Virus record (IMG/VR): IMGVR_UViG_3300031485_000046
Source: a virus
Reading direction: 5' to 3' (one strand)
DNA: 64,000 nt
Part shown: piece by piece, positions 1-64,000 of the stretch
Numbering within the stretch: the first letter of the stretch is position 1
How the letters are laid out: every line of letters starts with the position of its first letter
The notes under the pieces: model-generated
What the model saw: the letters and a program-made list of their open reading frames with translations, nothing else
Databases searched by the model: none
What the model was told of the DNA's origin: nothing
Position numbers and translations under genes: made by a program

Positions 1-1001
1 AGTGTTTTGACAGAAGGACTGTACTCTAGCCAAACAGCACCTCGTATTCTATCACAATTCCTACATGGTTTATACTCTGGATAATCTTGTTTTGCTTCCA
101 TCAGCATATCAAAGGTAATCTTCTTTTGTTCCATATCCGGATCAAACAAACGAATACCATATTGTTCTCTTGCTGATAGTTCACAATCATCCGTTTGGTT
201 ATACCAACAATCTACGCAAGGTATTTGTCGTTCTCCGCAATATCGCTCCCTATCACTTCTCTTCGCAAGATATACAGCCATCCTTCTTAACTGTTGTTTT
301 TCCGTCATATCGCCTGCTTGAAAAAAAGCTACGTTATTCCCGTTCATCATCGCCCGCATAGCGAATTCAAGGAGCCAAAATGTTTTTCCCCTCTTTTCCG
401 GGCCTGTAATCGCTATGAAAGCGCCTCTAGTAAGTTGGTCGTTCCAGAACTGTCCTAATGCTTTAGGAAATCGTATCAATGATTCGCTTTGTTCTGTGAA
501 GGCTTGCTTTATCAGCATAGGATCAGCAAATGGATCTATAACATGCGAAGATTCATCATCTCCTGACGGGACAAAAGACAAGGCTTCTTTTTCTGCTGAA
601 ACAATATCTCCTTCCTCCACATAATTCATTATGGATTCAGCGTATTGTTTCAACCGTTGGGTGCTGAAATACTGCTTAGTCTGGTCAATAAGATAATCAG
701 AATTGAAATTACCAGCATCCTCGTATTCTTCGTTCAAAGATTCTAGGATTTCGCTGATATACTCAATATCATCTTTCTGCATACCTTTCTTTATCTTCTC
801 CGTGAATATGCCTTCAATATCACGGAACGGAGCTTTATTATATTTCTTGAAGTAATCCACACACCAACTGGATAATAATTTAGCCGTAGATGCTTCCATG
901 TAATGGATTGACCATATCGGAGCGATAGCACGAATAAAATCATCGGACACGATTAAGCCAATAAGGATTTTTCGTTCTATGAATTTATCTGGCTTTTCCA
1001 T
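1..1001 (-). CDS. DnaB/gp4-family replicative DNA helicase, partial (C-terminus beyond window start)
   Basis: Minus-strand frame open from ATG 1001..999 to the window edge (own translation and stop scan; absent from ORF track because unterminated). Walker A 'AITGPEKRGKT' near 381..413 and DnaB-like 'FFQAGDMT'. SD AGGAGGG upstream; directly downstream of DnaC-like loader. Confidence 0.6.
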   Translation of the reverse strand, partial: MEKPDKFIERKILIGLIVSDDFIRAIAPIWSIHYMEASTAKLLSSWCVDYFKKYNKAPFRDIEGIFTEKIKKGMQKDDIEYISEILESLNEEYEDAGNFNSDYLIDQTKQYFSTQRLKQYAESIMNYVEEGDIVSAEKEALSFVPSGDDESSHVIDPFADPMLIKQAFTEQSESLIRFPKALGQFWNDQLTRGAFIAITGPEKRGKTFWLLEFAMRAMMNGNNVAFFQAGDMTEKQQLRRMAVYLAKRSDRERYCGERQIPCVDCWYNQTDDCELSAREQYGIRLFDPDMEQKKITFDMLMEAKQDYPEYKPCRNCDRIRGAVWLEYSPSVKT

Positions 1002-1011
1002 TTAGGCCCTC

Positions 1012-1662
1012 CTACTCGTTATTGTAATGGTACTTTATGATTTGTGAGCACATCCGTCCAATTCTAGATGGTATCCTAGCATCATCCATCATTTCAGACA
1101 ATCCTTCAATGGACACGTTGCTAGTAAATATGGTTGGGCGCAAATATTCATATCGGGTATTTATCAACTTGTATATTTTCTCATAATTAGCTGGATTGAA
1201 TATTCCCTTTTCCACTCCAAAATCATCTAATACTAATAATGGAATTTGAGATGCAACCTCTATGGGAGTGGCTAAAGCCCAGTCACGGTGATTGTGCTTA
1301 CTTTCTTTGTCCAGCAAATCTGCCATAGAAGTGAAAATAAAATTCCTAGATGTATTCTGGATATATGCTCTTTTCATTATTTCCACATATATGAACATGG
1401 CTAGTACAGTTTTGCCTGACCTGGGTTGATTATGCCATATGTATATCCCGCTACCTTCAGTAGCTGTCATGGCATCCGCAATCTTACTAACCTTTTGCTT
1501 GATAGATTTGGATGAATACGTTTCCAATTCTTTGAGCATTCTAGGAGTAAAATGCCCTCGCAAATGCATTTCAATAGGATGATTGTCCCATACATTTTCC
1601 CTTGCACAAAACTCGCATACTGTAAACTTATATTCTCTTCCGCATTTGTTGCACATACTCAT
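1012..1662 (-). CDS. DnaC/IstB-like AAA+ helicase loader
   Basis: 216 aa; N-terminal CxxC..CxxC zinc ribbon; Walker A 'QPRSGKT', Walker B 'LLVLDDFG', sensor-1 'FTSN', Arg-finger region 'RIPSRIGR'. Confidence 0.7.
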   Translation of the reverse strand: MSMCNKCGREYKFTVCEFCARENVWDNHPIEMHLRGHFTPRMLKELETYSSKSIKQKVSKIADAMTATEGSGIYIWHNQPRSGKTVLAMFIYVEIMKRAYIQNTSRNFIFTSMADLLDKESKHNHRDWALATPIEVASQIPLLVLDDFGVEKGIFNPANYEKIYKLINTRYEYLRPTIFTSNVSIEGLSEMMDDARIPSRIGRMCSQIIKYHYNNE

Positions 1663-1682
1663 AGGTATCCCTCCTTACAGGA

Positions 1683-3098
1683 TTATTCTGACTGAATCAC
1701 ATTACCCAACGCATCATAAAACACTATCTTTTCATCCACATGGAGTTTATTCTTTCCATTATGTCTTCGTATCCTGCTACGGAAATCTTCTATCATCCGA
1801 TATTTTTTTACGAATTCTTCCATATCTCGTACTACGGGCATATAATCCATAGTTTTGTTATGAATATGCCATGACAGCAAAGTAGATAAATTGGCGGGCG
1901 GAACCTCCTCAGACATACTGAATCGGTACAAAGAATTTGCCCATTTCAGTATTGGCGGATTCTTGGTTTTCAATGATTCTGCTAATTCTCTAGCCATTTC
2001 GACGAACGCCGGAGGCGTATTGTCGAGGGCTAATGAATAATAAAACCAGCTGAAAGCTGTTTTAGTACCTTCTTTATCTCTGGATGCAAACTCATTCCAA
2101 AGTAGGTTTGGAAGAGATACTTTTCCGGTTTCTTTAGATTTATTCCTACTTGTAACTGCTGTAAGCAGGAGATTCTTAATCTCTTCCGTTGTCCATTGTT
2201 TTCTCAGGTAAACCTGGTCGATCTTAAAGGTTTGGAAGAACTCTCGTAATTCTTTTCTTGGTTGATTGTTCTTCATGCTGACTATCGGTATTCCCTGCAA
2301 CAATGCTGAAAGCATCTTGCAGGCGGATTGTATCGTTTTACTCTTTGGATCAAGGTTATGCTTTGTCACATTTGGAAGAGTATTCCAATAAGAAATTATT
2401 TCTGAATTAATATCAGATAAAACACTGGCGGACACGCATGTGTCCGATAAAGTTTTTATTCTTGTATCTTCTTTAGAAGATACAGGAAGAATAACTTTAG
2501 TTATTCTTTTGTATTTGTTTATATGTTTATTAGGTTTATATTGTGCCTCGGTGTTAGGCGTAATGTTAGCATTGATGTTAGGAGTAATGCTGTGAGTGTC
2601 ATTTTCGATACTCTGGGCGAAAGCTGTTCGTACAACTGAATCGGTACGTTCATTGACCTTTTCTACGGGTTCTGTAGAAGGTGTAAATAGTTCTATCAGC
2701 TTCAACGGGTTTATTTTGTACCATTCTTTTGCAGGTAAACCTCTGAATTCCGATTGCATTACACCTTTTTGAATAAGGATCTTTTTTGCGTATATCACAA
2801 ATTGTCCAGAAAGGTGCCCTTTTTCATACAGGTCCTTCTTGGTATAGTAAAACCATCCTTTATGATTAGGGTACTTCTGCATGTTATACATACACATTTC
2901 AATATACATGGATACAAGTCCAGCAAACATCCATCCGTACTTTTTGACCAATTCTTTGTTAACGGTATAATAGCTGATTTTACATACCAGGCGATTCATT
3001 ATTTCGCATTCCTGTTCGTAAGTCAATTCTTTACATTTACCATATTTCTTTTGTAAAGATTCAATGGTTATTTTTTTATCTTTTTTTATTTTTTCCAT
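1683..3098 (-). CDS. hypothetical protein; possible replication initiation/organiser protein (start uncertain: 3098, 3122 or 3173)
   Basis: Long ORF (track 1683..3173) upstream of loader/helicase pair; no catalytic motif recognised; role inferred from gene order only. Confidence 0.45.
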   Translation of the reverse strand: MEKIKKDKKITIESLQKKYGKCKELTYEQECEIMNRLVCKISYYTVNKELVKKYGWMFAGLVSMYIEMCMYNMQKYPNHKGWFYYTKKDLYEKGHLSGQFVIYAKKILIQKGVMQSEFRGLPAKEWYKINPLKLIELFTPSTEPVEKVNERTDSVVRTAFAQSIENDTHSITPNINANITPNTEAQYKPNKHINKYKRITKVILPVSSKEDTRIKTLSDTCVSASVLSDINSEIISYWNTLPNVTKHNLDPKSKTIQSACKMLSALLQGIPIVSMKNNQPRKELREFFQTFKIDQVYLRKQWTTEEIKNLLLTAVTSRNKSKETGKVSLPNLLWNEFASRDKEGTKTAFSWFYYSLALDNTPPAFVEMARELAESLKTKNPPILKWANSLYRFSMSEEVPPANLSTLLSWHIHNKTMDYMPVVRDMEEFVKKYRMIEDFRSRIRRHNGKNKLHVDEKIVFYDALGNVIQSE

Positions 3099-3607
3099 GG
3101 CAATACATCTCTCGCTTTCCATGCACAATAATACAACATACTTGTACAAGATGCCGCAGGAATATAATACCATGTAACAGATTTTTTGAATCGTTTTTCC
3201 TTTTCAATCTTGATAAAGTTAATGGATTGTAGAAATTTAATAACCTCCCGTATCTTTTTAAGCGGGAATAGCGTTCTCTCTTGCATTTTTCGTAAAGGGT
3301 ACGTAAACCAGATATTTCCTTGTTTATCTTCATGGTACTTATCTATCTCATCTAATTTTCGTTCTGCTGGATATAAATAGTAATGATCATACCCGGAATT
3401 TCCGTATGTGTCTTCCGCTATTTGTTTGGCTTCTATCATTAGTGAAATGATTACTGCCGTTTCAGTACCCATTATTTTAAGGATATTTGAGTCAATCATA
3501 ATCCTATCCATCCCACATAGATTCCATGCTACTTTTTCACGAATATCGGAAGTTATTTCCTTTCCATATACTTTCATAAATGTTTCCATATTCGGTAAAC
3601 TTTCCAT
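3086..3607 (-). CDS. hypothetical protein
   Basis: 173 aa ORF with strong SD (GGAAGGAGG) before ATG at 3607; first gene of minus-strand replication cluster. Confidence 0.6.
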   Translation of the reverse strand: MESLPNMETFMKVYGKEITSDIREKVAWNLCGMDRIMIDSNILKIMGTETAVIISLMIEAKQIAEDTYGNSGYDHYYLYPAERKLDEIDKYHEDKQGNIWFTYPLRKMQERTLFPLKKIREVIKFLQSINFIKIEKEKRFKKSVTWYYIPAASCTSMLYYCAWKARDVLPWKK

Positions 3608-3647
3608 TTATGTACCTCCTTCCGAAAAACCTTCAGGCCCTCCATTG

Positions 3648-3688
3648 TTAAAAAAGAGCGGAGGTTTTCAAAATTTGGCAACCTCCGC
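3648..3688 (-). terminator. putative rho-independent terminator (minus strand)
   Basis: 9-bp stem GCGGAGGTT/AACCTCCGC (3658..3666 / 3680..3688) with 13-nt loop, followed on minus strand by T-run; loop is long so moderate support. Confidence 0.4.
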
Positions 3689-4081
3689 CCTTCCCACGCC
3701 CCTAATTCGTGTTTTTGTTTTTTGGAACAATGATGGTGAAACTTTTGCTTTATTTACTCGAAACCTTTGTTGCAAGAATGACTGTTTCTGCTTGTCAGGA
3801 AATGAAAATCGTCATCATTTTCACATCCAAACTAGGATGATTACAATTATAAAATAGAATGCTGTTGTGCCGCACCTAGATCGGCCTAAGATTTTTGGTG
3901 AGTACATTCTATTTTATTTTTGTAAAATCCAAGCAGGCGTGTTCACTCTTTTGGAGCAAAACTACAGCCTCCTTTCATGTGTTTCAAGATATGGAGCTAA
4001 TCTCGCTTCGTGCGAGAATGCATATTATCATACAATAGAAATTTGTCCTAGTAAAGTTGTCGAAATATTGATAGCAACGGC

Positions 4082-4150
4082 AGAGAAACGTATAGCGCCT
4101 TGCGTTGCATACGCATGGCGGAGAAACGGTCGGCGGAGAAACGGAGAAAC
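4082..4150. repeat. iteron cluster GGCGGAGAAAC (2 full copies at 4117..4127 and 4132..4142 plus partial GAGAAAC copies)
   Basis: Direct 11-mer repeats spaced 15 nt in the 3608..4319 intergenic region beside replication genes; same 11-mer recurs at 16411..16449. Confidence 0.6.
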
Positions 4151-4319
4151 TCCGCTCCTAAATCTCTGCATGGATCTCCGGAGTGCCTTCTGGATTCCTG
4201 AAAACGGTAATACTGCTTACCTCAGAAGTTATACCTGTTCCAGAATCGTATACCTTTAAGCGGTGCTGGAACAAAGGTATTGCCAAATTGAGAAGCCTTA
4301 CCGCGTCTTCTAATTCCAT

Positions 4320-4574
4320 TTACTGTTCCACCTTTGTCATAATTGTGGTACCGCCCATTTCTACAAACAGGATTGTATATTTACCTTCTGTTTTTTTGGC
4401 ATACTTGTCGAAAAAGGCCATAAACGTAACAAATTCCATACATATTGTCCGTACTACCGTAGGAACGCCTTCTGGAGTAGTTGCCCATTCCACATTAATG
4501 CTGATAATACCGTCTGGTAACTGGATTCTATCTGTTTTAGTTATCAATTTATAAATCTTAATCCTTTCGTCCAT
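4320..4574 (-). CDS. hypothetical protein
   Basis: 84 aa ORF, no recognisable motifs. Confidence 0.45.
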   Translation of the reverse strand: MDERIKIYKLITKTDRIQLPDGIISINVEWATTPEGVPTVVRTICMEFVTFMAFFDKYAKKTEGKYTILFVEMGGTTIMTKVEQ

Positions 4575-4859
4575 TTTTATACCTTCTCCTTTCTATTATG
4601 AAAAATAGACTGATAACCACACCTATTACTTCCACGGATTTCATGTTTCCTTGGTTGGTACGCTATAGCCTTTACTTTCAAGCTATAGTTTCATGTCTTT
4701 TTTGCTACCTAGTGATCCTGAGCGATTCTAGAGCCAAGGTTATACTTCTCGTTTACATCTATCCGATATATAATACACAGGTAATTCTTTTCCTTCAGAT
4801 GATGGAAAGAAAAAAAGTAGAATATATTAATCAGCTATATTTTTCACAAACGAATATGG

Positions 4860-4889
4860 GTAAAAAGAAGGCAAGGTACTGCCTTCTTC
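4860..4889 (-). terminator. rho-independent terminator after primase gene
   Basis: 8-bp stem AGAAGGCA/TGCCTTCT (4866..4873 / 4880..4887), 6-nt loop, T-run on minus strand, immediately 3' of primase stop (4890..4892). Confidence 0.55.
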
Positions 4890-5798
4890 CTAAATCCAAC
4901 CTAGCAATTCTTTCTTCAAGGCATCCGCGTCAGTTTGTGCCATATCACCGGGGTCACCTTGTATTTTTATAGAATAGGCATCCACGCCTCTAAGTATAAG
5001 TTCCGCAGTCAATTTTTCCGATTGTTTTATTGCCTGCGGATCATCATCGAATACCACAAATACTTTCTTGAACCTTTTGCTTATTTCCCTTACCTGATAT
5101 TTAGTGTATTTTATCCCAAAAGTAGCAATAGCACCGTACCCAAATCTCCATGCGTCTGTGACACCCTCCACACAAATGCAAGCATCATAATCCTTAATTG
5201 GTATCGCTTGGTAAAATACGTGCTTGTGTTTTACTATCTCTCGTTGTTCTGGACACGTTATATAGCGGAGGGAATGCTTGGCAGTAATATCCCTCGTCTG
5301 AAAAGACACAATACGATTTTCCCAATAGATGGGAATAACTAATCTGTGGGAGAATGATATTCCATCCATAAGACTGATAGGACCTGTGCCTTGTACATCC
5401 CATATCTTTTCGATTACCTCTGGATTAAACTTTCTTTTGGTAAGGTATCTTTTATGACGATCGTTCATTGGTGCAGTAGAAGGAGGCAGTCTGAATTTTT
5501 TCTGACCGACTCTTACTGTTACAGTAGATTTTACATGACTCTTACCTCCGTATTTCCTTGCTATTTCCTTTGCTTCTTTCTCTGATACGTGTATAAGTAG
5601 TGCTAGAGCTTTATGGGTCGCTTTCCAACCGCATCTCCAACAGACATAAAAATCATCCGCCATATTGTATCCTAAATGCATTCCTGGATTACCAATGCAA
5701 AAAGGGCAGGTCGTATTGACCCACCCTTCCCGACAATGTTTATGCCCTTCCGTAGCAAATGGTACGTTAAAATCCTTGTACAATTGGATTATATTCAC
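4890..5798 (-). CDS. DNA primase (zinc ribbon + TOPRIM)
   Basis: 302 aa; Cys4 zinc ribbon 'CPFC...CWRCG'; TOPRIM motifs 'EGVTDAW' and 'VVFDDDPQ', 'GDPGD'. Confidence 0.75.
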   Translation of the reverse strand: MNIIQLYKDFNVPFATEGHKHCREGWVNTTCPFCIGNPGMHLGYNMADDFYVCWRCGWKATHKALALLIHVSEKEAKEIARKYGGKSHVKSTVTVRVGQKKFRLPPSTAPMNDRHKRYLTKRKFNPEVIEKIWDVQGTGPISLMDGISFSHRLVIPIYWENRIVSFQTRDITAKHSLRYITCPEQREIVKHKHVFYQAIPIKDYDACICVEGVTDAWRFGYGAIATFGIKYTKYQVREISKRFKKVFVVFDDDPQAIKQSEKLTAELILRGVDAYSIKIQGDPGDMAQTDADALKKELLGWI

Positions 5799-6360
5799 GG
5801 CAATCCTCCTGCATTAGGGCTTTCAGTTCGTTTATCGTATCCCAAATTCTTTCGTGTGTCCAACCTTTCTCTCTGAGGATGTGGCGCAATTTCCCACGAA
5901 CTGCTCTACCGCTCATGCTACCATATTCTTCTTGTGCCTCTATAATCATATCATATACGATTTTGGCAGAAGGACTCATACGATCCATCTTTTCTTCCCA
6001 TTCTTCTTTAGCATCTACCGATTCAGGTGATGGTATAGTATATTCCATTTCTTCATCGAAAAAAGTACATGGAACCTTTTTCTGATGATACAGGTAATTG
6101 TTCAGTTTGGATTTTACGCACAAGGCAATCCAATTTATCAATGGTACGTTTTTATCCGCTTTGTATGTATTCAAGGCAACTGTATAGCCAACTGTAGCCT
6201 CAGAAAAAAGTTCCTCAAAATCTACTCCAGAGGTTTTATTGTACGACCAAGCTAATTTCCTTAGAAAGTTCTGGTACTTTTTATAGGTAGCGGTATCAGT
6301 CACAATATATTCCTCCTTTAGGATTTTCTGCTGTACTTGTGATGGTGTGGGCAGTAACAA
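5767..6360 (-). CDS. putative sigma-70-family-like transcription factor
   Basis: 197 aa; segment 'FLRKLAWSY..FEELFSEATVGYTVALNTYKADKNVPLINWIALCVKSKL' resembles sigma region 2; weak, motif-level only. Confidence 0.4.
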   Translation of the reverse strand: MLLPTPSQVQQKILKEEYIVTDTATYKKYQNFLRKLAWSYNKTSGVDFEELFSEATVGYTVALNTYKADKNVPLINWIALCVKSKLNNYLYHQKKVPCTFFDEEMEYTIPSPESVDAKEEWEEKMDRMSPSAKIVYDMIIEAQEEYGSMSGRAVRGKLRHILREKGWTHERIWDTINELKALMQEDCREYNPIVQGF

Positions 6361-6536
6361 CGCCTATCAGAACGTAACACCAACCAATCCGCTTTTTTAG
6401 CACGGAAGACGCATTCTTCAAACGTATCACCAACAAATATCGCCTTGCGTTTATACTTGTGGGAAGAGCAATATCTACAATCACATACCATTTCCATGTA
6501 GACTCTATCTCCCCACGTCACTCCCACAATAATCAT
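6318..6536 (-). CDS. small Cys/His-rich hypothetical protein
   Basis: 72 aa ORF between SNF2 helicase and sigma-like gene; CDC..C and CYCPHHH clusters; may be spurious. Confidence 0.3.
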   Translation of the reverse strand: MIIVGVTWGDRVYMEMVCDCRYCSSHKYKRKAIFVGDTFEECVFRAKKADWLVLRSDRRCYCPHHHKYSRKS

Positions 6537-6541
6537 AATAC

Positions 6542-8569
6542 CTACTCCGCATAGGAATTCAGCATCGCGGTAAGCATAGAGCCTTCAGGAACATCTTCCC
6601 CATCCAGTACCGCAGTAATCACCTTTCTCTTTTCATCTATCATTTCTGCCAACCTTTCTTCAATTGTGCCTCTGGGAAGAAGATACCAAATGTTGACAGC
6701 ATTTTTTTGTCCAATACGATTGCACCTGTCCTCCGCCTGATCTAGGAGCCCAGGTGTCCAAGGCAGTTCAAGGAAAGCTACGTTGTGGGAAGCGGTAAGT
6801 GTGATACCTACTCCAGCCGCCTTAATATTACCTACGAACAATCTTACGGAAGGGTCATTCTGAAATCTATCCACTATCTCTGCTCGTTTTTGGGCAGATA
6901 CAGACCCGTCTATTTTTACCGCAATCCCTGTATTGAATTCATCCATAATGGCTGATATGATTTCCTTGTGGACAGCAAACACTACAAGTTTATGGGAAGT
7001 ATCGTTCAGGAAATCTTTAATCCATTCAATCGCACCCTTTAATGCACCCTTAGCCGCCATAAACCTAAGAGCAGAAATCTGGGCAAGTGCTTCCGCATTA
7101 GAAGCCTTAGCCGCTGCCAACGCACCTTTATTTTCAGTAACCCAACCAATAAAATCTCTTTCTACCTTTCGATATTCCTTCTCATTAGACAAGGCTACAG
7201 GGATGACTGCTCTCTGCTTAGGTGGCAATTCTGTCAGGACTTCTTCTTTCCTTCTACGGATCATAACTCCCTGAAGTTTTTCGTACAATTCTTCGAGATT
7301 AGAAGCACCATTGTAATCCCAACCGAATCCATTGTGCTTGGCATCGCAGTACCGATTGGCAAAGTGCATGAAATTAGGAAAGAGATTAGGTTCTACCATG
7401 CGGATAGCATTGTATATCTCCTTAGGCCGATTGATTACGGGTGTTCCTGACATAGGAATAATATGAGGGATCCTTTTTGCCAATGCTTTCACGGCTTTGG
7501 TTCGGATAGTAGCATTGTTCATTATTGCCTGACATTCATCCAGTACCAGCACCTTAGGACTAAGGCTTGCAAGGTATTCTTGCCATCCTGCCACTATATC
7601 ATAATTAAGGATGATTATGTCAGGGTTATCAAGTTGGTATGCCTTTTTTCCTTCAAGTACAACTGCCTTTCTATCATCAGAAAGGCATCCTTTCACTTCT
7701 TTCAGCCAATTATATTTTACCACTGCTGGTGAAATGACAATAGTAGGCTTCAGTTCAGGATGGGCATGAATGTAGGCAAGGGCTTGAATAGTTTTGCCTA
7801 GTCCCATATCATCTCCAATTATTGCTTTACCATTCCGATGTTCCAAAAAAGCTACTCCCTGTGCTTGGAAAGGGTACAGCTTTTTCTTCAAACCTTCTAT
7901 ATTCGCTTCCTTCATATCATGGACAGATTTCTCTATCCTTGATATGATGTTCACCAGCCCTTCATCAATAGAGAAACCCCATTCTTTTACCTGTTTGATA
8001 GAGGCAGGCGAAGCAGAAGCAACCCAATACTTTTCGGTTTCCTTGCTGACAAATGACCTGTTAGGAAGCGATTTTACCTTCCCAAGCAGATCACCTGTAG
8101 GCTCGAAGGTTAGTTTCATCATATCGCCAGCGACTAATGTGGCGATACTTTTCTGAGGTTCCCGATTACCATCGTAGGATTTGTGAGTAGAAGGCACCTG
8201 AACAGTTCCCGCGTCCTCGTAGGCTATGAGAACAGATTTAGGGAACCAAGAATCAACAACCTTGCTTCTCGTAACACCTTTTGCCATCTCGATCTGTTCT
8301 GGCGTAAGGGATTCAAGAACAAGGTCACGCAAGCCCCAGTCCTTAAGACACTCAGGACCAATGCCAATGAGTTTAGAACCGGGATGGGTAAGTGCTCTTC
8401 CACATTTGGAACAACGAACTTCTGGATCAATCTCACCGTACCCGTATAGGTAAACTGCTCTTGCAGTTTCCCTAAGGATTGCGGCTTTGAAGTATATTGG
8501 TACACCTTTCTCTCTTGCTACTATGGGTCTGGTTCGATAGAACTTTGCAGGCAGCTCCATGAATGTCAT
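6542..8569 (-). CDS. SNF2-family DEAD-like helicase/ATPase with N-terminal zinc ribbon
   Basis: 675 aa; motif I 'DDMGLGKT', motif II 'VLVLDECQ', helicase C motif 'DQAEDRCNRIGQ'; N-terminal 'CSKCG...C' ribbon. Confidence 0.85.
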   Translation of the reverse strand: MTFMELPAKFYRTRPIVAREKGVPIYFKAAILRETARAVYLYGYGEIDPEVRCSKCGRALTHPGSKLIGIGPECLKDWGLRDLVLESLTPEQIEMAKGVTRSKVVDSWFPKSVLIAYEDAGTVQVPSTHKSYDGNREPQKSIATLVAGDMMKLTFEPTGDLLGKVKSLPNRSFVSKETEKYWVASASPASIKQVKEWGFSIDEGLVNIISRIEKSVHDMKEANIEGLKKKLYPFQAQGVAFLEHRNGKAIIGDDMGLGKTIQALAYIHAHPELKPTIVISPAVVKYNWLKEVKGCLSDDRKAVVLEGKKAYQLDNPDIIILNYDIVAGWQEYLASLSPKVLVLDECQAIMNNATIRTKAVKALAKRIPHIIPMSGTPVINRPKEIYNAIRMVEPNLFPNFMHFANRYCDAKHNGFGWDYNGASNLEELYEKLQGVMIRRRKEEVLTELPPKQRAVIPVALSNEKEYRKVERDFIGWVTENKGALAAAKASNAEALAQISALRFMAAKGALKGAIEWIKDFLNDTSHKLVVFAVHKEIISAIMDEFNTGIAVKIDGSVSAQKRAEIVDRFQNDPSVRLFVGNIKAAGVGITLTASHNVAFLELPWTPGLLDQAEDRCNRIGQKNAVNIWYLLPRGTIEERLAEMIDEKRKVITAVLDGEDVPEGSMLTAMLNSYAE

Positions 8570-8592
8570 GGTTTAATGCCCTCCTTTGGATT

Positions 8593-8904
8593 TTAGATGA
8601 GTTTCTGGTTCCTATTTAGCATTCCCTTCAGTTCATACTCCTTTTTTAACTTGTGGTAATACAAGTGCCAATCTGGAAGGGGATTCATGTGCAATTTCCC
8701 ATCCCCCGATTCTGAAATGAACCATACTGCAAATCCTAACTTTCCTGAATACCGAACGAGGAACTGGTCCCCGTTCTCGTTCATCCGCACCGCGTAACTC
8801 CAGCGGATGGTTTCTCCGCGGGCCTTCATATTCCGCATGGAAAAATGCTGATCGCCTTGTGATATAAAGGCCCTACGAAGTTCGTTTACCGTATACTTTT
8901 TCAC
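8593..8904 (-). CDS. hypothetical protein
   Basis: 103 aa ORF in tightly packed minus-strand operon. Confidence 0.5.
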   Translation of the reverse strand: MKKYTVNELRRAFISQGDQHFSMRNMKARGETIRWSYAVRMNENGDQFLVRYSGKLGFAVWFISESGDGKLHMNPLPDWHLYYHKLKKEYELKGMLNRNQKLI

Positions 8905-9246
8905 CTACATACCCTCCTTTATTCCGTATCTTTTTACTACCTCAAGTCTGCCACAAGGTATACCCCCTATTTCAAATTCTACATAATCCTCTTCCTTTAC
9001 CATAAATGTGATATTGGACAATCTTACGGTAGGTTTCAACAGGTATTTCTTTATAACCTTTTTAAGTAGTTTATCCGTAGTCCATGTTTCCTCGTCCATT
9101 GTTAAAGGGGAATCGTGTTTCCATTGATCATTGACTTCATATCCCTCTTTTTTGTTGCCCCATACATCATACAGCCATATCTGAACATCCATATACTTTT
9201 GTTCCATCTTTAGTCCCCCCTTCATATTGATAAGGTACAAGAGCAA
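8905..9246 (-). CDS. hypothetical protein
   Basis: 113 aa ORF; true start may be the internal Met near 9207. Confidence 0.5.
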   Translation of the reverse strand: MLLYLINMKGGLKMEQKYMDVQIWLYDVWGNKKEGYEVNDQWKHDSPLTMDEETWTTDKLLKKVIKKYLLKPTVRLSNITFMVKEEDYVEFEIGGIPCGRLEVVKRYGIKEGM

Positions 9247-9300
9247 GGTATGATACTATTTTATTTCATAGTGTAATAATATCATACCTTTTTTGTTATG

Positions 9301-10068
9301 TCAAACGCCAGTTGTGTCTGGCTTCATTATTTCATCAGCAATATACATACCATTTCTGGAAAACACTTCGCCTAATTTCACAAGCCCTTCAATAATTTCC
9401 TTTTCATCCGTTAGCTCCTCGTAAAAATCCCTAAGTTTTAGAAAGGTATACCTAGAAAGCATTTTTATATAATGAGTTAGCCGTTCCTCTAGCAAGGAAA
9501 TATTTCTCTGAATAGTATCCATTACCTCATCAGATACAGGTACAAGAATCCCCTCACCAATATCCGTTGAAGGAAATAGGGTGTTTTCATGGCAGTATAT
9601 ATTAGTGGAGCCGGAAATATAAATATCTAACTTTCCTAGATATTCAACCTTAGTATATTCCACATTAGGGAAGGGGTGTTCTACATACGAAAGTATCCTA
9701 TAAACCAAATCTGGATATGTTTGTTCAAGATGGTGCCAGAATGATCCAAACCCTCGAAAGGTACGGCAATCTTTCTCTACCGTTTTTTCAAACCATTCTT
9801 CATGCCAGCTACCAACTGCTTGAGGAATATCTGTATCCTTGAGGACACAAGTAATTCTAGCACCATCATTCTTACAAGGATACGTAAAATCAGAATGTTC
9901 AAAGCCAATAAATGTTATCCCTTGCAATTTAAGAAACAACCGTACCTCTGCATAAAAATGCTCGTCCCATTCCTCGGGAAGCTCTACCTTATATTCCGCA
10001 AGTGCCTTTCTCTGGATATTGGCGTCCAATTCATTATATCCGTACACTCGTATTTTCCTGATTTTCAT
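9301..10068 (-). CDS. hypothetical protein
   Basis: 255 aa ORF, no recognised motifs. Confidence 0.55.
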   Translation of the reverse strand: MKIRKIRVYGYNELDANIQRKALAEYKVELPEEWDEHFYAEVRLFLKLQGITFIGFEHSDFTYPCKNDGARITCVLKDTDIPQAVGSWHEEWFEKTVEKDCRTFRGFGSFWHHLEQTYPDLVYRILSYVEHPFPNVEYTKVEYLGKLDIYISGSTNIYCHENTLFPSTDIGEGILVPVSDEVMDTIQRNISLLEERLTHYIKMLSRYTFLKLRDFYEELTDEKEIIEGLVKLGEVFSRNGMYIADEIMKPDTTGV

Positions 10069-10231
10069 ATCCTACACCCTCCTATTCTGATATGGTGTAG
10101 GTTAATATTTTCTTTACCTGCATGTTCTTTTTCCTCCTTTGCTTTCTGGATAGCCTTTATAACCTCGTCAATGTCCTTATACAGGTATACCACATTATTT
10201 ATGGTTATTTTGTGTATCATACCTTTTCCTC

Positions 10232-10534
10232 CTATCCTTTGCAAAAAGAGTAAAATACCTTAGCGCATTCTCCATCCTTACTAAGGTGGATAAGGTTTGC
10301 CGTAAACATCGAAGAACAGGCAACGGCGTGTATTTCCATTCCGCATAGTGCCGATTCTTCCTTGAACCCATTTGGGCTTGTGGTAAATTCATCAAGCCAG
10401 ATTCTCTGATTCCTGTATCTAACATAGGGAGAAGATACATCCATATTACCATGCTCTTTGTTTACCGCATATTTGATTTCCTGCCAATGGTTACTGCCGA
10501 AGATCACCATTTTAGCATTTTCCCAATGTTTCAT
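10232..10534 (-). CDS. hypothetical protein
   Basis: 100 aa ORF whose start overlaps upstream stop (ATGA), typical operon coupling. Confidence 0.5.
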   Translation of the reverse strand: MKHWENAKMVIFGSNHWQEIKYAVNKEHGNMDVSSPYVRYRNQRIWLDEFTTSPNGFKEESALCGMEIHAVACSSMFTANLIHLSKDGECAKVFYSFCKG

Positions 10535-10824
10535 ACCTGCACCATCCTTTCTAGGATAGAAAACTCCTTCTCCAATACCTTTAGGGCCGTGTAAATATGG
10601 TCATCATTGTAATCCTTACTGTAAAACAAACTGGATATAGCAAAATCATTTTTCCTGTTTACAAAACCAAATATATCGAATAGTATTCTTCTCCTAAAAT
10701 CTTTGTAGTCACCCCGTTCCTTTATCCATTTGGCATACCCAATGGCTTCTTCTTCTGGCGTAGTAGCAAGAAATTTAGCCATTTCCTCTTTCAGGTACTG
10801 GTAGTCTTCAGGCGTGATTTTCAT
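10531..10824 (-). CDS. hypothetical protein
   Basis: 97 aa ORF, operon context. Confidence 0.55.
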   Translation of the reverse strand: MKITPEDYQYLKEEMAKFLATTPEEEAIGYAKWIKERGDYKDFRRRILFDIFGFVNRKNDFAISSLFYSKDYNDDHIYTALKVLEKEFSILERMVQV

Positions 10825-11076
10825 TTACCTTTCCTCCTGAGGATTATACGTATGATCGAAAATGGTGCAATGGTCCGCATTGTAAACCCTTATCCTAAGA
10901 GTCCCATCTTCCTGAGGAATGCAAGATATACGAAGTATCTTATTTGGCTCACCATTTTCCTTTACGAAAAGATCCGTGGCCATTTCCCCTGTTTTACTTC
11001 TGGGACCACCTGCAAGCAAAGTTTCCCTACCTTCAATTTCTGACCTGATCCAAAAATTTCTGATAGTCATACCCAA
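10825..11076 (-). CDS. hypothetical protein
   Basis: 83 aa ORF, operon context. Confidence 0.5.
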   Translation of the reverse strand: MGMTIRNFWIRSEIEGRETLLAGGPRSKTGEMATDLFVKENGEPNKILRISCIPQEDGTLRIRVYNADHCTIFDHTYNPQEER

Positions 11077-11471
11077 AGCTCTCCTTCGTCATTATCCACC
11101 TTGAGGTTTCCGTCTTCTTCAAGAATCCATTTCACGGGATGGTATTGAGGATTGATGTCCTTCATCATTACCATCCTTGTATCAGTAATCATGGCAACAT
11201 ATCCGCTTACTAGCTTCTGTCCTTTGGCGTTGCATAGGAAGAGTGTAGTGTTTCCTGCCGATCCTACGCCTAGTCCGAGGTAAATTGCGTCCTCATTTTC
11301 GTTGAATCCAACGAAAATGGGTGTAGGGGAGTGTGTGACTCCCCCCTCCGTGTCTACTTCTGGCTTCTGCAAACGGGTGACCTGAATATCATCACCCTCT
11401 GCCGTAATGCGGTACCGGTTTCCATCTATATTTACTATTTTCTTTGCCATTTTAGTTATCCTCCTCTTCAA
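11067..11471 (-). CDS. hypothetical protein
   Basis: 134 aa ORF, overlapping neighbours by 10-20 nt. Confidence 0.55.
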   Translation of the reverse strand: MKRRITKMAKKIVNIDGNRYRITAEGDDIQVTRLQKPEVDTEGGVTHSPTPIFVGFNENEDAIYLGLGVGSAGNTTLFLCNAKGQKLVSGYVAMITDTRMVMMKDINPQYHPVKWILEEDGNLKVDNDEGELWV

Positions 11472-11844
11472 AGTTTACCAACTCAGGCAGATACTTCCTG
11501 AGTGCGGGCAGACTGTAGAAAAACCTTGACGGTTTTCCTGTACCTGTTCTTGCCCTGAGGCATCCACCGCCTTCAGGGTAGAGGCTCATGGAGATCATGC
11601 GCCCGTTGGTGAAAGTGCCCTTCCAGGTAAGAGTTACCCTTCCAAAAATGTCTTCCTTAACTTCGATGTCAGGGTTGGGTTCCTCCCCTCTGACCTTTTC
11701 AAGTACCTCTACCCCTATTGAAAGGGGCCCGTAGGTGGTGATTTCTTTGCTGGGAGTGCCCCAGCAGTGGAGCATCCACCTGGCAAACTCGTGATATACC
11801 CTTTCTGCCTCCCTCGGGTCTTTTATGGTACGCCTTTCATCCAT
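11452..11844 (-). CDS. hypothetical protein
   Basis: 130 aa ORF, operon context. Confidence 0.55.
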   Translation of the reverse strand: MDERRTIKDPREAERVYHEFARWMLHCWGTPSKEITTYGPLSIGVEVLEKVRGEEPNPDIEVKEDIFGRVTLTWKGTFTNGRMISMSLYPEGGGCLRARTGTGKPSRFFYSLPALRKYLPELVNFEEEDN

Positions 11845-11845
11845 G

Positions 11846-12100
11846 TTAGTTATCCTCCTTTGCGGCTTTTCTGAAAACCGCCTTCAGCAGCTCGTGTCCT
11901 TCTTTTGAGATGCCTTTAATGTACTCTACCTTACCGCCGGGCTTCCTGGTATTTCTAGGGGCATCATGTATAATGAAGAGCCCTGCCCTTCCGTACATTA
12001 GCCTAGTTTCTTTGCGCGGATCATCCTCGCTTCTTTTCGAGGCGAGGATGATTTCAACTACCTGTTCGAGATGGTTTCTTACTGTCCTCATGGTACACAT
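11846..12100 (-). CDS. hypothetical protein (first gene of minus-strand early operon)
   Basis: 84 aa ORF adjacent to divergent promoter region 12101..12347. Confidence 0.5.
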   Translation of the reverse strand: MCTMRTVRNHLEQVVEIILASKRSEDDPRKETRLMYGRAGLFIIHDAPRNTRKPGGKVEYIKGISKEGHELLKAVFRKAAKEDN

Positions 12101-12238
12101 TCCTCCTTTGGTTTTCTGTACTAAGGATTAGGTTGTCAAGGGTCACGGGTTTGTGCTCACTTCGCTGTCTGATGCTATTCTCTCATACCATATTTGATAT
12201 GTCAAATGTCCAGTTTGTCAAACAATAGAGTCTTTTTA

Positions 12239-12267
12239 TTGACAGGATACGGTTAAGGATATATACT
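12239..12267 (+). promoter_or_regulatory. sigma70-like promoter TTGACA-N17-TATACT upstream of terminase genes
   Basis: TTGACA 12239..12244, 17-nt spacer, TATACT 12262..12267; SD GAAAGGAG and ATG 12348 downstream. Confidence 0.6.
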
Positions 12268-12347
12268 ATTTCAATCTACCTGTAATATTTTCATCTCGAA
12301 AAAATGTATATAATAGAAGCCAATTTTGAAAGGAGTGTTTCATACAC

Positions 12348-12914
12348 ATGGCATATCGAAAATCAGGGAGACCTTTAGCAGTAGCAGAACCGTGGAATGA
12401 ATCAATCCCAGAAAGGGCGTATGATCTTTGCCTTCTAGGATTGCGTGATGCCGATTTAGCCACGGCATTCGGAGTTTCTATATATACCATTGATAAATGG
12501 AAACAGACTCATCCAGAGTTTAGAGAAGCACTATCCAGAGGTAAAGAACAAGCTGACGCTAAAGTGGCAGACGCACTTTACCATAAGGCAGTAGGCTATG
12601 CCCATAAAGCTGTGGACATCAGAATAGTTGACGGCGAGGTAGTGAAAATACCATACACTAAAATCTATCCACCAGATACTACTGCCTGCATATTCTGGTT
12701 GAAGAATAGGCAAAGACAGTACTGGACGGATACCAAGCAAAATGTTCATACTGGTACAGTGGGTGTGGAACATACTATGAGACGTCAACTTGACCTTTCT
12801 GATTTCTCCAAAGAAGAACTTGCCCTAGCAGAAAAACTAGCCTCTAGGATGCTTCAGGAGGGTACTCAGGATGCAGAGTTTACAGAAGAGGGGGAGAATG
12901 ACGGGGATGAGTAA
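12348..12914 (+). CDS. terS: terminase small subunit
   Basis: 188 aa directly upstream of and overlapping large terminase; HTH-like N-terminus 'LATAFGVSIYTIDKW' and 'IFWLKNRQRQYW' segment typical of small terminases. Confidence 0.65.
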   Translation: MAYRKSGRPLAVAEPWNESIPERAYDLCLLGLRDADLATAFGVSIYTIDKWKQTHPEFREALSRGKEQADAKVADALYHKAVGYAHKAVDIRIVDGEVVKIPYTKIYPPDTTACIFWLKNRQRQYWTDTKQNVHTGTVGVEHTMRRQLDLSDFSKEELALAEKLASRMLQEGTQDAEFTEEGENDGDE

Positions 12915-14466
12915 ATATGAACGTAAGGACGCCTTAAAACGCCAAAGAGAAAACATCATCCCAAAATCAGATAGGTTCCAAGCATTACTTTTGAACCCAT
13001 TGCAGATAAAAGCAGAAAAATGCCGTAGGTCCCTATTTGAATTTATGAAAGAATTCTGGCCAGAAGTATCCACAAGTGACCCTACATGGAATTGGCATCT
13101 AGAATACCTAGCTAACGAACTGGAAAGGATGATGTATAGAGTAGCAAACAGACAACCAAAAGAATACGACCTCATAATAAACATAAGCCCCGGTACCACA
13201 AAGTCTACCCTATGTTCCATAATGCTGAATGCATGGGTGTGGGCTAAATGGCCTTGGCTCCGATTCATCAACGCATCCTATTCTGGAGCCCTATCTCTGG
13301 AACATTCAGAATTGTGTCGTGACCTTATACGGTCAGAACGATACAAAAGGTTATTCCCGTATTTGGAAATAAAGCAAGACAAGGATACCAAAACTAACTT
13401 TAAAATTTTATATGATGAAGAGCGTCTGGATTCCATAACAGGCGAAGCATCTACACTAAAAAAGAGTGGTGGTAACAGATACTCCACCTCCGTAGGCGGC
13501 ACCTTGACTGGATTCCATGCTGATGTACTGTTAGTAGACGATCCATTGGATCCGCAAAGAGCTGTATCCGACGTGGAAGTCCTTAAAGCCAACACATGGA
13601 TAGATCAGACACTATCTACCAGAAAGGTAGATAAAGCGGTAACACCAACCATAATCATAATGCAAAGGCTCCATCAGAATGACCCTACGGGTTATCTGCT
13701 ATCCAAGAAGAATAAAAAGATAAAGCATATCTGCCTACCAGGTGAAATACGGAATTACAGGAAAAATTTGAAACCTAAAGCCCTAGCCAAGTATTATAAG
13801 GATGATCTGTTCGACCCTATAAGAATGCCATGGAAAGTCCTTGACGACCTAAGAGTAGACCTTGGTGAATTCGGGTATGCTTCCCAGATCGGCCAATCCG
13901 CAGTATCAGACAAGGGCAACTTATTCAAGGTAGAACACTTTCAAATCATCCATAGTATGGTACCAGACCCAGACATAGTAAGATCCATACGATACTGGGA
14001 CAAAGCCGGTACAGCTGGAGCTGGAGCATACACGGTGGGGGTACGAATGCTTGCATTGAATAATGGAAAATTCCTTATCACGGATGTTAAAAGAGGGCGG
14101 TGGTCCACAGAACAACGGGAAGCCATCATCAGACAGACTGCAGAAGCCGACGGTACAGACACAATAATCTGGCATGAACAAGAACCAGGTTCAGGCGGAA
14201 AAGAATCCGCAGAAGGCACTATAAGAAACCTAGCTGGATACACCACGTATGCAGATAGGGTAACTAGAAACAAGGAAATGAGAGCGGATCCATATTCAGT
14301 CCAAGTAAATAATGGTAACGTACTGTTACTATATGCTCCGTGGAACCAAGACTTCATAGAAGAGCACAGATACTTCCCAAATTCAACATATAAGGATCAG
14401 GTAGACGCAGCCTCAGGAGCGTTCTCTAAGGCAGTACGGAAAAAGATAGCCGGTGCGATAGGATAA
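12907..14466 (+). CDS. terL: terminase large subunit
   Basis: ~520 aa; ATPase P-loop-like 'NISPGTTKST', acidic 'LLVDDPLD', C-terminal nuclease-like region; SD AGGGGGAG before ATG 12907 (track ORF starts 12871). Confidence 0.8.
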   Translation: MSKYERKDALKRQRENIIPKSDRFQALLLNPLQIKAEKCRRSLFEFMKEFWPEVSTSDPTWNWHLEYLANELERMMYRVANRQPKEYDLIINISPGTTKSTLCSIMLNAWVWAKWPWLRFINASYSGALSLEHSELCRDLIRSERYKRLFPYLEIKQDKDTKTNFKILYDEERLDSITGEASTLKKSGGNRYSTSVGGTLTGFHADVLLVDDPLDPQRAVSDVEVLKANTWIDQTLSTRKVDKAVTPTIIIMQRLHQNDPTGYLLSKKNKKIKHICLPGEIRNYRKNLKPKALAKYYKDDLFDPIRMPWKVLDDLRVDLGEFGYASQIGQSAVSDKGNLFKVEHFQIIHSMVPDPDIVRSIRYWDKAGTAGAGAYTVGVRMLALNNGKFLITDVKRGRWSTEQREAIIRQTAEADGTDTIIWHEQEPGSGGKESAEGTIRNLAGYTTYADRVTRNKEMRADPYSVQVNNGNVLLLYAPWNQDFIEEHRYFPNSTYKDQVDAASGAFSKAVRKKIAGAIG

Positions 14467-14522
14467 ACATATAAAGGTAACCAAACAGATAACCCGTTTA
14501 GCCGTAGGCTATAGGGATAAAT

Positions 14523-14568
14523 AATGATACAGATAGATATGGATTCACCTATCTGTATCATTTTTTTA
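14523..14568 (+). terminator. rho-independent terminator downstream of terL
   Basis: Perfect 11-14 bp stem GATACAGATAG/CTATCTGTATC (14526..14536 / 14549..14559), 12-nt loop, TTTTTTT run 14561..14567. Confidence 0.75.
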
Positions 14569-15078
14569 TGGTAAAATACTCATACCGTAAGGTAAGCTAT
14601 GATATAGTAAAAATTGGGTAGTTTGGTAGTTATAGAGGTAGTCAGATAGAATAGGAAAAAAACTATCCATAAAAATAACATAGATAGGTAGACTAATATG
14701 GTATAATCTATAGAAACCTATATATCAATACAATCCATACTTTTACTATCCAAATAAGCTAATAATCCAATATAATCCAGATAATCCTAAACAGGTACAT
14801 ATAGTCAATTATAATAAGATACAGAAGAGGCAATCCCAAATCATACTAAGATGGTATACCAATATATCTGATACACCATATAACCTATCTCATGTAACCA
14901 TACGAATATGCATATGGATAAACAGTAAGAACGACATAATACAAATATACACCAATTCAATCAAGCTAATAGGAACATACGCAATAAGCTAATATCCGAT
15001 AAGCCTAAACAGGTACATAGTCAATATCAATATCTAGTCAATAGTAAACTAACATGCGAGCCTCCCTAAGGTAGGTCC

Positions 15079-15104
15079 CATAAATTGGTACCATAAATTG
15101 GTAC
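15079..15104. repeat. tandem 13-bp repeat CATAAATTGGTAC x2 (contains GGTACC palindrome)
   Basis: Two adjacent identical 13-mers read directly. Confidence 0.6.
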
Positions 15105-15439
15105 CATATCCTGGTTTACCAGCATGTGGTAACCTTACCTCCATCCTTACCATCACCTATACCACCATTCATCTGGATCTAATCTGCCTATACCCATATT
15201 TAATCTATGGTATTTAATAAATGGACACCATATTTCATAAATGGATAGCCAAAACCATACAAGCCATATCCTATTCCGTATTCCAATCCAATATATAGAT
15301 ACCTATACCTCCACTTCACCATGTACTGGGAAACCCAGTAATTGGTATAAAAAAATGGGACCTAAGTGTGGTAACCTAGATTTATCTATGTATGATCGTT
15401 TATATAGTGAAACCGAGATTTATACCTATTATTTTGTCC

Positions 15440-15900
15440 TCCACTATACCAATACGGTGGTATGCTGGATTGTAATCAGGAAATTCAAATACGGAGTAGA
15501 CCTCGATGTTTTACTATGTATATATAGAACGTATCTTTATAACAGTACCTACCAACTATCCACTACGGTGGTGTGTTGGATTGTACTTATAAATATGTGG
15601 AAAATAGAAAATGGGAGGTATTTCGATGTTTTACTATGTAGAACCGACGGTCTGTTTTTGTCAGGAATCTTCCAACTATCCACTACGGTGGTATATTGGG
15701 AGATACTTACCGAAACGTGTATGATATGAAATGGGAGGTATTTCGATGTTTTACTATGCATATATAGAGATATTGATTGGTTCCCATTTACCCTATATCT
15801 TACCCAGTATCCACTACGGTGGTATGTTGGGTAGTATTAATCCGTAGTATGGGTAGGTACTGTCTAGATTGTTTATCTATATATAGAGAATGAATAAGGT
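15440..15900. repeat. ~110-130 bp tandem repeat array, 4 units, each with blocks 'CGATGTTTTACTATG' and 'TATCCACTACGGTGGT'
   Basis: Block A at 15504, 15624, 15744; block B at 15451, 15560, 15680, 15811; track ORFs 15241..15729(+) and 15549..15761(-) merely translate the repeats. Confidence 0.75.
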
Positions 15901-16410
15901 GTGTCCATTCCCAAAATACCTCAGGCCCTCCATTATCTAGAATTTTCCCCAATTATAAAAATTTGTCAACCTCTGGCAGCTAAATGGAGTATAAGTATCC
16001 TACGGATACATGTATAAAAATGAAATCTTGGACACGTATCCAACGGATTATTTTATAAAAATGGGATTGGATTATTTTTATTTATACAGGTTCAATTTGA
16101 GAAAATGCACCTGTTTGAGTTTTCGATGGGTAATTGGTATAACAATAGTTGGATTATATAAAAACGGTATGGGATAATACCAGACCCGTTTTGAAGGCAT
16201 AAATTGCATAAATCAGTTCCGTTTATTTTTTTATTTCCTATGGATGGTACCGAATATTTCGAGGAGAAAAGGAATCCATAAAAATCATACGAGGTTTTTC
16301 ATGCTACCTAATCCAAAATACGTGGCGAATTTTCGGCTCCGTAATCGTTTTTCTAGAGGTGAGCGGTGAATTCATACCGGTAGAAAATGAGCGCCTTCTA
16401 GCGCACCGCT

Positions 16411-16449
16411 GGCGGAGAAACTCATTGGCGGAGAAACTGGCGGAGAAAA
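16411..16449. repeat. iteron cluster GGCGGAGAAA(C) x3
   Basis: Copies at 16411..16421, 16427..16437, 16439..16449; same 11-mer as at 4117..4142. Confidence 0.65.
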
Positions 16450-16457
16450 TGGATGGA

Positions 16458-16548
16458 TTTTTCTGTTTTTCTGTTTTTCTGATTGTTGTACATCGTTTCT
16501 ACATTCTACATTCTACATTCTACATTCTACATTCTACATTCTGCATTT
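16458..16548. repeat. microsatellite-like tandem repeats: TTTTTCTG x3 then TACATTC x6-7
   Basis: 8-mer repeats about 16458..16482; heptamer array 16500..16541 with a degenerate seventh unit to 16548. Confidence 0.7.
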
Positions 16549-17060
16549 CAGAAGAATGCATGTGGTACTTTATAAGATGCATGTATGCAATGTCATATGC
16601 ATCCTTAATTGTCTCCTGATTACTATACAATTATACACTATTCCTATTCCTGTTTCAATCGTAACAGATATTTTACTATTATATAATAATCTATAGTATT
16701 GTGTCATATTGTAGAATATTCTTATATTCATGAATATCAGACAAGCATAATGCAGAATGCATATTATACAATGCATTATTCAGCTATATTTTTCACAAGC
16801 ATTTTTTAGTAGTACAATGCATAATGCAGAATGCATCATGCATTATTCAATGAAACATTTCACAAGTGTTCATACAGTGCATACAATACATTCTGCATCA
16901 TGCATCATGCATTATTCAGCTATATTTTTCACAAGCATTTTTTAGTAGTACAATACATTCTGCAATATGCATTGTATAGCATGTATTATTCAATGAAACA
17001 TTTCACAAGTGTTACTGTATCCGAAGAGTATACAATGCATTTTTCAATGAAATATTTCAC
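16540..17060. repeat. ATGCAT-dense region with ~126-140 bp direct repeats (units contain 'TCAGCTATATTTTTCACAAGC' and 'TTCAATGAAACATTTCACAAG')
   Basis: About a dozen ATGCAT hexamers in ~500 bp; 19-mer TCAGCTATATTTTTCACAA at 16780 and 16906 (also 4831); track ORFs here are repeat translations. Confidence 0.65.
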
Positions 17061-17191
17061 AAGCGATACTGTGATCGAATTGTATCTGAATGACTATACA
17101 ATTCACTATTATTTTATAAAACTCTATAGTATTGCAGAATACAGTAGAATTCAGTAGAATTATATTAAGTGTATAGTCTTTTCATGCATAG

Positions 17192-17219
17192 TTGACATTC
17201 TATCGTAGAGTGCTATACT
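17192..17219 (+). promoter_or_regulatory. sigma70-like promoter TTGACA-N16-TATACT
   Basis: TTGACA 17192..17197, TATACT 17214..17219, ~120 nt upstream of small gene start 17337. Confidence 0.55.
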
Positions 17220-17336
17220 GTACTCGTAGCAAGCGAGCGAGCAAGTTCTTTGACAACTGAAGAAGCAAGCTCATAACAGAGTAACACTTCTTCAGAACAT
17301 ACGCGCACAACGTTGCGCAGAAAGAGAGTGTGTAGC

Positions 17337-17675
17337 ATGACAACGAGCAGCAAGAAGAACGTAAACAGTAAGAAAGCTGAAATAGTCGAACAGAAAGCAG
17401 TTGAAGTAAAGAAAGAAGAAGTAAGAGAAGCAAAGAAGATTAGCAATACTCAGAAGTGTGCTGATATGATCATGCAACTTGCGAAAGACGCTAAGTATAC
17501 TCGCAGTGAAATTTGTAATGCTGTTTCAGATGCACTAACAGCATTAAGCATAGTCACAGTAAAGACTATGCTTTCAGACTTGCAGAACAGCAAGTATGCA
17601 AGACGTTATAGCACTCATACTATCGCAGTAAACAAAGAAACAAAGATTGTAACAGTAGCAAGTGAGATAAAATGA
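17337..17675 (+). CDS. hypothetical small protein
   Basis: ATG 17337 with SD AAAGAGAG 8 nt upstream (track ORF starts at TTG 17313); 112 aa, Lys/Glu-rich N-terminus. Confidence 0.5.
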   Translation: MTTSSKKNVNSKKAEIVEQKAVEVKKEEVREAKKISNTQKCADMIMQLAKDAKYTRSEICNAVSDALTALSIVTVKTMLSDLQNSKYARRYSTHTIAVNKETKIVTVASEIK

Positions 17676-17884
17676 AGTATCAGCATGTTGAACGTTCGCA
17701 AGCTCTCGCAGTAAGTGACGTTGAAACTTTGCAGAATATTGCAAAAAGACGTCTGATCGATTTGAAACAGCTTGCAAGAGAAGCAGACTCTTTACTTGTC
17801 TTTTCAGTAATAAGAAATACATGTATTCAAATCGATCGAAGCATCGATGATGCACTTGAAAACGCAAGAAAATTACTGAAGTAG
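17672..17884 (+). CDS. hypothetical small protein
   Basis: 70 aa; ATGA start/stop overlap with preceding gene; followed by strong terminator. Confidence 0.5.
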   Translation: MKYQHVERSQALAVSDVETLQNIAKRRLIDLKQLAREADSLLVFSVIRNTCIQIDRSIDDALENARKLLK

Positions 17885-17889
17885 TACAA

Positions 17890-17940
17890 AAAAAGATAGT
17901 CAAGTATCTACAATTCGATACTTGACTATCTTTTTATCTC
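17890..17940. terminator. strong (bidirectional-capable) rho-independent terminator
   Basis: Perfect 15-bp stem AGATAGTCAAGTATC/GATACTTGACTATCT (17894..17908 / 17917..17931), 8-nt loop, flanking A-run and T-run. Confidence 0.8.
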
Positions 17941-17960
17941 ATTTGAAAGAGAGTGATACT

Positions 17961-18284
17961 ATGTTAGATAATCAGTATGAATTACATCAAAAGATACAAA
18001 AAATAGAACACAAGCATATCAGATTACATGCAAGCAATTGTATGTACAAATTGATGAATATTCAATTGTTACTTGAAGAACAGATTAATCTACTCATTTC
18101 TGATATTGTAGCAAATGATGCTTCTGTTAGTGAAATATTGCTAACAGAACGTCAAAGTACATTTGATAATGAACTTTTTGCGATAACGACAAAAGAAGAT
18201 AGAAAAGCAATAGCAATACTGCATAATACTATAATCGATAGTATGAATGCAGTAAGAAAGACAATCATCTATACAGACGAATAA
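17961..18284 (+). CDS. hypothetical small protein
   Basis: ATG 17961 with SD GAAAGAGAG 7 nt upstream; track start (TTG 17922) lies inside the terminator stem so was moved. Confidence 0.5.
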   Translation: MLDNQYELHQKIQKIEHKHIRLHASNCMYKLMNIQLLLEEQINLLISDIVANDASVSEILLTERQSTFDNELFAITTKEDRKAIAILHNTIIDSMNAVRKTIIYTDE

Positions 18285-18323
18285 AATTACACAATAGAGC
18301 ATAATTGATAGCAATTGAATAGA

Positions 18324-18361
18324 AAAGAGTAGTCAATACTAGACTACTCTTTTCTTTTTTA
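18324..18361 (+). terminator. rho-independent terminator
   Basis: 11-bp stem AAAGAGTAGTC/GACTACTCTTT (18324..18334 / 18342..18352), 7-nt loop, T-run to 18360. Confidence 0.7.
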
Positions 18362-18745
18362 TTCATGCATACAATGCATGATGCATCCTGCACTATGCAT
18401 AGTATAAGCGTTCATAGTAGCATTTGATAACATAACACTACACTATTTATTACAATTAGACAATATACTACAATATGATAGTGTAGTGTGTATTGTCTAT
18501 TCTATACACTACAATATAGACAAGTATACACTACAATATAGACAAGTATAGAATAGAGTATAATAATCTATAGTATGCTACACTATATAGCAATATAATA
18601 TAATAATATATAATTGTATAGTAAAGCAGATACAATTCAATACAATGACTGCGCTAGTATACAATGCATGATGCATGATGCATCGTACACAATGCATAAT
18701 GTAAAATCGATTTTACACGTTGCAGAATGCATGCTGGCTCCTGGC

Positions 18746-18902
18746 CCCCTCTAAAATTGTGACAAATTTTTCTGGATATTAAAATGGGTAATCCATTATT
18801 TTCTAAAGCATATTCATTATTTATTCTACGTATCTTTCACACACCCCTCGTAAAATTGCTACTGATTTTTCCCAATACTAAAGTGGGTAATCCATTATTT
18901 TC
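18746..18902. repeat. two ~58-bp direct repeats sharing 'AAAATTG..TTTTTC..TAAA.TGGGTAATCCATTATTTTC'
   Basis: Copies at 18746..18803 and 18844..18902; inverted partial copy 'TAATGGATTA..ACCCA' near 18961; partial copy near 19110. Confidence 0.6.
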
Positions 18903-19426
18903 GATATATCTATTCTGTATGACTGTATAGATAGTATAAGATGCAGTATCCAATTTTAACTAATGGATTAATATACCCAATTTACTCATACTATACGTAT
19001 CTTCATGGATCCGTTTTCTTTCGTCTTTATTTTTACCATACCCCGTCATTCTGTATGAATTTATCCAAAAATAACCGCATAAATATTTTGTAAAAATTTA
19101 TATGGGAGTTAAAATGGGTTGATTAGATCAGTAGAGAGGTTAGATCACACTAGGGAGTTAGATACGATGCATCCTAGCCCGGATCCTGATAGGCTAGGAT
19201 GCATATAGAAACTATGTTTGTCGTAATATATCTTGAAAACGCATCAGATTCGTTTCATACTGTGCGATTTCCTTGCTTATGGAAGCTGTTCGTTCTGTTT
19301 CAGACGTTGTTTCTATCGTCTAGAGTGAAAAAGATCGAATACCGTGCAAGGATTTAACGTGTCATGCCATCCCATTCGGTTGTTCCCTCCGTCCTTGCGA
19401 CTTTCCTATAAGGGATGGAAACCGGG

Positions 19427-19645
19427 TCATTTCGCCCGCTCCTCCCAGAACCGTCTGCGTCGCTCCTCCCTGTGACGCTTGATATTCTCCCGCACCCTCT
19501 GCGTGCGGGGCGGGAACGTGTTCAGATGGGTCAGCACCGGCTCCACGCTGACAGCTCTGCCGAATTCCCTCTCCCATTCCTGGGCGTAGATTTCCTCGTA
19601 GGATAACATTTCGCGAAATCTGAGCCCCGTGCATCGTCCGCTCAT
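19427..19645 (-). CDS. small basic hypothetical protein inside a GC-rich islet
   Basis: 72 aa ORF starting 1 nt after kdsB stop; local GC visibly about 60% versus ~40% surroundings; no recognised motif. Confidence 0.3.
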   Translation of the reverse strand: MSGRCTGLRFREMLSYEEIYAQEWEREFGRAVSVEPVLTHLNTFPPRTQRVRENIKRHREERRRRFWEERAK

Positions 19646-20436
19646 TCCTTACCCTCCTTTTTTTCTATAATTTCATCATATTCATTTTCTTTACCAGAGT
19701 TTATTATACAACGAACAGCTTCCAAATCAGCAGGAGTATCTACACTAGGTCCAACTTTTTTTGCTCTTGTTATTTCTACTTTAATGGAAAAATCATGTTC
19801 TAATATTCTGAGCTGTTCCAGTGATTCTGCTGATGCCAAAGGTGTTTGTGGCATTTTGGCATAATAATGGATTAAGAAACGTCTAGTAAATCCATAAATT
19901 CCTATATGTCGGTAGATGGGATATACTTCTTCCGGATCTCTAATAAAAGGGATAGGAGACCTACTGAAATATAAAGCATCTCCATTTATTCTGAATGCCA
20001 CTTTTACTACCGATGGATCATTGATAGTAGCGGTATCTGTAATAAGGGCACATATCGTAGCAGATTCCGTAGCCCTATTTTCAGTTTTATAAAATAATGA
20101 TATTACTTCATCAATCATACAAGGATTAAGTAATGGTTCATCCCCTTGTATGTTTATCACTATATTATTATTAGAGAATTTTTTAGCTATTTCCACAACT
20201 CTACTAGTTCCGTTTGTATGATTTGGAGAAGTTAGCATAGCTTCTCCACCGAAATTATTTACAGCCTGCACGATTCTTTCATCGTCAGTAGCTACAATCA
20301 ACCGGTCAAGTAAAGTAGATCGTGAGGCTCGCTCGTACACTCTCTGGATCATTGTTTTTCCGCATATATCAGCTAGAGGTTTACCGGGGAGCCTTGTAGA
20401 ATTGTATCTAGCGGGGATAACTCCTAAAGTTATCAT
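19642..20436 (-). CDS. kdsB: 3-deoxy-manno-octulosonate cytidylyltransferase (CMP-Kdo synthetase)
   Basis: 264 aa; near-collinear with KdsB hallmark segments 'VIPARYNSTRLPGKPL', 'VATDDERI', 'QGDEPL', 'ALYFSRSPIP', 'HIGIYGF', 'EQLRILE', 'VDTPADLE' (compared from memory with E. coli KdsB). Confidence 0.85.
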   Translation of the reverse strand: MITLGVIPARYNSTRLPGKPLADICGKTMIQRVYERASRSTLLDRLIVATDDERIVQAVNNFGGEAMLTSPNHTNGTSRVVEIAKKFSNNNIVINIQGDEPLLNPCMIDEVISLFYKTENRATESATICALITDTATINDPSVVKVAFRINGDALYFSRSPIPFIRDPEEVYPIYRHIGIYGFTRRFLIHYYAKMPQTPLASAESLEQLRILEHDFSIKVEITRAKKVGPSVDTPADLEAVRCIINSGKENEYDEIIEKKEGKE

Positions 20437-20455
20437 TATTTATCACTTCCATTCA

Positions 20456-20602
20456 TTATTTAAGATTATGTGGTACTTTTTTGTCAAGTTCCAGTAATTT
20501 TGCATTAACTTTTTCTAGTTCAGCCATGAGAAATATTACCATATCGCATCTATCAGGTAGTATTTTTTCTTTACCTGTTACTTTCCTCCATAATTCTACC
20601 AT
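20456..20602 (-). CDS. small protein (48 aa), paralog of C-terminal domain of 21367..21669 product
   Basis: Own translation: MVELWRKVTGKEKILPDRCDMVIFLMAELEK... aligns with '...AVRLWRKTTGKDFIMPDRCDLVVYLMEELDK' (about 20/38 identical); below the ORF-track size cutoff. Confidence 0.4.
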   Translation of the reverse strand: MVELWRKVTGKEKILPDRCDMVIFLMAELEKVNAKLLELDKKVPHNLK

Positions 20603-20658
20603 CGGGATTTGTCCAAAGTTTCTTGTTATTGTCGTATTTCTATCCAGTTCTATAATAC

Positions 20659-21195
20659 TTATTCAGAAAGGTTGTCATGTTCACTTGCATTTTCCTCCTT
20701 TGTTGGAAGTGGTACCGGTAACTTTTCTTTTATGCAATTCATAAGGATTGTATATTTCCTTTCTTGCATCATTTCTAATGCTTTTACCATCGTTTTTCCC
20801 CAACCATTACATGAATATTTTCCTAAGTCTTTAATGTAGGCAACGTATCCTTTCATTCCGTTTAGTTCTGTAGTCATTGGCTGAATTGTAATGGAATACG
20901 GAATTTTCATCAATTCATCTATAGTGGGATCCTCGTTTCTGTTTATATTTTGTGAAATTACCGACATATTTATCATGTCAAACCTATTAGACATACGGTC
21001 AGGTACGTTAATCGTAGCACCACATCCGGAGCATCGCAAAATTAAGGAATCTAATTCTGCAATCATTTTATATGGATTTGGATACGCATACTGTATTTGG
21101 TCAAGAGTGTCAATTGGTTTAGCGCAAAGTGGGCAAATTATTTGTCTACCGTCACAAAACAATACATAACGCCCTTGTCCTATAGAAAGACTCAT
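20659..21195 (-). CDS. hypothetical protein with N-terminal zinc ribbon and HicB-like C-terminal region
   Basis: 178 aa; CxxC..CxxC; C-terminal 'YSITIQP..GYVAYIKDLGKYSCNGWGKTMVKALEMM' resembles HicB/UPF0150 pattern (weak). Confidence 0.5.
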   Translation of the reverse strand: MSLSIGQGRYVLFCDGRQIICPLCAKPIDTLDQIQYAYPNPYKMIAELDSLILRCSGCGATINVPDRMSNRFDMINMSVISQNINRNEDPTIDELMKIPYSITIQPMTTELNGMKGYVAYIKDLGKYSCNGWGKTMVKALEMMQERKYTILMNCIKEKLPVPLPTKEENASEHDNLSE

Positions 21196-21389
21196 TCTTC
21201 CATCTCCTTTTTAAGCAAAGCCTTCTGCATTTTCCCCAAAGCCGCAAACAACGTATCTTTACAACCCGTATAGATATACAGACTGCCCACAACTTTACCA
21301 TCAACGAGTACAGTATATGTAGGAGATTTGATTGGCCCATGGTTCTCTTCGAGTATTATCACTATTTCATTCCCCCTTTTCCATTTCAC
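21192..21389 (-). CDS. hypothetical small protein
   Basis: 65 aa ORF overlapping neighbours by 4 and 23 nt. Confidence 0.4.
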   Translation of the reverse strand: MKWKRGNEIVIILEENHGPIKSPTYTVLVDGKVVGSLYIYTGCKDTLFAALGKMQKALLKKEMEE

Positions 21390-21669
21390 GTATTCTACGT
21401 TTAGCTTTATCCAATTCCTCCATCAGATATACTACTAAATCACATCTGTCTGGCATGATAAAATCTTTCCCTGTTGTTTTTCGCCATAGTCTTACCGCTC
21501 TCATATCCGCTTTCCATACAATATCGAACACATTCTGGAGTTGTTTAGCGTCTTCTTTCAAGGAATCCACGAGCATTTTCATATTTTCTAACCGTTTTTT
21601 CAAGGAATCTCTCTCTTTAACCAGCTTTTCTAGTTCTTGCATGAGCAATTTTCGATCACTTTCCATCAA
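21367..21669 (-). CDS. hypothetical coiled-coil protein with C-terminal 'PDRCD' domain
   Basis: 100 aa; first gene of minus-strand operon divergent from portal gene. Confidence 0.5.
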   Translation of the reverse strand: MMESDRKLLMQELEKLVKERDSLKKRLENMKMLVDSLKEDAKQLQNVFDIVWKADMRAVRLWRKTTGKDFIMPDRCDLVVYLMEELDKAKRRIREMEKGE

Positions 21670-21796
21670 TGTCCCTCCTTATAAATTTGCGCTTCACTAT
21701 ATTATACAACACCATTTTTGCTCATTTATACATAGTTTTCCATGAAAATTGTGTTTAATTTGCAATTATAGTATACTGTATAGTTTTCTGTCATAG

Positions 21797-21825
21797 TAGA
21801 CAAAATTGAATTATGGGTATATAAT
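21797..21825 (+). promoter_or_regulatory. sigma70-like promoter TAGACA-N17-TATAAT for the late operon
   Basis: TAGACA 21797..21802, 17-nt spacer, TATAAT 21820..21825; SD AAGGAGG and portal start at 21848. Confidence 0.55.
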
Positions 21826-21847
21826 GTATTTATAATACGGTAAGGAG

Positions 21848-23308
21848 GTGAGTAGGATAGAAAATATCAGTACCAACGAATTGGTTGGGCAATTACAGCG
21901 GATTACAGCTATGGCTGAACTGGCTACAAGAATGAATGTCGGTGCTAGGATGGGAATGCAGTATGACGGCCAACGGGATATTGCAAAAGCTCTTGGCTAC
22001 CCACAAACAATACGGTACAACGACCTCCTTGCCGCATATACCCGTCAGGATATGGCGAAAGCCATTATAGATCGTCCCGTAAAATCTACTTGGCGTGGAG
22101 ATTTCAAGCTAGTAGAAACCCACAGGGACGATGATACGCAACTCGAAACAGCTTGGTCTACATTATATAGGAAATTGCACATAAAACAGAATTTCCTTAG
22201 AGTGGACAAGCTAGCCTGCCTCGGTAATTATGCTCTTCTTTTTCTTGGTTTCAATGATGTGAATAGTCCTGAAGAATTGATACGACCTGTTTCTGCTGGA
22301 GTAGGACGTGAATTGCTGTATTTGAAACCGTTTGGACAGAATGTCATTCAGATCAAAGATTGGGAAGATGATACAAGTTCACCTGAATATGGAATGCCGC
22401 TTATTTATGAAGTAGACATTGGAGAAGCATCATCTAAAAAGAGCCGAACTGTCAGCATCCATCGGTCAAGGATTGTTCATGTAGCTTTCGACCTACTTGA
22501 ATCAGAGTATGAAGGTGCTCCTGTTCTAGAAGTTGTTTTTAACCGTCTGAAAGACCTTGAAAAGCTAGTAGGCGGTTCTGCTGAAATGTTCTGGAGAGGT
22601 GCTAGACCTGGATATGCAGGTAAAATTGATCCAGAATACATGCTGACGAAAGATACGGAAGAGGGATTGAAACGCCAGCTGGATGAGTTTGAAAATAATC
22701 TGCGAAGGATACTCATGCTTGAAGGTGTTACACTCGATAGCCTTGAGCCGCAGGTAGTTGACCCGTCTATGCACGTTGATATCCAGATTCAGATGATTTC
22801 TGCTATTACTGGTATTCCTAAGAGAATTCTTACAGGAAGTGAGCGAGGTGATCTTGCTTCTACGCAAGACAAAGATAACTGGCTCGACCTTATCCAAATG
22901 CGACGGGAAGAATATGCTGAACCTAAGATCATTCGAGCAACCATTGACCGTTGTATTGAATTTGGTGTGCTTCCTAAGCCTGAAAAGGAAACATACAAAA
23001 TAAAATGGCAGGATCTTTATGCACCGTCTGTTAAGGATCAAGCGGACATTGGGCAGATACGTTCGCTTGCCTTGAAACATTATACGTACAATCCTGAAGC
23101 AGAGCAGTTTATCCCGTTTGAAGCGTTCCTTACATTCTTCCTTGGTTTGGAAGATGAGGAAGTGGAGTATATCAAAAAGCTCCAGCAAACAAGTGAAAGG
23201 ATATTGACGCCTGAATTAAAGGAACTTGCGAATGAAAATGCACCAACACGGAGAGAACGCCCTCCGCGGAGAGGAATACCTCGAGAGGATGAAGAACTAG
23301 AAAAGTGA
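21848..23308 (+). CDS. portal protein (DUF1073-like)
   Basis: 486 aa first gene of late operon, followed by head-morphogenesis and capsid genes; acidic C-terminus; family assignment from remembered patterns and gene order. Confidence 0.65.
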   Translation: MSRIENISTNELVGQLQRITAMAELATRMNVGARMGMQYDGQRDIAKALGYPQTIRYNDLLAAYTRQDMAKAIIDRPVKSTWRGDFKLVETHRDDDTQLETAWSTLYRKLHIKQNFLRVDKLACLGNYALLFLGFNDVNSPEELIRPVSAGVGRELLYLKPFGQNVIQIKDWEDDTSSPEYGMPLIYEVDIGEASSKKSRTVSIHRSRIVHVAFDLLESEYEGAPVLEVVFNRLKDLEKLVGGSAEMFWRGARPGYAGKIDPEYMLTKDTEEGLKRQLDEFENNLRRILMLEGVTLDSLEPQVVDPSMHVDIQIQMISAITGIPKRILTGSERGDLASTQDKDNWLDLIQMRREEYAEPKIIRATIDRCIEFGVLPKPEKETYKIKWQDLYAPSVKDQADIGQIRSLALKHYTYNPEAEQFIPFEAFLTFFLGLEDEEVEYIKKLQQTSERILTPELKELANENAPTRRERPPRRGIPREDEELEK

Positions 23309-23448
23309 GCAGGCTATTGGGGCAGACTAGGGAAATAACTACACTTACTTATAATGGGCAGGTTTATTTGCCCTAGTCTGCTTCTCCTGCTCCAGCTATT
23401 CTTCATTCTCCTGATAATATAGATTGCAAAGGAGGTGGTGATTAAACA

Positions 23449-24873
23449 ATGACAACCGCAGTAATCAGTATGTATCAGGTGCAGGCAAATAATTATGAAA
23501 TTCGTATGGAAACGTACATGGGAAGAAAGCATTTGATCGTTCCTGTAGTGATGATGGTAGAAGGTGTGCATTGTGGTAGTGCTGGCCCGTTGTTTCATTC
23601 AATAGAAGAGCTTGGTAAGTACCCTGATTCTTGGAATGGAATCCCTGTTTCTATTCAGCATCCCGAGCAAGATGGGCAGTATATTTCCGCAAACAGTCCT
23701 GAAGTTCTTGAACGGCAGACTGTTGGGCAGGTTTTCAATACGTTTGTTGATGGAAATAAGCTAAAAGCAGAGTGCTGGATTGACATTGAACGTATTACCA
23801 CTATTAGTCCAGAAGCATACGCATATCTCCAGAATAAACGACCTCTGGAAGTGAGTATTGGTGTGTTTTCAGATGATATTCCACAAGAAGGCGATTGGAA
23901 CGGAGAACATTATATAGCTGTTGCCACCAATCATCGTCCTGATCATCTTGCTCTTCTTCCTGGTGGCAGAGGTGCGTGTTCCTGGGCAGATGGAGCAGGT
24001 ATCAGAGCCAATTCTATGAAGAAAGGAGGAGAGCCGGTGGATATTACTGCAACGATAAAGGATCTTGTGTGTAAAGGATATGGAGTTCTATCGTATCAGA
24101 GTAATGAAGGTTTTCGTTCCATTATGTCGCAGATACAGGATGTGCTCAATGGGTACGATACGGGTCTAAAACTGCATTATCTGTCGGAAGTATACGAGGA
24201 TTTTTTCGTATATGAGGTGAATTCTCGTATCAATCCAGAAACCTACATTACATCCGTAAAGTATTACAAACGTCCGTATTCTGTTAATGAAGATGGAAAA
24301 GTTACGCTGGGAGATGTAGCTACGGAAGTGATGCGCAAAATTGTGTATGATGAGGTTAAAACTAATTCCAAGTATCGAAGAAAGGATGATGTGAAAGTGG
24401 ACAAAGCAAAAATGGATATTCTGGTCCAGAGCGGAGTGTTTTCCGAAGCTGACCAGGAGTGGCTTACGGGACTCGATGCCGAGCGCCTTGATAAGCTGGT
24501 TACTGCTTGCACTAAGAAAGTGGAAACTCCGCAGGCGAATGAGGCGAAAGTGGATATTCCCACAGTCATTCAGGCACTGGCTGAACAGTTTAAGACTCCT
24601 GAGCAGTACATCCAGCTGATGCCGGAAGAAATGCGTGATCAGATGGAATCGGGACTGAAACTGCACAGGGAACAGCGTCAGGCAGTCATTGACAAGATCA
24701 AGGCGTTCAATGTATTTTCGGAAGAAGAGCTTCAGAAAAAATCTATGGATGAACTGAACAAGATTTCTAAGCTGATTCCTGCGCCTAGGGATTATTCGCT
24801 TGCCGGAGCCAAATCTGTCAATACGAATACGGAAACTGAGGAAGTTCTGCTTCCTCTCGGGCTGAAAGCCTAA
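23449..24873 (+). CDS. head morphogenesis protein (putative prohead protease/scaffold, DUF2213-like)
   Basis: 474 aa between portal and capsid genes; SD AAAGGAGG; coiled-coil-rich C-terminal half consistent with scaffold function. Confidence 0.55.
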   Translation: MTTAVISMYQVQANNYEIRMETYMGRKHLIVPVVMMVEGVHCGSAGPLFHSIEELGKYPDSWNGIPVSIQHPEQDGQYISANSPEVLERQTVGQVFNTFVDGNKLKAECWIDIERITTISPEAYAYLQNKRPLEVSIGVFSDDIPQEGDWNGEHYIAVATNHRPDHLALLPGGRGACSWADGAGIRANSMKKGGEPVDITATIKDLVCKGYGVLSYQSNEGFRSIMSQIQDVLNGYDTGLKLHYLSEVYEDFFVYEVNSRINPETYITSVKYYKRPYSVNEDGKVTLGDVATEVMRKIVYDEVKTNSKYRRKDDVKVDKAKMDILVQSGVFSEADQEWLTGLDAERLDKLVTACTKKVETPQANEAKVDIPTVIQALAEQFKTPEQYIQLMPEEMRDQMESGLKLHREQRQAVIDKIKAFNVFSEEELQKKSMDELNKISKLIPAPRDYSLAGAKSVNTNTETEEVLLPLGLKA

Positions 24874-24894
24874 TAAAAAGGAGGGTAAAAGAAT

Positions 24895-25386
24895 ATGGCG
24901 TACAATACCATCAAAGTTAAGAAGTATTCGGATGTTATTGAGGAGAAAGTTGCCAGTGCGGCAATCACTCCGGGTATGCTTCTCATCATTGAAAGTGCAG
25001 GTACTGTGAAAGCGCACGATCAGGCGGATAAGGACGCATTTCCTATTTTCGCACTTGAGGACGAACTTCAGGGCAAAGGGATTGATGATGCGTATGCAGC
25101 GAATGACCCTGTCCAGTGCTGGATTCCCTATCGCGGAGATATTGTGAATGCTATTCTCGCTGACGGACAGAAGGTTGTTATTGGGGATCCTCTTACCAGT
25201 GATGGCTACGGTCGCCTGAAGAAGCATGTTACCGACGTTGGTGCGTCTGCGGCTGAACTTGTTTCCGTGTACCCGCTACAGATTGTTGGGTATGCCGCCG
25301 AAGCTCTTGACCTGTCTGGTTCTAGCGGAGCCGAAGTTTCAGGCCCTCTCGGCTATCACAAGCGCCTGCTCGTCAGGATTGCGTAA
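24895..25386 (+). CDS. hypothetical head structural/decoration protein
   Basis: 163 aa immediately upstream of major capsid gene; SD AAGGAGGG. Confidence 0.55.
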   Translation: MAYNTIKVKKYSDVIEEKVASAAITPGMLLIIESAGTVKAHDQADKDAFPIFALEDELQGKGIDDAYAANDPVQCWIPYRGDIVNAILADGQKVVIGDPLTSDGYGRLKKHVTDVGASAAELVSVYPLQIVGYAAEALDLSGSSGAEVSGPLGYHKRLLVRIA

Positions 25387-25413
25387 TCACAAACATAAGG
25401 AGGAGTGCTGAAT

Positions 25414-26535
25414 ATGGAACCCAATGTCTATATGGATTTTCTTGCTAACGGAGCGGCTCAGGGAGAAGTTGCCCAGAACCTTCAGGTGAATGGTCGGCTT
25501 GATCCTGCTATGCTTCGTCCGTATATTGGAAGGGATGGAGCATCCTACATCACCGTCTGCAAACACGGTGCTGATCCCAAGGATCCTAAGAGTTATCAGT
25601 CTATCCGCGTGAATTCTGGTGCAACTCTTCGCAGAGAAGAGTGGCAGTATCTGGACGAGGCTGTTCTCAATGTTTCTCGGTATCGTCTTGGCGGTATTGC
25701 TGACCTTGAGGCAAACGGACTTGTTTACAACCTCAACAATGCTATGGGAACCACCGTTCTTGAGTACCATGATGTATCTGACGCTTTCGAGGCAGAACTT
25801 ACGATGGATGGGGTTACTAGGAGCAAGGGAGACCGTGTGAATTTCGGTGCAAAGTACCTGCCCATTCCTATCATTCATGTGGACTACGAGATTAATGCTC
25901 GTGTTCTTGCCGCTTCTCGTAGCCTTGGTAATGCGCTCGATACGACTCAGGCAGAAGTTGCCGCTCGTAAGGTTATGGAGAAGCTAGAGAAAATGATGTT
26001 CACCAGCGAAACTTACTCGTTTGGTGGGGGAACAATCTATTCTCTTGTCAATCATCCTCATCGTAATCCTGTTACTCTCACGGTGAATTGGGATGATAGT
26101 ACGTCTACTTCTTCTGGTGATCCTGTCATTACAGGTGCAAAGATCATTCAGGATGTTCTTGCTATGAAGCAGGCAAGCATTGATGCTTACCACTATGGTC
26201 CCTGGATGCTATACATTCCGACCGCATACGAAACAGTCCTTGACTCGGATTATGATACCGTTACGCCTGGCACTACGATTCGGGAGAGGATTATGAAGAT
26301 CGAAGGTATCAAAGGTATCAAGGTTATTGATGTACTCGCTTCCAATAACGTGCTCCTTGTGCAGATGACCCCCGATGTGGTTCGCCTTGTGAAGGGCATG
26401 GCTATTCAGAACGTGGAATGGCAGACTGAGGGACGCTTCATCAATAAGTACAAAGTTATGACGATCCAGGTTCCTCAGGTTCGTTCTGACTACAACCAGA
26501 AGAGCGGCATCGTTCATCTCGCTCCTGCACCCTAA
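25414..26535 (+). CDS. major capsid protein (DUF2184-like)
   Basis: ATG 25414 with SD AAGGAGGA 9 nt upstream (track begins GTG 25405); ~373 aa; position after portal/scaffold. Confidence 0.7.
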   Translation: MEPNVYMDFLANGAAQGEVAQNLQVNGRLDPAMLRPYIGRDGASYITVCKHGADPKDPKSYQSIRVNSGATLRREEWQYLDEAVLNVSRYRLGGIADLEANGLVYNLNNAMGTTVLEYHDVSDAFEAELTMDGVTRSKGDRVNFGAKYLPIPIIHVDYEINARVLAASRSLGNALDTTQAEVAARKVMEKLEKMMFTSETYSFGGGTIYSLVNHPHRNPVTLTVNWDDSTSTSSGDPVITGAKIIQDVLAMKQASIDAYHYGPWMLYIPTAYETVLDSDYDTVTPGTTIRERIMKIEGIKGIKVIDVLASNNVLLVQMTPDVVRLVKGMAIQNVEWQTEGRFINKYKVMTIQVPQVRSDYNQKSGIVHLAPAP

Positions 26536-26582
26536 AGGTTAATATCAGGCTAATCACGCCTATATAAAGGAGGCATGTAAAA

Positions 26583-27011
26583 ATGGTTGAAAGTAAGGCA
26601 GTAAAGAAAAAGGTAGTAAAGAAAAAGGTTGTTGAAAAGAAAGAACCTGAAATTACTACTTCCAAAACTGAGGTGATTACTCCTCAGATTGTTGTTACCC
26701 CTCCGGGAATGTGTACATGGAGGAAAAAGGAAGGTGCTACATTCAGGCTTGGTAATGGTAAGAAAGTAAAGCCGAATGAAGTATTCAAGGCGTATCCTCG
26801 TGAAATTCCGCCTGCATTTCGTGACCTGTTTGAATTGCTTGAAGGTGATGAGAATGCTGTGGAACGAGTGATTACCGCTCCTTCTAAGTTTGCTATTGGT
26901 GAACGTGAAGACGGTATGTTTGATGTAGTTGATCCTGATGGTAAGTGTATCAATGATGTTCCGCTCGGTAAAGAGGATGCCGAAAAACTGCTTATAGCAC
27001 TCTCTACTTGA
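26583..27011 (+). CDS. hypothetical protein with Lys-rich N-terminus
   Basis: 142 aa; SD AAAGGAGG; 'KKKVVKKKVVEKK' tract; lies between capsid gene and transferase cassette. Confidence 0.55.
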   Translation: MVESKAVKKKVVKKKVVEKKEPEITTSKTEVITPQIVVTPPGMCTWRKKEGATFRLGNGKKVKPNEVFKAYPREIPPAFRDLFELLEGDENAVERVITAPSKFAIGEREDGMFDVVDPDGKCINDVPLGKEDAEKLLIALST

Positions 27012-27015
27012 TACA

Positions 27016-27729
27016 ATGCGGGCGTGGAATACTCCGAGGATATGGGATAAAGGTGAATGTTGGATAATAGGAGGAGGACCTTCTATTATGCGACAGTTCC
27101 ATATTCCTGAGAATGTGATTGAGGCGGTTAGAGAAAAAAGATTACCGCTTTCTGCATATTCTCCGTACATGGAAAGCATTCATTCTAAGCATATCATCGG
27201 AGTAAACATGGCATTCCAGCTAGGAAATTGGGTTGATTTTTGTTTCTTCGGAGACGATGGTTGGTTTCGGGACCATAGAAAAGAATTAGCCCAATTTACT
27301 GGTGTAAGGGTATCTTGCGCACCTATGTTCAGTAAAAATACGTACCATGCAGATAATGGGGAACGTATTAAGTACCTAGCGCAGGATCCTAAAAAATCAC
27401 ACGGTATTAGTGAAGTACCTTACACCGTATGTTGGAATGCAAATAGCGGAGCGGCGGCAATCAGCCTAGCTTCTCATCTAGGTGCTAAAAAGATTGTTCT
27501 GTTAGGATTCGATATGCAGTTAGATCCTAATGGAAATAGTCATTGGCACAAAGAGTATCAAATGAATCCAGCAAAACGATCCGTGTTTCCTCGACACCTT
27601 AGAGGGTTTCCAATTATCGCCGCGGATGCTAAACGGATGGGCATCGAAATACTAAATGCCTCACCTGAAAGCGTAATAGACGATTTTCCTAAAATGACAG
27701 TGGAGGCGATATTGAATGGTTCTCCATAA
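27016..27729 (+). CDS. CstII/Maf-like (GT42/DUF115-type) ulosonic-acid transferase-like protein
   Basis: 237 aa; 'IIGGGPS' N-terminus and 'NSGAAAISLASHLGAKKIVLLGFD' core resemble CstII 'IIAGNGPS' and 'SGVYMCAVAIALGYKEIYLSGIDF' (recalled, not searched). Confidence 0.55.
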   Translation: MRAWNTPRIWDKGECWIIGGGPSIMRQFHIPENVIEAVREKRLPLSAYSPYMESIHSKHIIGVNMAFQLGNWVDFCFFGDDGWFRDHRKELAQFTGVRVSCAPMFSKNTYHADNGERIKYLAQDPKKSHGISEVPYTVCWNANSGAAAISLASHLGAKKIVLLGFDMQLDPNGNSHWHKEYQMNPAKRSVFPRHLRGFPIIAADAKRMGIEILNASPESVIDDFPKMTVEAILNGSP

Positions 27730-28330
27730 AAACAATATCGCGGTTATAGGACACGGTCCTAGCACTCGTGGAAGGAAACTAGGCAGTTTCATTAACCTTT
27801 GTGATACGGTCATTCGCATGATCGAATGTGATTGGCAGGATGCAGAAGATTACGGTAGTAAATATACGATCGGTGTATATGCTACGGGAGGATCTGACGA
27901 TTTTACAAAGGTGATTGAACGAAAGCCTTCTCTTTGCTGGTGGGTGTACGTTGCGGCTGGAACCCGTCCTTCTACGGCGATGAATGATGATACAGTAGAT
28001 GCTCCAGGTGTTGCGGGTCGTCCGATACGGTGGTTACGAAGAACCGTATGGGATTGGATCGGTGATAATAAAAAGTTCTCTAGAGGTACTGCTGCCGCGA
28101 TTGCGTCTATGGCGATCCTAAAACCCACTACAGTTCATTTAGTTGGGTTTGATGATGTTGCAAGGGGTGGAATGCTGAAAGGAGCATATCATCCTCCTGA
28201 GTTGCAACAGTACCTCAAAGAACAAGGAAAGACACTTGCCAGAAGTGAAACAGACCATGATTGGAATAATGAAGGCACCGTACTCCAACGTGCCGCAGAC
28301 TATTACGGAGTTGAGGTGAATTTTCTATGA
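27716..28330 (+). CDS. CstII/Maf-like transferase-like protein (paralog of 27016..27729)
   Basis: 204 aa; 'IAVIGHGPS' and 'SRGTAAAIASMAILKPTTVHLVGFD' mirror the upstream paralog. Confidence 0.55.
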   Translation: MVLHKNNIAVIGHGPSTRGRKLGSFINLCDTVIRMIECDWQDAEDYGSKYTIGVYATGGSDDFTKVIERKPSLCWWVYVAAGTRPSTAMNDDTVDAPGVAGRPIRWLRRTVWDWIGDNKKFSRGTAAAIASMAILKPTTVHLVGFDDVARGGMLKGAYHPPELQQYLKEQGKTLARSETDHDWNNEGTVLQRAADYYGVEVNFL

Positions 28331-29565
28331 AGACAATATCAGAGGAATATATTCGCCTTAATTCTGAGGTACACAACCAGCGGAGAGGGTACGGTAATTC
28401 AGCCAATCGGTTTGCTAAGGACATTGGGCTTGTTTTGCATCAGTTCCACACAATGTCTTTTCTGGATTATGGATGCGGAAAAGAATCTTTGATCCGTTGT
28501 ATTACGAAGGACTATCCGTATCTTGCCCAGAGAGCAAAGTATGGAGCATACGATCCAGCTATACCGCACCGGTCCGTTAAGCCGGAAGAGCAGTATGATA
28601 TGGTTATTTCTACAGATGTTCTTGAACACATTGAACCTGAATATCTGTCAGCCGTGCTGGAAGAGATCAAAGGATATGCTAAAAAAGGCGTCTATCTGAA
28701 TATCTGTATGCGACCGTCAGGAGATATTCTACCTGATGGTCGAAATGCCCATCTGATCGTTAAAGATGCCCCGTGGTGGCGTGAAACACTATCCAAAGCG
28801 TTTGAAGGATGGGCACTGGAAGAACGGGATGTACTTGACTCTTGGCGCAATTATACAGTAGTATTGACACCACCTAAGATTCAAAAGCCATTAAATATCG
28901 TCTGTTTCTACTGGAAAGGTACGAGTAATCGGTACCCAGGATGGGACGATGTGGATTTGGCAAAGATTTATGTCAACAATCTGTATAATGGCGTCCGTCG
29001 AAATTTGAACAAGGATTACAAGTTCATCTTGTTTTCCAATGATATTGAAGATGGGCTGGATCCACATGTAGAGATACGAAAGTTCCAGCCTATCTCGTGG
29101 ACAGGGTGCAATCCTAAGTTGTATGTGCATAGCCCAGATGCAGGATTAGAGGGAAGGGTGCTTACGTTTGATATGGATACTATCATCGTAGGAGACCTTA
29201 CTAATTTTGCAGAATACGATGGGGCTTTCACTACACGGATGGAACCTGACCGAAGAAGAGTAACAGCAGGAGACCTGCTAGGATTTGAAGCAGGTGAAAC
29301 GTACCAGTTATGGGAGAATTATAAGAATATCTCCAAGTATGCTGAAAAGTATCAAGGAGATGAAAGGGAGATCTACAAACTTCTTTGGAAACATTTGCTG
29401 TACTGGCAAGAAGAAATACCCGGGCAGTTGGTTTCTTATAAAGGTGATGTTCGTCCTAATCAGAACAGACTGCCTAGAAATGCAAGAATTGTAAGTGCGC
29501 ACGGTAAGCCTCGTCCGCATGAGATCAATGCGGAATGGATTAAATCGTGTTGGTGGGGAAAATGA
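28327..29565 (+). CDS. class I SAM-dependent methyltransferase fused to a DxD-containing transferase-like domain
   Basis: 412 aa; MTase motif I 'FLDYGCGKES', motif II 'DMVISTDVLEHIEPE'; C-terminal 'LTFDMDTIIVGD' DxD-like region. Confidence 0.55.
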   Translation: MKTISEEYIRLNSEVHNQRRGYGNSANRFAKDIGLVLHQFHTMSFLDYGCGKESLIRCITKDYPYLAQRAKYGAYDPAIPHRSVKPEEQYDMVISTDVLEHIEPEYLSAVLEEIKGYAKKGVYLNICMRPSGDILPDGRNAHLIVKDAPWWRETLSKAFEGWALEERDVLDSWRNYTVVLTPPKIQKPLNIVCFYWKGTSNRYPGWDDVDLAKIYVNNLYNGVRRNLNKDYKFILFSNDIEDGLDPHVEIRKFQPISWTGCNPKLYVHSPDAGLEGRVLTFDMDTIIVGDLTNFAEYDGAFTTRMEPDRRRVTAGDLLGFEAGETYQLWENYKNISKYAEKYQGDEREIYKLLWKHLLYWQEEIPGQLVSYKGDVRPNQNRLPRNARIVSAHGKPRPHEINAEWIKSCWWGK

Positions 29566-30278
29566 AACCGTATGTAGAATCTCCCATTATCATAACAGGT
29601 TGTCCACGAAGCGGAACTAGCATCATTTCTGGGATGTTAGAAATATGTGGTGCATTTGCAGGAACTATTCCACAGCCTACGAAACACGAAACAAGAGGCA
29701 TGGGAGAGAATCGGGTTATATATGAGGATGTTGTTAAACCGTATATTCAGAGTTTGCAAGCGGATCCATCTGGACAATGGCCATTGATGGATTCTGAAAA
29801 ACTGATGATTCCTATCGACTGGGAATCAATGATTTCAGACGCCTTGCACAAGGATGGCTATATGGGAGGCAAATGGCTATATAAGAGTAATACTGCGGCT
29901 CTTATGTGGAAAGTGTGGTCCTACGCCTATCCTAGCGCCAAATGGGTCCTAGTACGCAGGCGTACAGGTGACATAGTTTCTTCATGTTTGCAGACCTCGT
30001 ATATGAAAGCATTCAAAAATCCTGCATATCGTAAGGAAATTGGAGCGGAAACAGAATCAGAAGCATGGATCCATTGGGTACATAAGTATGAAGAAGCCTT
30101 TGTAGGGATGTTGACTGCGGGAGTTAATTGTAAGGTTGTCTGGCCGGAAAGATTCGTAAGAAACGATTATCAACAGTTGTATGAAGTAATTGAATGGGTA
30201 GGGCTTGAATGGAAATCTTCTGTAGCAGATTATCTAGACCCAAAGCTATGGAAGAATGAACGGAAGGAGGAGTGCTGA
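29562..30278 (+). CDS. sulfotransferase (PAPS-dependent type)
   Basis: ATG 29562 overlapping upstream stop (ATGA); 5'-PSB-like 'IIITGCPRSGTS' and 3'-PB-like 'VRRRTGDIVSS'. Confidence 0.6.
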   Translation: MKPYVESPIIITGCPRSGTSIISGMLEICGAFAGTIPQPTKHETRGMGENRVIYEDVVKPYIQSLQADPSGQWPLMDSEKLMIPIDWESMISDALHKDGYMGGKWLYKSNTAALMWKVWSYAYPSAKWVLVRRRTGDIVSSCLQTSYMKAFKNPAYRKEIGAETESEAWIHWVHKYEEAFVGMLTAGVNCKVVWPERFVRNDYQQLYEVIEWVGLEWKSSVADYLDPKLWKNERKEEC

Positions 30279-30646
30279 TGGCTAGAGTAACTCCAGCGGA
30301 AGTAAAATTGATCCTTCCTGATTCTGAACTGACAGATCCTACGATCACTGCGTTTATCACCAGTGCGAATAATCTGGTAAATGCAGTGCTTACGGATTAC
30401 TTGACGGAGCCGTTGCTTACCGAAGTAGAAAAATGGCTGACCGCGCACATGATTGCTTCTACAGTTGAGAGAATGGCAACTAGGGAAGGTGCCGGCGGTG
30501 CAGAAATTTACTACACGGGTAAGTACGGACAGAATCTAACATCCACACCATACGGCCAGATGGTGCTGTCGTTAGATCCATCAGGAAGAATGGCGGCTCT
30601 CGGTGGCAAGACTGTCACCATGATTGCCATTAAGAATTTTGATTGA
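30278..30646 (+). CDS. putative head-tail connector/adaptor protein
   Basis: ATG 30278 with SD GGAAGGAGG 6 nt upstream; ~122 aa; first of four small genes preceding major tail gene. Confidence 0.5.
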   Translation: MARVTPAEVKLILPDSELTDPTITAFITSANNLVNAVLTDYLTEPLLTEVEKWLTAHMIASTVERMATREGAGGAEIYYTGKYGQNLTSTPYGQMVLSLDPSGRMAALGGKTVTMIAIKNFD

Positions 30647-31029
30647 TGGTTAGCGGGCTTATCAAGTTCATAAAAAAAGTGTGTGTTCAGCCTGCCGTTT
30701 ATTGGGGTGCTCCGAAGCCCGATGGATTTGGCGGAATGACATACGGCACTCCCGTAGAAATAAAATGTAGGTGGACAGATAAAGTGCAGGTAATAAAGTG
30801 GCAAAGTGCATACGTACCGACAAGTAATGAATTTATTTCTTATGCGGAAATACTGTTGTATTATGATGTGGAGCTTCAAGGTGTGTTATGGCTTGGTTCT
30901 CTTACATCCTTGTCTACCACACAAAAAGCCGCTCCACTTACAATACCTGGCGCACGGGAAATAAAGACATTGGAACGGGTTCCTTTGTTCAGATCGTCTA
31001 CGGAATTCGTAAAGAAGGTGTATCTGTAA
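30643..31029 (+). CDS. putative head-tail joining protein
   Basis: 128 aa, overlapping stop/start with neighbours. Confidence 0.5.
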   Translation: MMVSGLIKFIKKVCVQPAVYWGAPKPDGFGGMTYGTPVEIKCRWTDKVQVIKWQSAYVPTSNEFISYAEILLYYDVELQGVLWLGSLTSLSTTQKAAPLTIPGAREIKTLERVPLFRSSTEFVKKVYL

Positions 31030-31523
31030 TGGCATACGCGGTATGGAATGGTTTGCCAAAAGTGATTCAAAATCTAAATGCACAGATAATGAAAATTCAG
31101 GGACGAACACTACTTGGATTGATACGTGGTGCATCAATTATCAAAGATACGATGGATTCTATGCCTCCTGTTATACCTGTTGATACAGGAAATATGCGCC
31201 ATAGTTGGTTTGTTGTCACGAACAATGGTGGTGTTCGAGCTGGAAAGAATCCTAGTTTTCTGCCGGGTCCGCATAATGATCGAGATGTTGCAAAGCTAAA
31301 GAGTGACCACGCTAAGGCGATTTCAGTATCCGCTTCTATGATTAAAGGCAAAGAACCGGCGGTAGCATTAGGTTTTTCTGCCTATTATACGATGTGGGTA
31401 CATGAAAACGTAGGCGCACATTTTACAAAACCGGGTTCTGGTGCTAAGTTTTTTGAAGCAGGAATAAAAAATAGTACCAAACGAGTATTGATGGTGATAC
31501 AATCGGAGGCGAAAATACGATGA
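31029..31523 (+). CDS. putative neck/tail completion protein
   Basis: ATG 31029 overlapping upstream TAA (track ORF 30888..31523 uses an upstream in-frame start); ~164 aa. Confidence 0.5.
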   Translation: MAYAVWNGLPKVIQNLNAQIMKIQGRTLLGLIRGASIIKDTMDSMPPVIPVDTGNMRHSWFVVTNNGGVRAGKNPSFLPGPHNDRDVAKLKSDHAKAISVSASMIKGKEPAVALGFSAYYTMWVHENVGAHFTKPGSGAKFFEAGIKNSTKRVLMVIQSEAKIR

Positions 31524-31957
31524 ATGCTCCTTCTATTGATATAAAGGATATTTTAGCGTATATTCCTCCTTCCGAATCATCTAGTGGATACGATCCTGTT
31601 AATGAGTTTGGATTAACATTCGGATCAAATTTATTTGTAGGACGAGAGCCTGCACAACCAGACGAAACAGTTACAATTTTCGACGTTGTAGGATGGGAGC
31701 CTCAGCTTACCTTTAACAAAGAAGAGATATATGAGTACCCGGCTGTTCAAGTAAGAGTTCGTTCCAGATCGTATGTCACTGGTTGGAATCTTCTTGAACA
31801 GATTGTACGGAGGTTGCACGGAATTGCTCAGGAAACATGGAATGGGACATTGTATAGTGTAGTGCGGTGTTCCAGAGCACCGATGCTCTTGGATTGGGAT
31901 GAAAATGCAAGAGTGCGGTTAATTGCTAGTTTTGAAATTCAAAGGAGGAGTGCTTAA
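31520..31957 (+). CDS. putative tail terminator/completion protein
   Basis: 145 aa, immediately upstream of major tail gene. Confidence 0.5.
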   Translation: MNAPSIDIKDILAYIPPSESSSGYDPVNEFGLTFGSNLFVGREPAQPDETVTIFDVVGWEPQLTFNKEEIYEYPAVQVRVRSRSYVTGWNLLEQIVRRLHGIAQETWNGTLYSVVRCSRAPMLLDWDENARVRLIASFEIQRRSA

Positions 31958-31958
31958 T

Positions 31959-32393
31959 ATGGCAATTGCTGGTGTTGGAACAGTATTCAACCGTTGGGAC
32001 CCTACAGCGGGATCGTCGGGCGGATGGAAAAGAATTGCGGAGATTAACAATATCACTGGCCCGGGTATGTCGAGGGATACGATTGATACATCCACCCTTG
32101 ATACTGAGGGCGGATATCGGACATTCATCACAGGATTCAGAAATGCAGGCACCATGACCCTTGCGATGAATTTTACTCAGGCAACCTATCTTCAGATGAA
32201 GGCAGATTTTGAGAGTAATGATCCTGTTTCTTATCAGGTCATTCTTCCGGATGATGAAGAAACTGTGATCGAATTCGATGGACTTGTTACTGAAATTCCG
32301 TTGACGATTCCTACGGATGACAAGATTACTGCGGATGTTACGATTCAGATCAGCGGCCCTGTTGATGTATTCAAGGGCAGTAGTGGAATGTAA
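31959..32393 (+). CDS. major tail protein
   Basis: ATG 31959 with SD AAAGGAGGAG (track begins 31923); ~144 aa; precedes chaperone/frameshift/tape-measure trio. Confidence 0.6.
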   Translation: MAIAGVGTVFNRWDPTAGSSGGWKRIAEINNITGPGMSRDTIDTSTLDTEGGYRTFITGFRNAGTMTLAMNFTQATYLQMKADFESNDPVSYQVILPDDEETVIEFDGLVTEIPLTIPTDDKITADVTIQISGPVDVFKGSSGM

Positions 32394-32412
32394 TTAAGAG
32401 AGGAGCCTAATC

Positions 32413-32835
32413 ATGGCATTTTTGAACAGGGAAGAACTTCTGAAAAAAGCACCGTTTAGGGTGGAACGAGTAGATTTTCCTAATGGGGATTTTGTGTTCG
32501 TTCGCCAAATGTCTTCTAAGATGAAAGATCAGCTAGAAAATTCGGTTCTTAGGCGTAGTATTGACAAGAACGGACAGGTACAGTTTGAACAGGATCTTTC
32601 AGGATTCAATGCAAAAGTAGCGGCACTTTCTCTTTGTGATGAAGAAGGTAATCTGCTTCTTTCTTTGAAGGATGCAGACCTGCTTGCAGAGAACAAACCC
32701 GCAGAAATGATTGATACCATTTCTCTTAAAGCAGGTGAACTGAACGGCATTTCTGTCAATGCGAAAGAGGAAGCAGTAAAAAACTCCGAGAGCGGCACAC
32801 CCGAAGATTCCTCTTCAGGTTGTGTCGAGAATTAG
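32413..32835 (+). CDS. tail assembly chaperone (gpG-like, zero-frame product)
   Basis: 140 aa, acidic; SD AGAGAGGAG; contains A_AAA_AAC slippery heptamer near 3' end; precedes tape measure. Confidence 0.7.
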   Translation: MAFLNREELLKKAPFRVERVDFPNGDFVFVRQMSSKMKDQLENSVLRRSIDKNGQVQFEQDLSGFNAKVAALSLCDEEGNLLLSLKDADLLAENKPAEMIDTISLKAGELNGISVNAKEEAVKNSESGTPEDSSSGCVEN

Positions 32836-33185
32836 GATACACACACCCTAACGATCTGCTGGAATGCCTCTCACTTGAGGAACTCCAAGAATGGGAGGCA
32901 TTCGATTCCTTAGAGCCTGTGGGAAGATTAGAAGAACGAATGGAATATATGTTTGGGATGGTTTGCGCAGTTATCACAAACAATATTGCCGCCATATTCG
33001 GTAAGAAGGGTTCTAATCAGACTACAGTAACTCCAGCAGATTTCATGCCTAAATGGGGTGTGTTCCCTGAAGAAGTAAAAAAGGAAAAACAGATACAATC
33101 TGTTGAGGAAATGAAACAAATACTGCTTTCTATGGCTAAAGTACAGAATACCAAACATCCTAGAGAAAGGAGGCGAAGAAAATAA
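32413..33185 (+). CDS. tail assembly chaperone frameshift fusion product (gpGT-like)
   Basis: Joins 32413..32781 (frame 1) to 32784..33185 (frame 0) via -1 slip; both frames verified open. Confidence 0.6.
32778..32784 (+). other. -1 programmed ribosomal frameshift slippery heptamer A_AAA_AAC
   Basis: Zero-frame codons GTA AAA AAC (V K N) verified against ORF translation; -1 frame open from 32784 through track ORF 32820..33185, ending 1 nt before the tape-measure ATG. Confidence 0.7.
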
Positions 33186-35819
33186 ATGGCGATAGGTGGT
33201 ACTGCTAGTCTTGGAACACTTGTTACCACACTTGGTGTTAATTCAAAACCACTGTTGACTGCGGAAAAGCAGGTAGCCACATTTGCTAATAGAACGAATA
33301 CGTTGATGGCGTCTGTCCGTAGGACAATGATGACCGTATTCGCTACTGTTGGTGTGGGCCGTCTTGCTAAAGGATTTCTTGATGCCGCCGTATCTGTGGA
33401 AAATTACAAAGTATCTTTGAACGCCGTTATCAAGGACGCACAAAAAACGGAAGCTGTATTCCAAGACCTTTTCAAATGGGCGTCCATCAATCCTATTGAT
33501 ACGGATGATGCTATTAAATCATTTGTTCGTCTGAAAACAGCTGGTGTGGAAAATACAAAAGCCGCTGTTGTCGCCGCGGCAGATGCGGCAACAGTTATGC
33601 AGAAACCTGTTGAATACGTAGCAAATGCGATGGTTTCTACGAATAATAAGATGCTTCGGCAGATAGGTGTACAGCTTGACCGTACAGGTAAAACAGCTAT
33701 TATCCGAAGTGGTAAAGTACGAATTGAAGTTGAAAAAGATATAGACAAGATCCGTCAAGGCATTATCGAGGTTCTTCAAAAGAATTTCGGTGGTGCGATG
33801 GATGCTTTCAAAAATACCTGGAGAGGTTCTCTGAATACCATGAAAGGTCTTTGGTGGACTTTCATGGCGGAAGTTATGGGAACAAACAATTCAGGAGGTC
33901 CTTATGAAACATTGGTCAAAGGGATAAACAGGGTTCGGGATGCTTGGATAGAATGGAGAGAAACTACGGATTATACAGAATTTGTAGCAAATACCCAAGC
34001 AGTATTTTCAGCCATGATTGATGGGATGATAAAGGGTATTGAGATGTTAGTAAAAGGGTTTAAGTGGTTGCTTGATAATCTAGAGATGGTAAAAACAGCG
34101 ATTATTGTACTTGCAAGTGCGAGAGTGATGGGGCTTCTTATCCGTTCCTTTGCTCTCCTTCGTACTGAATTAATTGCAGGAAGTGCAGCCACTTCGTTAT
34201 TTATGAAGGCGATATATGCGCTCAGGCTTGCATTTCTTGAACTACGCACGGCAAATACAATTTTAGGAGGGCTAAAAGGGGCACTTGCCGCTTTGGGGCT
34301 AGGGCCGGGTGGTTTGTTAATCGGAGCAATCGGTGGTTTGGTACTCCTTGCGGAAAATTTGAAACCTCCGTTCCAAGTTGCGTATGATGAGATTCGCAGA
34401 TTCAAGCAGGAATTACGCACCATCCCTGTAGACAAGATTAAGGAGATTGTTGATCTTAGTTATTCCATGGGTGGGTTTGGGATGGGGGGAAATTATAAAG
34501 CCTCCATAGCGCAAGCAGTACAAAATGAAACAGGTAGAACATTGGCTGAAATAAAAACACAAGCTGGTAAAATGAAAGCTATGTGGAATTACATGAAGCA
34601 AAAAGGGTATGGGGATAAGATATATGTAGAGCCAGAAACAACAGATCAACCTAGTATGGGCGGCGGTGAATCTAAGTATAAAAAACTCATCCAGCAAATG
34701 AAGGATGAGGCAAAATATCTTGGTGCAAACGTACAAGCCTTTCTTCCTATACTGGATCAATGGGCATCTAAGATGAAACCTCTTTCTGAGGATTGGAAGC
34801 TGATTAAAGATTATGCTGTGGAAATAAGAACAGGAATGGCTAAAGAAGCTGGGAAAGAAGCCGCTGATACAATGAAACGGCTGGAAGAGCAAATAAAATT
34901 GCAAAAGGAAGCGAGAGAAGCGGCGGAACAAGGAGTAGAAAAGTTCTGGAGCACCGCGGCTAATGGATTTTCGCAAGGACTTATTAAAGGTCAAGAGTAT
35001 TTCCAGATGCTCACAAATGAATTTGAAAAATTGAAAGAAGCGGTAAATGCAGAAGCCGGTGGGTTTTTGAATATGGAAGATATATTCAATTGGACTGAAC
35101 CGATGTGGACTATATTTTCTGAATTGCAGAGTGTGGGAGGACATCTTGCTAATCTTGACCTTACTAGGCTCAACGAGCAGTTGGAAAAAGGGGTTCTTTC
35201 TCAAAAAGAGTGGAATGCGGCCGTACAGGAATTACTCGACAAATACTCCGCGCTTCCTTCTGTCGTGGAACAAGTAAACAACGCTCAGCAAAACACAAAG
35301 AAGACCTCCGACGAGTTCGGAATAAGCGCAAAACTCTGGGCGAACGACCTCTCACAAGGACTTGCACAAGCCATTGTCAACGCCGAAGACCTGGGTGACG
35401 CGCTGCGGAATATTGCCAAGTCCATAGCAGGGAGTTTTTTACAAAAGCTCATCGGTGGATGGATCGGCGGTTTATTCGCCGACGGCGCGGCCTTTCAAGG
35501 CGGGAGCGTCATCCCGTTCGCAAAAGGTGGTATCGTGGGCCGCCCGACAATCTTCCCTATGGCTCGCGGCATGGGCTTGATGGGGGAAGCTGGCCCGGAG
35601 GCGGTCATGCCGTTGACACGGACAGCAGGGGGCGAGCTTGGCGTTAAGGCAGAGGGTAACGGCAGCGGCGAGATGAATATCACCATGAATATCAACGCCG
35701 TTGATAGCCGCTCCTTCGTGGAGATGATGCGGTCGAACAGGGCGAGCGTTGAAAGCATCGTTGTGGAAAATATTATGAAAAACGGGGCTGTTAGGAGTGC
35801 TATGAGGGGGATGGCGTAA
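33186..35819 (+). CDS. tail tape measure protein
   Basis: 877 aa, alpha-helical/Gly-rich; lambda gpH-like C-terminus 'GGSVIPFAKGGIVGRPTIFPMARGMGLMGEAGPEAVMPLTR'; composition shifts AT-rich to GC-rich near 35200. Confidence 0.85.
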   Translation: MAIGGTASLGTLVTTLGVNSKPLLTAEKQVATFANRTNTLMASVRRTMMTVFATVGVGRLAKGFLDAAVSVENYKVSLNAVIKDAQKTEAVFQDLFKWASINPIDTDDAIKSFVRLKTAGVENTKAAVVAAADAATVMQKPVEYVANAMVSTNNKMLRQIGVQLDRTGKTAIIRSGKVRIEVEKDIDKIRQGIIEVLQKNFGGAMDAFKNTWRGSLNTMKGLWWTFMAEVMGTNNSGGPYETLVKGINRVRDAWIEWRETTDYTEFVANTQAVFSAMIDGMIKGIEMLVKGFKWLLDNLEMVKTAIIVLASARVMGLLIRSFALLRTELIAGSAATSLFMKAIYALRLAFLELRTANTILGGLKGALAALGLGPGGLLIGAIGGLVLLAENLKPPFQVAYDEIRRFKQELRTIPVDKIKEIVDLSYSMGGFGMGGNYKASIAQAVQNETGRTLAEIKTQAGKMKAMWNYMKQKGYGDKIYVEPETTDQPSMGGGESKYKKLIQQMKDEAKYLGANVQAFLPILDQWASKMKPLSEDWKLIKDYAVEIRTGMAKEAGKEAADTMKRLEEQIKLQKEAREAAEQGVEKFWSTAANGFSQGLIKGQEYFQMLTNEFEKLKEAVNAEAGGFLNMEDIFNWTEPMWTIFSELQSVGGHLANLDLTRLNEQLEKGVLSQKEWNAAVQELLDKYSALPSVVEQVNNAQQNTKKTSDEFGISAKLWANDLSQGLAQAIVNAEDLGDALRNIAKSIAGSFLQKLIGGWIGGLFADGAAFQGGSVIPFAKGGIVGRPTIFPMARGMGLMGEAGPEAVMPLTRTAGGELGVKAEGNGSGEMNITMNINAVDSRSFVEMMRSNRASVESIVVENIMKNGAVRSAMRGMA

Positions 35820-36151
35820 TGGCAGAGACATTTTCCTATTCGCCTCTCTATGCGTATCAAAGAGGATTAAATCATAATGTCCTGATAACGGAGTTTGAAT
35901 CAGGAAAAGAGCAACGTAAGTATTTAGGAGTTCGTGCTAGGACGTGGACACTCGGATTCCGAGCCGACGTTGCTACCATCCAGGGAATCGAGGATTTCTA
36001 CAATGCCCGTGGTGGTAATTACGAGGCGTTCAACTGGACACCTCCGGGAGGAAGCGCCATTTCCGTCCGGTTTGAGGAAGGGAGCCTGTCGGTCAGTTAT
36101 TACGGCTCTCAGTACGGCGAATGTGAAGTCACATTGAGGGAGATATTATGA
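35819..36151 (+). CDS. minor tail protein, lambda gpM-like
   Basis: 110 aa; 'FYNARGGNYEAFNWTPP' matches lambda M 'FLEEHGGWKSFLWTPP' pattern (from memory). Confidence 0.65.
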   Translation: MAETFSYSPLYAYQRGLNHNVLITEFESGKEQRKYLGVRARTWTLGFRADVATIQGIEDFYNARGGNYEAFNWTPPGGSAISVRFEEGSLSVSYYGSQYGECEVTLREIL

Positions 36152-36690
36152 GCAGGGCAGGAGCGGCATATATAGCAGAATCGGCGAATGACGAACTGAA
36201 GCCTATCCTGCTGGTGCGTGCGCTGGATATTCCACAGGTGCTCAATCCTTCGGTCAAGGTCAGTCTGTATTTGACCAATGCGCAAACGGACATATCCTTT
36301 TTTGACGAGAATGATAACACCCAATTGTACACTGCATGCGCCCTGTCCTATGACCAGGTGCAGGCGTCCACGGATAATGAGATCGGCACGGTAAACGTGC
36401 GGCTGGACAACGTATCAGGGACGTTTACCAGCCTTGCGAAGGACTACCTTTTACGCGGCGTGAGAATGCATCTGCTGGAGGCGTTCCAGGATACGTTATT
36501 GTCTCCTGCCGGGGCGCGGTGGATATTCCAGGGACATCTCGAAAAAGCGATTATAGGGATGTCAGCCATCGAGGTGATGGTCAAGGCGGATTTTTCTCTT
36601 TCGACGCGGGTTCCTCGCAGGCTCTACTGGGTGAAGGACTTCCCGCATCTCCCGTCTGCGAAAGACCCGCGGACGCTGGCGCTGAAATGA
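36148..36690 (+). CDS. minor tail protein, lambda gpL-like
   Basis: 180 aa between M-like and K-like genes; assignment mainly by synteny. Confidence 0.5.
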   Translation: MSRAGAAYIAESANDELKPILLVRALDIPQVLNPSVKVSLYLTNAQTDISFFDENDNTQLYTACALSYDQVQASTDNEIGTVNVRLDNVSGTFTSLAKDYLLRGVRMHLLEAFQDTLLSPAGARWIFQGHLEKAIIGMSAIEVMVKADFSLSTRVPRRLYWVKDFPHLPSAKDPRTLALK

Positions 36691-37073
36691 TCGGTATTCC
36701 GTGGAAGACGAAAGGGCGGGACCGGGACGGGATTGACTGCGTCGGTCTAGCCCTTCTCGCGCAAAAGGAGCTGTACGGGCGGGAGTATGACTTCCCATTT
36801 GACTACGACCCGGAGACGGGGGATGAGCGCGTTTTGCTCGACTGGCTGGAAGACATAGCTGATGAAGTGGACATACCGCAGAATGGAGACCTGGTGATTT
36901 ATCGGATGCCGGGAATTGACGGGATTGTAAAACATCACATCGGTACGGTCGTTGGCGAGGCATTGTTGCACATTTATCCGGGGAAGAGTTCTCGGAAGGT
37001 GAAAATCAGGATGAAACGGATCTACAAAATCTACCGGGCGAAGGAGGTGGAGACATGCCGGGAGCGGCAATAG
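36687..37073 (+). CDS. tail assembly protein with NlpC/P60 peptidase domain (lambda gpK-like)
   Basis: Start at ATG 36687 (ATGA overlap; track ORF begins upstream at 36519); Cys-His-His triad context 'DCVGL', 'KHHIGTV', 'LLHIYPG'. Confidence 0.65.
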   Translation: MIGIPWKTKGRDRDGIDCVGLALLAQKELYGREYDFPFDYDPETGDERVLLDWLEDIADEVDIPQNGDLVIYRMPGIDGIVKHHIGTVVGEALLHIYPGKSSRKVKIRMKRIYKIYRAKEVETCRERQ

Positions 37074-40000
37074 GGGCGCTGTTAGGATTTGCCTTGTCAG
37101 GAACTGGGCTTGGGATAGGACTTGCAGGATTCCTTGGCGTTTCAGCCGGTACCCTCTGGATGGTTGGGGCCTCCCTCGGTTCGTTGTTCGACGGACCGGA
37201 TATCGACCTTGGAGGTTCGACGCCTAATTACACATTCGGACAGCTGTCGAATACGAAGAGCCAAATGCTCCCCATCCCCATCGTATACGGGCGGTGCAGG
37301 GTCGGCGGGAATGTGTTCATGCAGACGTTTTACGACGATACCTTGCAGAAAATGGATATGCTGGTCGGTGTTTCCGAAGGGCCAATCCAGTCCATAAAAT
37401 CCATTTACGCCAGCGACACGGAACTGACGGATGTAAACGGTGATATTACCCACGAATTGGAAGAGGTGACGCTGAACGTCCACCTCGGTGAACCAGGCCA
37501 GGTTGCTGACAGCCGAGACCCCAGCGGGAGCACATATGCGAATGTGGCTTATGTGGGGCTGACGCTGAAGGCGCAGGACGGGCTATCAGGCAACCCTACC
37601 ATATCGTCCATAGTGGAAGGGCGGAAGATATGGACGCCTGCTGGTACGATGTTTTCAAGGAACCCAGCGTGGATCGTCTATGACTTCCTGACCAATACCC
37701 GCTACGGCGTCGGCATTCCAACAGACCTGATCGACCTCGACTCATTCATGGCGTCCGCCGACTATTGTGACGCTCTGGTTGAGGGTGAACCTCGTTTCAC
37801 ACTGGATTATATCATCGACACTCAGCGACCGGCGGTGGACCATCTGCAATCCATGCTGGCTTGTTTTAGAGGGTATTTCCTCGCCCGGGACAAGATCGAA
37901 TTGCACGTGGAGCAGGCCGGGAGTGTGTACAAGGCCCTTGGGCCGGATAATTTCGTGAAGGACAGCTTCACCTGGTGGCAGAAGAGCGGCGACGATTCAC
38001 CGAACAGAATCACCCTGGAGTGGATCGACCCGGACAACCATTACGAGCAGTCCTCGGCTGTGTTTGAGTATCAGGAGGATATGCAGGCTCGTGGTGTTTT
38101 TGAAAAATCATTCTCCGTGCTCGGAGTAACCCGCTCGTCCCAGGTAGGTCGGTTGGGTAATTACCTGATGGAAACAGCAAAGCGGGTACAGAATTTCTGC
38201 TCGTTCCAGGTGGGACTCCAAGATGCCGACATCGAGGCAGGGGAAATCATATCCCTGACATATCCCGATTTTACGGGGTGGGATTCGAAACCCTTCCGGG
38301 TTGTGGCGGTGCAGGACCACGGTGATTCGGGTTTAGTTACAATCACCTGTGCGGAATATGATGCGACGGTATACGGTGATGATGCGCTGCCTGTGCAGAC
38401 ACCCATAGTAGACCCGACGCCCGTTACCTATGACGATGTGTACTCCCTCGCTCTTGAGGATATGGGGCATATCGCCGATGACGGGACATGGTTCCCGGTA
38501 ATTCGTGCTACGTGGCAGAACCCGTCCGACTACACGCCCGCTGCACTTAACATCCGCTGGCGATATAGCGGCGATACGGTATGGAACCTGCATCTGAACA
38601 CGTCCCGGCTGACCACGCAGACCAACATTACCGGGCTGACTACCGGAGAGGATCTGGAAGTTTGGGTTAATTGCGTTAAGCCAAATAATGGCAGGGAGAC
38701 AACCGGGGCGACGGCAACGCTGTCCGTAGGACGGGATGTTACCCCTCCGGCGGCCCCAACTTCCCTTACTGCAACGGGATGGTTTGGAAGCATTAATCTG
38801 GAATGGGTGAATCCTGCTGACAGGGACCTTAGTCATATCGAGGTATGGGAAAATGCCATTGATAACAGGGCAACCGCAGTAAAAATTGCCGAGACAAAAG
38901 GGACATCATACCAGCGGTATGTAGGGTCGTTCATTACTCGTTACTACTGGGTGCGGGCGGTTGATTTCTCAGGCAACGTGGGCGCATGGAACGCTACGGC
39001 AGGCACGGCTGGCAACTCTGACCAGAAGAACCATCAGGATTTTGTAGATTTGGTGCTACAGGAAAATCCGTATCTCGCAGAAGTACAGACAGACCTCAAC
39101 TCAGCGATAGTTTTAGGCGACACAAACATTAAGACAATTGACCTGCCTGGCTATGAGCAGAGGATAGCCAACCGCATTGATGAGGTCAACGATGACATAA
39201 TGACGCAGGTCAACACGTATGCTGACGGAACTATCGATGCGATGCTTGACGCTTCCGAAGCAATAAGTGCAGTAAGAGATGCGGGGATTATTACCGATCC
39301 TGTTACGGGATTGACAAGCATTTTCGCCCTTGATGCATACAAGACAGCAAATGACGCAAGAGTATCAAACGTTGAGATTGACCTTGATGCAGTCGAATCC
39401 ACTCTTACATCTAAGGTCACTCTGGCACAGGTGGACGAGCGGATCGCAGGGGCTGTCTTCGGCGATGCAGGGGAATTGCTCCTGTCCGGCGTGGATGCAC
39501 GGGTGTCGCTGGTAGAGGAGACCCTTGACGGTGTTGAGGCCGAACTTCTCGAAAAGGCAACATACGTGGAGGTGAACGAACTCGGCGGGCGAATCGGCAC
39601 AGCAGAGTCAAGGTTAGACGGTCATGATGCGGAGATTGCCATGCTTGCCACGTCACAGGAACTTGACGAGGTAGAGAGCCGTGTGACAACGGCAGAGCTT
39701 AATATCGATGCCCTTGAAGGATCAATTGTCAATAAGGTTGCCAGCACGGTAACGATTACACAAGACCAAGAGGAGCTAATAGCACAGGGCCTGGTTGATG
39801 CGATGCTAAACGACCGTGAGGCACAGACCGATGCTAAGGCAAAAACGCAGAGTGCATTAGCAATAGCGGAGTCTGAACTGTACGCCCATGTCAATGATGA
39901 GATGGAAGCAGAGGCGGGGCAGAGATTGTTGTTGGCGGCGAAAGTTGACAATAATCAAGCGACTATCCAGAGTGAGTCTGTCGCACGAGCAAATGCTGAT

Positions 40001-40525
40001 TCCGCCATAGCCTCTAATGTATCAACATTGTCAACCACCGTAGGGAACAACACATCAGCGATACAGACAATTGACAGTTCAGTAGACGGGATTCAATCAA
40101 AACACGCCGTTAAAATCGATACAAACGGATATGTCACAGGCTATGAACTTATCGGCACAGGCGCATCAAGCTCCATGGTGTTCCACGTTGATAATTTCCT
40201 AGTCGGCAAGCCGGGTACAACCAACAAATATCCGTTTGTAATCGGCACGGTAGACGGTGTATCGCGGGTTTCTATGGACTCGGCGTTTATACAGGATGCG
40301 GCAATCGAGAATGTGAAGATTGCAAATGCAACAATAACAAGGTTAAAAATTGAAGGACACACTCTGACTGAGGTCGCATCGTATTACGTTGCAGCAGCGA
40401 AGGATATGTTAGAGGACGCAACGTGGACTTACTACACGGATATCGACCAAATAACAATTACAACAGAAGCGGGTTATCCAGCACCGATAACGTGGACGGC
40501 AGTGCTCAATACAGGAGCAGGGTGA
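37055..40525 (+). CDS. host specificity/central tail fibre protein, lambda gpJ-like
   Basis: 1156 aa; 'NPAWIVYDFLTNTRYGVGIP' matches lambda J 'NMAWCLWDMLTHPRYGMG' region; coiled C-terminal region; SD AGGAGGTGGAG. Confidence 0.8.
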   Translation: MPGAAIGALLGFALSGTGLGIGLAGFLGVSAGTLWMVGASLGSLFDGPDIDLGGSTPNYTFGQLSNTKSQMLPIPIVYGRCRVGGNVFMQTFYDDTLQKMDMLVGVSEGPIQSIKSIYASDTELTDVNGDITHELEEVTLNVHLGEPGQVADSRDPSGSTYANVAYVGLTLKAQDGLSGNPTISSIVEGRKIWTPAGTMFSRNPAWIVYDFLTNTRYGVGIPTDLIDLDSFMASADYCDALVEGEPRFTLDYIIDTQRPAVDHLQSMLACFRGYFLARDKIELHVEQAGSVYKALGPDNFVKDSFTWWQKSGDDSPNRITLEWIDPDNHYEQSSAVFEYQEDMQARGVFEKSFSVLGVTRSSQVGRLGNYLMETAKRVQNFCSFQVGLQDADIEAGEIISLTYPDFTGWDSKPFRVVAVQDHGDSGLVTITCAEYDATVYGDDALPVQTPIVDPTPVTYDDVYSLALEDMGHIADDGTWFPVIRATWQNPSDYTPAALNIRWRYSGDTVWNLHLNTSRLTTQTNITGLTTGEDLEVWVNCVKPNNGRETTGATATLSVGRDVTPPAAPTSLTATGWFGSINLEWVNPADRDLSHIEVWENAIDNRATAVKIAETKGTSYQRYVGSFITRYYWVRAVDFSGNVGAWNATAGTAGNSDQKNHQDFVDLVLQENPYLAEVQTDLNSAIVLGDTNIKTIDLPGYEQRIANRIDEVNDDIMTQVNTYADGTIDAMLDASEAISAVRDAGIITDPVTGLTSIFALDAYKTANDARVSNVEIDLDAVESTLTSKVTLAQVDERIAGAVFGDAGELLLSGVDARVSLVEETLDGVEAELLEKATYVEVNELGGRIGTAESRLDGHDAEIAMLATSQELDEVESRVTTAELNIDALEGSIVNKVASTVTITQDQEELIAQGLVDAMLNDREAQTDAKAKTQSALAIAESELYAHVNDEMEAEAGQRLLLAAKVDNNQATIQSESVARANADSAIASNVSTLSTTVGNNTSAIQTIDSSVDGIQSKHAVKIDTNGYVTGYELIGTGASSSMVFHVDNFLVGKPGTTNKYPFVIGTVDGVSRVSMDSAFIQDAAIENVKIANATITRLKIEGHTLTEVASYYVAAAKDMLEDATWTYYTDIDQITITTEAGYPAPITWTAVLNTGAG

Positions 40526-40742
40526 AACGTTACTTTCGGGGCAAGGTTGCTCCGTAACGGTGTAGTAATCAACACAAGGGACGCTTTTTATTACTCTTTA
40601 TATCAAGGGATGTCTCCGGTTGTTTTTAGTTTTGTTGATACAGGGGCATCGACAGGATCAACTACTTATAAGATACAGGTTAAGCGGGTTCGGTCTCTGG
40701 ACTGTCATGTTTCGGCATCGGAGAGGACGATGGTGGTTCATT

Positions 40743-41102
40743 ATGCCTACAGATAGGGGAACATGGTTTACGTATTATTCTCAAAACGGGGAGATTTACG
40801 GGAGCTATTCAAATACACGCGAGAACATGCTGATTGACCTAGCTGACAAGTCATACATCGAAGCACCCGACAATGACATTGACATCAGCAATAAATATGT
40901 AGACAACGGAGAAGTTAAAATCAGACCTAACATGAACCTTGCCATTATTGGAGGGGTAATCACGGGCATACCGCAGGGCGCAACGGTCACACTGGGCGAG
41001 CAGTCTTTTACTGTCGATGATGGGGAAGCTGACATCGAGGGATATACAGGGATAGTTAAAATAACATGCTGGCCCTATCTTGATGCGGAGGTGACGCTAT
41101 GA
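40743..41102 (+). CDS. hypothetical tail-associated protein (start uncertain)
   Basis: Track ORF 40620..41102; internal ATG at 40743 preferred because upstream part is low-complexity; weak RBS. Confidence 0.35.
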   Translation: MPTDRGTWFTYYSQNGEIYGSYSNTRENMLIDLADKSYIEAPDNDIDISNKYVDNGEVKIRPNMNLAIIGGVITGIPQGATVTLGEQSFTVDDGEADIEGYTGIVKITCWPYLDAEVTL

Positions 41103-41293
41103 AAATAAACTACAAGCCGACCTCTGCGGAGGTGCGGAAAAAACGCAAAGAGGACTATCTGCAACGCTTCCCGGTTGAACGGCAGTTGGAAGCCCTCACG
41201 GAAGCGGCATCGGGCAGACCGGAAAAACTGAATGAACTCATGCAGGGCCTCGCTGAAATACGCAGGGCCTTGCCATTTGCGAAGGAGGAATGA
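41099..41293 (+). CDS. hypothetical small protein
   Basis: 64 aa, overlapping start/stop with neighbours in tail-fibre region. Confidence 0.45.
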   Translation: MKINYKPTSAEVRKKRKEDYLQRFPVERQLEALTEAASGRPEKLNELMQGLAEIRRALPFAKEE

Positions 41294-42699
41294 ATTTGAG
41301 CTGGTATAGAACAGGTACCGTAGCCGTAACAAACGGAAGTAAGACAGTCACAGGAGTAGGTACGTTGTGGACAACGGCAGTCAATGCTGGTGACGCTTTC
41401 GCCCTTGTTGACGCAAATCTAAACCCGACTGATGCATGGTATGAGGTGGAGTCCGTCACGAACAATACGACTCTGGTGCTGAAGCAGAGTTACGCCGGGA
41501 CAACCGGGAGCAATAATCAATATTGTGTATTTAACATGGTCGGCAACATGACCACGCCGTCATTTGCTCAGAGGTTGGCTACGTTCTTCGCATCCTTCCA
41601 GAGTTTGATCGACAAGCCGACGACCACACCTACGGCATCCAGCATCCCGGTTGCGGACTCCGGCGGGAAAATCGCCGACGGATGGGTTCCTGACACTATA
41701 GCACGTCTCGCCTCACCAGCACTCACTGGCTCCCCCACAGCCCCCACGCAGTCAGCGAGCGATGATAGCACGAAGATTGCCACGACTGCGTTTGTGAAGG
41801 ATCAGGTGGCATCGGAGACTGTTGCCGGAATGGTTGAACTCGCCACGTCAGCAGAGGTTTTAGCAGGGGAGGATACAGAAAGGGCGGTAACACCTGCGGG
41901 CTTAAAAGCGGGATTAGAAGCATCTTACGCTATCTTTGACTCTGACCGCATTTATGATGGCGTGAACCTCGAAACCAAGTTTGCCGCTGAGATAGCGGGA
42001 TATACAGATGTTTGGGCATGGATAAAGGCACGTATTGCAGCAGGAGATTACAGTGGTCTGCATGTCGGTGATTACGTCCAGTTTACGGTAGGGTCTGATA
42101 CGGTTCAAGCTCAGATTGCAGGAATGGATACGTATTATAGGACTGGAGACTCCCCACTCGGTCACCACATTGATTTTATCTCTAGGGATTGCCTGACGGC
42201 AACATATCAATGGAATACAACAGGCAACAACAACGGCAACTCATCTAATCCATCTCCGTGGATGGTGTCTGCACTCAAAGCAAGCCTTGACGGACTTGTA
42301 ACAAGCCTCCCAGCGGGGTTGCAGTCTGTTGTGGTTACAAAACGAGCATTTATTGAAACACGATATACAAGTGGGTCAACGTTGATTGACTCGACATCGT
42401 GGGCTTGGAACAACATGGGCAAGTTGTGGGTTCCGTCTGAGTTCGAGGTTTTTGGCACTATAGTTTGGGGGACACGTGGATACAGTAATAACGGCGGGGT
42501 GCAGTATCCTATTTTTGGGAACTCATGGAAAAACAGGATGAAAGGCGCAGGGCATAACGGGGAGCGCACCGTCTGGTGGTTGTCTTCCGTCTATAGTGGC
42601 AATTCTGAGTCATGTTGCAATGTCGGCAACGGCGGGATTATCGGCCGCAGTAACGCATCCGACGCTTATAGGGTGCCGCTCTGCTTCCGAATATCGTAG
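41290..42699 (+). CDS. tail fibre protein (side fibre/receptor-binding)
   Basis: 469 aa; contains phage tail-fibre repeat-like segment 'SPALTGSPTAPTQSASDDSTKIATTAFV'; Gly/Asn/Ser-rich C-terminus. Confidence 0.7.
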   Translation: MNLSWYRTGTVAVTNGSKTVTGVGTLWTTAVNAGDAFALVDANLNPTDAWYEVESVTNNTTLVLKQSYAGTTGSNNQYCVFNMVGNMTTPSFAQRLATFFASFQSLIDKPTTTPTASSIPVADSGGKIADGWVPDTIARLASPALTGSPTAPTQSASDDSTKIATTAFVKDQVASETVAGMVELATSAEVLAGEDTERAVTPAGLKAGLEASYAIFDSDRIYDGVNLETKFAAEIAGYTDVWAWIKARIAAGDYSGLHVGDYVQFTVGSDTVQAQIAGMDTYYRTGDSPLGHHIDFISRDCLTATYQWNTTGNNNGNSSNPSPWMVSALKASLDGLVTSLPAGLQSVVVTKRAFIETRYTSGSTLIDSTSWAWNNMGKLWVPSEFEVFGTIVWGTRGYSNNGGVQYPIFGNSWKNRMKGAGHNGERTVWWLSSVYSGNSESCCNVGNGGIIGRSNASDAYRVPLCFRIS

Positions 42700-42702
42700 G
42701 AG

Positions 42703-43230
42703 GTGATGGATATGAACGACATGGAGTACAACAATGCTGTACAGATACTGCGACAAACGGATTATGTCGCGCTGAAGCTCGCAGAGGGCGCAGACCCTCT
42801 CGAATATGCCGAGGTCTTAAAACTCCGTCAATCGTGCCGAGATAAAATTAACGATTGGAACGGAGAAGATTTCATCGCACCGACATTTGAGGATTTGAGA
42901 AACAGAAAATATCGGGAAATCTCACAGGCCCACAAGGAGCATGTGGCAGGAAGCATCATGACATCCCTCGGCTTCCCCATGCAGTTCGACATGAAGGACA
43001 ATCTCATGGTGGAAGGAACCATAAAACTGGCACAGGCAAGCGGAGCAACTACAATTTACCTGACTGACGCAGAGGATGTCACTCATTACGACATCCCTCT
43101 TGCAGACGCACAGGCCGTGTTGCTTGAGATGAGTACTGCATTTGCACAGGCTCATGCTAAAAAACAGACGCTTCGGGAGCGGACAGCAGAAGCACAGACC
43201 CAGAGCGATCTGGACAAGATAAGCTGGTAG
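42703..43230 (+). CDS. putative tail fibre assembly protein
   Basis: 175 aa immediately downstream of tail fibre gene; assignment by position. Confidence 0.45.
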   Translation: MMDMNDMEYNNAVQILRQTDYVALKLAEGADPLEYAEVLKLRQSCRDKINDWNGEDFIAPTFEDLRNRKYREISQAHKEHVAGSIMTSLGFPMQFDMKDNLMVEGTIKLAQASGATTIYLTDAEDVTHYDIPLADAQAVLLEMSTAFAQAHAKKQTLRERTAEAQTQSDLDKISW

Positions 43231-43333
43231 GAGGGGGATCGTGTGGTAGTGATTCAGTGTCAGGATTTCTGGCCGATTGTTCTTGGCGGTGCGATCATCT
43301 TTATATTGGTGATGATGCTAAGGAGGTGAAAAA

Positions 43334-43720
43334 ATGGGAAATCTTTCCAAAAACTTTTCTAGTTCAGAATTTGAATGTCCACATTGTCATCAATCTCCAA
43401 TGGATCCGTTGCTGATTTCTATATTGCAGATAATTAGAAACTATGTGAAATTGCCTATTGTTGTAAATTCAGGGTATCGTTGCCCTGAACATAACAAAAG
43501 GGTGGGAGGTGTTGCCAACTCCCAACATATCTTTGGTAAAGCGGCGGATATTTATGTTGAAGGCTGGTCAAATAAACAGTTGTTAGATGTAATCCGCGCC
43601 CTGACTGTAGCGAAAAAGATTTATGTAGGGTATGCGTACATTATAAAAAACTCGAATCGTGCCGTACATATTGATGTTCGTATACCCGAATCCAATACAG
43701 TCAGGGGGTGGATGAAATAG
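43334..43720 (+). CDS. endolysin, peptidase M15 family (zinc D-Ala-D-Ala carboxypeptidase-like)
   Basis: 128 aa; 'SGYRCPEHNKRVGG', 'SQHIFGKAAD', 'VHIDV' zinc-ligand pattern; SD AAGGAGGTG. Confidence 0.75.
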   Translation: MGNLSKNFSSSEFECPHCHQSPMDPLLISILQIIRNYVKLPIVVNSGYRCPEHNKRVGGVANSQHIFGKAADIYVEGWSNKQLLDVIRALTVAKKIYVGYAYIIKNSNRAVHIDVRIPESNTVRGWMK

Positions 43721-44097
43721 AGTCCCAGAACATAGAACTTCGTGAACTTCGGGACGATATAAAAGAGATCAAGGATACGATGAAAGAACTGGCAAAGGTA
43801 GCAAGTACCCAAGCCCTTCAAAATCAACGCCTTGACATGGTAGAAAGGGATATGTCCAATATTAAAGATGATTTGCTTTCAATCCATCGAGAACTTGTTA
43901 TTATTGATAAACGATGCCTTGAACGATCACCTGTTATAGAGTTTGGGAAAAAACGAATGGATAGTCCGGATAAGTATATGTCTAATGATACGTGGTGGAC
44001 AATGTTTATCGGTAGTGCAGTTCGGAATGGGGTATGGATCGTTTTAACGGGTTTGATTGTTCCGTTGATTCTTTATTTAACGGGGGTGAAAAAATGA
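43708..44097 (+). CDS. lysis-associated membrane protein (holin/spanin candidate)
   Basis: 129 aa, coiled N-terminal region and single C-terminal hydrophobic segment 'VWIVLTGLIVPLILYL'. Confidence 0.45.
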   Translation: MDEIESQNIELRELRDDIKEIKDTMKELAKVASTQALQNQRLDMVERDMSNIKDDLLSIHRELVIIDKRCLERSPVIEFGKKRMDSPDKYMSNDTWWTMFIGSAVRNGVWIVLTGLIVPLILYLTGVKK

Positions 44098-44633
44098 ATC
44101 TCCTGGAAGTGGTACCTGCACTTGATTCAATTATTGGTAAGATCATTCAAGATCCAAATCAAGCAGGGAATCTAAAACTGGAACTAGAAAAATTGGATGT
44201 TCAAAAAGATATTGAACGGTATAAAGTACAGCAGAGTTGGTTGAGCAATAAATCCGTATACGTTGCGGGAGCAATCCCTACAATCCTATGGCTTCTGTCA
44301 GTAGTGGTAGCATTCAACCACATCATCGCTCCACTACTTATAGGAATGGGCATGAATATTCCTGTTCTGGAACTACCTTCGTATTATACTGATCTTGCTG
44401 GTACGATTGTTCTTGGTTTGTTTGCGAAGAAGGCGTGGGATGGTAGCACTATTGAGAAGTTAGGTAAAAAACCTAAAGAAGAAAAGGCTGTAGAAGTAAA
44501 GGTAGTAGAAAAAGTAAAAGTTCCTGTTGTGGACGAATCTGGAGAAGAGCCTGTTTCTGAAATACCGAAAGATGATCCAGACTATTACAATAAGCGGTAT
44601 GAGGAACTTATCAAGAAATTTAACAAGACATAA
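44094..44633 (+). CDS. holin-like membrane protein
   Basis: ATG 44094 overlapping upstream stop; two hydrophobic segments then charged Lys/Glu-rich tail; track ORF 44034..44633. Confidence 0.45.
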   Translation: MNLLEVVPALDSIIGKIIQDPNQAGNLKLELEKLDVQKDIERYKVQQSWLSNKSVYVAGAIPTILWLLSVVVAFNHIIAPLLIGMGMNIPVLELPSYYTDLAGTIVLGLFAKKAWDGSTIEKLGKKPKEEKAVEVKVVEKVKVPVVDESGEEPVSEIPKDDPDYYNKRYEELIKKFNKT

Positions 44634-44640
44634 AGTTAAA

Positions 44641-44681
44641 ACAAAAAGGGAGGGTCAAACTTCGACCACTCCCTTTTTTTG
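44641..44681. terminator. bidirectional rho-independent terminator between convergent late and DNA-metabolism operons
   Basis: Stem GGGAGGGTC/GACCACTCCC (44648..44656 / 44664..44673, one bulge), 7-nt loop, A-run 44642..44647 and T-run 44674..44680. Confidence 0.7.
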
Positions 44682-44682
44682 T

Positions 44683-45363
44683 TTATTCTGCTACAAGAAT
44701 TTCTGCAAGAGATTCATCTAGTTTATATACCGCGTCCCATAACGCATTACAAAAATCATTGAATTCCTTCATAGCGGGAGGGTTCCCTCTAAGTTTGTAA
44801 ATATGTCGCCATTCTCGCATATTACCTGTAACAAGCATTTTTGTTGGAGTACATTCAGGCAATAGGTATTTAGCTGTATCATTCCCGTGCTTTTCTTGAA
44901 TCTTTTTTACAAGCTGGGTTCCTTTATACAACCAATCCAATACTTCTGCATCTTGTTCAATAGCTTCAGGAAGTATGAACCCAATAGGATTCTTAATGAT
45001 GGATTTAAGTGACCATCGTGTGCTTTGTACGGAAAAGGAAAGCAACCTATGCCGTGCAAATTGCTGAAGAAGAGCCCTAGAGATGTTAGAAACTTCCACG
45101 ACGAGGACAATGTGTTCTATCACACTTTCATGACCGTCTTTGATTCGTTTAAGGACATACTGTTTTGCTGTTTCCGTATCATACCCATCTTCTTTCCAGA
45201 ATACAATTAGGTCTTCATACTCATCAGTTATTGCAGGAAAAGCCTCTTGATTCACACAAATCTTAGATCCATGTAAAGCGTTTTGCAAAACAGTGGCATC
45301 TAACACTTTTACAGTCACAGGAAACTCTCTCATAAAATCATCACTCCTCTTACGTAAATACAT
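44683..45363 (-). CDS. thyX: FAD-dependent thymidylate synthase
   Basis: 226 aa; ThyX signature 'RHRLLSFSVQSTRW' (RHRxxSxxxxSxR). Confidence 0.85.
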   Translation of the reverse strand: MYLRKRSDDFMREFPVTVKVLDATVLQNALHGSKICVNQEAFPAITDEYEDLIVFWKEDGYDTETAKQYVLKRIKDGHESVIEHIVLVVEVSNISRALLQQFARHRLLSFSVQSTRWSLKSIIKNPIGFILPEAIEQDAEVLDWLYKGTQLVKKIQEKHGNDTAKYLLPECTPTKMLVTGNMREWRHIYKLRGNPPAMKEFNDFCNALWDAVYKLDESLAEILVAE

Positions 45364-45501
45364 ACGTATCCTTGGCGAATCCTTGCGTCAGGATCGCATT
45401 CTTTTAGAAAAGAGATATAGAATCATGTCTAAACTGTTTTTTATTGCAGGAAAGCGTATTATCCGTCAGAATGACGTGTGCCCATCCTGCGATGTTAAAT
45501 C

Positions 45502-46017
45502 CTAATAAGCACCCGACGTAAAACAGGAAGAAGCTATGCATATCAAATCTCCTATTGTTCCAGAGTTTTCTATAATATGGTCAAAACAGAATCCATCTAA
45601 TTCCGTTTCTGACGGATGATTCTTCTGTTCTTCTGTAAGACCATTATCATAGTTAGGACGTTCGATACGAACCGTAATCACTTTGTATCCATTCTTTTTT
45701 CCCCATTGTCGCATAATCTGGATCTCATTCAAATACCGGCAGTCTGTTATTGCTATTTGATTTGGATAACTGTTAGTCTCCAGCATGCGACAGACAAGAT
45801 TCACCCAAGTATCTCGATTATATTCCCTTACGGTAGAAGCAAGATCCTGTAGAAATTTACGACCTCGTTCATCTTTGTGCCCATTCCAACCCAACTTGAT
45901 AGCAAAATCCTTAAGCCGACCAGCAAAGGAATATTTATTGTACCCATCTAATCCTAACGCAAATGTATCTTTACCGGCTCTAGCTTTACCAGATATAAGA
46001 ATGATCGTTTTATTCAT
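45502..46017 (-). CDS. deoxynucleoside monophosphate kinase-like P-loop kinase
   Basis: 171 aa; P-loop 'ISGKARAGKDT'; size and context with thyX/dut. Confidence 0.55.
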   Translation of the reverse strand: MNKTIILISGKARAGKDTFALGLDGYNKYSFAGRLKDFAIKLGWNGHKDERGRKFLQDLASTVREYNRDTWVNLVCRMLETNSYPNQIAITDCRYLNEIQIMRQWGKKNGYKVITVRIERPNYDNGLTEEQKNHPSETELDGFCFDHIIENSGTIGDLICIASSCFTSGAY

Positions 46018-46252
46018 CCGAAGTATTACCTTTTTCTACAGAAGGTAAGGGTTCATTTGTTTGTGCTGGACTAAAACATTTAGCCAATGTGGGTAGTCCA
46101 TCTTCTTCTGCTACTTGCCGCATAATTTCCCGCAATTTCTGAGGCATGATTCTTGCCATGCTGATTACCTCACTTTCGTCAATAACATAGGAATATATAC
46201 TTTTACTTTTCTTCTTCCCCACCGTAGTGCCTCTTGCCGAGTATGGAAACAA
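46010..46252 (-). CDS. hypothetical small protein (likely starts at internal Met near 46159)
   Basis: Track ORF overlaps 3D-domain gene by 88 nt; internal start avoids the overlap. Confidence 0.3.
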   Translation of the reverse strand: MFPYSARGTTVGKKKSKSIYSYVIDESEVISMARIMPQKLREIMRQVAEEDGLPTLAKCFSPAQTNEPLPSVEKGNTSDE

Positions 46253-46581
46253 ATATCTATCTTGTTTCCAGTTATTCTTTTTCCTCTATCATCTACCCTG
46301 CGCCATCCAATGCCTTGCAAATGTACCCATGTACCAAATGGAATATATTTTGGTGCGGCAATTGTAACATCAGGTGTCGTTCGATTCCCGCTTGCTGTTA
46401 CTGTAGGATCTCCAGAATAACACATACCTTTAATTGCTTTAGGATCTAATGGAGCGTATCCTGTGGCAACCATTTCAATTGTCTTAGATAAAGGATACGA
46501 AAAAACGGGATGTACTGAAAGTAACATCCCGAAACCAAACATCATACTACCGAGAAGGAGGATCTTCTTTATCGACATCAT
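46165..46581 (-). CDS. secreted 3D-domain protein (MltA/RlpA-like fold)
   Basis: 138 aa; N-terminal signal-peptide-like hydrophobic segment; conserved Asp-containing 'ATGYAP', 'DPTVTASG', 'RVDDRG' pattern typical of 3D domains. Confidence 0.55.
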   Translation of the reverse strand: MMSIKKILLLGSMMFGFGMLLSVHPVFSYPLSKTIEMVATGYAPLDPKAIKGMCYSGDPTVTASGNRTTPDVTIAAPKYIPFGTWVHLQGIGWRRVDDRGKRITGNKIDICFHTRQEALRWGRRKVKVYIPMLLTKVR

Positions 46582-46708
46582 TCCAAAACTGGGTCATTTT
46601 CTTACCTACCCAAATGTACATTACGATAAGAGCAATAATGTACAATCCGATAAGTGTGCCGATAACCGTCAACAACCAAAATATCCACATAGGTAGATAT
46701 ATTGTCAT
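46547..46708 (-). CDS. small membrane protein
   Basis: Internal ATG at 46708 just after dut stop gives 53 aa with one transmembrane segment; track ORF 46547..46741. Confidence 0.35.
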   Translation of the reverse strand: MTIYLPMWIFWLLTVIGTLIGLYIIALIVMYIWVGKKMTQFWNDVDKEDPPSR

Positions 46709-46709
46709 A

Positions 46710-47180
46710 TCAGACACCTGTACTTCCAAAACCACCCGCACCTCTATCAGTATCCGTGAGGGAATTTACATACTCATTAAGCGCATGAACTACTGGAACC
46801 ACAACAGCTTGGGCGATTCTGTCACCATGCTCAATAATAATGTCTGGATCAGTTATCCACCCCGCATGTTCAATCAATACCTTTATTTCACCGCGGTAAT
46901 CAGAATCAATAGTGCCTGGGGCGTTTGGAATCCTTAGTTTTGTAGTAAATGACAGTCCTGATCTTGGGCGTATTTGCATTTCACAGCCTTCAGGTATTTC
47001 TACTGCAAGTCCTGTGGGAATAGCTTTAATCTGCCCAGGTTTTACCGTTATATTCCCGTCAGGGTACAGGAAAGGATCTGCTAGACATGCTTTTAGATCC
47101 ATCCCGCTTGCTCCTACAGACATATACTTAGGTGAAGTAGCTGCAGGGTCAAGCAGTTTCCACTTCAGGATAACAGTCAT
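46710..47180 (-). CDS. dut: dUTP diphosphatase
   Basis: 156 aa; dUTPase motifs 'GASGMDL', 'GTIDSDYRGEI', 'RIAQ'. Confidence 0.9.
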   Translation of the reverse strand: MTVILKWKLLDPAATSPKYMSVGASGMDLKACLADPFLYPDGNITVKPGQIKAIPTGLAVEIPEGCEMQIRPRSGLSFTTKLRIPNAPGTIDSDYRGEIKVLIEHAGWITDPDIIIEHGDRIAQAVVVPVVHALNEYVNSLTDTDRGAGGFGSTGV

Positions 47181-47191
47181 TATACTCCTCC

Positions 47192-47842
47192 TTATCTAAT
47201 CTGGAATGTTTTTGTAAATCCGTTTCTACTTTTGCACCATCCTACTAGCCAATAACAAAATGGTGTATCACTCAATGCGATCAATATTTTAACAACCCAC
47301 TGGCTCATTATCATGGAAAATAAAACAGGCATGGGCATAATTCCATAAAATGCAATAACGATAAAGATTACCGTATCGAAAAACTGGCTAGATATGGTAC
47401 CTACGTTATTTCTAAGCCACAAATGTTTTCCATGTGTTAAATCCTTTAGCTTATGAAATACCCATACATCATTCAGCTGGCTGACAAGATAAGCAGTCAA
47501 TGAAGCTCCAGTAATCCTACCAACTCTTCCAAAGAGTTCTGTAAAGAATTCCTGCCTCTCATAGAAAGGAGCGGCGGGAAGCATAACAGCGATAAACCCT
47601 AGTGACATAGCAAGCAGACTACAAAAGAATCCTGCCCATACAACCCTTGTAACTACTTTCTTACCCCATACCTCTCCAATCACATCAGTCATAAGAAAAG
47701 TAATTGGGTATGCGATAACACCTGCTGGTAGAATGAAATCCCCAAACATAAACAGTTTTGTTGCCAATACGTTTGCAGTTACCAACGATGTCACAAATAC
47801 TGCAACCAGTGTGATGAATGTTCTTGGAATCTTGAGTTCCAT
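47192..47842 (-). CDS. yhhQ: queuosine-precursor transporter, YhhQ/DUF165 family
   Basis: 216 aa polytopic membrane protein; segments 'MTDVIGEVWG', 'ASLTAYLVSQLNDVWVFHKLKD', 'SQFFDTVIFIVIAF' align with E. coli YhhQ (from memory). Confidence 0.7.
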   Translation of the reverse strand: MELKIPRTFITLVAVFVTSLVTANVLATKLFMFGDFILPAGVIAYPITFLMTDVIGEVWGKKVVTRVVWAGFFCSLLAMSLGFIAVMLPAAPFYERQEFFTELFGRVGRITGASLTAYLVSQLNDVWVFHKLKDLTHGKHLWLRNNVGTISSQFFDTVIFIVIAFYGIMPMPVLFSMIMSQWVVKILIALSDTPFCYWLVGWCKSRNGFTKTFQIR

Positions 47843-47857
47843 GCTGATACTCCTCCC

Positions 47858-48466
47858 TTAGATTACGGTACTTCGTCTTTTTCTGTTCTGTATCTGAAAT
47901 ACTTTATCCGCCGATTCAATCAAAGCATCAGAATGGGTAATCATGATAATTTGTAATCCGAGTTTGTCTGATACCTGTTTTAGCATCTCACTTGCTTTAG
48001 GTAGCAATCCTTCAGAAAGATTCTTGAATGGTTCATCCAGTAACAGCACATTCCGAGTTTTTGGCCGTTGCATAGACCATGATGCAACCCTAAGCGCAAA
48101 ACTAGCTACATCTACTGCACCACCTCCAGACGCTGATAAAGGATCTATCACCTGCTTTCCTCGTTGAAACATCAGATCACATTCAGTCTTACCTCTCCTT
48201 TGCACAAATTCTACCAACATACTGTATGGATCATCAAATACAGAATCAAGTGCCATCGAAACCGTATCTGCTATATGGTACTGCAACGATTGTTGTGTTT
48301 TCAATCCTACTTCCTTTACTACCGCTATCGCTTGTTCGTGCTTTCTTATTTCTCGGTGTGTTTCTGCTAATCCTTGTTTGGCAGTTTCTAATGACTGTTC
48401 AAGCTGTTCTTTCTGCCCTTTCAATCGTTCAAGCTGGATTCGCAATTGCCTTATCTCATTTTTCAT
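47858..48466 (-). CDS. Rad50/SbcC-like ATPase, C-terminal half (signature, Walker B, H-loop)
   Basis: 202 aa; coiled-coil N-terminus; 'LSASGGG' signature-like, Walker B 'VLLLDEP', H-loop 'ITHSD'. Confidence 0.7.
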   Translation of the reverse strand: MKNEIRQLRIQLERLKGQKEQLEQSLETAKQGLAETHREIRKHEQAIAVVKEVGLKTQQSLQYHIADTVSMALDSVFDDPYSMLVEFVQRRGKTECDLMFQRGKQVIDPLSASGGGAVDVASFALRVASWSMQRPKTRNVLLLDEPFKNLSEGLLPKASEMLKQVSDKLGLQIIMITHSDALIESADKVFQIQNRKRRSTVI

Positions 48467-48734
48467 TGTCTGAATATGATTGCGCTATTTCTTCAAGAAG
48501 CGAATCCAGTTTAGAGGAAACAGTATCCAAATTACTCTGGATTTTTGCAAGAGTTTTTTCCGCTTCTTCTAAATCCTTACAACCCCATTTTTCCGCTAGT
48601 TCTTTCAACATATAGTCTTTCTTGCCTTTTAATTCAGCTATTTTTGCTTTACCGTCTTCAATCTTCTTCTTTAGTACAAATAGTTCCTTTTCTGTCAGTT
48701 TAGAGGAGCGAATTGCCATCTTTATCACATCCAT
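48456..48734 (-). CDS. coiled-coil protein, probable part of split Rad50 C-terminal half
   Basis: 92 aa heptad-rich ORF overlapping the downstream ATPase ORF by 11 nt in a different frame. Confidence 0.45.
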   Translation of the reverse strand: MDVIKMAIRSSKLTEKELFVLKKKIEDGKAKIAELKGKKDYMLKELAEKWGCKDLEEAEKTLAKIQSNLDTVSSKLDSLLEEIAQSYSDNEK

Positions 48735-49023
48735 TCATATAGTTTTGGTACCGCCTACAATGGTCCTTTTTAACACAAGTATGGAAGCATATTTGAGCCG
48801 CAACCATACATTCTCTTGCAGTACACCACAAGAATTCTGTTTCATGCAAAGCAGCCAATTCCTCGAATCGTTTCATTCTGTTTCTGCTCAATACTTTAGG
48901 TTTTTCCCCGAATACCCACTGTCGAATCATAGGAGGATTAATTGTGCCGTTTACGGGAACTTCAACAATTCCTTTAGGTTTTTTTAGGAATTTACGAGTT
49001 TTCTTCTTAGCATACTTTTTCAT
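48700..49023 (-). CDS. hypothetical basic Cys-rich protein
   Basis: 107 aa; Lys-rich N-terminus and scattered Cys/His. Confidence 0.45.
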   Translation of the reverse strand: MKKYAKKKTRKFLKKPKGIVEVPVNGTINPPMIRQWVFGEKPKVLSRNRMKRFEELAALHETEFLWCTARECMVAAQICFHTCVKKDHCRRYQNYMNGCDKDGNSLL

Positions 49024-49922
49024 AGCACTTCACCATCCATCGCTTTATGGATAAGTGATATAACTGATTTTCTTAGTTTATTGGTTGAAAGAAATTCCCT
49101 TAGATTGTCTTCGAATGACAATGACACATTCCAGTCCTCCTTCAGGCGTGATATAAATGCTTCCATCCGCATATCTCTTTCTGCCTTTACCTCAAGATGT
49201 TCCTTTGTAATCACATCTGTCTTTATTGGTAGATATTCTGCGGTTACACTATTTGTTTCAGCAAACCATAAATATACCCTAGGTTTGTGTTCCGCCTGAT
49301 CCGCAGTTTGTCTTGTGATAGATCCAGGATTTACTAGCAATCTATCTTTATATTTTACCACAAAAGGTGTATGGTTGTCACCTGTCAATATTAATTTATA
49401 CTTAGAAAATTTTCTAAGTATTTGCTCCGCAGTAGGATCTGTACATCCTAGCCATGGTTTATTGCCTGTATATGTAAACTTGTGCCATACAGCAACATTT
49501 TCAAATGCACTACCTGCTAGTAGTTCTGAAATAGCCTCATTGGGTTTTTCTTCCCCCCAATGCCCATTTCTTAAAACTGTAATGTTATGTGCTGTACTTA
49601 AAGTATACATCCCAGACCGTTGTGCAAGTTCCATATTATGTTGTGGCAAATCGTGATTCCCGTATACCGTTAAAAAAGCAGGACCATTTTTGAATTCAGA
49701 AAACTGGTTGAAAAATGATATTGATGCAGAGAGTAAATAGGGTGATGTTTTCCATGTATGGAATAAATCTCCAGCATGGATAACAGGGCAACCATACTTT
49801 CTTTGCAATTCCATAATATAGTTCGCTTTTATCCATTGGGATTCCCAAAAATTATCAGTACGGCAGATTGGTTGTGTGTCTCTCAAATGCCAATCTGCCG
49901 TAAGAATTGCCGTAGGTTTCAT
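49020..49922 (-). CDS. sbcD: Mre11/SbcD-like nuclease (calcineurin-like phosphoesterase)
   Basis: 300 aa; metallophosphatase motifs 'DWHL', 'GDLFH', 'GNHD', 'GDNH'. Confidence 0.8.
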   Translation of the reverse strand: MKPTAILTADWHLRDTQPICRTDNFWESQWIKANYIMELQRKYGCPVIHAGDLFHTWKTSPYLLSASISFFNQFSEFKNGPAFLTVYGNHDLPQHNMELAQRSGMYTLSTAHNITVLRNGHWGEEKPNEAISELLAGSAFENVAVWHKFTYTGNKPWLGCTDPTAEQILRKFSKYKLILTGDNHTPFVVKYKDRLLVNPGSITRQTADQAEHKPRVYLWFAETNSVTAEYLPIKTDVITKEHLEVKAERDMRMEAFISRLKEDWNVSLSFEDNLREFLSTNKLRKSVISLIHKAMDGEVL

Positions 49923-50971
49923 TTCTTACCTCCTTTTTTACTGCCGCATAAAGGACAAGTATCTGGAAATAGCGCATCAAACTTTTCCTGAAGTTTATTA
50001 GTTTCTTGCACTATATTATACATATCCTCGTCATTTTCCTTTATGTTTGTGAAAAGAAGGTATACATCTTTTTTATTATCGTAAAGTGTTCTTAGGTTTT
50101 GAAACAATTCAATAGCATTGTCTACTTGCGTTTCCTTAATAGGAAATGCTTCAAGTTTTTTTAATGCTTGTGATACTGCTTTTATTTCTGAAACAATGTC
50201 TGAAGCTCGAAGGAAAGTGTGTTCCAGTTGCGTTTTTTCTTCACGCAAAGTAAAATACTCCGTTACTTTTTTATCTATAGCAAAAAGAGGTTCAAATTCT
50301 TCCATTTGTAAATCAACCTCTTCTATGACATCAATAATCCTACTCAATTCCATCAGGTCTTTGTCAAGTTTCTCTATCCTATTTTGAAGTTTCTCCGCAC
50401 GGATAATTTTCTTTTCCATTTCAGAAATATGATTAAACTTAATAAGGGAATTTTCATATTCCTCTATTTTGCTTTCGTATACCCGTACATCCTGATTTAA
50501 TTGCCTTTGCCACGATGCAAGTGTTTTCATTGTAGCATCAATAATGTCTAGGTGTGCGATCCTATTAAAATGAGCCGCTACCTCACCTGCACTAGAATCA
50601 AGTAAAAAGGGTCGGTCAAACTGCTGTTGCAGATTTACCTCGTCAATATTAAGGATTCGCACAACATCATCGGGAACATCTGTTTTGATAGCAGTCAGCT
50701 TGCTACCGTTTATTGTGTACCCATGTCCGCTATCATGTTTCCAACGGGTAATCTCGTTATCAGGTACTTGAATAGTAACAGAAGTATCTCCGCCCCAGTC
50801 AGAACGAAAAGCATCTCCTAAGGGTCTATTCCAAATAACCCATCGTAATGCTCTTAGGATAGCAGTCTTGCCAGAGTCTGAGGGGCCAATGATAGCATTG
50901 ACCCCTGCTTCAAACTCGAATTGGCTTTTCGTATGTGACTGGAAATTTCTTAGCTCCACTCGCTCAATCAT
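49919..50971 (-). CDS. Rad50/SbcC-like ATPase, N-terminal half (Walker A, coiled coil, CxxC zinc hook)
   Basis: 350 aa; Walker A 'GPSDSGKT'; long coiled coil; ends with 'CPLCGSKK' hook-like CxxC. Confidence 0.75.
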   Translation of the reverse strand: MIERVELRNFQSHTKSQFEFEAGVNAIIGPSDSGKTAILRALRWVIWNRPLGDAFRSDWGGDTSVTIQVPDNEITRWKHDSGHGYTINGSKLTAIKTDVPDDVVRILNIDEVNLQQQFDRPFLLDSSAGEVAAHFNRIAHLDIIDATMKTLASWQRQLNQDVRVYESKIEEYENSLIKFNHISEMEKKIIRAEKLQNRIEKLDKDLMELSRIIDVIEEVDLQMEEFEPLFAIDKKVTEYFTLREEKTQLEHTFLRASDIVSEIKAVSQALKKLEAFPIKETQVDNAIELFQNLRTLYDNKKDVYLLFTNIKENDEDMYNIVQETNKLQEKFDALFPDTCPLCGSKKGGKK

Positions 50972-50973
50972 AA

Positions 50974-51342
50974 TTATTTACCTTTGTTTTTCTGCAAAAG
51001 CTGAAAGAATACTTTTGCATCCATAATTACGATAGGATCTTTTCGACTTTTTTTCGCAAACAGCAACCATTCTGTTCCTGGAATGGTATTGGTTTGCGCT
51101 TGCTCTATCCAAGATGGGATAGACCAATTTTCCTGTGCTTTACACTCAACAGAGTATGGAAATTCTTTCAGCACTTTTGCTTCCATGCGAACATCTACGC
51201 CATTCTGCCCCATACCTCTAGATTCGATAGGGCAATCGTGGCCCCATTCATACCCAGTTAGATTCGATATTTGTTCACAAACCCATTTCTGTAGCCTGCG
51301 ACCTTTATCCTTAGCAGATGCAACAGATATCCGTTTTTTCAT
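50974..51342 (-). CDS. putative PD-(D/E)xK nuclease (possible Holliday junction resolvase)
   Basis: 122 aa; 'GVDVRM...VECKAQE' resembles D...ExK; located beside RecA-like gene. Confidence 0.4.
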   Translation of the reverse strand: MKKRISVASAKDKGRRLQKWVCEQISNLTGYEWGHDCPIESRGMGQNGVDVRMEAKVLKEFPYSVECKAQENWSIPSWIEQAQTNTIPGTEWLLFAKKSRKDPIVIMDAKVFFQLLQKNKGK

Positions 51343-52403
51343 ACCAATACCCTGCGTTTCCTATTGGAATCGAATTGTGATTCAACTTCTTCCCATAAAT
51401 CAATTACAGCATCTTCCAATTTCTTTTCAAGCCCGTCTTCTTCAATCATCCGAATAGATTCTTCTAATGATTTGCCTAGTTTCGTATCTCCAAGCGCATA
51501 AACAGTATTACCGCTCATCTTCTTCAGGTATTGCAGATTCTCTCGAATATTATCAATACCATAATCAAAGATTATAGTTAAAGGAGCAGAACGATACGGC
51601 TTCCATACAGAATTCTTGTATACTTCCACTTCTGTAGTTACGCCAATTACTCGTTCCACTTCCTTTTTGTTGATAGTTTTTACAACCTTTATCTTTTTAG
51701 GACTACTGAATTTCAGTCGAGTGGATGCATAAAATCCAATTGCAAATCCACCTGCGGCAGAAGTTTTTTCAGCATAAGGAGAAGAATCTCCTGAACTCCT
51801 TACCTGATTAGAACAGACCACAAGAAACTTCTTTTCCGTAATGACACGGCAGGTTTTTCGTAGCTGTTCCGAAAACTCCTTTGCCCTTCTCATTCCCATT
51901 TTGTCGCCTTCTTTTCCCTCTAATTCAAGGTTGGTAGAAAGAGCGGCTAGAGAATCCACAAATACTCCGTGCAAATTTCCTTCAGGTTCTGGTGCCCATT
52001 TACGAATAGGTTCAAACACTTCAGGTACAGTATCAGGGTGGTCTATCTCCATTTCCTCTACATCAAGATCGAACATCGTAGCAAATTGCCTATTCAACCT
52101 TGCTTCGGGATCACGAAAGAAAATAGAACCACCCTGCCTTTGTATTGCACCTGCTATCTGACATAACACAACTGTCTTACCACTGCCTGATGGGCCAAAT
52201 GCTTCTACGAGCACTCCACCCGGCAACCCACCACCTCTTACCCTTCCACCTGATATAGCAAGGTCAAGCAACGTAGAACCCGTAGATACTTTGTGCGTAA
52301 AATCACCATCATACTCCTTTTTCTTTGCAGGTGGTTCACTCATTCTTTGCTTTATCTGGGTAGTTAATTTACTTGGCGTCAGCTTTTTCTTTCTTACCAC
52401 CAT
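51339..52403 (-). CDS. RecA/UvsX-family recombinase
   Basis: 354 aa; 'VSTGSTLLDLAISGG..GGLPGGVLVEAFGPSGSGKT' matches RecA N-terminal/Walker A region. Confidence 0.75.
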   Translation of the reverse strand: MVVRKKKLTPSKLTTQIKQRMSEPPAKKKEYDGDFTHKVSTGSTLLDLAISGGRVRGGGLPGGVLVEAFGPSGSGKTVVLCQIAGAIQRQGGSIFFRDPEARLNRQFATMFDLDVEEMEIDHPDTVPEVFEPIRKWAPEPEGNLHGVFVDSLAALSTNLELEGKEGDKMGMRRAKEFSEQLRKTCRVITEKKFLVVCSNQVRSSGDSSPYAEKTSAAGGFAIGFYASTRLKFSSPKKIKVVKTINKKEVERVIGVTTEVEVYKNSVWKPYRSAPLTIIFDYGIDNIRENLQYLKKMSGNTVYALGDTKLGKSLEESIRMIEEDGLEKKLEDAVIDLWEEVESQFDSNRKRRVLV

Positions 52404-52779
52404 TCTCTATCTCCTCCATGCGTTTGATGATAGCTTCAATCTGGTCTACTGTAAGTTTCTTTTTATTCAGTAGACCACTGGCAGTAATCTTATACCGATC
52501 CATTGGTATATTATCAGCCTTAAGGAGTAAGAGCCGTTTTGCAATATCATTCACCATTGTAGGCGTTGAAGGAGCTTCCTTGCTTAGTTCCTTCTCCACT
52601 AAATCACATATAACATGTGATCTGGACAGACCTTTGTACACCGTATATAGGCTAAACTTGTCGGCAAGGGCAGGGGGAAGATACCCCCCTGCCATCTTGT
52701 TCCGATCAAGAAGAGCCTTAGGCTTTTTTTCTACAGGAGCAATCACTTCAGCCTTTTTCTTCTTAATCGTCTTCGCCAT
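52369..52779 (-). CDS. hypothetical Lys-rich protein
   Basis: 136 aa, basic termini. Confidence 0.5.
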   Translation of the reverse strand: MAKTIKKKKAEVIAPVEKKPKALLDRNKMAGGYLPPALADKFSLYTVYKGLSRSHVICDLVEKELSKEAPSTPTMVNDIAKRLLLLKADNIPMDRYKITASGLLNKKKLTVDQIEAIIKRMEEIENGGKKEKADAK

Positions 52780-52781
52780 AA

Positions 52782-54056
52782 TTAATCCTCCTTAGCATCC
52801 ATACAATCGTCCCATTTCGCACAATCATCACATTCATCATATTCTTCACAATCTTTTCCGAATACATGACCGTGCGGACACTTGTTCTTTCCAGCTTTCT
52901 TATTTACCTTTTCTTCTTTCTTTCCCTTTTTAGCAGGTTCTTCTTTCAGTTTCTTTCTACCAGTACCATCACAGGGATTGCATACGCCCCCTCTAGAATT
53001 CTTACCAGTACCCTTGCAAGCCACACATTTTTCCTTTTCCGGAATATCTTCCTCTTCTTCCTCTTCTTCTACTTCATCATCATCTTCATCATCGTCCGTA
53101 TCCTCTTCATCCTCCTCTTCTTCATCTTCGTCATCCGTATCTTCATCCTCATCTTCGTCAGAGATGTCGTCCTCGTCCTCGTCATCCTCGTCAGAAGAAT
53201 CATCAGCATCGTCTTCATCCTCTTCGTCAGGATCAGCCTCTTTCTTTTTCTTGGATTTCATCATACTACGGACAGAAGTTCCATCTTCTTCTTCGTCATC
53301 CTCAGTTTCATACTCAAAGAATTTAGCTTCCAGCTCATTATACGTAAGCACCTGAAGAATCTCATCCAGATTAGGAACATCTTTCAGATCCTTTTCCTTA
53401 TATGGCTTTTCACGTTCTTCAAAATCAATTCTGGAGGTAGCGGCGTACTTATTCTTACCAAACTGTTCCTCGCTGAAACGAATCTTGAGAGTAAGCCCTT
53501 CATCAGGATCAGGGAATACAGCATTCGTATCATCTTCTTCAAGTTCCTCATTCAGCTTATCCTGAAAAAGATACTGCGAAATATCCCAAATATGAGGTTT
53601 CTTTTCGTGATCCTTTGAATTCAGAGGCACCACTACGTACAAGTTCCGAAGAGAAGGCTTGAGTGCCTTCAGTTCATCGTCTTCCGCATCTCCATCTTTC
53701 ACTCGCTTAGCTCGATGTTCGCAGATAGGACATTTCTTACCGAAAGTTGTGAGGCAGACAAAGGTTTCCTTATTTGCCCCTATTCCGCGATGTACTTTAT
53801 ACGGCTTCTTATACCACTGCTCTCCAACAGTAGCAATACCAAGATCCACATTCTTATCCATATGCTTTGGGTCTGTAACAGTATATGGAAGAATGTCGAG
53901 TGATACTCTAGAACCCGGCTCTTCTTTGAATACTCGAATATTTTTAGGCAGATTCAGATATCCGTATTTAGAACCTTGTGCTTTCTGCTGTTTCACATTA
54001 CCAGCAACTGCCGCCCTGAATTTGCTGTTACTGCCCTTTTTTCCAAGTTTAGCCAT
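52782..54056 (-). CDS. putative gp32-like ssDNA-binding protein with long poly-acidic tract and C-terminal DnaJ-type CxxCxGxG zinc finger
   Basis: 424 aa; His/Cys spacing 'VHRG..FVCLTTFGKKCPICE' resembles T4 gp32 zinc site; ~100-residue D/E tract; 'CVACKGTG','CNPCDGTG'. Confidence 0.45.
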   Translation of the reverse strand: MAKLGKKGSNSKFRAAVAGNVKQQKAQGSKYGYLNLPKNIRVFKEEPGSRVSLDILPYTVTDPKHMDKNVDLGIATVGEQWYKKPYKVHRGIGANKETFVCLTTFGKKCPICEHRAKRVKDGDAEDDELKALKPSLRNLYVVVPLNSKDHEKKPHIWDISQYLFQDKLNEELEEDDTNAVFPDPDEGLTLKIRFSEEQFGKNKYAATSRIDFEEREKPYKEKDLKDVPNLDEILQVLTYNELEAKFFEYETEDDEEEDGTSVRSMMKSKKKKEADPDEEDEDDADDSSDEDDEDEDDISDEDEDEDTDDEDEEEEDEEDTDDDEDDDEVEEEEEEEDIPEKEKCVACKGTGKNSRGGVCNPCDGTGRKKLKEEPAKKGKKEEKVNKKAGKNKCPHGHVFGKDCEEYDECDDCAKWDDCMDAKED

Positions 54057-54058
54057 AT

Positions 54059-54211
54059 TTACTTTTCCTCCTTATGATTTATAATGTGAATTGGCCCTTC
54101 ACAATCAGGATCCACACATTCTTTACAACCGATAGTTCGTCTTGCCTGCGTAATATGCTCACAATGCACACAACCCTCTTCAGGGTAGTTTCTGCACTGG
54201 AACCAAGGCAT
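54059..54211 (-). CDS. small zinc-ribbon protein (50 aa)
   Basis: Own translation MPWFQCRNYPEEGCVHCEHITQARRTIGCKECVDPDCEGPIHIINHKEEK; strong SD GAGGAGG 7 nt upstream; below track cutoff. Confidence 0.4.
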   Translation of the reverse strand: MPWFQCRNYPEEGCVHCEHITQARRTIGCKECVDPDCEGPIHIINHKEEK

Positions 54212-54375
54212 GTTTTATTCCTCCTCTTCTTCTTCGTTCTCTCCTGCTTTCTTTTTAAGAAAATCATCAAATGCATTTAGCCATGCAGTCATTTGAAGCC
54301 TGCTGAAAAGATATACAAAGAATGGTATGATAAATGCACAAAGGACGCTGATAATAAGGATTTGGGTAAATGACA

Positions 54376-54870
54376 CTATGATTTCCTCGCTTTCTTTTTC
54401 TTCACCATAGAAGCGGCAACGGTTTCATTCACTTTCTCATTTTTCCGCGTCCTCTCTTCTGAAAGATTTCTAGGAATAGACGGCCCTGCAAAATACTGCA
54501 TACCATGTAGCTTGATTAACCCATCAAGTGTATCTTTTCTGGAAGCGATCGCATCGAATGCTGATTTAGCCATACCGTACCTATACTGTGCTTCGATTAC
54601 TTCCTCCGCGGCTTTCTTGTAAGAATCTTGAAGGATGATTGTATCTGCTACAAGATTCTCGGTTATCTTGCCCAAACCAAATGCATCAGGATCTGCTCGT
54701 ATCTCTTTACTCAACTCAGCCTTAACAGCGTCAAACTGTTCCTTCATATAGTCAAGTTCCTTCCTAGCTTCACTTACTACATCTCCGTATTTCTTCATCA
54801 GGATCGGCTGTTCAAGCAATTCTACATCAAGGGCAGTTTCGTCAATGTTTACATCAAGATTGTACTCCAT
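54376..54870 (-). CDS. hypothetical protein
   Basis: 164 aa, coiled/acidic. Confidence 0.55.
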   Translation of the reverse strand: MEYNLDVNIDETALDVELLEQPILMKKYGDVVSEARKELDYMKEQFDAVKAELSKEIRADPDAFGLGKITENLVADTIILQDSYKKAAEEVIEAQYRYGMAKSAFDAIASRKDTLDGLIKLHGMQYFAGPSIPRNLSEERTRKNEKVNETVAASMVKKKKARKS

Positions 54871-54941
54871 TATAATTCTCCTTTCTTAATTTATTTTCGT
54901 TGCTACACTATATAATACAACCTGCTTTTATCCTATTTAGA

Positions 54942-55856
54942 TCAATTTTCTCCGCAAACAATAGAAAAACATGCAAACGTAAGTCCTGGAAATCCCGTAT
55001 TGTAGAACGGTTCTATGAACTGTTCCATAACTAGCCCTGCTTGCATGTTCTCTCCCTTAAGGAGAATCGTGTTGCAGTAGCTAAGAACCAGCCTGCGAAT
55101 TGACTCAGGATCTTGGTCTTTCAACTTAGTAAGAATTCCTGCCACTTTCTTCCAAGGTGCTTTTTGCATAAGAACACGGCATAATTCAATAGCATCTGAT
55201 TGTACCTCAGCCGCTCTCTTTGCAACTTCTATCCGCATTTCAGCGGGCACACCAAGCACCTGATCCAATATCTGCAACGCATTTCTTGGATGACCCTGAC
55301 TATCCATAATAATCTGTTCATACACTTCTTTAGTCAATTTATGTCCTTCTGTTTTTACAACAGAACGAAGCAAGGTCATCATTTCTGAATCTGTTAACTG
55401 TTTCACCTGATACTGTGAACATCTTCCTTTTATCGTAGCAATCAATTTCTGTGGATCTGTCGTAGCCAATATATAGTAAACATGTGGTGGTGTATCTTCC
55501 AACGCTTTTAGTAGTGCGGACTGGGCATCATTGGTTAGTCGATGAACTTCATCCAGTAACCACACTCTACATTTACCTGATAAAGGTTTATACTGCGATT
55601 GCCTGCGTATTTCCCTTACAGTTTCAATGCCTCGAAAATCAGCACTATCCACTTCCTTAAAATCATCTTCTGAACAACCAAGTTCCGTAGCGATGATTCT
55701 ACCAAGGGTAGTCTTACCACAACCGGTAGGGCCGTGCAGAAGATATGCATGAGGATGATCTTCTTTAGCCAGATCCGATTTGAGTGCCGCTACCACTTCT
55801 ACGTTGCCAACAACCTCGTCAAAAGTAGCTGGACGATATTTATGATAAAGGGACAT
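54942..55856 (-). CDS. clamp loader ATPase (DNA polymerase III gamma/tau / RFC-like)
   Basis: 304 aa; 'YRP..F.EVVGN', Walker A 'GPTGCGKTT', Walker B 'VWLLDEVH', sensor 'TT', 'GRC' box. Confidence 0.8.
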   Translation of the reverse strand: MSLYHKYRPATFDEVVGNVEVVAALKSDLAKEDHPHAYLLHGPTGCGKTTLGRIIATELGCSEDDFKEVDSADFRGIETVREIRRQSQYKPLSGKCRVWLLDEVHRLTNDAQSALLKALEDTPPHVYYILATTDPQKLIATIKGRCSQYQVKQLTDSEMMTLLRSVVKTEGHKLTKEVYEQIIMDSQGHPRNALQILDQVLGVPAEMRIEVAKRAAEVQSDAIELCRVLMQKAPWKKVAGILTKLKDQDPESIRRLVLSYCNTILLKGENMQAGLVMEQFIEPFYNTGFPGLTFACFSIVCGEN

Positions 55857-55861
55857 AGTAA

Positions 55862-56068
55862 TTACTCCCTAAACGGAATACACATTTGTCCTTTTGCAGG
55901 TGCACCAGATAGAGATACATTCGTACACATTCCGAGTACCTGTTTCATATCATCCACAGCACATTCCTCGATCATTCCCACAATTTCTCCATCACGAATT
56001 CTAACCAGAAGATAATTGAACCCAATCTCGCTGAACTTACTAGGATACGCCACTATTGTGAATTTCAT
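55862..56068 (-). CDS. hypothetical small protein
   Basis: 68 aa between polymerase and clamp loader. Confidence 0.45.
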   Translation of the reverse strand: MKFTIVAYPSKFSEIGFNYLLVRIRDGEIVGMIEECAVDDMKQVLGMCTNVSLSGAPAKGQMCIPFRE

Positions 56069-56250
56069 AATTTACCCTCCTTCTCAATGCATTCAGTACA
56101 CCTGACAGGTTTTCTGTTATGGCAGAACAACCTGATCCCATACATCAGACAACCGTAGCATGTGTCCATATAATCATACGTAGTTGTGTCAAGGTACTCA
56201 CATGATTCACAATACTTGTTCTTAGGCTTTGCTACTTTTATAATTGCCAA
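56065..56250 (-). CDS. small Cys-rich zinc-finger protein
   Basis: 61 aa; 'CESCEY...CYGC...C..C' Cys pattern. Confidence 0.45.
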   Translation of the reverse strand: MAIIKVAKPKNKYCESCEYLDTTTYDYMDTCYGCLMYGIRLFCHNRKPVRCTECIEKEGKL

Positions 56251-56262
56251 TCCTACCCCTCC

Positions 56263-58080
56263 TTATTTGAAATGGTAATCTCCCTTCTCATTCCAAGAAC
56301 AATCAACAGGACACACTTCTGCTTCTACTTCCAAGGGTACATTTATCCAGCTCCAGTGCTTAGGTAAATCTTCACAAGTAATCCTATGAACAGTAGACGC
56401 AACCATATCTAATTCGTCAGGATGCACATCCAACACCATTGCGTCATGTATCTGTCCGATCAATCTGGATTTCCAGTTCTGTTCTCTGGATATCTTGTCA
56501 ACCTGAATGAACGACCATAACAGACAATGAAATGCACTTCCCTGAATAGGAATATTTATGCATTCATTCCTACGCATGATACCAGAACATCTGAATCCTG
56601 TGTACATGCTCACATACCCGTTTTTTTGATACCCTTCCCACCACTTGTCTTTCCAACGATTATACACTTTGAATCGCCTATTCCAAAAATCATCTTCAAT
56701 TTTCTTGATATGGTCCGTAAACTTATCGAAGGAATCTAGCTTGTTTGCAATCAAGTGGTCGGAAATATGACCTCCGTCATGCTCAATGCCTTCACCTTTC
56801 TTCCATTTGCCTTTAGATAATCCGCACCATTTACAAGCAATATTTTCGGCGCAGTTTACATAATAGTCACCATAGAACTGCGGAAATACAAATCCGTTCT
56901 TTGCCGCTTGCCTCATCATTTTATGCGATGGTATACTCTTGTCTAACTTATCAAGTACAAATATCTGACAAGCCATATCACCGTGCATATCCGATGAAGG
57001 ATCTTCAATGTACTTTCTCATAACAGGGTCATGATGGTAACACTCGCTGATTCTTACTTCCACTCCTGAATAGTCTATTTCAAGTAGCTGGTGACCTGGC
57101 TTAGGAAATATCGCTTTGCGAGTAATCTCCATAGCCTCTTTATCTCGCTTGGGAATATTTTGGAAGTTTATCCGCTCCGATGAATTATGTACGCATATTT
57201 GGTTCACGATAAAATTATGATATTTTTCCACTTCAATATCGTACACATCTACCGGCTCATCAAGGTACTCTATTGTGTGGTCTGTATGATTAGACAATAC
57301 CTTATTAGAAAGACGTGTATCTGATAACGCCCTCGCTTGCACGTATGTTCCATCTATTAGACGGATTTTGTGCTCAGGTGTCACATCTAAGTATCCTTTC
57401 CCACCTCCACCGTTTATAGAGTAATGGATTCGCACAACTTTCTTATGTCCTGTTTTGCCAGCCCATATAACTTTTTGAATAGAAGGGCGGAGTTTATCGT
57501 CAAAACAATACACATAATCACCCTTCTTTACATTTTCAATAGGGGTCCCTTCTGGTTGTGCTTCAAAATCTTTCATTACCAATACTTTAGATCCTTTAGC
57601 TACACAAGAGCGAAATGTCTTTACTGTATGCAAATTAAAGAAAGGATGCAAGTATCCGCCTACTTGTTCTCTTATGAAAGCATCCAGATACGTATCTCGC
57701 ACCTTTTTCAATTTGCGCATTTCCAAAATCCACTTTATCTCAGGAATATCAATCTGGGAAAGTGCTTCATCGTCTGTTGCACCCTTGCCAGATGGTGTCA
57801 ACTTTGCAGGGGTGATTTTCCTAACATTGTACAAAAGGTGTGCTAACTGCCAATTAGAATCAGGGTTAGCCTTAGCACCATACACCTTCGTCCAATGCAT
57901 ATAGAATTTAGTATCCCTGAGTTTTCTATCCAATCGTGCTATTTTTTTGTCAAGGTACTCTTTTTTCTTTAAGCAGTAATCAACATCAATCCGCATTCCT
58001 TCTTGTTCTGCCCTCGCAAAAGCAAGGATGCCATCTTGCAATAGCTGATATGCTTCAGGAAGATTAGGTGTCAGTTGCAT
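56263..58080 (-). CDS. polA: family A DNA polymerase, polymerase-domain subunit (intein-containing)
   Basis: Motif A 'LLEIDYSGVEVR', motif B 'RQAAKNGFVFPQFYG', motif C 'QIHDAMVLD'; SD AAGGAGGG 8 nt before ATG 58080 (track start 58107). Confidence 0.85.
   Translation of the reverse strand: MQLTPNLPEAYQLLQDGILAFARAEQEGMRIDVDYCLKKKEYLDKKIARLDRKLRDTKFYMHWTKVYGAKANPDSNWQLAHLLYNVRKITPAKLTPSGKGATDDEALSQIDIPEIKWILEMRKLKKVRDTYLDAFIREQVGGYLHPFFNLHTVKTFRSCVAKGSKVLVMKDFEAQPEGTPIENVKKGDYVYCFDDKLRPSIQKVIWAGKTGHKKVVRIHYSINGGGGKGYLDVTPEHKIRLIDGTYVQARALSDTRLSNKVLSNHTDHTIEYLDEPVDVYDIEVEKYHNFIVNQICVHNSSERINFQNIPKRDKEAMEITRKAIFPKPGHQLLEIDYSGVEVRISECYHHDPVMRKYIEDPSSDMHGDMACQIFVLDKLDKSIPSHKMMRQAAKNGFVFPQFYGDYYVNCAENIACKWCGLSKGKWKKGEGIEHDGGHISDHLIANKLDSFDKFTDHIKKIEDDFWNRRFKVYNRWKDKWWEGYQKNGYVSMYTGFRCSGIMRRNECINIPIQGSAFHCLLWSFIQVDKISREQNWKSRLIGQIHDAMVLDVHPDELDMVASTVHRITCEDLPKHWSWINVPLEVEAEVCPVDCSWNEKGDYHFK
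57184..57606 (-). other. mini-intein (141 aa, Hint domain only) in the 'TxRxSS' motif of the polymerase
   Basis: Residues C168..N308 of track ORF: block A 'CVAKGSKVLV', block B 'TPEH', block F 'VYDIEVEKYHNFIVN', block G 'CVHN' followed by Ser; flanks join to 'TFRS|SSERINFQNIP' like Pol I 'TGRLSSTDPNLQNIP'. Confidence 0.8.
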
Positions 58081-59342
58081 CCTATGTACCCTCCTTGCTG
58101 AATCCATCGCATTTGTTTAGATGCTAACCGGTAAGTGAACAAACTATCCATACCACAGTATATCAATAGTTTATTCCAAATATCAGATCCTACAGGAACA
58201 TCAAGCAATTTGTTCATGGAATTGCTATCTTTATCATCCGCCCCTTTAAGATATGGAGCGACCTCATCATCATACCCTGCTACACCAAAATTGATATAGG
58301 TTTGTATCTTCAATCCTGTGATGTCTGGTCTGTTATCAAGAATGTGTGTAGCCAACATAGTATCCCATATCCAGTTTTTTACTTCATACCCCAGAATATT
58401 TTGTGTCCATGTGTGTTCAAACTTCAGATTTTGGGCAATCTTTCCTATCTTGTCTGATTGCAAAATTTCCTTAAGCAGTCTATTTCCTTTCTTACTTTTA
58501 GGCATCCCAAAAACTATTGCATCTTCAGGATTACTACACATGGACATGCAGATGATTTTGTGCTTGCTTGTATCATGCGGTTTAAGGCCCGTCGTTTCAT
58601 AATCAATAGCAATAGAAAACGGAAACTTTCTAGAAAGAAACTCTTCAAAAATTCCTACTAGCTCACTTTCTGATTTTACTATCTTGATAGCCGTCATTTC
58701 ATCTGGATATGTTTGCATAGACATGTCCACTGTATTTAATGCCCTGTCAAGGTCCTGTTTCCATACTGTTCGATATTCCTGTGCATCTTGTTTTTCTACA
58801 AACTCTGGATGAAATATCGGGCAGATCCACGTATTGTATTTCCTATCTGGAATAGTAAATCCTCTCCATTTATTCATTCCACCTAAATTCTTTGTCCAGA
58901 TAGAACCTATCACGGAGTTTAATGCTAGTTCACCTACAAGAATTATCACTTTAGGTTTATACTGCTCAATAGTAGATAGCACTCTTCGTCGGCAACATTG
59001 AACTTCTTTTGTCCACGGATTGGTGGTTTCCTTGGACCCTGAAGCATAGCAAGACAAAGCAAAGAGATTCAGACAGTCTTTGAACAAATCAACGCCTCTA
59101 CGTTCAAATTCTCGCCTAAGCGTTGTTCCAAATCTGTCTTGCCACGGTTTGCCTACTCGATCATCTCTACTGCTTGGCATATCACCAATGACCATTATTT
59201 TCTTTTCAAATTCCCCGAATGGTGCCATTCTAGGAGACGAAATATCTTTATACAACCCACAAGAAGCGCAAGAGAAAGCCTTATTACCACTAGGCCTAGT
59301 TTTAGATTTAGTTTCTTCTACTGAAAAGAATCCACTAGCCAT
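58071..59342 (-). CDS. DNA polymerase N-terminal subunit: UDG-like (family 4-type) domain + 3'-5' exonuclease domain
   Basis: 423 aa; 'CASCGL' and 'FHPEF' UDG-family-4-like elements with degenerate motif A ('GDMPS'); Exo I 'IAIDYETTGL', Exo II 'NLKFEH', Exo III 'YCGMDSLFTY'. Confidence 0.75.
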   Translation of the reverse strand: MASGFFSVEETKSKTRPSGNKAFSCASCGLYKDISSPRMAPFGEFEKKIMVIGDMPSSRDDRVGKPWQDRFGTTLRREFERRGVDLFKDCLNLFALSCYASGSKETTNPWTKEVQCCRRRVLSTIEQYKPKVIILVGELALNSVIGSIWTKNLGGMNKWRGFTIPDRKYNTWICPIFHPEFVEKQDAQEYRTVWKQDLDRALNTVDMSMQTYPDEMTAIKIVKSESELVGIFEEFLSRKFPFSIAIDYETTGLKPHDTSKHKIICMSMCSNPEDAIVFGMPKSKKGNRLLKEILQSDKIGKIAQNLKFEHTWTQNILGYEVKNWIWDTMLATHILDNRPDITGLKIQTYINFGVAGYDDEVAPYLKGADDKDSNSMNKLLDVPVGSDIWNKLLIYCGMDSLFTYRLASKQMRWIQQGGYIGCN

Positions 59343-59346
59343 CTTA

Positions 59347-60354
59347 CTAACCTTTCATTTCTAGAACGCCAACATACTCCCAATTATCTCCTATGAACTT
59401 GATAGCGTTTTCACCAAGAATGCATTTTTTAAGCATTTTACTTACATCCTTAAGAAGTTCAGGACGAATAGTAAATTTCTTTTCCTCACCTTTATATTTC
59501 AGATTCATCTCTTCTTCAAACCAGCCAACTTCAGACTGACCACGAATAATCATGCGTTTGGGCTTGATAGTTATTGTTACAGCATTACTTTCTGCTTCAC
59601 TGGAAAAGATAGACGCACGGTCTAACACCTCTTCAATAGCTCTAGGCAATTCAAAATCCGCACCCTGCACATCCATATATTTCGACACATCTGGAAATGT
59701 ATCTCCGAAGAAAGTTCGGCAAGAATACTCCGTACCTTTCTCAGTCTTGAAATGAATCCACCCGTGCCCTTCTGCAATATGTGTGGGTACACATCCATTC
59801 AATCTCTTTATAGTGCTTGCTGGCAAAAGAAACGTAGACACAGGCATCTTTTCAGTTAACTTGTACACCATTATTCTATAACTGTCAGACGCTTCAACGG
59901 AACCTTTTTCTGTCACATTTACACAAGTAATGATCGGACGGCTCATATCATTGGAACAAGCAAAGGAAACAAATTTAAGCGCCTTCATAAGACCTTCAGG
60001 TACTTTCTTCCATTTGCTTTTCTCACCAATCGCTTCTAGAGGCATCCGTATCTTTTCTTGAAGAGTAAGTCCTGCTTTAGCTTTACCTGCTTTCATGCGA
60101 ACCTCAGAACCATTTGCCTCTATTTCTACATCATTGGTTTTCATTTTGCACAGCACCTGATAAAACTCGTCAGCCTTGATAGCACCCTCAAGCCCATCTA
60201 ATCCTTCCACAGGATGGGACACACTTATTTCGTCATTGAATGTCATTACTTTCCCATCCTTAAAAGCAAAGCAGGTAGACTGTTCAATGTGCTCCTTAGA
60301 CGCAAGACCGGGCTTCACTATTTCAAGAGCTTCCAGAATATCTTCCCTATTCAT
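59347..60354 (-). CDS. DNA sliding clamp (DnaN/beta-like)
   Basis: 335 aa; 'SRPIITCVNVTEKGSVEASDSYRIMVYKL' resembles DnaN domain-2 'RYYLNGM..VATDGHRLAV'; adjacent to polymerase. Confidence 0.6.
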   Translation of the reverse strand: MNREDILEALEIVKPGLASKEHIEQSTCFAFKDGKVMTFNDEISVSHPVEGLDGLEGAIKADEFYQVLCKMKTNDVEIEANGSEVRMKAGKAKAGLTLQEKIRMPLEAIGEKSKWKKVPEGLMKALKFVSFACSNDMSRPIITCVNVTEKGSVEASDSYRIMVYKLTEKMPVSTFLLPASTIKRLNGCVPTHIAEGHGWIHFKTEKGTEYSCRTFFGDTFPDVSKYMDVQGADFELPRAIEEVLDRASIFSSEAESNAVTITIKPKRMIIRGQSEVGWFEEEMNLKYKGEEKKFTIRPELLKDVSKMLKKCILGENAIKFIGDNWEYVGVLEMKG

Positions 60355-60941
60355 ATTATATCCACCCCTTTTGCCCTATTTCGTTTTACCTGCCGATGTA
60401 TAAGAAATGCAAACTGTTTATACATGTTAATAAAATTATACCCAACATGCTTTAGTTTGCCTTTCTGTATTTCCCACGGAGTGCATATCCTATCTGCTTT
60501 CTCCCATCGCATGTCAAGTACATATTTATCAAAAGGAATAAAATCGTATCGTTCCGCCCAATAAGAAGACATAAGCCCATTATTCAGAACAAGTACACAA
60601 AAATGGATGTCGTATTTACTGCATTTATTATACAATTCCTCACAACTATGCATTGTCTTGGGCAGATGCAGTCTAGGGTAATTACGAAGCTGGGAGTAAG
60701 ACTGCCTTATCCAGAATTTTACTGGAATTGTTGTCTGTTCATTTTTTAGTCCTACATCCACAATTAAACCAATCCCTGAGAACATGTTTTGCGTCTTACC
60801 GGGTAATTCACACCGCAACGGACTCATAGGCATATTAACTAATTTTTCAACATACCTGAGAACCATGCCGTTGTACTTATTTATATCTTCCTGCGGATTT
60901 CTTCCCTTAGTGTCTGATTCTACCTTGAACATCGGTTCCAT
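60351..60941 (-). CDS. hypothetical protein (between clamp and DpdA-like gene)
   Basis: 196 aa; no QueD/QueE/FolE signature recognised. Confidence 0.55.
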   Translation of the reverse strand: MEPMFKVESDTKGRNPQEDINKYNGMVLRYVEKLVNMPMSPLRCELPGKTQNMFSGIGLIVDVGLKNEQTTIPVKFWIRQSYSQLRNYPRLHLPKTMHSCEELYNKCSKYDIHFCVLVLNNGLMSSYWAERYDFIPFDKYVLDMRWEKADRICTPWEIQKGKLKHVGYNFINMYKQFAFLIHRQVKRNRAKGVDII

Positions 60942-60956
60942 ATTATGTTTCCCTCC

Positions 60957-61928
60957 TTATATAGTGAATAATCCTTTGCTTACTTGGAATTGAACTCCTT
61001 TGCGATATTCATTCACCCATTGCTCTAATCCTAGAATGTATCGGATGTTAATTTCACAACGAACATCAAAGGATTGAATCTCATCATACGTGTACCCATC
61101 ATCTTCAATCTGTTTTAATTTCCGAGGTGTAAGTACACCCATTCCTTTACTAGACCGTTGCTTCGATACACAAAACACCATCGGTTGCTTTGAATAATCA
61201 GGATTCTTGAATCCACCGATAGGGTACATGATAGAACCCCACGCGGCAACTATTCTCCAAGTAGCGGCATCAGCACTAGTAAAAGGTAGCGTTTTCAGCA
61301 CGGGCAACATCCATACTGCAAATCCGTGTGTTTTAACACGGATTCTATTTATATGGATGTAAGAAAATACTGACCGCATCCAAGATAGCCTAGATTGGAC
61401 ACTCATATCGTTTGCAGGTGACACTCCGATATAGTCAGTAAGTTCTACCATTTTGTGCAACCATTCCCAATCTTCTCCTTGATGGAAGACATGAATAGGA
61501 GTGATCCCTGCATCTTTCATCCTAAGAAGATTTTCGTATCCTTTCGCGGCCGCTGTATTGATAATTTTCTTATTCTCCGCAGTCTTCACTCGATTGAGAT
61601 GTGTAGAAGTACCAGGAGAACCGGGGATCACATCGAGGTTGACTACCCTCAACTTTTTATTATCATCCGCCGCTATTTGGATTGCCTCTTTAGCATAACT
61701 AATGTAGGCGTCAATGGGAATAGAATGACCTTTAGCCCATGCTGAAAACGCACCTGAATCAAGAATGATGTTTCCATTTAATGTAGGAACTTGTCTGCAC
61801 CATTCTTTAAGCTGTTTTGGATAGAGATAAGAAACCAGTCTGTTCGTAATCCGCCTGTTGAGTTCCTTACCGCGTTCTTCCTTAGGATTAAAAACAGGAC
61901 CGGCAAAATACAAACGGACTGGCTTCAT
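60957..61928 (-). CDS. dpdA: DpdA-like tRNA-guanine-transglycosylase-family DNA 7-deazaguanine transglycosylase
   Basis: 323 aa; 'ILDSGAFSAW' resembles TGT 'DSGGFQ' catalytic motif; adjacent to queF and queC. Confidence 0.65.
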   Translation of the reverse strand: MKPVRLYFAGPVFNPKEERGKELNRRITNRLVSYLYPKQLKEWCRQVPTLNGNIILDSGAFSAWAKGHSIPIDAYISYAKEAIQIAADDNKKLRVVNLDVIPGSPGTSTHLNRVKTAENKKIINTAAAKGYENLLRMKDAGITPIHVFHQGEDWEWLHKMVELTDYIGVSPANDMSVQSRLSWMRSVFSYIHINRIRVKTHGFAVWMLPVLKTLPFTSADAATWRIVAAWGSIMYPIGGFKNPDYSKQPMVFCVSKQRSSKGMGVLTPRKLKQIEDDGYTYDEIQSFDVRCEINIRYILGLEQWVNEYRKGVQFQVSKGLFTI

Positions 61929-61930
61929 TT

Positions 61931-62374
61931 TCAGTTACCTGTTCCGTCGTACTCGGCAATCACCGAAATATCAGTACCACCTCTGCGATTGAAATTAGCC
62001 TCTATTCGCATGTGGTACGGTTTGCAAGCGTTCGACAGATCGTCCAGTATTTTGTTTGTAACAGACTCCATAAACGCTCCGTGCTGACGATATGCTCCCA
62101 TGTATATCTTGAGTGCTTTCGTTTCCAAACAAAAATCCTTTGGAAAGTATCGAATCGTGATAGTGCCAAAATCAGGATTTCCTGTACGCGGACACAGACT
62201 GGAAAATTCCGTGAATACGAACTCCGTGGCGTATTGCCTGTCTTTGCACGGATTATCAAATACTTCAAGAAGAGCTGGATCTGGATTATTGTACCTGTCG
62301 TACGGTACGACTGTTCCGAGGTTTTTCAGATGGTCTACATTCACTTTTCTATCCATTGTTTGCACCCTCCTCAT
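61931..62374 (-). CDS. queF: NADPH-dependent 7-cyano-7-deazaguanine reductase (unimodular QueF)
   Basis: ~145 aa; catalytic-Cys region 'FSSLCPRTGNPDFGTITIRY' and QueF motif-like 'ETKALKIY'. Confidence 0.8.
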   Translation of the reverse strand: MRRVQTMDRKVNVDHLKNLGTVVPYDRYNNPDPALLEVFDNPCKDRQYATEFVFTEFSSLCPRTGNPDFGTITIRYFPKDFCLETKALKIYMGAYRQHGAFMESVTNKILDDLSNACKPYHMRIEANFNRRGGTDISVIAEYDGTGN

Positions 62375-63044
62375 AGAATACTGGGTCGATCAGATTGTTT
62401 TCTGCAAAGGCCTCAAGGCGTTCATAACAACTTCCACATTTTCCGCAAGGATTCGGTTGGTTCTTGTAACAAGTTCTTGTAAGGTGATATGGTGCGTTAT
62501 TTGCAATACCATACTGCACTATCTGACTTTTAGACATGTGAAGGAACGGTGCAAGTATATTCACATTTCTATCCGTACCAAGATAAATCGCTGTATCCAT
62601 TGCTTTATGAAATTCTGGGCGACAATCAGGGTAAATAGCATGATCGCCTCTATGAATTCCTATAGCAATATTCTCTATACCTTTTGACCACGCCATACCG
62701 GCTAGGATCGACAGGAACACTAGATTACGAGCAGGTACCACCGTCTGACTCATATTCGATGATTCATAGTGTCCTTCCGGTATTTCTCCACCGCTTAGAA
62801 GCAGACTAGATTCCATTCCAGTAAATGCTCCGGACAGGTCTACAACTTCGTAGGTCAATTCGCAAGGAACGGCAGACACATAATATTTCAATACTGCGTC
62901 TGCCGCTCTTCGTTCGTACACATTGTGTTTGCTACCGTACTGGAAATTTACACAATGGATTTTCTTGAATTCCTTGCGAATAAGCCAAGCAAGAACTGTT
63001 GCAGAATCCAGTCCTCCTGAGAAAGAAAGGACTGCGGAACGCAT
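62349..63044 (-). CDS. queC: 7-cyano-7-deazaguanine synthase
   Basis: Start at ATG 63044 (track ORF 62349..63188 carries an implausible Arg/Lys-rich extension); PP-loop 'SFSGGLDS'; zinc site 'CYKNQPNPCGKCGSC'. Confidence 0.85.
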   Translation of the reverse strand: MRSAVLSFSGGLDSATVLAWLIRKEFKKIHCVNFQYGSKHNVYERRAADAVLKYYVSAVPCELTYEVVDLSGAFTGMESSLLLSGGEIPEGHYESSNMSQTVVPARNLVFLSILAGMAWSKGIENIAIGIHRGDHAIYPDCRPEFHKAMDTAIYLGTDRNVNILAPFLHMSKSQIVQYGIANNAPYHLTRTCYKNQPNPCGKCGSCYERLEAFAENNLIDPVFYEEGANNG

Positions 63045-63045
63045 C

Positions 63046-63963
63046 TTACTTCTTCTTTCCAGCCTTCTTGCCAGCTTTCGCTTCCTTAGCCGGAGCGGTC
63101 TTTGCAGGCGCTTCCTTCTTTGCAGAAGCTTTCTTTTCCGCCATTTCTGCCTTCGCCTCCTTCTTTTTAGAAGATTTACTACCACCATCGTGCTTCACGA
63201 TTTCCTTAGTGATCTTACTGCCTTTCTCACACTTGATATCCGTGAACTTCACGATGTTGCCATCTTCCTTGTCAATGTAGATAAGCACAGGGAAGCGGCA
63301 ATATTTAGGATTAGTCCCATCAGAAAGAATTGTAGAAAGAGCGGCGATGGTTGCGTCGGGGAACTGCTTTGCCGCAAGTTCGATCAGATCCTTTTTGCTG
63401 TACCGACCCTCATTGATAAGGTCGATAAAAAATTCGATCCTTTTGGCAGTCTTATTGCCACCAAATATCTCATCCTTCGTTTTCGTGGGCTTATCAGATT
63501 TTGCAGGCTTTTCTGCCTTCGGAGCCTTAGCAGGCTTTTCTTCCTTGGCTTTACTCTTGCCCTTCTTAGGAATAGGAAGTACCTCTATTTCGTCTTCCTC
63601 TTCTTCCTCTACATCGTCACCGTCTTCGACATCTTCGTCCTCATCGCTTTCGTCCCCATCTTCCCCTTCCTCGTTGACCCCTTCATCGTCTTCGTCTTCA
63701 TCGTCAGCTTCTTCGTCCCCTTCGACTTCTTCCTCATCCGCATCCTCCTCGTCGGCATCCTCTTCCTCTTCATCAGCATACTTAGCCTGAATCTGTGCAA
63801 GAATATCCATCGTTTCCTCGGAAAGTCCATCCTCTTCGCTTACAGCTTCAGAAGCCTCAAGCAGTTCAGCTTCCAGTTCGTCAGTACCGAGCTTTACATC
63901 AATGGGAGGCTCGATAATAGTATTAATCTCCTTAGCCGCCTTAACCAGTTCACTTTTCTTCAT
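63046..63963 (-). CDS. hypothetical protein with ~70-residue poly-acidic tract and Lys/Ala-rich histone-H1-like C-terminus
   Basis: 305 aa; D/E run about 63560..63780; C-terminal 'KKEAKAEMAEKKASAKKEAPAKTAPAKEAKAGKKAGKKK'. Confidence 0.6.
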   Translation of the reverse strand: MKKSELVKAAKEINTIIEPPIDVKLGTDELEAELLEASEAVSEEDGLSEETMDILAQIQAKYADEEEEDADEEDADEEEVEGDEEADDEDEDDEGVNEEGEDGDESDEDEDVEDGDDVEEEEEDEIEVLPIPKKGKSKAKEEKPAKAPKAEKPAKSDKPTKTKDEIFGGNKTAKRIEFFIDLINEGRYSKKDLIELAAKQFPDATIAALSTILSDGTNPKYCRFPVLIYIDKEDGNIVKFTDIKCEKGSKITKEIVKHDGGSKSSKKKEAKAEMAEKKASAKKEAPAKTAPAKEAKAGKKAGKKK

Positions 63964-64000
63964 AATCTTTGTTCCCTCCTAAATAGATTTTTGTGGATCG

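Follow-up and report, generated by a model that had tools for sequence, protein, structure and literature searches.

Same-strand repeats at two distant, paralogous cassettes of an uncultured phage genome: candidate iterons for a replication protein

The direct repeats of iteron plasmids lie on one strand and are bound by winged-helix initiators; where there are two arrays, one belongs to the origin and the other to a control locus or the rep promoter, and classical iterons of this kind are approximately 17–22 bp long and regularly spaced. A second iteron locus is familiar from P1 (incC and incA), F (incB and incC) and R6K (gamma with alpha and beta), and in these systems the repeats and the Rep protein co-evolve. 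The satellite phage P4 likewise needs the same short repeat at two loci, ori and crr, both of which are bound by its alpha protein. In phage SPP1, 12–13 kb separate oriL, which is found within gene 38, from oriR, whose place is among the late genes; each is composed of direct repeats with an AT-rich unwinding element and is bound by gp38, and gp38 at oriR has been proposed to stall forks, leading to concatemer synthesis (PMC6316719, PMC3485210). The phage DNA described here resembles SPP1 in having one set of direct repeats at two distant loci of similar organisation, one near the initiator gene and the other in the late region, where it interrupts the packaging and head genes, and in having loader and DnaB-type helicase genes after the initiator gene. 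It is routine for iterons to stand beside an initiator gene, and SPP1, P4 (ori/crr) and plasmid control loci are precedents for a second, distant array; what is new is the instance itself, with its unusually short, irregularly spaced core, its bipartite box, a specificity swap at both loci and a repeat type that is decoupled from the N-terminal domain of the initiator.

Exact copies of the 11-mer GGCGGAGAAAC start at positions 4117, 4132, 16411 and 16427, all on the plus strand, and there is no further copy in the window (the whole 64-kb stretch of DNA that was analysed). Only 0.02 copies are expected, and none of 100 dinucleotide-preserving shuffles reached four; the degenerate form GGCRGAGAAAM occurs at six sites (4079, 4117, 4132, 16411, 16427 and 16439), three per locus, against an expectation of 0.11. 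These figures bear out the view of the first-pass annotation that the repetition exceeds chance, and of the five copies that it had counted four are indeed exact, the fifth, at 16439, ending in A. The repeats form two clusters, locus A (4079–4150) and locus B (16379–16449), both of which include one-mismatch and partial copies, so that A holds four copies in 72 nt and B three to four in 71 nt, every one on the plus strand. The following copies were distinguished.

4079–4089, plus strand: one-mismatch iteron of locus A, GGCAGAGAAAC, with A at position 4; kept in L002, L053 and L054
4117–4150, plus strand: two locus A iterons GGCGGAGAAAC and a partial copy GGAGAAAC, the latter at 4143–4150
16379–16389, plus strand: degenerate copy of locus B, GGTAGAAAATG, with AGCGCCTT next to it, as after the 4079 copy at locus A
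16411–16449, plus strand: main cluster of locus B, with two copies of GGCGGAGAAAC, starting at 16411 and at 16427, followed by GGCGGAGAAAA at 16439 (16 and 12 nt from start to start)

The spacings between repeats (8, 12, 15, 16 and 38 nt) show no helical phasing and differ among relatives. The repeat unit is short, with an 8-bp core extended to 11 bp in the window, and the comparison of relatives given below points to the 8-mer GGAGAAAC, rather than to the 11-mer, as the core under selection. A search for DnaA boxes with up to one mismatch gave 25 matches against 20.5 expected, with no cluster at either locus. We consider it probable that the GGAGAAAC repeats are iterons for a phage replication protein at two paralogous origin-type cassettes; that they are bound, by which protein, that they have origin function and that they have a role in looping or fork arrest is what we infer from the arguments that follow.

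The first of these arguments concerns the genes among which the repeats lie. Every gene from approximately 12.1 kb down to position 1 is carried by the minus strand, and a DnaB-like helicase gene is interrupted by window position 1. The genes at the right end of the window (QueC, QueF and genes of 323, 196, 335 and 423 aa) extend the series of genes that in relatives comes after DnaC/DnaB, and because right-end gene order thus carries on from the left end we regard the map as circular, of approximately 64.7 kb, and the window as nearly the whole of it. The count of the 11-mer is therefore essentially genome-wide, which is the check that the first-pass annotation had proposed, and GGCGGAGAAAC is confined to loci A and B. 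The genes that matter for the argument are as follows.

1012–1662, minus strand: DnaC/IstB-like helicase loader, with the DnaB-like helicase gene next
1683–3098, minus strand: initiator, 'O-like' or DnaD-like, conserved in its C-terminal domain but variable in its N-terminal winged helix; candidate iteron binder
3086–3607, minus strand: protein S, 173 aa, a stand-alone paralogue of the N-terminal winged-helix domain of the initiator; candidate iteron binder
4158–4319, minus strand: conserved 53-aa gene, whose stop codon meets the iterons
4320–4574, minus strand: 84-aa gene
4890–5798, minus strand: primase
5767–6360, minus strand: sigma factor
6542–8569, minus strand: SNF2 helicase
12348–14466, plus strand: small and large terminase genes, with locus B 1.9 kb downstream

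In relatives the gene after DnaC encodes a 512-aa DnaB_C protein (a faint Pfam match). The 53-aa ORF is taken to be a real gene because its variation in relatives is synonymous and a gene is called there in those relatives. Its presence means that 3608–4319, which the first-pass annotation had treated as intergenic throughout, is coding from 4158 to 4319; a gap of 550 nt separates the 53-aa gene from that of protein S. The 4117–4150 cluster borders directly on the 53-aa gene at its stop codon, and in every relative approximately 470 nt separate locus A from the S/initiator operon downstream of it. Locus B, approximately 12.3 kb from locus A, has no initiator gene as a neighbour; it is situated in a 2.8-kb non-coding region (approximately 14.47–17.3 kb), with the terminases before it and the portal gene (21848) after it. 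Elsewhere (56263–58107 and 61931–63188) the genome encodes a family A DNA polymerase with an intein, and its QueC and QueF homologues suggest 7-deazaguanine modification of the DNA; a clamp, a clamp loader, RecA, SbcCD-like proteins and a dUTPase are encoded as well. There is also a GC-rich island at 35000–43000 (52–55% against approximately 40% elsewhere) which carries tail genes, including a 1156-aa ORF (37055–40525).

Set against SPP1, this arrangement differs in several respects. The initiator is not a homologue of G38P (hhalign against SPP1 gene 38 gave a probability of 0.9%), the loader belongs with DnaC/IstB rather than with G39P, locus A precedes the operon promoter whereas SPP1 oriL is within the initiator gene, and the present phage adds a bipartite box at both arrays and has its own PolA, clamp and clamp loader. 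The resemblance to SPP1 is functional and architectural only. P4 differs in that alpha is a primase–helicase fusion, the corresponding functions being separate proteins here, and in the distance between the loci and their context, while iteron plasmids differ from this genome, with its 8-bp core and irregular spacing, in that copy-number control is not to be expected in a virulent phage.

The second argument comes from relatives, which were collected as IMG/VR contigs (L001–L003) and JGI metagenome contigs (L031, L044 and others) and, in addition, by tracing initiator, TerL and TerS homologues to their contigs. They fall into those with GGAGAAAC repeats, as in the window (type 1, T1), and those with ATTTAAGGY, that is, CCTTAAAT in window orientation (T2). 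Initiator identity to the window ranges from 98% down to 46% in type 1, yet every type-1 genome has the core (G)GAGAAAC three to five times at locus A and three times at locus B on the same strand, even as the flanking DNA diverges, variation being found in the three bases that precede the core, in spacing and in the number of 8-nt units. At locus A there is one additional 8-nt unit in L003, L192 and L193, and three stand in tandem in L054. The triplet at locus B recurs with identical spacing in L044, L064, L031, L192 and L193 and as three copies with other spacing in L058–L063. Two genomes may serve as examples: L193 has four copies of GGAGAAAC at A, three at B and one on the opposite strand elsewhere in 14.4 kb, where 0.49 are expected, and L058 has GGAGAAAC, GGAGAAA and GAGAAAC at A with three copies at B, 21 and 21 nt apart.

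In L066–L069 and L191, whose initiators are the most distant (40–43% identity), the locus A position is occupied by three to four copies of ATTTAAGGY, and this array again lies between the stop codon of a small gene and the promoter P1 described below. The same replacement is seen at locus B, where T2 is represented by two contigs, only L191 carrying both loci. L191 has six copies of CCTTAAAT in 12.9 kb, all on one strand, against 0.97 expected; two are at A and four at B, those at B lying approximately 460–550 nt downstream of TerL. L194, whose TerS is 84% identical to that of L067, has three copies 520–600 nt past TerL and none elsewhere. A concerted replacement at both loci is hard to explain without one protein that reads both. 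As far as can be told from sequence, repeats that are non-random, conserved and changed in concert at both loci behave as sites of a replication-module protein; to this extent they agree with the earlier interpretation as binding sites for a phage initiator or repressor.

The proteins whose divergence accompanies the change of repeat are those of replication. T2 genomes are 41% identical to the window in DnaC, 46% in the C-terminal domain of the initiator and 67% in SNF2, the corresponding values for distant T1 genomes being 53–58%, 52–54% and 73–83%; TerL and TerS, by comparison, are 87–89% and 77% identical to the window in T2 against 86% and 70–73% in L058/L059. By these comparisons repeat type follows the divergence of the replication module and not that of TerL/TerS. 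This bears directly on another possible function of the repeats, as recognition sites of the small terminase in a packaging signal of the pac or cos type. Packaging sites often contain short direct repeats, and the terminase genes are 1.9 kb upstream of locus B, but the identity of TerS and TerL is independent of repeat type, the second site lies amid replication genes, and T1 and T2, despite their unrelated repeats, have one and the same N-terminal helix-turn-helix region in TerS, VSIYTIDKWKQ included. Since this recognition domain is essentially invariant between the two types, a packaging signal is disfavoured, and we regard it as very improbable.

Searches beyond this group of contigs delimit the lineage. 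The 'phages' collection gave no match (megablast with 1–20000, blastn with 3400–4400), isolated phages gave no meaningful protein match to the initiator, and TerL relatives in IMG/VR were at most 59% identical and had no copy of the motif. When viral contigs were scanned for the iteron pair, most matches were coding repeats of the AEK/GGE type from unrelated viruses, the true relatives being L007 and L020 only, and in a scan for ATTTAAGGY pairs none of the matches listed was related to the lineage. The single match to the 18-mer CAGAAACAGTCATTCTTG, in L052, lies within a DnaB gene and was set aside as chance. Two side observations concern other viral contigs. The unrelated contig L011 (IMGVR_UViG_3300002098_000165) has a non-coding GGCGGAGA(N3) array at 2241–2400, approximately 840 nt downstream of the gene for a 465-aa protein with a Walker-A-like GAPGAGKS, which is presumably a replication protein of the RepA/AAA_25-like kind; the array may be an independent set of iterons with a similar core. 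In L010 and L015 (IMGVR_UViG_3300027708_000055 and 3300028393_003450) there are two to three copies of an 18-nt tandem repeat, GGCGGAGAAACTCTCCTG, in apparently non-coding DNA.

Similarity between loci A and B extends beyond the iterons, to a bipartite box that is present at both.

3620–3692, minus strand: locus A copy of the box, GGAGGTTGCCAAATTTT...GGGCCTGAAGG..TTTT, its first half being the terminator-like hairpin described below
15908–15979, minus strand: locus B copy of the box, in the same register, with no hairpin and no downstream gene

The two copies align without gaps, in all clades examined, to the consensus cGGAGGTTGGCAAATTTT-N27-GGGCCTGAGG-NN-TTTT. The word GGGCCTGA itself occurs three times in the window, and its third copy (at 25346, coding) lacks the upstream half. 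The distance from box to iterons is 440–520 nt at both loci in the window, and because each array stands at this distance from a conserved box we interpret the loci as paralogous cassettes. Further collinear similarity between A and B is found in AGCGCCTT before the array, between 3620–3685 and 15908–15973, and between 4818–4849 and 16767–16798. The locus B box of L031 is 90% identical to that of the window although its flanks do not align, so the box there appears to be under selection. This weighs on the notion that the similarity of the loci is due to chance or to a functionless, decaying duplication. The loci are paralogous and their collinear similarity is weak, but repeats and box have been kept while approximately 400 nt between them have diverged beyond alignment, the core persists down to 46–51% initiator identity, and in T2 it has been replaced in concert. 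Chance or decay, to which we would have given next to no credence, is refuted by these comparative data.

The DNA between locus A and the gene for protein S is occupied by elements of a different kind.

4027–4055, minus strand: promoter P1, of the sigma-70 type, TTTACT-17-TATGAT with an upstream TG, reading towards the initiator operon
3693–4020, minus strand: RNA-structured, non-coding leader (approximately 380 nt) between P1 and the terminator

All clades keep either the P1 block, TTTACTAGGA-N10-TTGTATGATAATA, or a TGnTATAAT promoter equivalent to it. The leader is regarded as non-coding because relatives differ by frameshifting indels; its predicted structure (3640–4023) has a minimum free energy of −113.9 kcal/mol, with z = −6.3 against shuffles, and six pairs show compensatory changes. 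After it, at 3654–3692 on the minus strand, comes a terminator-like hairpin with a run of T residues, the arms of which change in a compensatory way between clades, and the hairpin is followed by a conserved GGGCCTGARG box, a strong Shine–Dalgarno sequence and the ATG of S at 3607. In Rfam no family reached its gathering score in the window, matches in the leader and at locus B being at chance level; the leader (3640–4023, minus strand) is a candidate attenuator or cis-regulatory RNA. Two other promoters were considered and dropped: 'P2', inside the hairpin, since its −10 element differs between clades, and, by eye, an ECF-sigma promoter with GAAAC as −35 element, for which there is no conserved −10 at a suitable distance. 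A further word, AGAATGCAT, occurs seven times in the window, always on the plus strand (4015, 16553, 16754, 16828, 18724, 36463 and 59417); five of the seven copies are non-coding, among them those in the predicted start region of P1 and in the repeats of locus B, and it is possible that they constitute a second family of operators.

With P1, leader and terminator in place, 3608–4319 is mostly the regulated 5′ leader of the replication operon. The first-pass annotation had proposed this region as a strong origin candidate; it resolves instead into a gene, iterons, a promoter, a leader and a terminator hairpin, and there is no markedly unstable DNA beside the iterons, the flanks of locus A being of ordinary stability (59th–86th percentile of instability in a nearest-neighbour profile). 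The iterons lie 24–95 nt upstream of the −35 element of P1 (approximately −64 to −126 relative to P1, the 4079 copy being the closest, at approximately −64 from the predicted start) and do not overlap the core promoter. It is these features that give substance to the proposal that the repeats are operator or activator sites of a regulator, either the initiator as its own regulator or another phage protein, which would control P1 at locus A and some other transcript at locus B, and have no origin function: the array precedes a promoter that is conserved in every clade, P1 is followed by a leader and a terminator ahead of the replication genes, whence the operon is clearly regulated, and locus A has no unwinding element. 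Yet the locus B array has no P1-like promoter beside it in the window, in L058 or in L191, the arrays keep clear of the core promoter, and iteron type follows the replication module. We judge regulation alone to be unlikely, though it is the most probable of the rivals. Initiators of iteron plasmids do both, binding the origin and regulating, and the two readings are compatible. Returning to the repeats as iterons of a replication protein, we propose that a DNA-binding protein of the replication module would occupy both arrays; at locus A the bound protein would, most plausibly, feed back on transcription of the initiator operon, to which the leader terminator would add a gate. Locus A may thus serve mainly in autoregulation, and could possibly be a second origin too.

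Locus B has surroundings of another kind, as the nearest-neighbour stability profile of its flanks makes plain.

15980–16300, no strand assigned: AT-rich interior of the cassette, from box to iterons, at the 80th–97th percentile of instability
16450–17200, no strand assigned: AT-rich repeats of low stability, comprising (TTTTTCTG)x3, (TTCTACA)x7 and 67–69-nt ATGCAT-rich repeats; candidate unwinding region

The stretch from 16450 to 17200 is above the 90th percentile of instability, the flanks spanning the 90th to the 99.8th, and among all 100-nt windows of the genome only one is less stable than 16629–16728. Iterons beside easily melted, AT-rich DNA are the arrangement to be expected of an origin. 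Because no DNA in the genome is less stable than that on either side of its iterons, locus B is the better candidate for duplex opening, and we suppose that it is here that the duplex would be opened and the DnaB-type helicase loaded with the assistance of DnaC. Several other repeats were observed in this region. The perfect micro-tandems (TTTTTCTG)x3 and (TTCTACA)x7 come directly after the locus B iterons, at 16458–16547, and the block CGTTTCTACATTCT is kept in relatives. The 18-mer CAGCTATATTTTTCACAA, which on the minus strand has a promoter-like TTGTGA-17-TATATT, is found at 4832–4849, 16781–16798 and 16917–16934, that is, in the region between the primase and 84-aa genes and in the 67–69-nt repeats of locus B. 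At 15439–15841, a 41-nt unit with the imperfect palindrome CCAACTATCCACTACGGTGGTGTGTTGG occurs four times, 111–131 nt apart, within a 120-nt tandem repeat in non-coding DNA.

That one motif should occur in two dispersed clusters also recalls the phage-plasmid N15, whose centromeres are dispersed, and the SPO1-type phages, which have terminal repeats of approximately 13 kb; the repeats might on these models be partition centromeres, or mark the boundaries of a long terminal repeat spanning 4.1–16.4 kb. Against partition, neither ParA/ParB nor an integrase or repressor was found among 40 distinct proteins, encoded outside the structural-gene block and several small ORFs, that were searched with Pfam, 20 of them also with PHROGs, and the lineage has no relative among the 185 579 species genomes of GTDB. 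Against a terminal repeat, 4.1–16.4 kb would include the terminase genes, and the assembly shows no such repeat. Both are, in our estimation, extremely improbable, and we return to the repeats as sites of a replication protein and to the question of which protein that might be.

An AF2 model of residues 10–140 of the initiator predicts a winged helix, comprising a helix-turn-helix and a beta-hairpin wing, with a pLDDT of 75–85. The best sequence and fold matches of this N-terminal domain, both below significance (E = 0.06 and E = 0.14, the latter with a probability of 0.95), are RepA_N structures of pSK41 and pTZ2162 RepA (4pt7, 4pql and 5kbj). Initiators of the RepA_N type bind iterons through a winged helix, and their C-terminal domain is unrelated to that of the initiator here; since neither E-value is significant, the match is a lead and not a test. 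The 53-aa protein was dropped as a candidate binder, tblastn finding no homologue of it in L054 or L058. The winged-helix domain of the initiator or of its paralogue S would be the most likely binder of the iterons.

The choice between these winged helices is complicated by a module swap. Where the window (2575–3607) has protein S and an initiator with an N-terminal domain termed N-a, L053 (10001–10500), which is otherwise approximately 97% identical, has an N-b initiator, no S, and identical locus A iterons. N-a and N-b are 22–24% identical in that domain, and L192 and L193, which are N-b genomes, keep type-1 repeats at both loci. Within T1, on the genomes compared, iteron type does not follow the type of the N-terminal winged helix. 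That N-a and N-b genomes share their iterons means either that the reader is another protein or that distant winged helices have one specificity.

A more far-reaching proposal may be built on these observations, namely that the functional unit is the whole cassette of approximately 530 nt, made up of the array, a spacer of approximately 400 nt and the box GGAGGTTGGCAAATTTT-N27-GGGCCTGAGG; each genome of either clade has exactly two such cassettes, and their spacing is conserved. Some factor distinct from the freely swapped N-terminal winged helix would then read the iterons, and the cassettes would pair by looping or handcuffing, coupling expression of the initiator operon, through P1, the structured leader and the terminator at locus A, to firing of the late site beside the terminase genes or to fork arrest there. 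We hold this proposal to be improbable. Were it true, the pairing of cassettes would give the phage a switch of its own by which theta replication passes into concatemer replication; specialists would otherwise be unlikely to be surprised.

For an uncultured phage lineage of approximately 65 kb from biogas and anaerobic-digester metagenomes, which has no cultured relative, this study provides a map of candidate origins and initiator sites. The exchange of GGAGAAAC for CCTTAAAT is a natural swap of specificity that is directly usable in binding experiments. Finally, our data suggest that the design known from SPP1, in which a single initiator serves two distant repeat loci, has arisen again around an initiator of different ancestry, which argues that the layout is functionally selected and is not a peculiarity of SPP1.

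Follow-up and report, generated by a model that had tools for sequence, protein, structure and literature searches.

The hub described here, a 4.9-kb stretch (14467-19354) that separates the terminase genes from portal in an uncultivated phage, is 82% non-coding. ORFs of at least 150 codons cover 10% of it, as against 76% of the window (the whole 64-kb stretch of DNA analysed), and none was found from 15730 to 19641; thus, the sparse coding noted for ∼2.9 kb after terL by the initial annotation was borne out. No long ORF emerged in the hub when TAG, TGA or TAA was recoded, and the ‘MFYY’ micro-ORFs were not conserved. DNA conservation in relatives breaks off abruptly at 19354, so the GC-rich islet that follows (19355-19645) was assigned to an accessory module specific to the window. 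This islet is missing from relatives; on its minus strand is a 72-aa ORF, the start of which overlaps by ATGA with the stop of the cytidylyltransferase gene. The region first proposed, 14467-19640 with the islet, therefore holds up to 19354 and not beyond.

We saw that repeated 11-mers were ∼20 times denser in the hub than in any other stretch of the window: 273 direct and 144 inverted, whereas 100 other stretches of the same size had means of 11.8 direct (sd 8.6, maximum 40) and 13.8 inverted (sd 8.8, maximum 48). All repeat families listed by the initial annotation were present where it had placed them. The three least stable (easiest melted) 100-bp segments of the 64 kb all fall within the hub (Table 1), as do 20 of the window’s 20 instances of TGCA phased at 7 bp and 26 of its 43 ATGCAT copies (3.3 expected).

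Table 1. Features of the hub and of the partner locus heading the replication operon; positions are those of the window
Feature	Position	Strand	Remarks
Partner locus, intergenic region heading replication operon	3608-4157	-	outside hub
Terminator-like hairpin of partner locus	3654-3692		followed by T6 run on transcribed (minus) strand
Leader of partner locus		-	∼350 nt
Promoter-like site of partner locus	∼4010-4045	-	
Second iteron cluster, heading replication operon	4078-4150		same orientation as hub cluster
terL end	14466		
terL terminator	14519-14572	+	18-bp-arm hairpin and T-run; left boundary of hub; conserved in L015
Conserved module ending in extended -10 promoter-like site	14609-14718	+	in window, L015, L018
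Third least stable 100 bp	14645-14744		overlaps module 14609-14718
Extended -10 promoter-like site TGGTATAAT	14699-14707	+	
A/C-rich mosaic segment	14719-15039		sub-modules present, missing or reordered among lineages
22-bp repeat GATAAKCCTAAACAGGTACATA	14780 and 14998		within A/C-rich segment
Conserved block	15040-15379		contains invariant AAACTAACATGCGAGCCTCCCTAAGGTAGGT
GGTACCATAAATT, 2.7 copies	15074-15108		in conserved block
Hairpin TACTGGG-AAA-CCCAGTA	15324-15340		stem kept, loop varies
Tandem units of ∼120 bp, 4 copies	15439-15870		within segment 15380-15885
Paralogue of replication-operon control region	15880-16470	-	colinear with 4165-3600
Hub iteron cluster	16379-16449	+	TGGCGGAGAAAC at 16410, 16426; TGGCGGAGAAAA at 16438
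Degenerate fourth hub iteron GGTAGAAAAT	16379-16388		
TTTTTCTG, 3 copies	16458-16481	+	T-rich, beside iterons
TTCTACA, 7.3 copies	16497-16547	+	T-rich, beside iterons
Left array	16549-17075	+	five units of ∼67 bp: TGCA heptads (NATGCAK) and ATTATTCA...WTTTCACAAG
Second least stable 100 bp	16629-16728		left array
AT-rich segment through cassette promoter	17083-17219	+	
10-bp repeat AGAATTCAGT, 2.6 copies	17136-17161	+	L018, L022 have a 20-bp repeat there
Conserved upstream element AAGTGTATAGTCTTTTC	between AGAATTCAGT repeat and cassette promoter	+	
Cassette promoter	TTGACA 17192-17197; TG-n-TATACT 17214-17219	+	16-nt spacer; near-consensus, conserved
P112 gene, 112 aa	17337-17675	+	lysine-rich tail, conserved helical domain with beta-hairpin
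70-aa protein gene	17672-17884	+	conserved in relatives
Terminator after 70-aa gene	17890-17935	+	
107-aa protein gene	17961-18284	+	variable cassette slot; other small genes in relatives
Terminator after 107-aa gene	18321-18355	+	invariant
Right array	18361-18740	+	inverted relative to left array
TGCA heptads of right array	18361-18402 and 18657-18735		
22-bp tandem repeat of right array	18503-18550		
Least stable 100 bp	18525-18624		right array
Perfect palindrome TGTAAAATCGATTTTACA	18700-18717		kept in relatives via symmetric double change
Promoter-like repeat units	18745-19115	+	TTGTGA/TTGCTA/TTGTAA, 16-17 nt, TAAARTGGG
-10-like motif of these units	18780, 18879, 19110	+	
59-bp direct repeats	18745 and 18844		
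Conserved tail of hub	19118-19357	+	
TTAGATC-type repeats	19123-19164		2 exact copies and 1 variant
13-bp-stem hairpin	19167-19204	+	one compensatory pair
Near-invariant long hairpin	19266-19357	+	∼92 nt

In the left part of the hub, each ∼120-bp tandem unit consists of a TTTAYCTATGTATATATAG-like box, a dyad and AAATGGGAGGTATTTCGATG; the dyad reads CCAAC-N3-CCAC-TACG-GTGG-N3-GTTGG or an ATACC/GGTAT variant, its TACGG is invariant, and there are 3-4 unit copies depending on lineage. The T-rich tandem repeats at 16458-16547 likewise have lineage-specific copy numbers, around a conserved core GATTGTTGTACATCGTTTCTACAT.

The cassette of three small genes with a consensus promoter and two terminators was confirmed at 17192-18355. 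P112 had 114 database matches at 60-100% identity, its own sequence counted; no family or fold matched the cassette proteins, including P112 in family and fold comparisons and the 70-aa protein in the family search. The cassette is a possible early host-takeover unit. The TGCA-heptad arrays on its two sides probably bind a regulator, possibly P112 itself.

Relatives from other metagenomes have the identical layout at 75-95% DNA identity: terS-terL, ∼2.9 kb of sparse DNA, the small-gene cassette, a further ∼1.1 kb of sparse DNA, variable minus-strand genes and portal. The hub is confirmed as a conserved feature of the clade, neither an artefact nor a one-off insertion; in more distant relatives (59% terL identity) portal directly follows terL. 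The blocks 15912-15976, 19088-19115 and 19266-19357 are near-invariant amid neighbouring DNA diverged to 77%, the second of them, the last promoter-like unit, being invariant in all lineages.

Five of the seven occurrences of the iteron core CGGAGAAAC (0.43 expected) fall into two clusters on the same strand, one in the hub and one heading the replication operon. The count of three hub iterons of the TGGCGGAGAAAC family refers to 16410-16449; the fourth, degenerate copy extends the cluster to 16379. The hub cluster is conserved in seven relatives (L018, L022, L030, L035, L038, L046 and L048), and both clusters are kept in relatives, including a distant one whose neighbouring protein is just 49% identical; their spacing is 12.3 kb in the window and 12.6 kb in the L018/L052 contig.

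Judged by sequence, the two clusters lie within ∼550 bp of colinear, paralogous DNA: the global alignment score was 58.5 against 9 ± 5.4 (maximum 27) in 100 shuffles, and words common to both loci include TCAGGCCCTCCATT and AGAATGCATATTAT. Read on the minus strand, the hub paralogue presents iterons (3 + 1), a GTATGAT...TTCTC promoter-like stretch, GGAGGTTGNCAAATTTT and AATGGAGGGCCTGA, the last (15912-15976) near-invariant among relatives. At the partner locus a gene for a 173-aa protein comes after the terminator-like hairpin. The replication operon encodes an O-like initiator, a DnaC/IstB-like loader and a DnaB-like helicase; the phage also has its own polymerase, clamp, clamp loader, SSB and primase. 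The putative initiator (1683-3173) was called O-like/DnaD-like from one PHROG profile (E = 6e-11), with zero matches in Pfam and NCBIfam; tblastn against 50,697 phage records gave no match, so it is not detectably homologous to gp38 of phage SPP1.

The second copy of the iteron cluster and its control region suggests a second replication-origin-like site. Given the iterons, the paralogy and the close parallel with SPP1, we interpret the hub as an initiator-binding, oriR-like locus to which the cassette is attached; with a probability of about one half it would be the principal non-coding control region in a lytic ∼64.6-kb phage with its own replisome, made of an oriR-like core and an autonomously transcribed cassette. 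The analysis shows the anatomy and its conservation, the paralogy and the motif statistics; from there on, protein binding, origin firing and the cassette's role are inferred. The encoded initiator, or alternatively the 173-aa protein beside it, would bind both iteron clusters. Binding in the hub could open nearby AT-rich DNA and let the DnaC-like loader and DnaB-like helicase enter, making the hub a second origin; or a tight complex there could stall or titrate replication, leading to copy control or to a switch towards concatemer synthesis, in line with a proposal made for SPP1 oriR. The small genes would be transcribed autonomously, joined to this core and bracketed by the inverted TGCA-heptad arrays.

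A least-stable 100-bp segment ∼180 bp from the hub iterons supports the origin reading; however, that it does not abut them counts against it, as does a GC-skew minimum nearer 22 kb, the skew tracking transcription direction. The origin model would explain at most ∼1 kb of the 4.9 kb, leaving the 120-bp units, TGCA heptads, 59-bp units and 92-nt hairpin unaccounted for.

One could propose instead that the hub is purely transcriptional, with the iterons and the TGCA/ATGCAT motifs as operators through which phage regulators coordinate the cassette with the replication operon; the hub copy would then soak up regulator, or supply a non-coding transcript with a second regulated promoter, and replication would neither start nor stall there. 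The partner-locus iterons could be plain transcription-factor operators, as a promoter-like site follows immediately downstream of them, and then a long leader with a terminator-like hairpin at its end; ATGCAT coincides with the start predicted for that promoter and also adjoins the cassette -35. Sigma-70-like sites number 60 over 12-22 kb (42 expected), many of them in the hub, which has conserved promoter-like units at 14699-14707 and 18757-19115. Many initiators repress their own promoter via their iterons; this proposal is compatible with the origin reading, not exclusive of it. However, to have iterons at an initiator/loader/helicase operon and a further cluster far away, next to AT-rich DNA, is the classic origin layout, as in SPP1 (PMC6316719), and the hub copy of the leader has no gene behind it. 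We consider this explanation unlikely.

The hub could also be mainly a locus of long or small non-coding RNAs that work as antisense regulators, sponges or structured RNAs. One such RNA might start at TGGTATAAT (14699) and run across the A/C-rich segment and then the 120-bp units; another might run from the invariant promoter at 19088 across the 92-nt hairpin. Conserved promoter-like sites do face into conserved non-coding DNA; three of the four substitutions in the near-invariant hairpin stay paired as G-U on the plus strand and none on the minus strand; the 19167-19204 hairpin has its compensatory pair, and folding z-scores of the tail hairpin analyses were -2.3 and -3.1. Still, the hub yielded no Rfam family at gathering or relaxed thresholds and no tRNA or tmRNA. 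For 15040-15520 the covariation term was ∼0 on both strands with many broken pairs, in a test of low power given only about four independent lineages; the candidate RNAs have no terminator behind them, and the G-poor DNA at 14.7-15.3 kb has little folding potential. An RNA locus is thus quite improbable as the main role; of the ncRNAs suggested earlier, known families are absent and the 92-nt hairpin stays as a candidate RNA or boundary element.

Of the functions offered for a ‘control hub’ by the initial annotation, replication origin gained support and a packaging or terminal region did not. According to the latter, the hub would hold a direct terminal repeat or packaging-initiation region of T7, T5 or SPO1 type, with arrays flanking the repeat and small early genes inside, which assemblers collapse into a circular map. 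The hub adjoins terS-terL, and its small genes have a strong promoter of host type and strong terminators; T7 carries short-repeat arrays beside its terminal repeats. Assemblies do break in the hub, and a collapsed terminal repeat would likewise yield a circle. However, contig ends from many samples are scattered over the repeats at 15.0-16.9 kb and 18.4-19.5 kb with no common coordinate or pile-up, and the repeats themselves explain the breaks; the long contigs L018, L019 and L020, all three from other samples, read through the hub without interruption and two (L015, L016) span it across a run of N. A Logan contig and the gap add up to 64,611 bp, 141 less than the source contig (64,752 bp), which fits a circular assembly with k-mer overlap. 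Furthermore, terL has a Terminase_6C domain, a type common among headful packagers. While these data may still be compatible with a short terminal repeat, a genome end in the hub is very improbable.

Functionless filler between two late operons, in which decayed duplicates and recombination-prone, satellite-like repeats are tolerated, would account for variable copy numbers in several repeat families, shuffled or missing sub-modules at 14.6-15.0 kb and duplication of another locus, but it is hardly credible with position and architecture kept in every sampled lineage, the three (near-)invariant blocks, palindromes surviving via symmetric double changes and the tight packing normal for phage genomes (6% non-coding DNA in total in SPP1; PMC6316719).

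Among known systems, the hub resembles several in part. Its dense direct and inverted repeats, host-type promoters and small genes in a mainly non-coding stretch are reminiscent of genome end regions. Those of T7 and T5 are largely non-coding, with early-region/injection-stop repeats, strong host-type promoters and small early genes; the hub, unlike them, is internal on a circular assembly, with no evidence for a genome end there. The omega-repressor operators of pSM19035 are 7-bp WATCACW repeats; here too runs of a 7-bp unit, direct and inverted, lie around promoters and flank a small-gene unit, but the heptad is NATGCAK, the setting is a lytic phage and no ribbon-helix-helix protein was detected.

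In iteron origins of plasmids and plasmid-prophages (P1 oriR/incA, F, R6K, RK2) the initiator binds clusters of short direct repeats, the first adjoining the rep promoter and the second able to act in copy control, and melting takes place in short repeats, AT-rich or 7-mer, that adjoin the iterons. This phage shares with them two short-direct-repeat clusters, predicted to bind the initiator, and AT-rich/7-mer repeats beside the iterons. The iterons here are only 9-12 bp, and the ORFs scanned had no sign of plasmid maintenance: no partition ATPase or integrase was found among those of the replication arms and 11.4-23.3 kb, up to the late operon at 23.4-44.6 kb.

The oriR-like reading has its closest parallel in SPP1, which has two origins ∼13 kb apart, each of direct repeats with an AT-rich unwinding element; oriR shares with three moron genes a segment that has transcription signals on both sides and sits in the midst of the late genes, and gp38 binding at oriR was proposed to stall the replication fork (PMC6316719). 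The phages differ in several respects: the initiator here has no detectable homology to any isolate phage (tblastn, 50,697 records), and polymerase, clamp and clamp loader are encoded by this phage itself. The SPP1 segment follows the portal gene, whereas the hub is placed between terL and portal; the hub is also several times larger, with at least five further repeat families, including the inverted TGCA-heptad arrays around the cassette; and the first iteron cluster is upstream of the operon rather than inside the initiator gene. Nevertheless, in both phages a segment bracketed by transcription signals interrupts the late morphogenesis gene order and combines a second origin (putative here) with three small genes of unknown function (genes 8-10 in SPP1). 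In both, direct repeats lie beside AT-rich DNA and recur in or near the initiator gene, at a first origin (likewise putative here), ∼13 kb off on the circular map in SPP1 and 12.3 kb here, and an operon encodes initiator, helicase loader and DnaB-type helicase (gp38, gp39 and gp40 in SPP1).

Phage genomes are mostly gene-packed. The window belongs to a tailed phage, and 10% of its hub, the conserved, repeat-dense and mostly non-coding region between terL and the portal gene (14467–19354), falls within stop-to-stop ORFs of at least 150 codons vs 76% window-wide, which bears out the sparsely coding stretch noticed after terL in the initial annotation. The window's longest run without such ORFs is 15730–19641, and the first credible gene 3′ of the terL terminator starts at 17337. 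The three small genes with a consensus promoter and two strong terminators are present as described, as is every one of the repeat families named earlier.

Coordinates of features in the hub, in the neighbouring genes and at the replication operon
Feature	Position	Strand	Remarks
terS	12348–12914		PHROG and Pfam profiles
terL	12871–14466		PHROG and Pfam profiles
terL terminator, hairpin/T-run	14519–14572		
TGGCGGAGAAAC iterons, hub	16410, 16426, 16438		third as ...AAAA; plus one degenerate copy; cluster span 16379–16449
TGGCGGAGAAAC iterons, operon side	4116, 4131		variants at 4078, 4142; cluster span 4078–4150
Cassette promoter, TTGACA-16-(TG)TATACT	17192–17219		upstream of the small genes
Small genes (cassette)	17337–17675, 17672–17884, 17961–18284	+	
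Strong terminators	17890–17935, 18321–18355		
Portal gene	21848–23308		

Genes hidden by stop-codon reassignment were ruled out. With TAG or TGA recoding there was no ORF longer than ~200 codons in 14.6–17.2 or 18.3–19.3 kb; TAA recoding gave two open frames (285 and 240 codons), which lacked conservation and were regarded as spurious. Also, lineages are separated in the hub by indels with lengths not divisible by 3. The micro-ORFs suggested earlier did not hold up: the SD-ATG ‘MFYY’ candidates lose their ATG in two related contigs (L018 and L022), and the conserved dyad falls in differing frames. A 162-aa ORF (15241–15729), predicted by gene callers in relatives, is ruled out by 10-nt indels between lineages, and a tblastn search of all window ORFs against the region found no pseudogene remnants. 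At the DNA level the window had no match to isolate phages. RNA genes of known families, a check proposed in the initial annotation, were absent as well: Rfam gave no match at gathering scores and, at E-values up to 1, just four miRNA hairpins judged to be chance; ARAGORN found no tRNA or tmRNA gene.

The same layout was seen on long contigs from other metagenomes that encode homologues of the 112-aa product of the first small gene (L015–L025, L040, L046 and L047). It runs from a minus-strand helicase gene and small genes through terS–terL, 2.7–2.9 kb without credible genes (gene callers give just one or two small, non-conserved ORFs there in relatives), the cassette of three small genes, 1.1–1.4 kb of sparsely coding DNA and variable small minus-strand genes to the portal gene. 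Hub non-coding DNA aligns with that of relatives at 75–95% identity. In distant relatives, with terL 57–59% identical, the portal gene lies directly 3′ of terL; thus, the hub defines a sub-clade.

Conservation ends at 19354 in all lineages; the region delimited at first as 14467–19640 therefore stands up to this point, while the GC-rich islet 19355–19645 lies beyond it. The islet contains a 72-aa minus-strand ORF with an ATGA overlap with the cytidylyltransferase stop. The islet, the cytidylyltransferase gene and a HicB-like gene are an accessory module (19355–21200) specific to the window's lineage: it is missing from relatives L015–L024, and one other sample (SRR23823810, L141) shares the HicB-like protein along with a cytidylyltransferase that is nearly identical. 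The best genome matches of the cytidylyltransferase (52–53% identity) were in Synergistales, Synergistaceae and Fretibacterium, a weak hint as to the host.

The hub contains 273 directly repeated and 144 inverted 11-mers; in 100 other windows of equal size the means were 11.8 (maximum 40) and 13.8 (maximum 48), respectively. It holds 26 of the window's 43 ATGCAT copies (3.3 expected), and all 20 of the window's 7-bp-phased TGCA sites are located at 16751–16968 and 18375–18728, on both flanks of the cassette. Nearest-neighbour energies place all of the three least stable 100-bp segments of the 64 kb (18525–18624, 16629–16728 and 14645–14744) in the hub, with three further hub segments among the top nine.

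Iterons of the TGGCGGAGAAAC type form two clusters, one in the hub and the other in a 550-bp intergenic region (3608–4157) heading a minus-strand replication operon. Their core, CGGAGAAAC, has seven copies in the window vs 0.43 expected; five of the seven are within the two clusters, all on the same strand. As in iteron origins, a short direct repeat is present in at least three same-orientation copies in the hub cluster, and the repeats recur beside the gene of the putative initiator. The operon encodes a 173-aa protein, a 496-aa protein, a DnaC/IstB-like loader and (in relatives) a DnaB-like helicase. The 496-aa protein matched only two profiles, PHROG ‘replication initiation O-like’ (6e-11) and ‘DnaD-like’ (1.5e-4); a tblastn search of 50,697 phage records with this protein came back empty at a 1e-5 cut-off.

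Read on the minus strand, 16470–15880 is colinear with 4165–3600. The shared order comprises three iterons and a spaced fourth, a GTATGAT...TTCTC promoter-like stretch, GGAGGTTGNCAAATTTT and AATGGAGGGCCTGA; the global alignment of the two loci scored 58.5, with shuffles at 9 ± 5.4 (maximum 27). Both clusters are kept in relatives, the operon-side one in L051–L053, L059 and L060, and even in a phage with just 49% identity in the adjacent protein. The distance between the clusters is 12.3 kb in the window and 12.6 kb in the L018/L052 contig. T-rich tandem repeats of 8-mers and 7-mers (16458–16547) abut the hub iterons, and the 100-bp segment predicted to be the window's second least stable (16629–16728) lies ~180 bp from them.

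A replication origin is thus the best supported branch of the interpretation first offered for the hub, given that the iterons recur at the replication operon and that the two loci are paralogous. We put its probability at about 0.5, as we infer both initiator binding and origin firing. DnaA boxes are no more than a lead: WTTTCACAAG is similar to the relaxed box, but there was no enrichment of TTWTNCACA (8 vs 7 expected).

On the operon side, a promoter-like site is followed by a leader of ~350 nt and then by a terminator-like hairpin (3654–3692, within 3608–4157, minus), with a T6 run 3′ on the minus (transcribed) strand, ~40 nt ahead of the first-gene ribosome-binding site. The same arrangement is found in L052 and L053, and it looks like attenuation or antitermination control. 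L053 also has, at 6607–8522, a DnaB-like helicase gene with an intein bearing a LAGLIDADG endonuclease domain. The hub motif ATTAWTCAGCTATATTTTTCACAA recurs, with one mismatch, as a 24-nt copy at 4826–4849 beside the primase-gene terminator; on the minus strand this copy reads TTGTGA-17-TATATT and is promoter-like.

The closest rival, a purely transcriptional control hub, is compatible with the origin reading; the hub's transcription signals are as follows. The cassette promoter and the adjoining upstream element AAGTGTATAGTCTTTTC are kept in all lineages. Directly upstream is a 10-bp repeat in 2–4 copies; in the L018/L022 lineage a 20-bp repeat takes its place, which suggests a binding site that differs by lineage. 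Right of the cassette there are three promoter-like units, each ending in TAAARTGGG, which the rest of the window lacks; the final unit does not vary between lineages.

Cassette genes 1 and 2 are conserved, and the third slot varies between relatives. TGCA heptads, AT-rich blocks and longer segments of one cassette flank recur as inverted copies on the other, and the phased heptads recur in eight relatives. In an Omega-type operator system, heptads run contiguously in both orientations at promoters and are bound by a ribbon-helix-helix protein. Here the TGCA sites on both flanks have a 7-bp phasing; neither a ribbon-helix-helix domain nor any other DNA-binding family turned up in the three cassette proteins, which had no match in Pfam, PHROGs, NCBIfam, PADLOC or PDB sequences. 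The 112-aa protein (P112) had 114 database matches at 60–100% identity, its own sequence included. IMG/VR searches with P112 or its alignment found no relatives in that collection, and those with two hub repeat words gave chance 17-mer matches only. The full-length structure model of P112 is poor (pLDDT 56), and a Foldseek search with it found nothing; a ‘winged-helix’ fold is unsupported, since the PDB profile search was empty.

Several conserved elements are neither genes nor iterons. Block 15040–15980 has invariant islands (e.g. 15912–15976) and a small hairpin (15324–15340) with the stem kept and the loop variable; RNA covariation on both strands of 15040–15520, with only ~two effective lineages to draw on, had a term close to zero and many broken pairs. 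Each 120-bp unit has a dyad centred on an invariant TACGG, in which stem sequences vary by copy and symmetry is retained. Right of the cassette, an 18-bp perfect palindrome (18700–18717) is preserved in relatives by a symmetric double change. A hairpin of ~92 nt (19266–19357) is near-invariant in the relatives compared; three of four substitutions are G–U paired on the plus strand, and none of the four on the minus strand.

One could speculate that the hub is more than a spare origin, namely an organised nucleoprotein centre of a lytic phage. P112, a new small-protein family, would coat the inverted TGCA-heptad arrays flanking its own cassette, and other factors would bind the dyads of the 120-bp units; the bound proteins would loop or insulate the DNA and might thereby couple early transcription to the loading of the initiator at the iterons and to the changeover to concatemer replication. 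Alternatively, the invariant unit 19088–19357 might encode a new phage regulatory RNA. We consider this wider reading, in either version, unlikely.

A genome terminus, terminal repeat or pac/cos region has no support, the indirect signs being a circular assembly and the scatter of relatives' contig ends. The Logan assembly of the same sample has a 60,630-bp contig running from window position 15638 leftwards, across the window ends, to ~19620; a second contig of 2,545 bp covers 16925–19469. The longer contig plus the 3,981-bp gap makes 64,611 bp, i.e. the 64,752-bp source contig minus 141, a difference consistent with a k-mer overlap in a circular assembly. Ends of short relatives' contigs are scattered over 15.0–16.9 kb and 18.4–19.5 kb, as repeats would produce and a fixed genome end would not, and in L015 a run of N covers exactly the iteron/heptad part. 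The hub breaks short-read assemblies; therefore, fragmentation or mis-joining is to be expected there in many genomes of this clade.

Outside the hub, the portal protein had its best isolate-virus match in haloarchaeal Hardycor1 (36% identity), and terL in Bacteroidota phages; the virion module is thus either mosaic or very deep-branching. An archaeal host, for which the portal match and one homologue binned to Methanolobus could speak, was rejected on account of a sigma-70-type factor, DnaB/DnaC-type proteins, Shine-Dalgarno sites and intrinsic terminators. The sigma-70-family factor (5767–6360, minus; Pfam Sigma70_r2 above threshold) is weakly similar to ECF and Firmicutes sporulation sigma factors. 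As the hub motifs were absent elsewhere in the window, they were rejected as its general promoters.

The family-B DNA polymerase is split over adjacent ORFs, 58071–59342 and 56263–58107 (56263–59342, minus); clamp, clamp loader, SSB, UvsX/UvsY-like, SbcCD-like and RusA-like proteins are encoded as well. Genes for queuine tRNA-ribosyltransferase/DpdA-like, GTP cyclohydrolase and QueC-like proteins (60957–63188, minus), of the 7-deazaguanine DNA-modification type, indicate that the phage probably modifies guanines in its own DNA. A GC-rich island at 35000–43000 (0.52–0.55 vs ~0.40 elsewhere), with a 1156-aa ORF (37055–40525), is probably a hypervariable tail-fibre region; the nearly complete L015-bearing contig ends within it, at ~35–39 kb by coordinate estimate.

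The ~4 kb of conserved non-coding DNA amounts to ~6% of the genome and implies functions, at the level of DNA or RNA, overlooked by gene-centred annotation. For the origin reading, the closest known system is phage SPP1, in which ~13 kb of the circular map separates two origins, both with gp38-bound direct repeats beside an AT-rich unwinding element (PMC6316719). SPP1 oriR lies in a segment ‘bracketed between transcriptional signals’, with three moron genes, that breaks the conserved order of late genes; gp38 bound there was proposed to stall the replication fork, triggering concatemer synthesis (PMC6316719). The anatomy of the hub appears to agree with this description point for point; however, the 496-aa initiator candidate has no detectable homology to gp38 or to any isolate phage, which makes the hub locus an analogue of the SPP1 origins and not a family member. 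Should the iteron locus prove to be a second origin or fork-control site, CGGAGAAAC would be a concrete DNA motif to go with the protein candidates, and the two-origin logic of SPP1 would reach an unrelated, uncultivated clade of anaerobic digester or landfill-type metagenomes that encodes its own replisome. By this analogy, the hub may be viewed as an SPP1-type second-origin segment, greatly enlarged and elaborated.

What the first reader, a model, noticed from the sequence alone, without database searches (positions are those of the whole stretch)
15908..15976. Dispersed homologous segments linking the replication intergenic region and the large non-coding region
3620..3690 and 15908..15976 share an identical 14-mer TCAGGCCCTCCATT (3633..3646; 15921..15934) and similar flanks (AAATTTG.CAACCTC). 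Separately, the 19-mer TCAGCTATATTTTTCACAA occurs at 4831, 16780 and 16906. Together with the shared iterons, the two regions appear to carry copies of the same regulatory modules, suggesting duplication or a common regulator acting at both sites.
Basis: seen in the sequence. Interest (0 to 1): 0.45.

Follow-up and report, generated by a model that had tools for sequence, protein, structure and literature searches.

The report
Paired replication-control units in a phage
The two short matching stretches are real: they are the conserved ends of two related ~550-base control units of an uncultivated phage, one gating its replication genes and one in a large non-coding region, and the two units change together across relatives, so the same phage factors very probably act at both.

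Summary
The window is a nearly complete ~64.6-kb lytic-type phage genome.

Exact words shared by 3608-4889 and 14467-17336 are about ten times more frequent than in shuffles. All are in direct orientation.

The flagged segment is a bipartite, strand-specific element read on the minus strand:
- Box 1: GGAGGTnGGCAAATTTT.
- Box 2: GGAGGGCCTGA..TTTT.GG, starting exactly 43 nt after Box 1.

Each copy lies about 385-480 nt downstream of a cluster of iterons. This gives two paralogous units, 4150->3620 and 16455->15908, whose interiors are not alignable.

Copy A forms the 5' arm and loop of the intrinsic terminator that ends a covariation-supported 375-nt structured leader RNA. Its Box 2 sits in the 5'-UTR just before the ribosome-binding site of the replication operon.

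Copy B has no terminator arm, no RNA structure and no gene downstream.

Both copies are conserved in about 30 metagenomic contigs. One lineage changed its iterons from GTTTCTCC to TTTAAGGC in both units.

Best reading: two co-evolving control/origin-like units bound by common phage factors, comparable to SPP1 oriL/oriR. The role of the boxes themselves is inferred, not shown.

The parts
15904..15978 (-). Copy B of the bipartite element (the finding). Box 1 is AGAGGTTGACAAATTTT at 15958-15974. Box 2 has its core AATGGAGGGCCTGA at 15921-15934 and extends to 15908. The GGAGG-to-GGAGG register is 43 nt. There is no hairpin and no gene downstream.
   Evidence: Conserved in 12 or more contigs. No RNA structure for the family consensus (z +0.85).
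3616..3695 (-). Copy A. Box 1 (GGAGGTTGCCAAATTTT, 3670-3686) is the 5' arm and loop of an intrinsic terminator. The 5' arm is 3680-3688, the 3' arm 3658-3666, the U-tract 3650-3655, and the extended stem reaches 3695. Box 2 (3620-3646) lies between the terminator and the ribosome-binding site.
   Evidence: z -3.35. Helix 12 is 100% paired in 9 relatives. The block is invariant in L010, L011 and L012, although the gene downstream differs.
3605..3619 (-). Ribosome-binding site GGAAGGAGG and the ATG (3607) of the first gene of the replication operon. The operon runs ORF 3086-3607, O-like initiator 1683-3173, DnaC-like loader 1012-1662.
3647..4023 (-). Structured leader RNA of unit 1, running from the conserved promoter to the copy-A terminator.
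   Evidence: MFE -110 kcal/mol, z -5.5. 14 of 88 pairs show compensatory changes, against 7.3 +/- 1.9 in shuffles (0/500) and 0-6 in slid controls. No Rfam family matches.
4027..4055 (-). Conserved promoter of the leader (TTTACT-17-TATGAT). The shared 14-mer AGAATGCATATTAT (4015-4028) overlaps its -10 and start region.
   Evidence: Also conserved in L066 and L069.
4116..4150 (-). Iteron cluster of unit 1 (GTTTCTCCG three times on the minus strand), directly after the stop codon of a conserved 53-aa ORF (4158-4319).
16410..16455 (-). Iteron cluster of unit 2 (three copies), 441-475 nt upstream of copy-B Box 1 on the minus strand.
4818..4849 (-). Region-1 copy of the 19-mer/32-mer module (CTTGTGAAAAATATAGCTGA on the minus strand). 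It lies between the terminator after the primase gene and the next promoter.
16751..17067 (-). Five copies of the same module in region 2. The exact 19-mers are at 16780-16798 and 16916-16934. A promoter-like TGTATAAT plus the shared 14-mer lies at 16754-16775.
   Evidence: The module is also conserved in the L070/L071 lineage.
15988..16016 (-). Sigma-70-like site TATACA-17-TATACT, ending 13 nt upstream of copy-B Box 1. The perfect palindrome GTATCCGTAGGATAC (15995-16009) lies in its spacer.
   Evidence: The score is 9/12 in the window lineage, the L055 variant and L051, but only 7/12 in L070, L079 and L084, so support is moderate.

Best explanation
The two segments are the two copies of a strand-specific bipartite cis-element. 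Box 1 is GGAGGTnGGCAAATTTT. Box 2 is (G/A)GGGCCTGA..TTTT.GG, in a fixed 43-nt register with Box 1. The element forms the distal end of two paralogous ~550-bp control units of the phage. Each unit begins about 385-480 bp upstream, on the minus strand, with a cluster of iterons.

Shown:
- The units are homologous only at their two ends.
- Both are conserved across lineages.
- Both change together: iteron specificity and some box variants differ between lineages but match within a genome.
- Copy A is physically part of the intrinsic terminator that ends a structured 375-nt leader RNA. Its Box 2 lies in the 5'-UTR about 20 nt before the ribosome-binding site of the replication operon (initiator, loader, helicase).
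- Copy B lacks the terminator's 3' arm, has no RNA structure, and is followed by non-coding repeats.

Inferred:
- The same phage-encoded sequence-specific factors act at both units. The O-like initiator is the most likely iteron binder.
- Unit 1 is the autoregulated gate of the replication operon, through iteron-controlled promoter activity and terminator read-through.
- Unit 2 is a second initiator-binding, origin-like site. It lies in an accessory segment inserted between the terminase and portal genes, as oriR does in Bacillus phage SPP1.
- The boxes are the unit's second recognition module. They are asymmetric, strictly spaced, and not explained by a promoter or an RNA fold. At copy A, occupying Box 1 as RNA would prevent terminator formation, or as DNA would block RNA polymerase, and so set read-through into the replication genes.

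My probability that the units share common factors and are replication-control or origin-like units is about 0.7. My probability that the boxes act as a factor-binding gate of terminator read-through at copy A is about 0.35.
For: - Enrichment and collinearity of shared modules, all direct.
- Exactly two copies in the window.
- About 9 type-A and 12 type-B contigs from independent JGI, ENA, Logan and NCBI assemblies, with the boxes nearly invariant while the flanks vary.
- The 43-nt register is kept in every A and B copy, although the 24-nt spacer is unrelated between A and B.
- The iteron-to-Box 1 distance is 433-480 nt in all copies of the GTTTCTCC lineages and 384-462 nt in L084.
- In L084 all 5 exact TTTAAGGC words in 19 kb lie in the two units, and no GTTTCTC iteron remains there.
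- Box 1 carries TTGGG in both A and B of L079/L080/L081.
- Box 2 is ACCTGGGGGCCTGAG in both A and B of L070.
- The terminator has a G-U-compatible change and is 100% paired.
- The leader RNA shows covariation.
- The iteron word is confined to the two clusters: 5 of 7 occurrences, with 2.0 expected.
- The gene order initiator, DnaC-like loader, DnaB helicase is present.
- The segment 14467-21848 is absent where the portal gene directly follows terL in more distant relatives, and it carries a cytidylyltransferase moron.
- In SPP1, oriL and oriR lie about 13 kb apart, with oriR and morons interrupting the late gene order (PMC6316719).
Against: - No factor has been identified. The small proteins next to unit 1 have no family match.
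- The initiator has no detectable relative among sequenced phages, SPP1 included.
- The boxes lie about 440 bp from the iterons, much further than an unwinding element normally lies from initiator sites.
- Concerted change of the boxes is imperfect. Window copy A has TTGCC and copy B TTGAC. L070 Box 1 differs at 5 positions between A and B. L084 copy B has a degenerate Box 2.
- L051 has a copy B with no iterons within 700 nt.
- There are no transcript or replication data.
Confidence: 0.5

Rival explanations
1. RNA-level leader element of the nut/put or RAT type. Box 1 and Box 2 would be read only as RNA in two minus-strand transcripts. They would recruit an antitermination or RNA-binding factor, with copy B co-regulated or acting as a decoy that titrates the factor. 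The iterons would be a separate matter. This overlaps with part of the best explanation.
For: Copy A is certainly in RNA, as terminator arm and 5'-UTR. The boxes are asymmetric and not palindromic. The terminator loop (..CAAATTTT..) is conserved although loops normally drift. A sigma-70-like site lies 5-18 nt upstream of Box 1 in several B lineages and in no A copy. In L083 GGAGGT is kept although the stem has moved to GCCG/CGGC.
Against: Copy B has no predicted structure (z +0.85). Its upstream promoter is weak (7/12) in L070, L079 and L084. No N-, Q-, LoaP- or LicT-like protein was found. This reading does not explain the conserved distance to the iterons.
Confidence: 0.2
2. Trans-antisense control. 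A plus-strand RNA reading across copy B, for example late read-through from terL, would be complementary to Box 1 and Box 2 of the replication-operon leader. It would alter termination or translation there.
For: Between the window's two copies, Box 2 shares 14 identical bases and Box 1 shares 7 + 8. Other members of the lineage share up to 18-19 identical bases in Box 1. Only the segments that would pair are conserved, not the spacer. Some lineage-specific variants are shared by A and B.
Against: No conserved plus-strand promoter was found upstream of copy B. A strong bidirectional terminator follows terL (14519-14566). In L051 copy B starts 6 nt after a strong plus-strand terminator. Box 1 complementarity is poor in L070, and Box 2 complementarity is poor in L084. 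Pairing does not require the strict 43-nt register.
Confidence: 0.1
3. Duplicated sigma-70 promoters. The -10-like AACAAT/GATAAT immediately before Box 2, with TTGAAA/TTTATA 16 nt upstream, would be a promoter, and Box 2 the conserved start of the transcript.
For: Matches of 9/12 on the minus strand at both sites in the window (3671->3644 and 15959->15932). L051 has GACAAT at the same position.
Against: The -10 is not kept in the diverged lineages: TAATAC/ATACC in L069 and L070 (both A and B), and CAATAA in L066. The -35 position of copy A falls in the variable terminator loop. Only two copies exist in a 64-kb genome.
Confidence: 0.07
4. No function of its own. The similarity would be a relic of an old duplication, kept alike by gene conversion, or a conserved recombination joint at which modules are exchanged.
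For: The sequence just downstream of Box 2 is a mosaic joint in both copies. At least three different first genes follow copy A, and an optional 182-nt insert follows copy B. The phage encodes RecA-like and SbcCD-like recombination proteins.
Against: The boxes survive where the initiator protein is only 40-50% identical and everything around them is unalignable. The spacer between the boxes was not homogenised, which patchy gene conversion would have to explain. Recombination between direct repeats 12 kb apart would delete essential genes.
Confidence: 0.08

Closest known systems
Bacillus phage SPP1 oriL / oriR (two initiator-binding origins; PMC6316719)
   Same: There are two dispersed sites about 12-13 kb apart on the circular map that carry the same direct repeats. 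One lies at the initiator gene, which is followed by helicase-loader and DnaB-type helicase genes. The other lies in a segment with moron genes that interrupts the conserved order of late genes.
   Different: The initiator here has no detectable sequence relative among sequenced phages. Unit 1 lies upstream of the initiator operon, not inside the gene. Each unit also carries the bipartite Box 1/Box 2 element about 440 bp from the iterons. Unit 1 contains a structured leader RNA and a terminator. Nothing has been tested experimentally.
Lambda nutL/nutR and HK022 putL/putR (paired leader elements for processive antitermination)
   Same: There are exactly two copies per genome of a 50-75-nt element, in one orientation relative to transcription. 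The element is bipartite with conserved spacing. One copy sits at a terminator in front of the replication genes.
   Different: Copy B has no boxB-like or put-like stem-loops. Both copies are on the same DNA strand. No N-like protein has been identified. Box 1 of copy A is itself the terminator arm rather than lying upstream of the terminator.
Attenuators in plasmid rep leaders (pT181, pIP501/pAMbeta1)
   Same: An intrinsic terminator lies between the promoter and the ribosome-binding site of a replication initiator operon, preceded by a structured leader.
   Different: No countertranscript promoter was found. The leader is much longer, at 375 nt. A second, terminator-less copy of the 5' arm exists elsewhere in the genome.
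Iteron control loci of P1 and iteron plasmids (incC/incA; autoregulation and handcuffing)
   Same: The same iterons occur at two loci, and one cluster lies just upstream of the promoter that leads into the rep genes.
   Different: There are only three iterons per cluster, and the clusters are 12 kb apart. The phage is of a lytic type, with no partition or integrase genes found among the ORFs scanned.

Membership tests
Intrinsic (Rho-independent) terminator / attenuator | G+C-rich hairpin immediately followed by a U-tract on the transcribed strand | tested here: met
   Copy A has a 9-bp core stem (14-16 pairs when extended) followed by U6. z is -3.35. It is 100% paired in 9 relatives, with G-U/A-U one-sided changes. 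Copy B has no complementary 3' arm and no structure (z +0.85), so this applies to copy A only.
Intrinsic (Rho-independent) terminator / attenuator | An alternative (antiterminator) structure or a bound factor that decides read-through | tested here: inconclusive
   The 3' arm CCUCC can also pair with the GGAGG of Box 2 in the window, L066, L069 and L070 lineages (reading of the sequences). There is no statistical support and no factor is known.
Sigma-70-type promoter at the flagged site | -35 and -10 hexamers conserved across relatives | tested here: not met
   The -10-like AAyAAT/GATAAT before Box 2 is replaced by ATACC/CTACC/CAATAA in L066, L069 and L070.
SPP1-type pair of origins (oriL/oriR) | The same direct repeats at two dispersed sites | tested here: met
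   Iterons are present at 4116-4150 and 16410-16455. 5 of the 7 GGAGAAAC words in the window lie there. Iteron specificity switched in both units of L084.
SPP1-type pair of origins (oriL/oriR) | An A+T-rich unwinding element next to the repeats | tested here: inconclusive
   Unit 2 has TTTTTCTG three times and TTCTACA eight times directly beside the iterons. Unit 1 has a coding sequence on one side and a promoter on the other. No stability calculation was done.
SPP1-type pair of origins (oriL/oriR) | Initiator homologous to gp38 that binds the repeats | tested here: not met
   tblastn of the initiator against 50,697 phage records found no match. It matches only PHROG 'replication initiation O-like' and 'DnaD-like' families. 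Binding cannot be tested with these tools.
Lambda nut / HK022 put leader elements | A conserved RNA stem-loop (boxB, or the two put stems) in both copies | tested here: not met
   Copy B has no significant fold. The unit-2 interior has z -0.6. No compensatory pairs were found among 11 B sequences.
Any described RNA family (Rfam 15) | A match at or above the gathering score | tested here: not met
   There were no gathering-score matches in the window. Only chance-level hits appeared in the two regions: L20 leader at 21.9 bits against 58.7, and mir-2319.
Antisense-RNA-controlled rep attenuation (pT181/pIP501 type) | A countertranscript promoter on the opposite strand of the leader | tested here: inconclusive
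   The consensus scan listed no plus-strand promoter-like site inside 3600-3700 or just upstream of 15908. The scan is crude.

The most novel reading that the evidence does not exclude
The phage times its replication genes with a new kind of RNA device. A 375-nt structured leader ends in a terminator, and the terminator's 5' arm and the adjacent 5'-UTR box are duplicated at the head of a non-coding transcript elsewhere in the genome. That second RNA would act as a molecular mimic or decoy that competes for the factor, or for the terminator's 3' arm, that decides read-through. This would couple the accessory non-coding region to replication control.
Probability: 0.12. Interest if true: 0.75.

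Novelty: new variant of a known kind. Interest (0 to 1): 0.5.

Why it matters
This is an uncultivated phage lineage from anaerobic-digester and sediment metagenomes, with no isolated relative; the closest match to its terminase among sequenced phages is 50% identical over about half the protein and 38% over most of it.

The result gives that lineage a concrete map of cis-acting replication-control DNA:
- two co-evolving initiator-binding units;
- a strictly spaced bipartite element with no known counterpart;
- a covariation-supported structured leader RNA that is absent from Rfam and gates the replication operon.

If confirmed, it would extend the SPP1 two-origin layout to an unrelated initiator family. 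It would also provide a natural case of iteron specificity switching in parallel at two loci. The boxes and the leader RNA are small and well defined, so they can be tested directly in reporter constructs.

Tried and rejected
- Near-identity DNA searches of region 2 against the phage and plasmid collections found nothing.
- tblastn of the initiator against phages found nothing.
- Rfam at gathering and E-value thresholds gave nothing meaningful.
- The long-duplication idea was rejected. The interiors between shared modules are at chance similarity, and profiles hit only the unit ends.
- The promoter reading of the flagged site was rejected because the -10 is not conserved in diverged lineages.
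- A shared RNA structure for A and B was rejected.
- No third or complementary copy exists, which a P4 CI-RNA or P1 c4-type scheme would need.
- The 162-aa ORF at 15241-15729 and other ORFs in region 2 were rejected as coding. They have odd composition, no family match, and many stops in every frame.
- The tandem MFYY small ORFs in the 120-nt repeats read the conserved palindrome in different frames. They are therefore probably not peptides.
- Terminase relatives at 62% identity or less (L077, L078) belong to differently organised phages and were uninformative.
- Pfam/PHROG scans of the neighbouring ORFs scanned found no regulator.
- The resemblance of copy-A Box 1 (GGCGGAGGTTG) to the RfaH ops element, and of GCTCTTTTTTAACAA to rrn boxA, comes from my memory only. 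Neither is shared by copy B, so I did not pursue them.

Full report
CONTEXT. The window is almost a whole phage genome. In three relatives, window positions 1 and 64000 lie about 610 nt apart and in order, so the genome is about 64.6 kb and circularly permuted.

Minus-strand genes run from about 12200 down through position 1 and on from 64000 to 44683. They encode an SNF2 helicase, a sigma factor, a primase, an O-like/DnaD-like initiator (1683-3173) and a DnaC-like loader. A DnaB-type helicase follows the loader in relatives; the corresponding window ORF was not scanned. Further along are a family-A DNA polymerase with an intein, a clamp and clamp loader, RecA, SbcCD-like proteins, ThyX, dUTPase and QueC/QueF.

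Plus-strand genes are terS and terL (12348-14466), then 2.9 kb with no credible ORF (14467-17336). After that come small genes and a cytidylyltransferase, then the portal gene at 21848 and the structural genes.

In more distant terminase relatives the portal gene follows terL directly (L004, L005). So 14467-21848 is an accessory insert in the late region. No integrase or partition gene was found among the ORFs scanned. The host is unknown. Strong GGAGG ribosome-binding sites suggest a Firmicute-like host, but that is inference only.

THE OBSERVATION. It is correct, except that the third 19-mer starts at 16916. The two flagged sites align without gaps, with 49 of 75 bases identical; the best value in 100 shuffles was 42. 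Across the two non-coding regions there are 11 direct exact matches of at least 11 nt, against 1.3 expected, and 4 of at least 14 nt, against 0.04 expected. Inverted matches are at chance.

The shared items are:
- the flagged segment;
- the iterons;
- the 19-mer module;

Sequence between these items is not similar.

ANATOMY OF THE SEGMENT. Read on the minus strand, the direction of the replication genes, copy A is:

GGGCGGAGGTTGCCAAATTTTGAAAACCTCCGCTCTTTTTTAACAATGGAGGGCCTGAAGGTTTTTCGGAAGGAGGTACATAAATG

This is a G+C-rich hairpin followed by U6, that is, an intrinsic terminator. It is followed by 35 nt of leader, the ribosome-binding site, and the ATG of ORF 3086-3607.

Copy B is:

CCAGAGGTTGACAAATTTTTATAATTGGGGAAAATTCTAGATAATGGAGGGCCTGAGGTATTTTGGGAA

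The two copies share two blocks. Box 1 is GGAGGTnGGCAAATTTT. Box 2 is AATGGAGGGCCTGA..TTTT.GGAA. The 24 nt between the boxes are unrelated. In copy A they form the terminator's 3' arm and U-tract. In copy B they are A+T-rich, with no complementarity to Box 1. The family-B consensus sequence has no significant fold (z +0.85). A profile of the element finds only these two copies in the window, and no inverted copy of either box was found.

CONSERVATION ELSEWHERE. Scans of the genome and metagenome collections for the Box 2 pattern returned chance hits plus two clean families.
- Type A, with the hairpin and ribosome-binding site: L013-L016, L035, L037, L050, L052, L056, and later L065.
- Type B: L017, L031, L034, L039, L040, L049, L054, L055, L057, L059, L062, L076, plus a divergent copy in L051.

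Within type A, the block from hairpin to ribosome-binding site is invariant in the closest relatives (L010-L012) even where the surrounding leader is only 75% identical and the gene downstream differs.

Diverged lineages, with the initiator 40-51% identical, still carry the element. Type A is present in L066, L069, L070, L083 and L084. Type B is present in L070, L071-L075 and L084.

The distance from the GGAGG of Box 1 to the corresponding position of Box 2 is 43 nt in every case I counted.

TWO UNITS, NOT TWO WORDS. On the minus strand each copy lies 433-480 nt downstream of a cluster of about three GTTTCTC(C) iterons. This holds for every A copy and every B copy in the GTTTCTCC lineages. In L084 the distances are 384-462 nt.

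HMM profiles of the 588-nt A units hit B units at two places only, and collinearly: the iteron end (E about 1e-7) and the box end (E about 1e-7 to 1e-8). The reverse search gives the same result.

So the genome holds two paralogous units:
- unit 1: window 4150->3620;
- unit 2: window 16455->15908.

Their ends are homologous and their roughly 370-nt interiors are not.

The interiors differ in kind. Unit 1 contains a conserved promoter (TTTACT-17-TATGAT, 4055->4027) and a strongly structured minus-strand RNA. Its MFE is -110 kcal/mol and z is -5.5. In nine relatives, 14 of 88 predicted pairs show compensatory double changes, against 7.3 +/- 1.9 in shuffles (0/500) and 0-6 when partners are slid. 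Its last helix is the copy-A terminator. The unit-2 interior is not structured (z -0.6) and shows no compensatory pairs.

THE UNITS CHANGE TOGETHER. Contigs that hold both units allow within-genome comparison.
- L084 (NCBI assembly GCA_040364275.1; helicase 67% identical): the iterons are TTTAAGGC instead of GTTTCTCC, in both units. All five exact copies in 19 kb lie in the two units, on one strand, and no GTTTCTC iteron is left there.
- L079/L080/L081: Box 1 reads GGAGGTTGGGAAATTTT in both A and B. Most other genomes have ..TTGGC...
- L070: Box 2 reads ACCTGGGGGCCTGAG in both A and B. The window lineage has AATGGAGGGCCTGA.

The agreement is not perfect. The window has TTGCC in A and TTGAC in B. 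L070 Box 1 differs at five positions between A and B. L084 copy B has a degenerate Box 2, TGGTAGCCTATGGTGTTTT. L051 has a copy B with no iterons nearby.

The iteron switch is the strongest single piece of evidence that one DNA-binding protein reads both units. The initiator is the natural candidate, because the lineage with new iterons also has the most diverged initiator. That step is inference.

WHAT THE BOXES ARE NOT.
- They are not a conserved promoter. The -10-like AAyAAT/GATAAT before Box 2 in the window lineage becomes ATACC/CTACC/CAATAA in L066, L069 and L070.
- They are not a shared RNA fold.
- They are not a known RNA family.
- They are not one half of a sense/antisense trio within the genome, because there is no complementary copy.

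A sigma-70-like site ends 5-18 nt upstream of Box 1 in several B lineages. It scores 9/12 in the window lineage, in the L055 deletion variant (which recreates a -10), and in L051. It is weak (7/12) in L070, L079 and L084, and absent from A copies. So copy B may head a minus-strand transcript, but this is only moderately supported.

MOST LIKELY MECHANISM.

Shown:
- two co-evolving units;
- copy A is a terminator and 5'-UTR in front of the replication operon;
- copy B is a terminator-less copy of the same two boxes.

Inferred:
- The initiator binds the iterons of both units.
- Unit 1 is the control region of the replication operon. The iterons lie about 70-110 nt upstream of the leader promoter, and read-through of the terminator decides expression.
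- Unit 2 is a second initiator-binding, origin-like site, flanked by A+T-rich short tandem repeats, inside an accessory insert of the late region.

This layout parallels SPP1. There, gp38 binds direct repeats at oriL (in gene 38, followed by loader and helicase genes) and at oriR. OriR lies about 13 kb away, in a segment with morons that interrupts the late gene order (PMC6316719).

The boxes are asymmetric and strictly spaced, and they are conserved where neither a fold nor a promoter explains them. I therefore read them as a second recognition module for a phage factor. At copy A, a factor bound to Box 1 would stop the hairpin from forming, or a DNA-bound factor would block RNA polymerase, and this would set read-through.

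I put about 0.7 on 'common factors at two replication-control or origin-like units'. I put about 0.35 on the specific gate role of the boxes.

RIVALS.
- A purely RNA-level nut/put/RAT-like element, with copy B as co-regulated transcript or decoy: 0.2.
- A plus-strand antisense RNA from copy B acting on the leader: 0.1. This is weakened by terminators upstream of copy B and by poor complementarity in L070 and L084.
- Duplicated promoters: 0.07.
- A relic or recombination joint without function: 0.08. This is contradicted by survival of the boxes through complete turnover of their surroundings.

THE 19-MER MODULE. On the minus strand it reads CTTGTGAAAAATATAGCTGA. In region 1 it lies between the terminator after the primase gene and the next promoter. 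That terminator shows compensatory changes in L012. It is present there in the window, L012, L056 and L065, but absent in L010 and L070.

In region 2 there are five copies in the window. Two or three copies were found in region 2 of the diverged L070/L071 lineage. It is a separate shared site, probably an operator. I did not resolve it further.

NOVELTY AND VERDICT. The kind of arrangement is known: the same cis sites at two loci, origin pairs, paired leader elements. The element itself, its fixed 43-nt register, its pairing with iterons at a conserved distance, and the structured leader RNA have no described counterpart that I could find. I rate it a new variant of a known kind, of moderate interest. 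Function is unproven.

Noticed in passing
window 3647-4023 (-): A 375-nt structured RNA runs from a conserved promoter to the copy-A terminator. z is -5.5, and 14 pairs show compensatory changes in 9 relatives. Rfam has no match. It may be a new leader or ncRNA class that gates a phage replication operon.
   Followed up: partly
window 16497-16550: The heptamer TTCTACA is repeated eight times in tandem, next to TTTTTCTG three times (16455-16480) and the iterons. The L070/L071 lineage has GCAGAAT/GTAGAAT heptads at the same place. From memory, this resembles the heptad operators bound by omega-type ribbon-helix-helix repressors; I did not test that.
   Followed up: no
window 15439-15841: There are four repeats of about 120 nt. 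Each has a 28-bp palindrome (CCAAC-ATA-CCAC-CGTA-GTGG-ATA-GTTGG). The three downstream units (from about 15490) also carry the box AAATGGGAGGTATTTCGATGTTTTACTATG or a variant, which looks like a ribosome-binding site plus ATG on the plus strand. Relatives have three copies, and some have an extra 182-nt unit inserted exactly at 15908, the edge of copy B. The L070 lineage lacks these repeats and has TATGGTTAT repeats instead.
   Followed up: partly
L084 1461-1500 and 12090-12175: In this diverged relative the iterons are TTTAAGGC rather than GTTTCTCC, in both units. This is a natural switch of iteron specificity at two loci at once.
   Followed up: partly
window 1 and 64000: The window ends are about 610 nt apart in relatives L010-L012. 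The window is therefore a nearly complete, circularly permuted genome of about 64.6 kb.
   Followed up: yes
window 14467-21848: This whole segment lies between terL and the portal gene and is missing from more distant terminase relatives, where the portal gene follows terL directly. It holds the 2.9-kb non-coding region, small unknown genes and a cytidylyltransferase (19642-20436). Many assemblies break inside it; for example, Logan contig SRR34859213_1977 ends near window 15640.
   Followed up: partly
window 15995-16009: The perfect 15-bp palindrome GTATCCTACGGATAC lies between the -35-like and -10-like hexamers just upstream of copy-B Box 1. It is conserved in all window-lineage relatives and may be an operator.
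   Followed up: no
window 3086-3610 versus L011/L012/L035: A mosaic joint lies immediately after the ribosome-binding site that follows copy A. The window and L010 have a 173-aa ORF with a weak winged-helix match plus a 496-aa initiator. L011, L012 and L065 start a 440-aa initiator directly. L035 has another gene.
   Followed up: partly
window 4158-4319 (-): A 53-aa ORF (MELEDAVRLLNLAIPLFQHRLKVY...), too short for the ORF list, is conserved from the window lineage to L066 and L084. Its stop codon always lies directly before the unit-1 iterons. It has no family match.
   Followed up: partly
window 56263-58107, 61931-63188, 47192-47842: The family-A DNA polymerase carries an intein. QueC-like and QueF-like genes and a Vut_1 (YhhQ-type) transporter gene are present, which suggests 7-deazaguanine modification of the phage DNA.
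   Followed up: no
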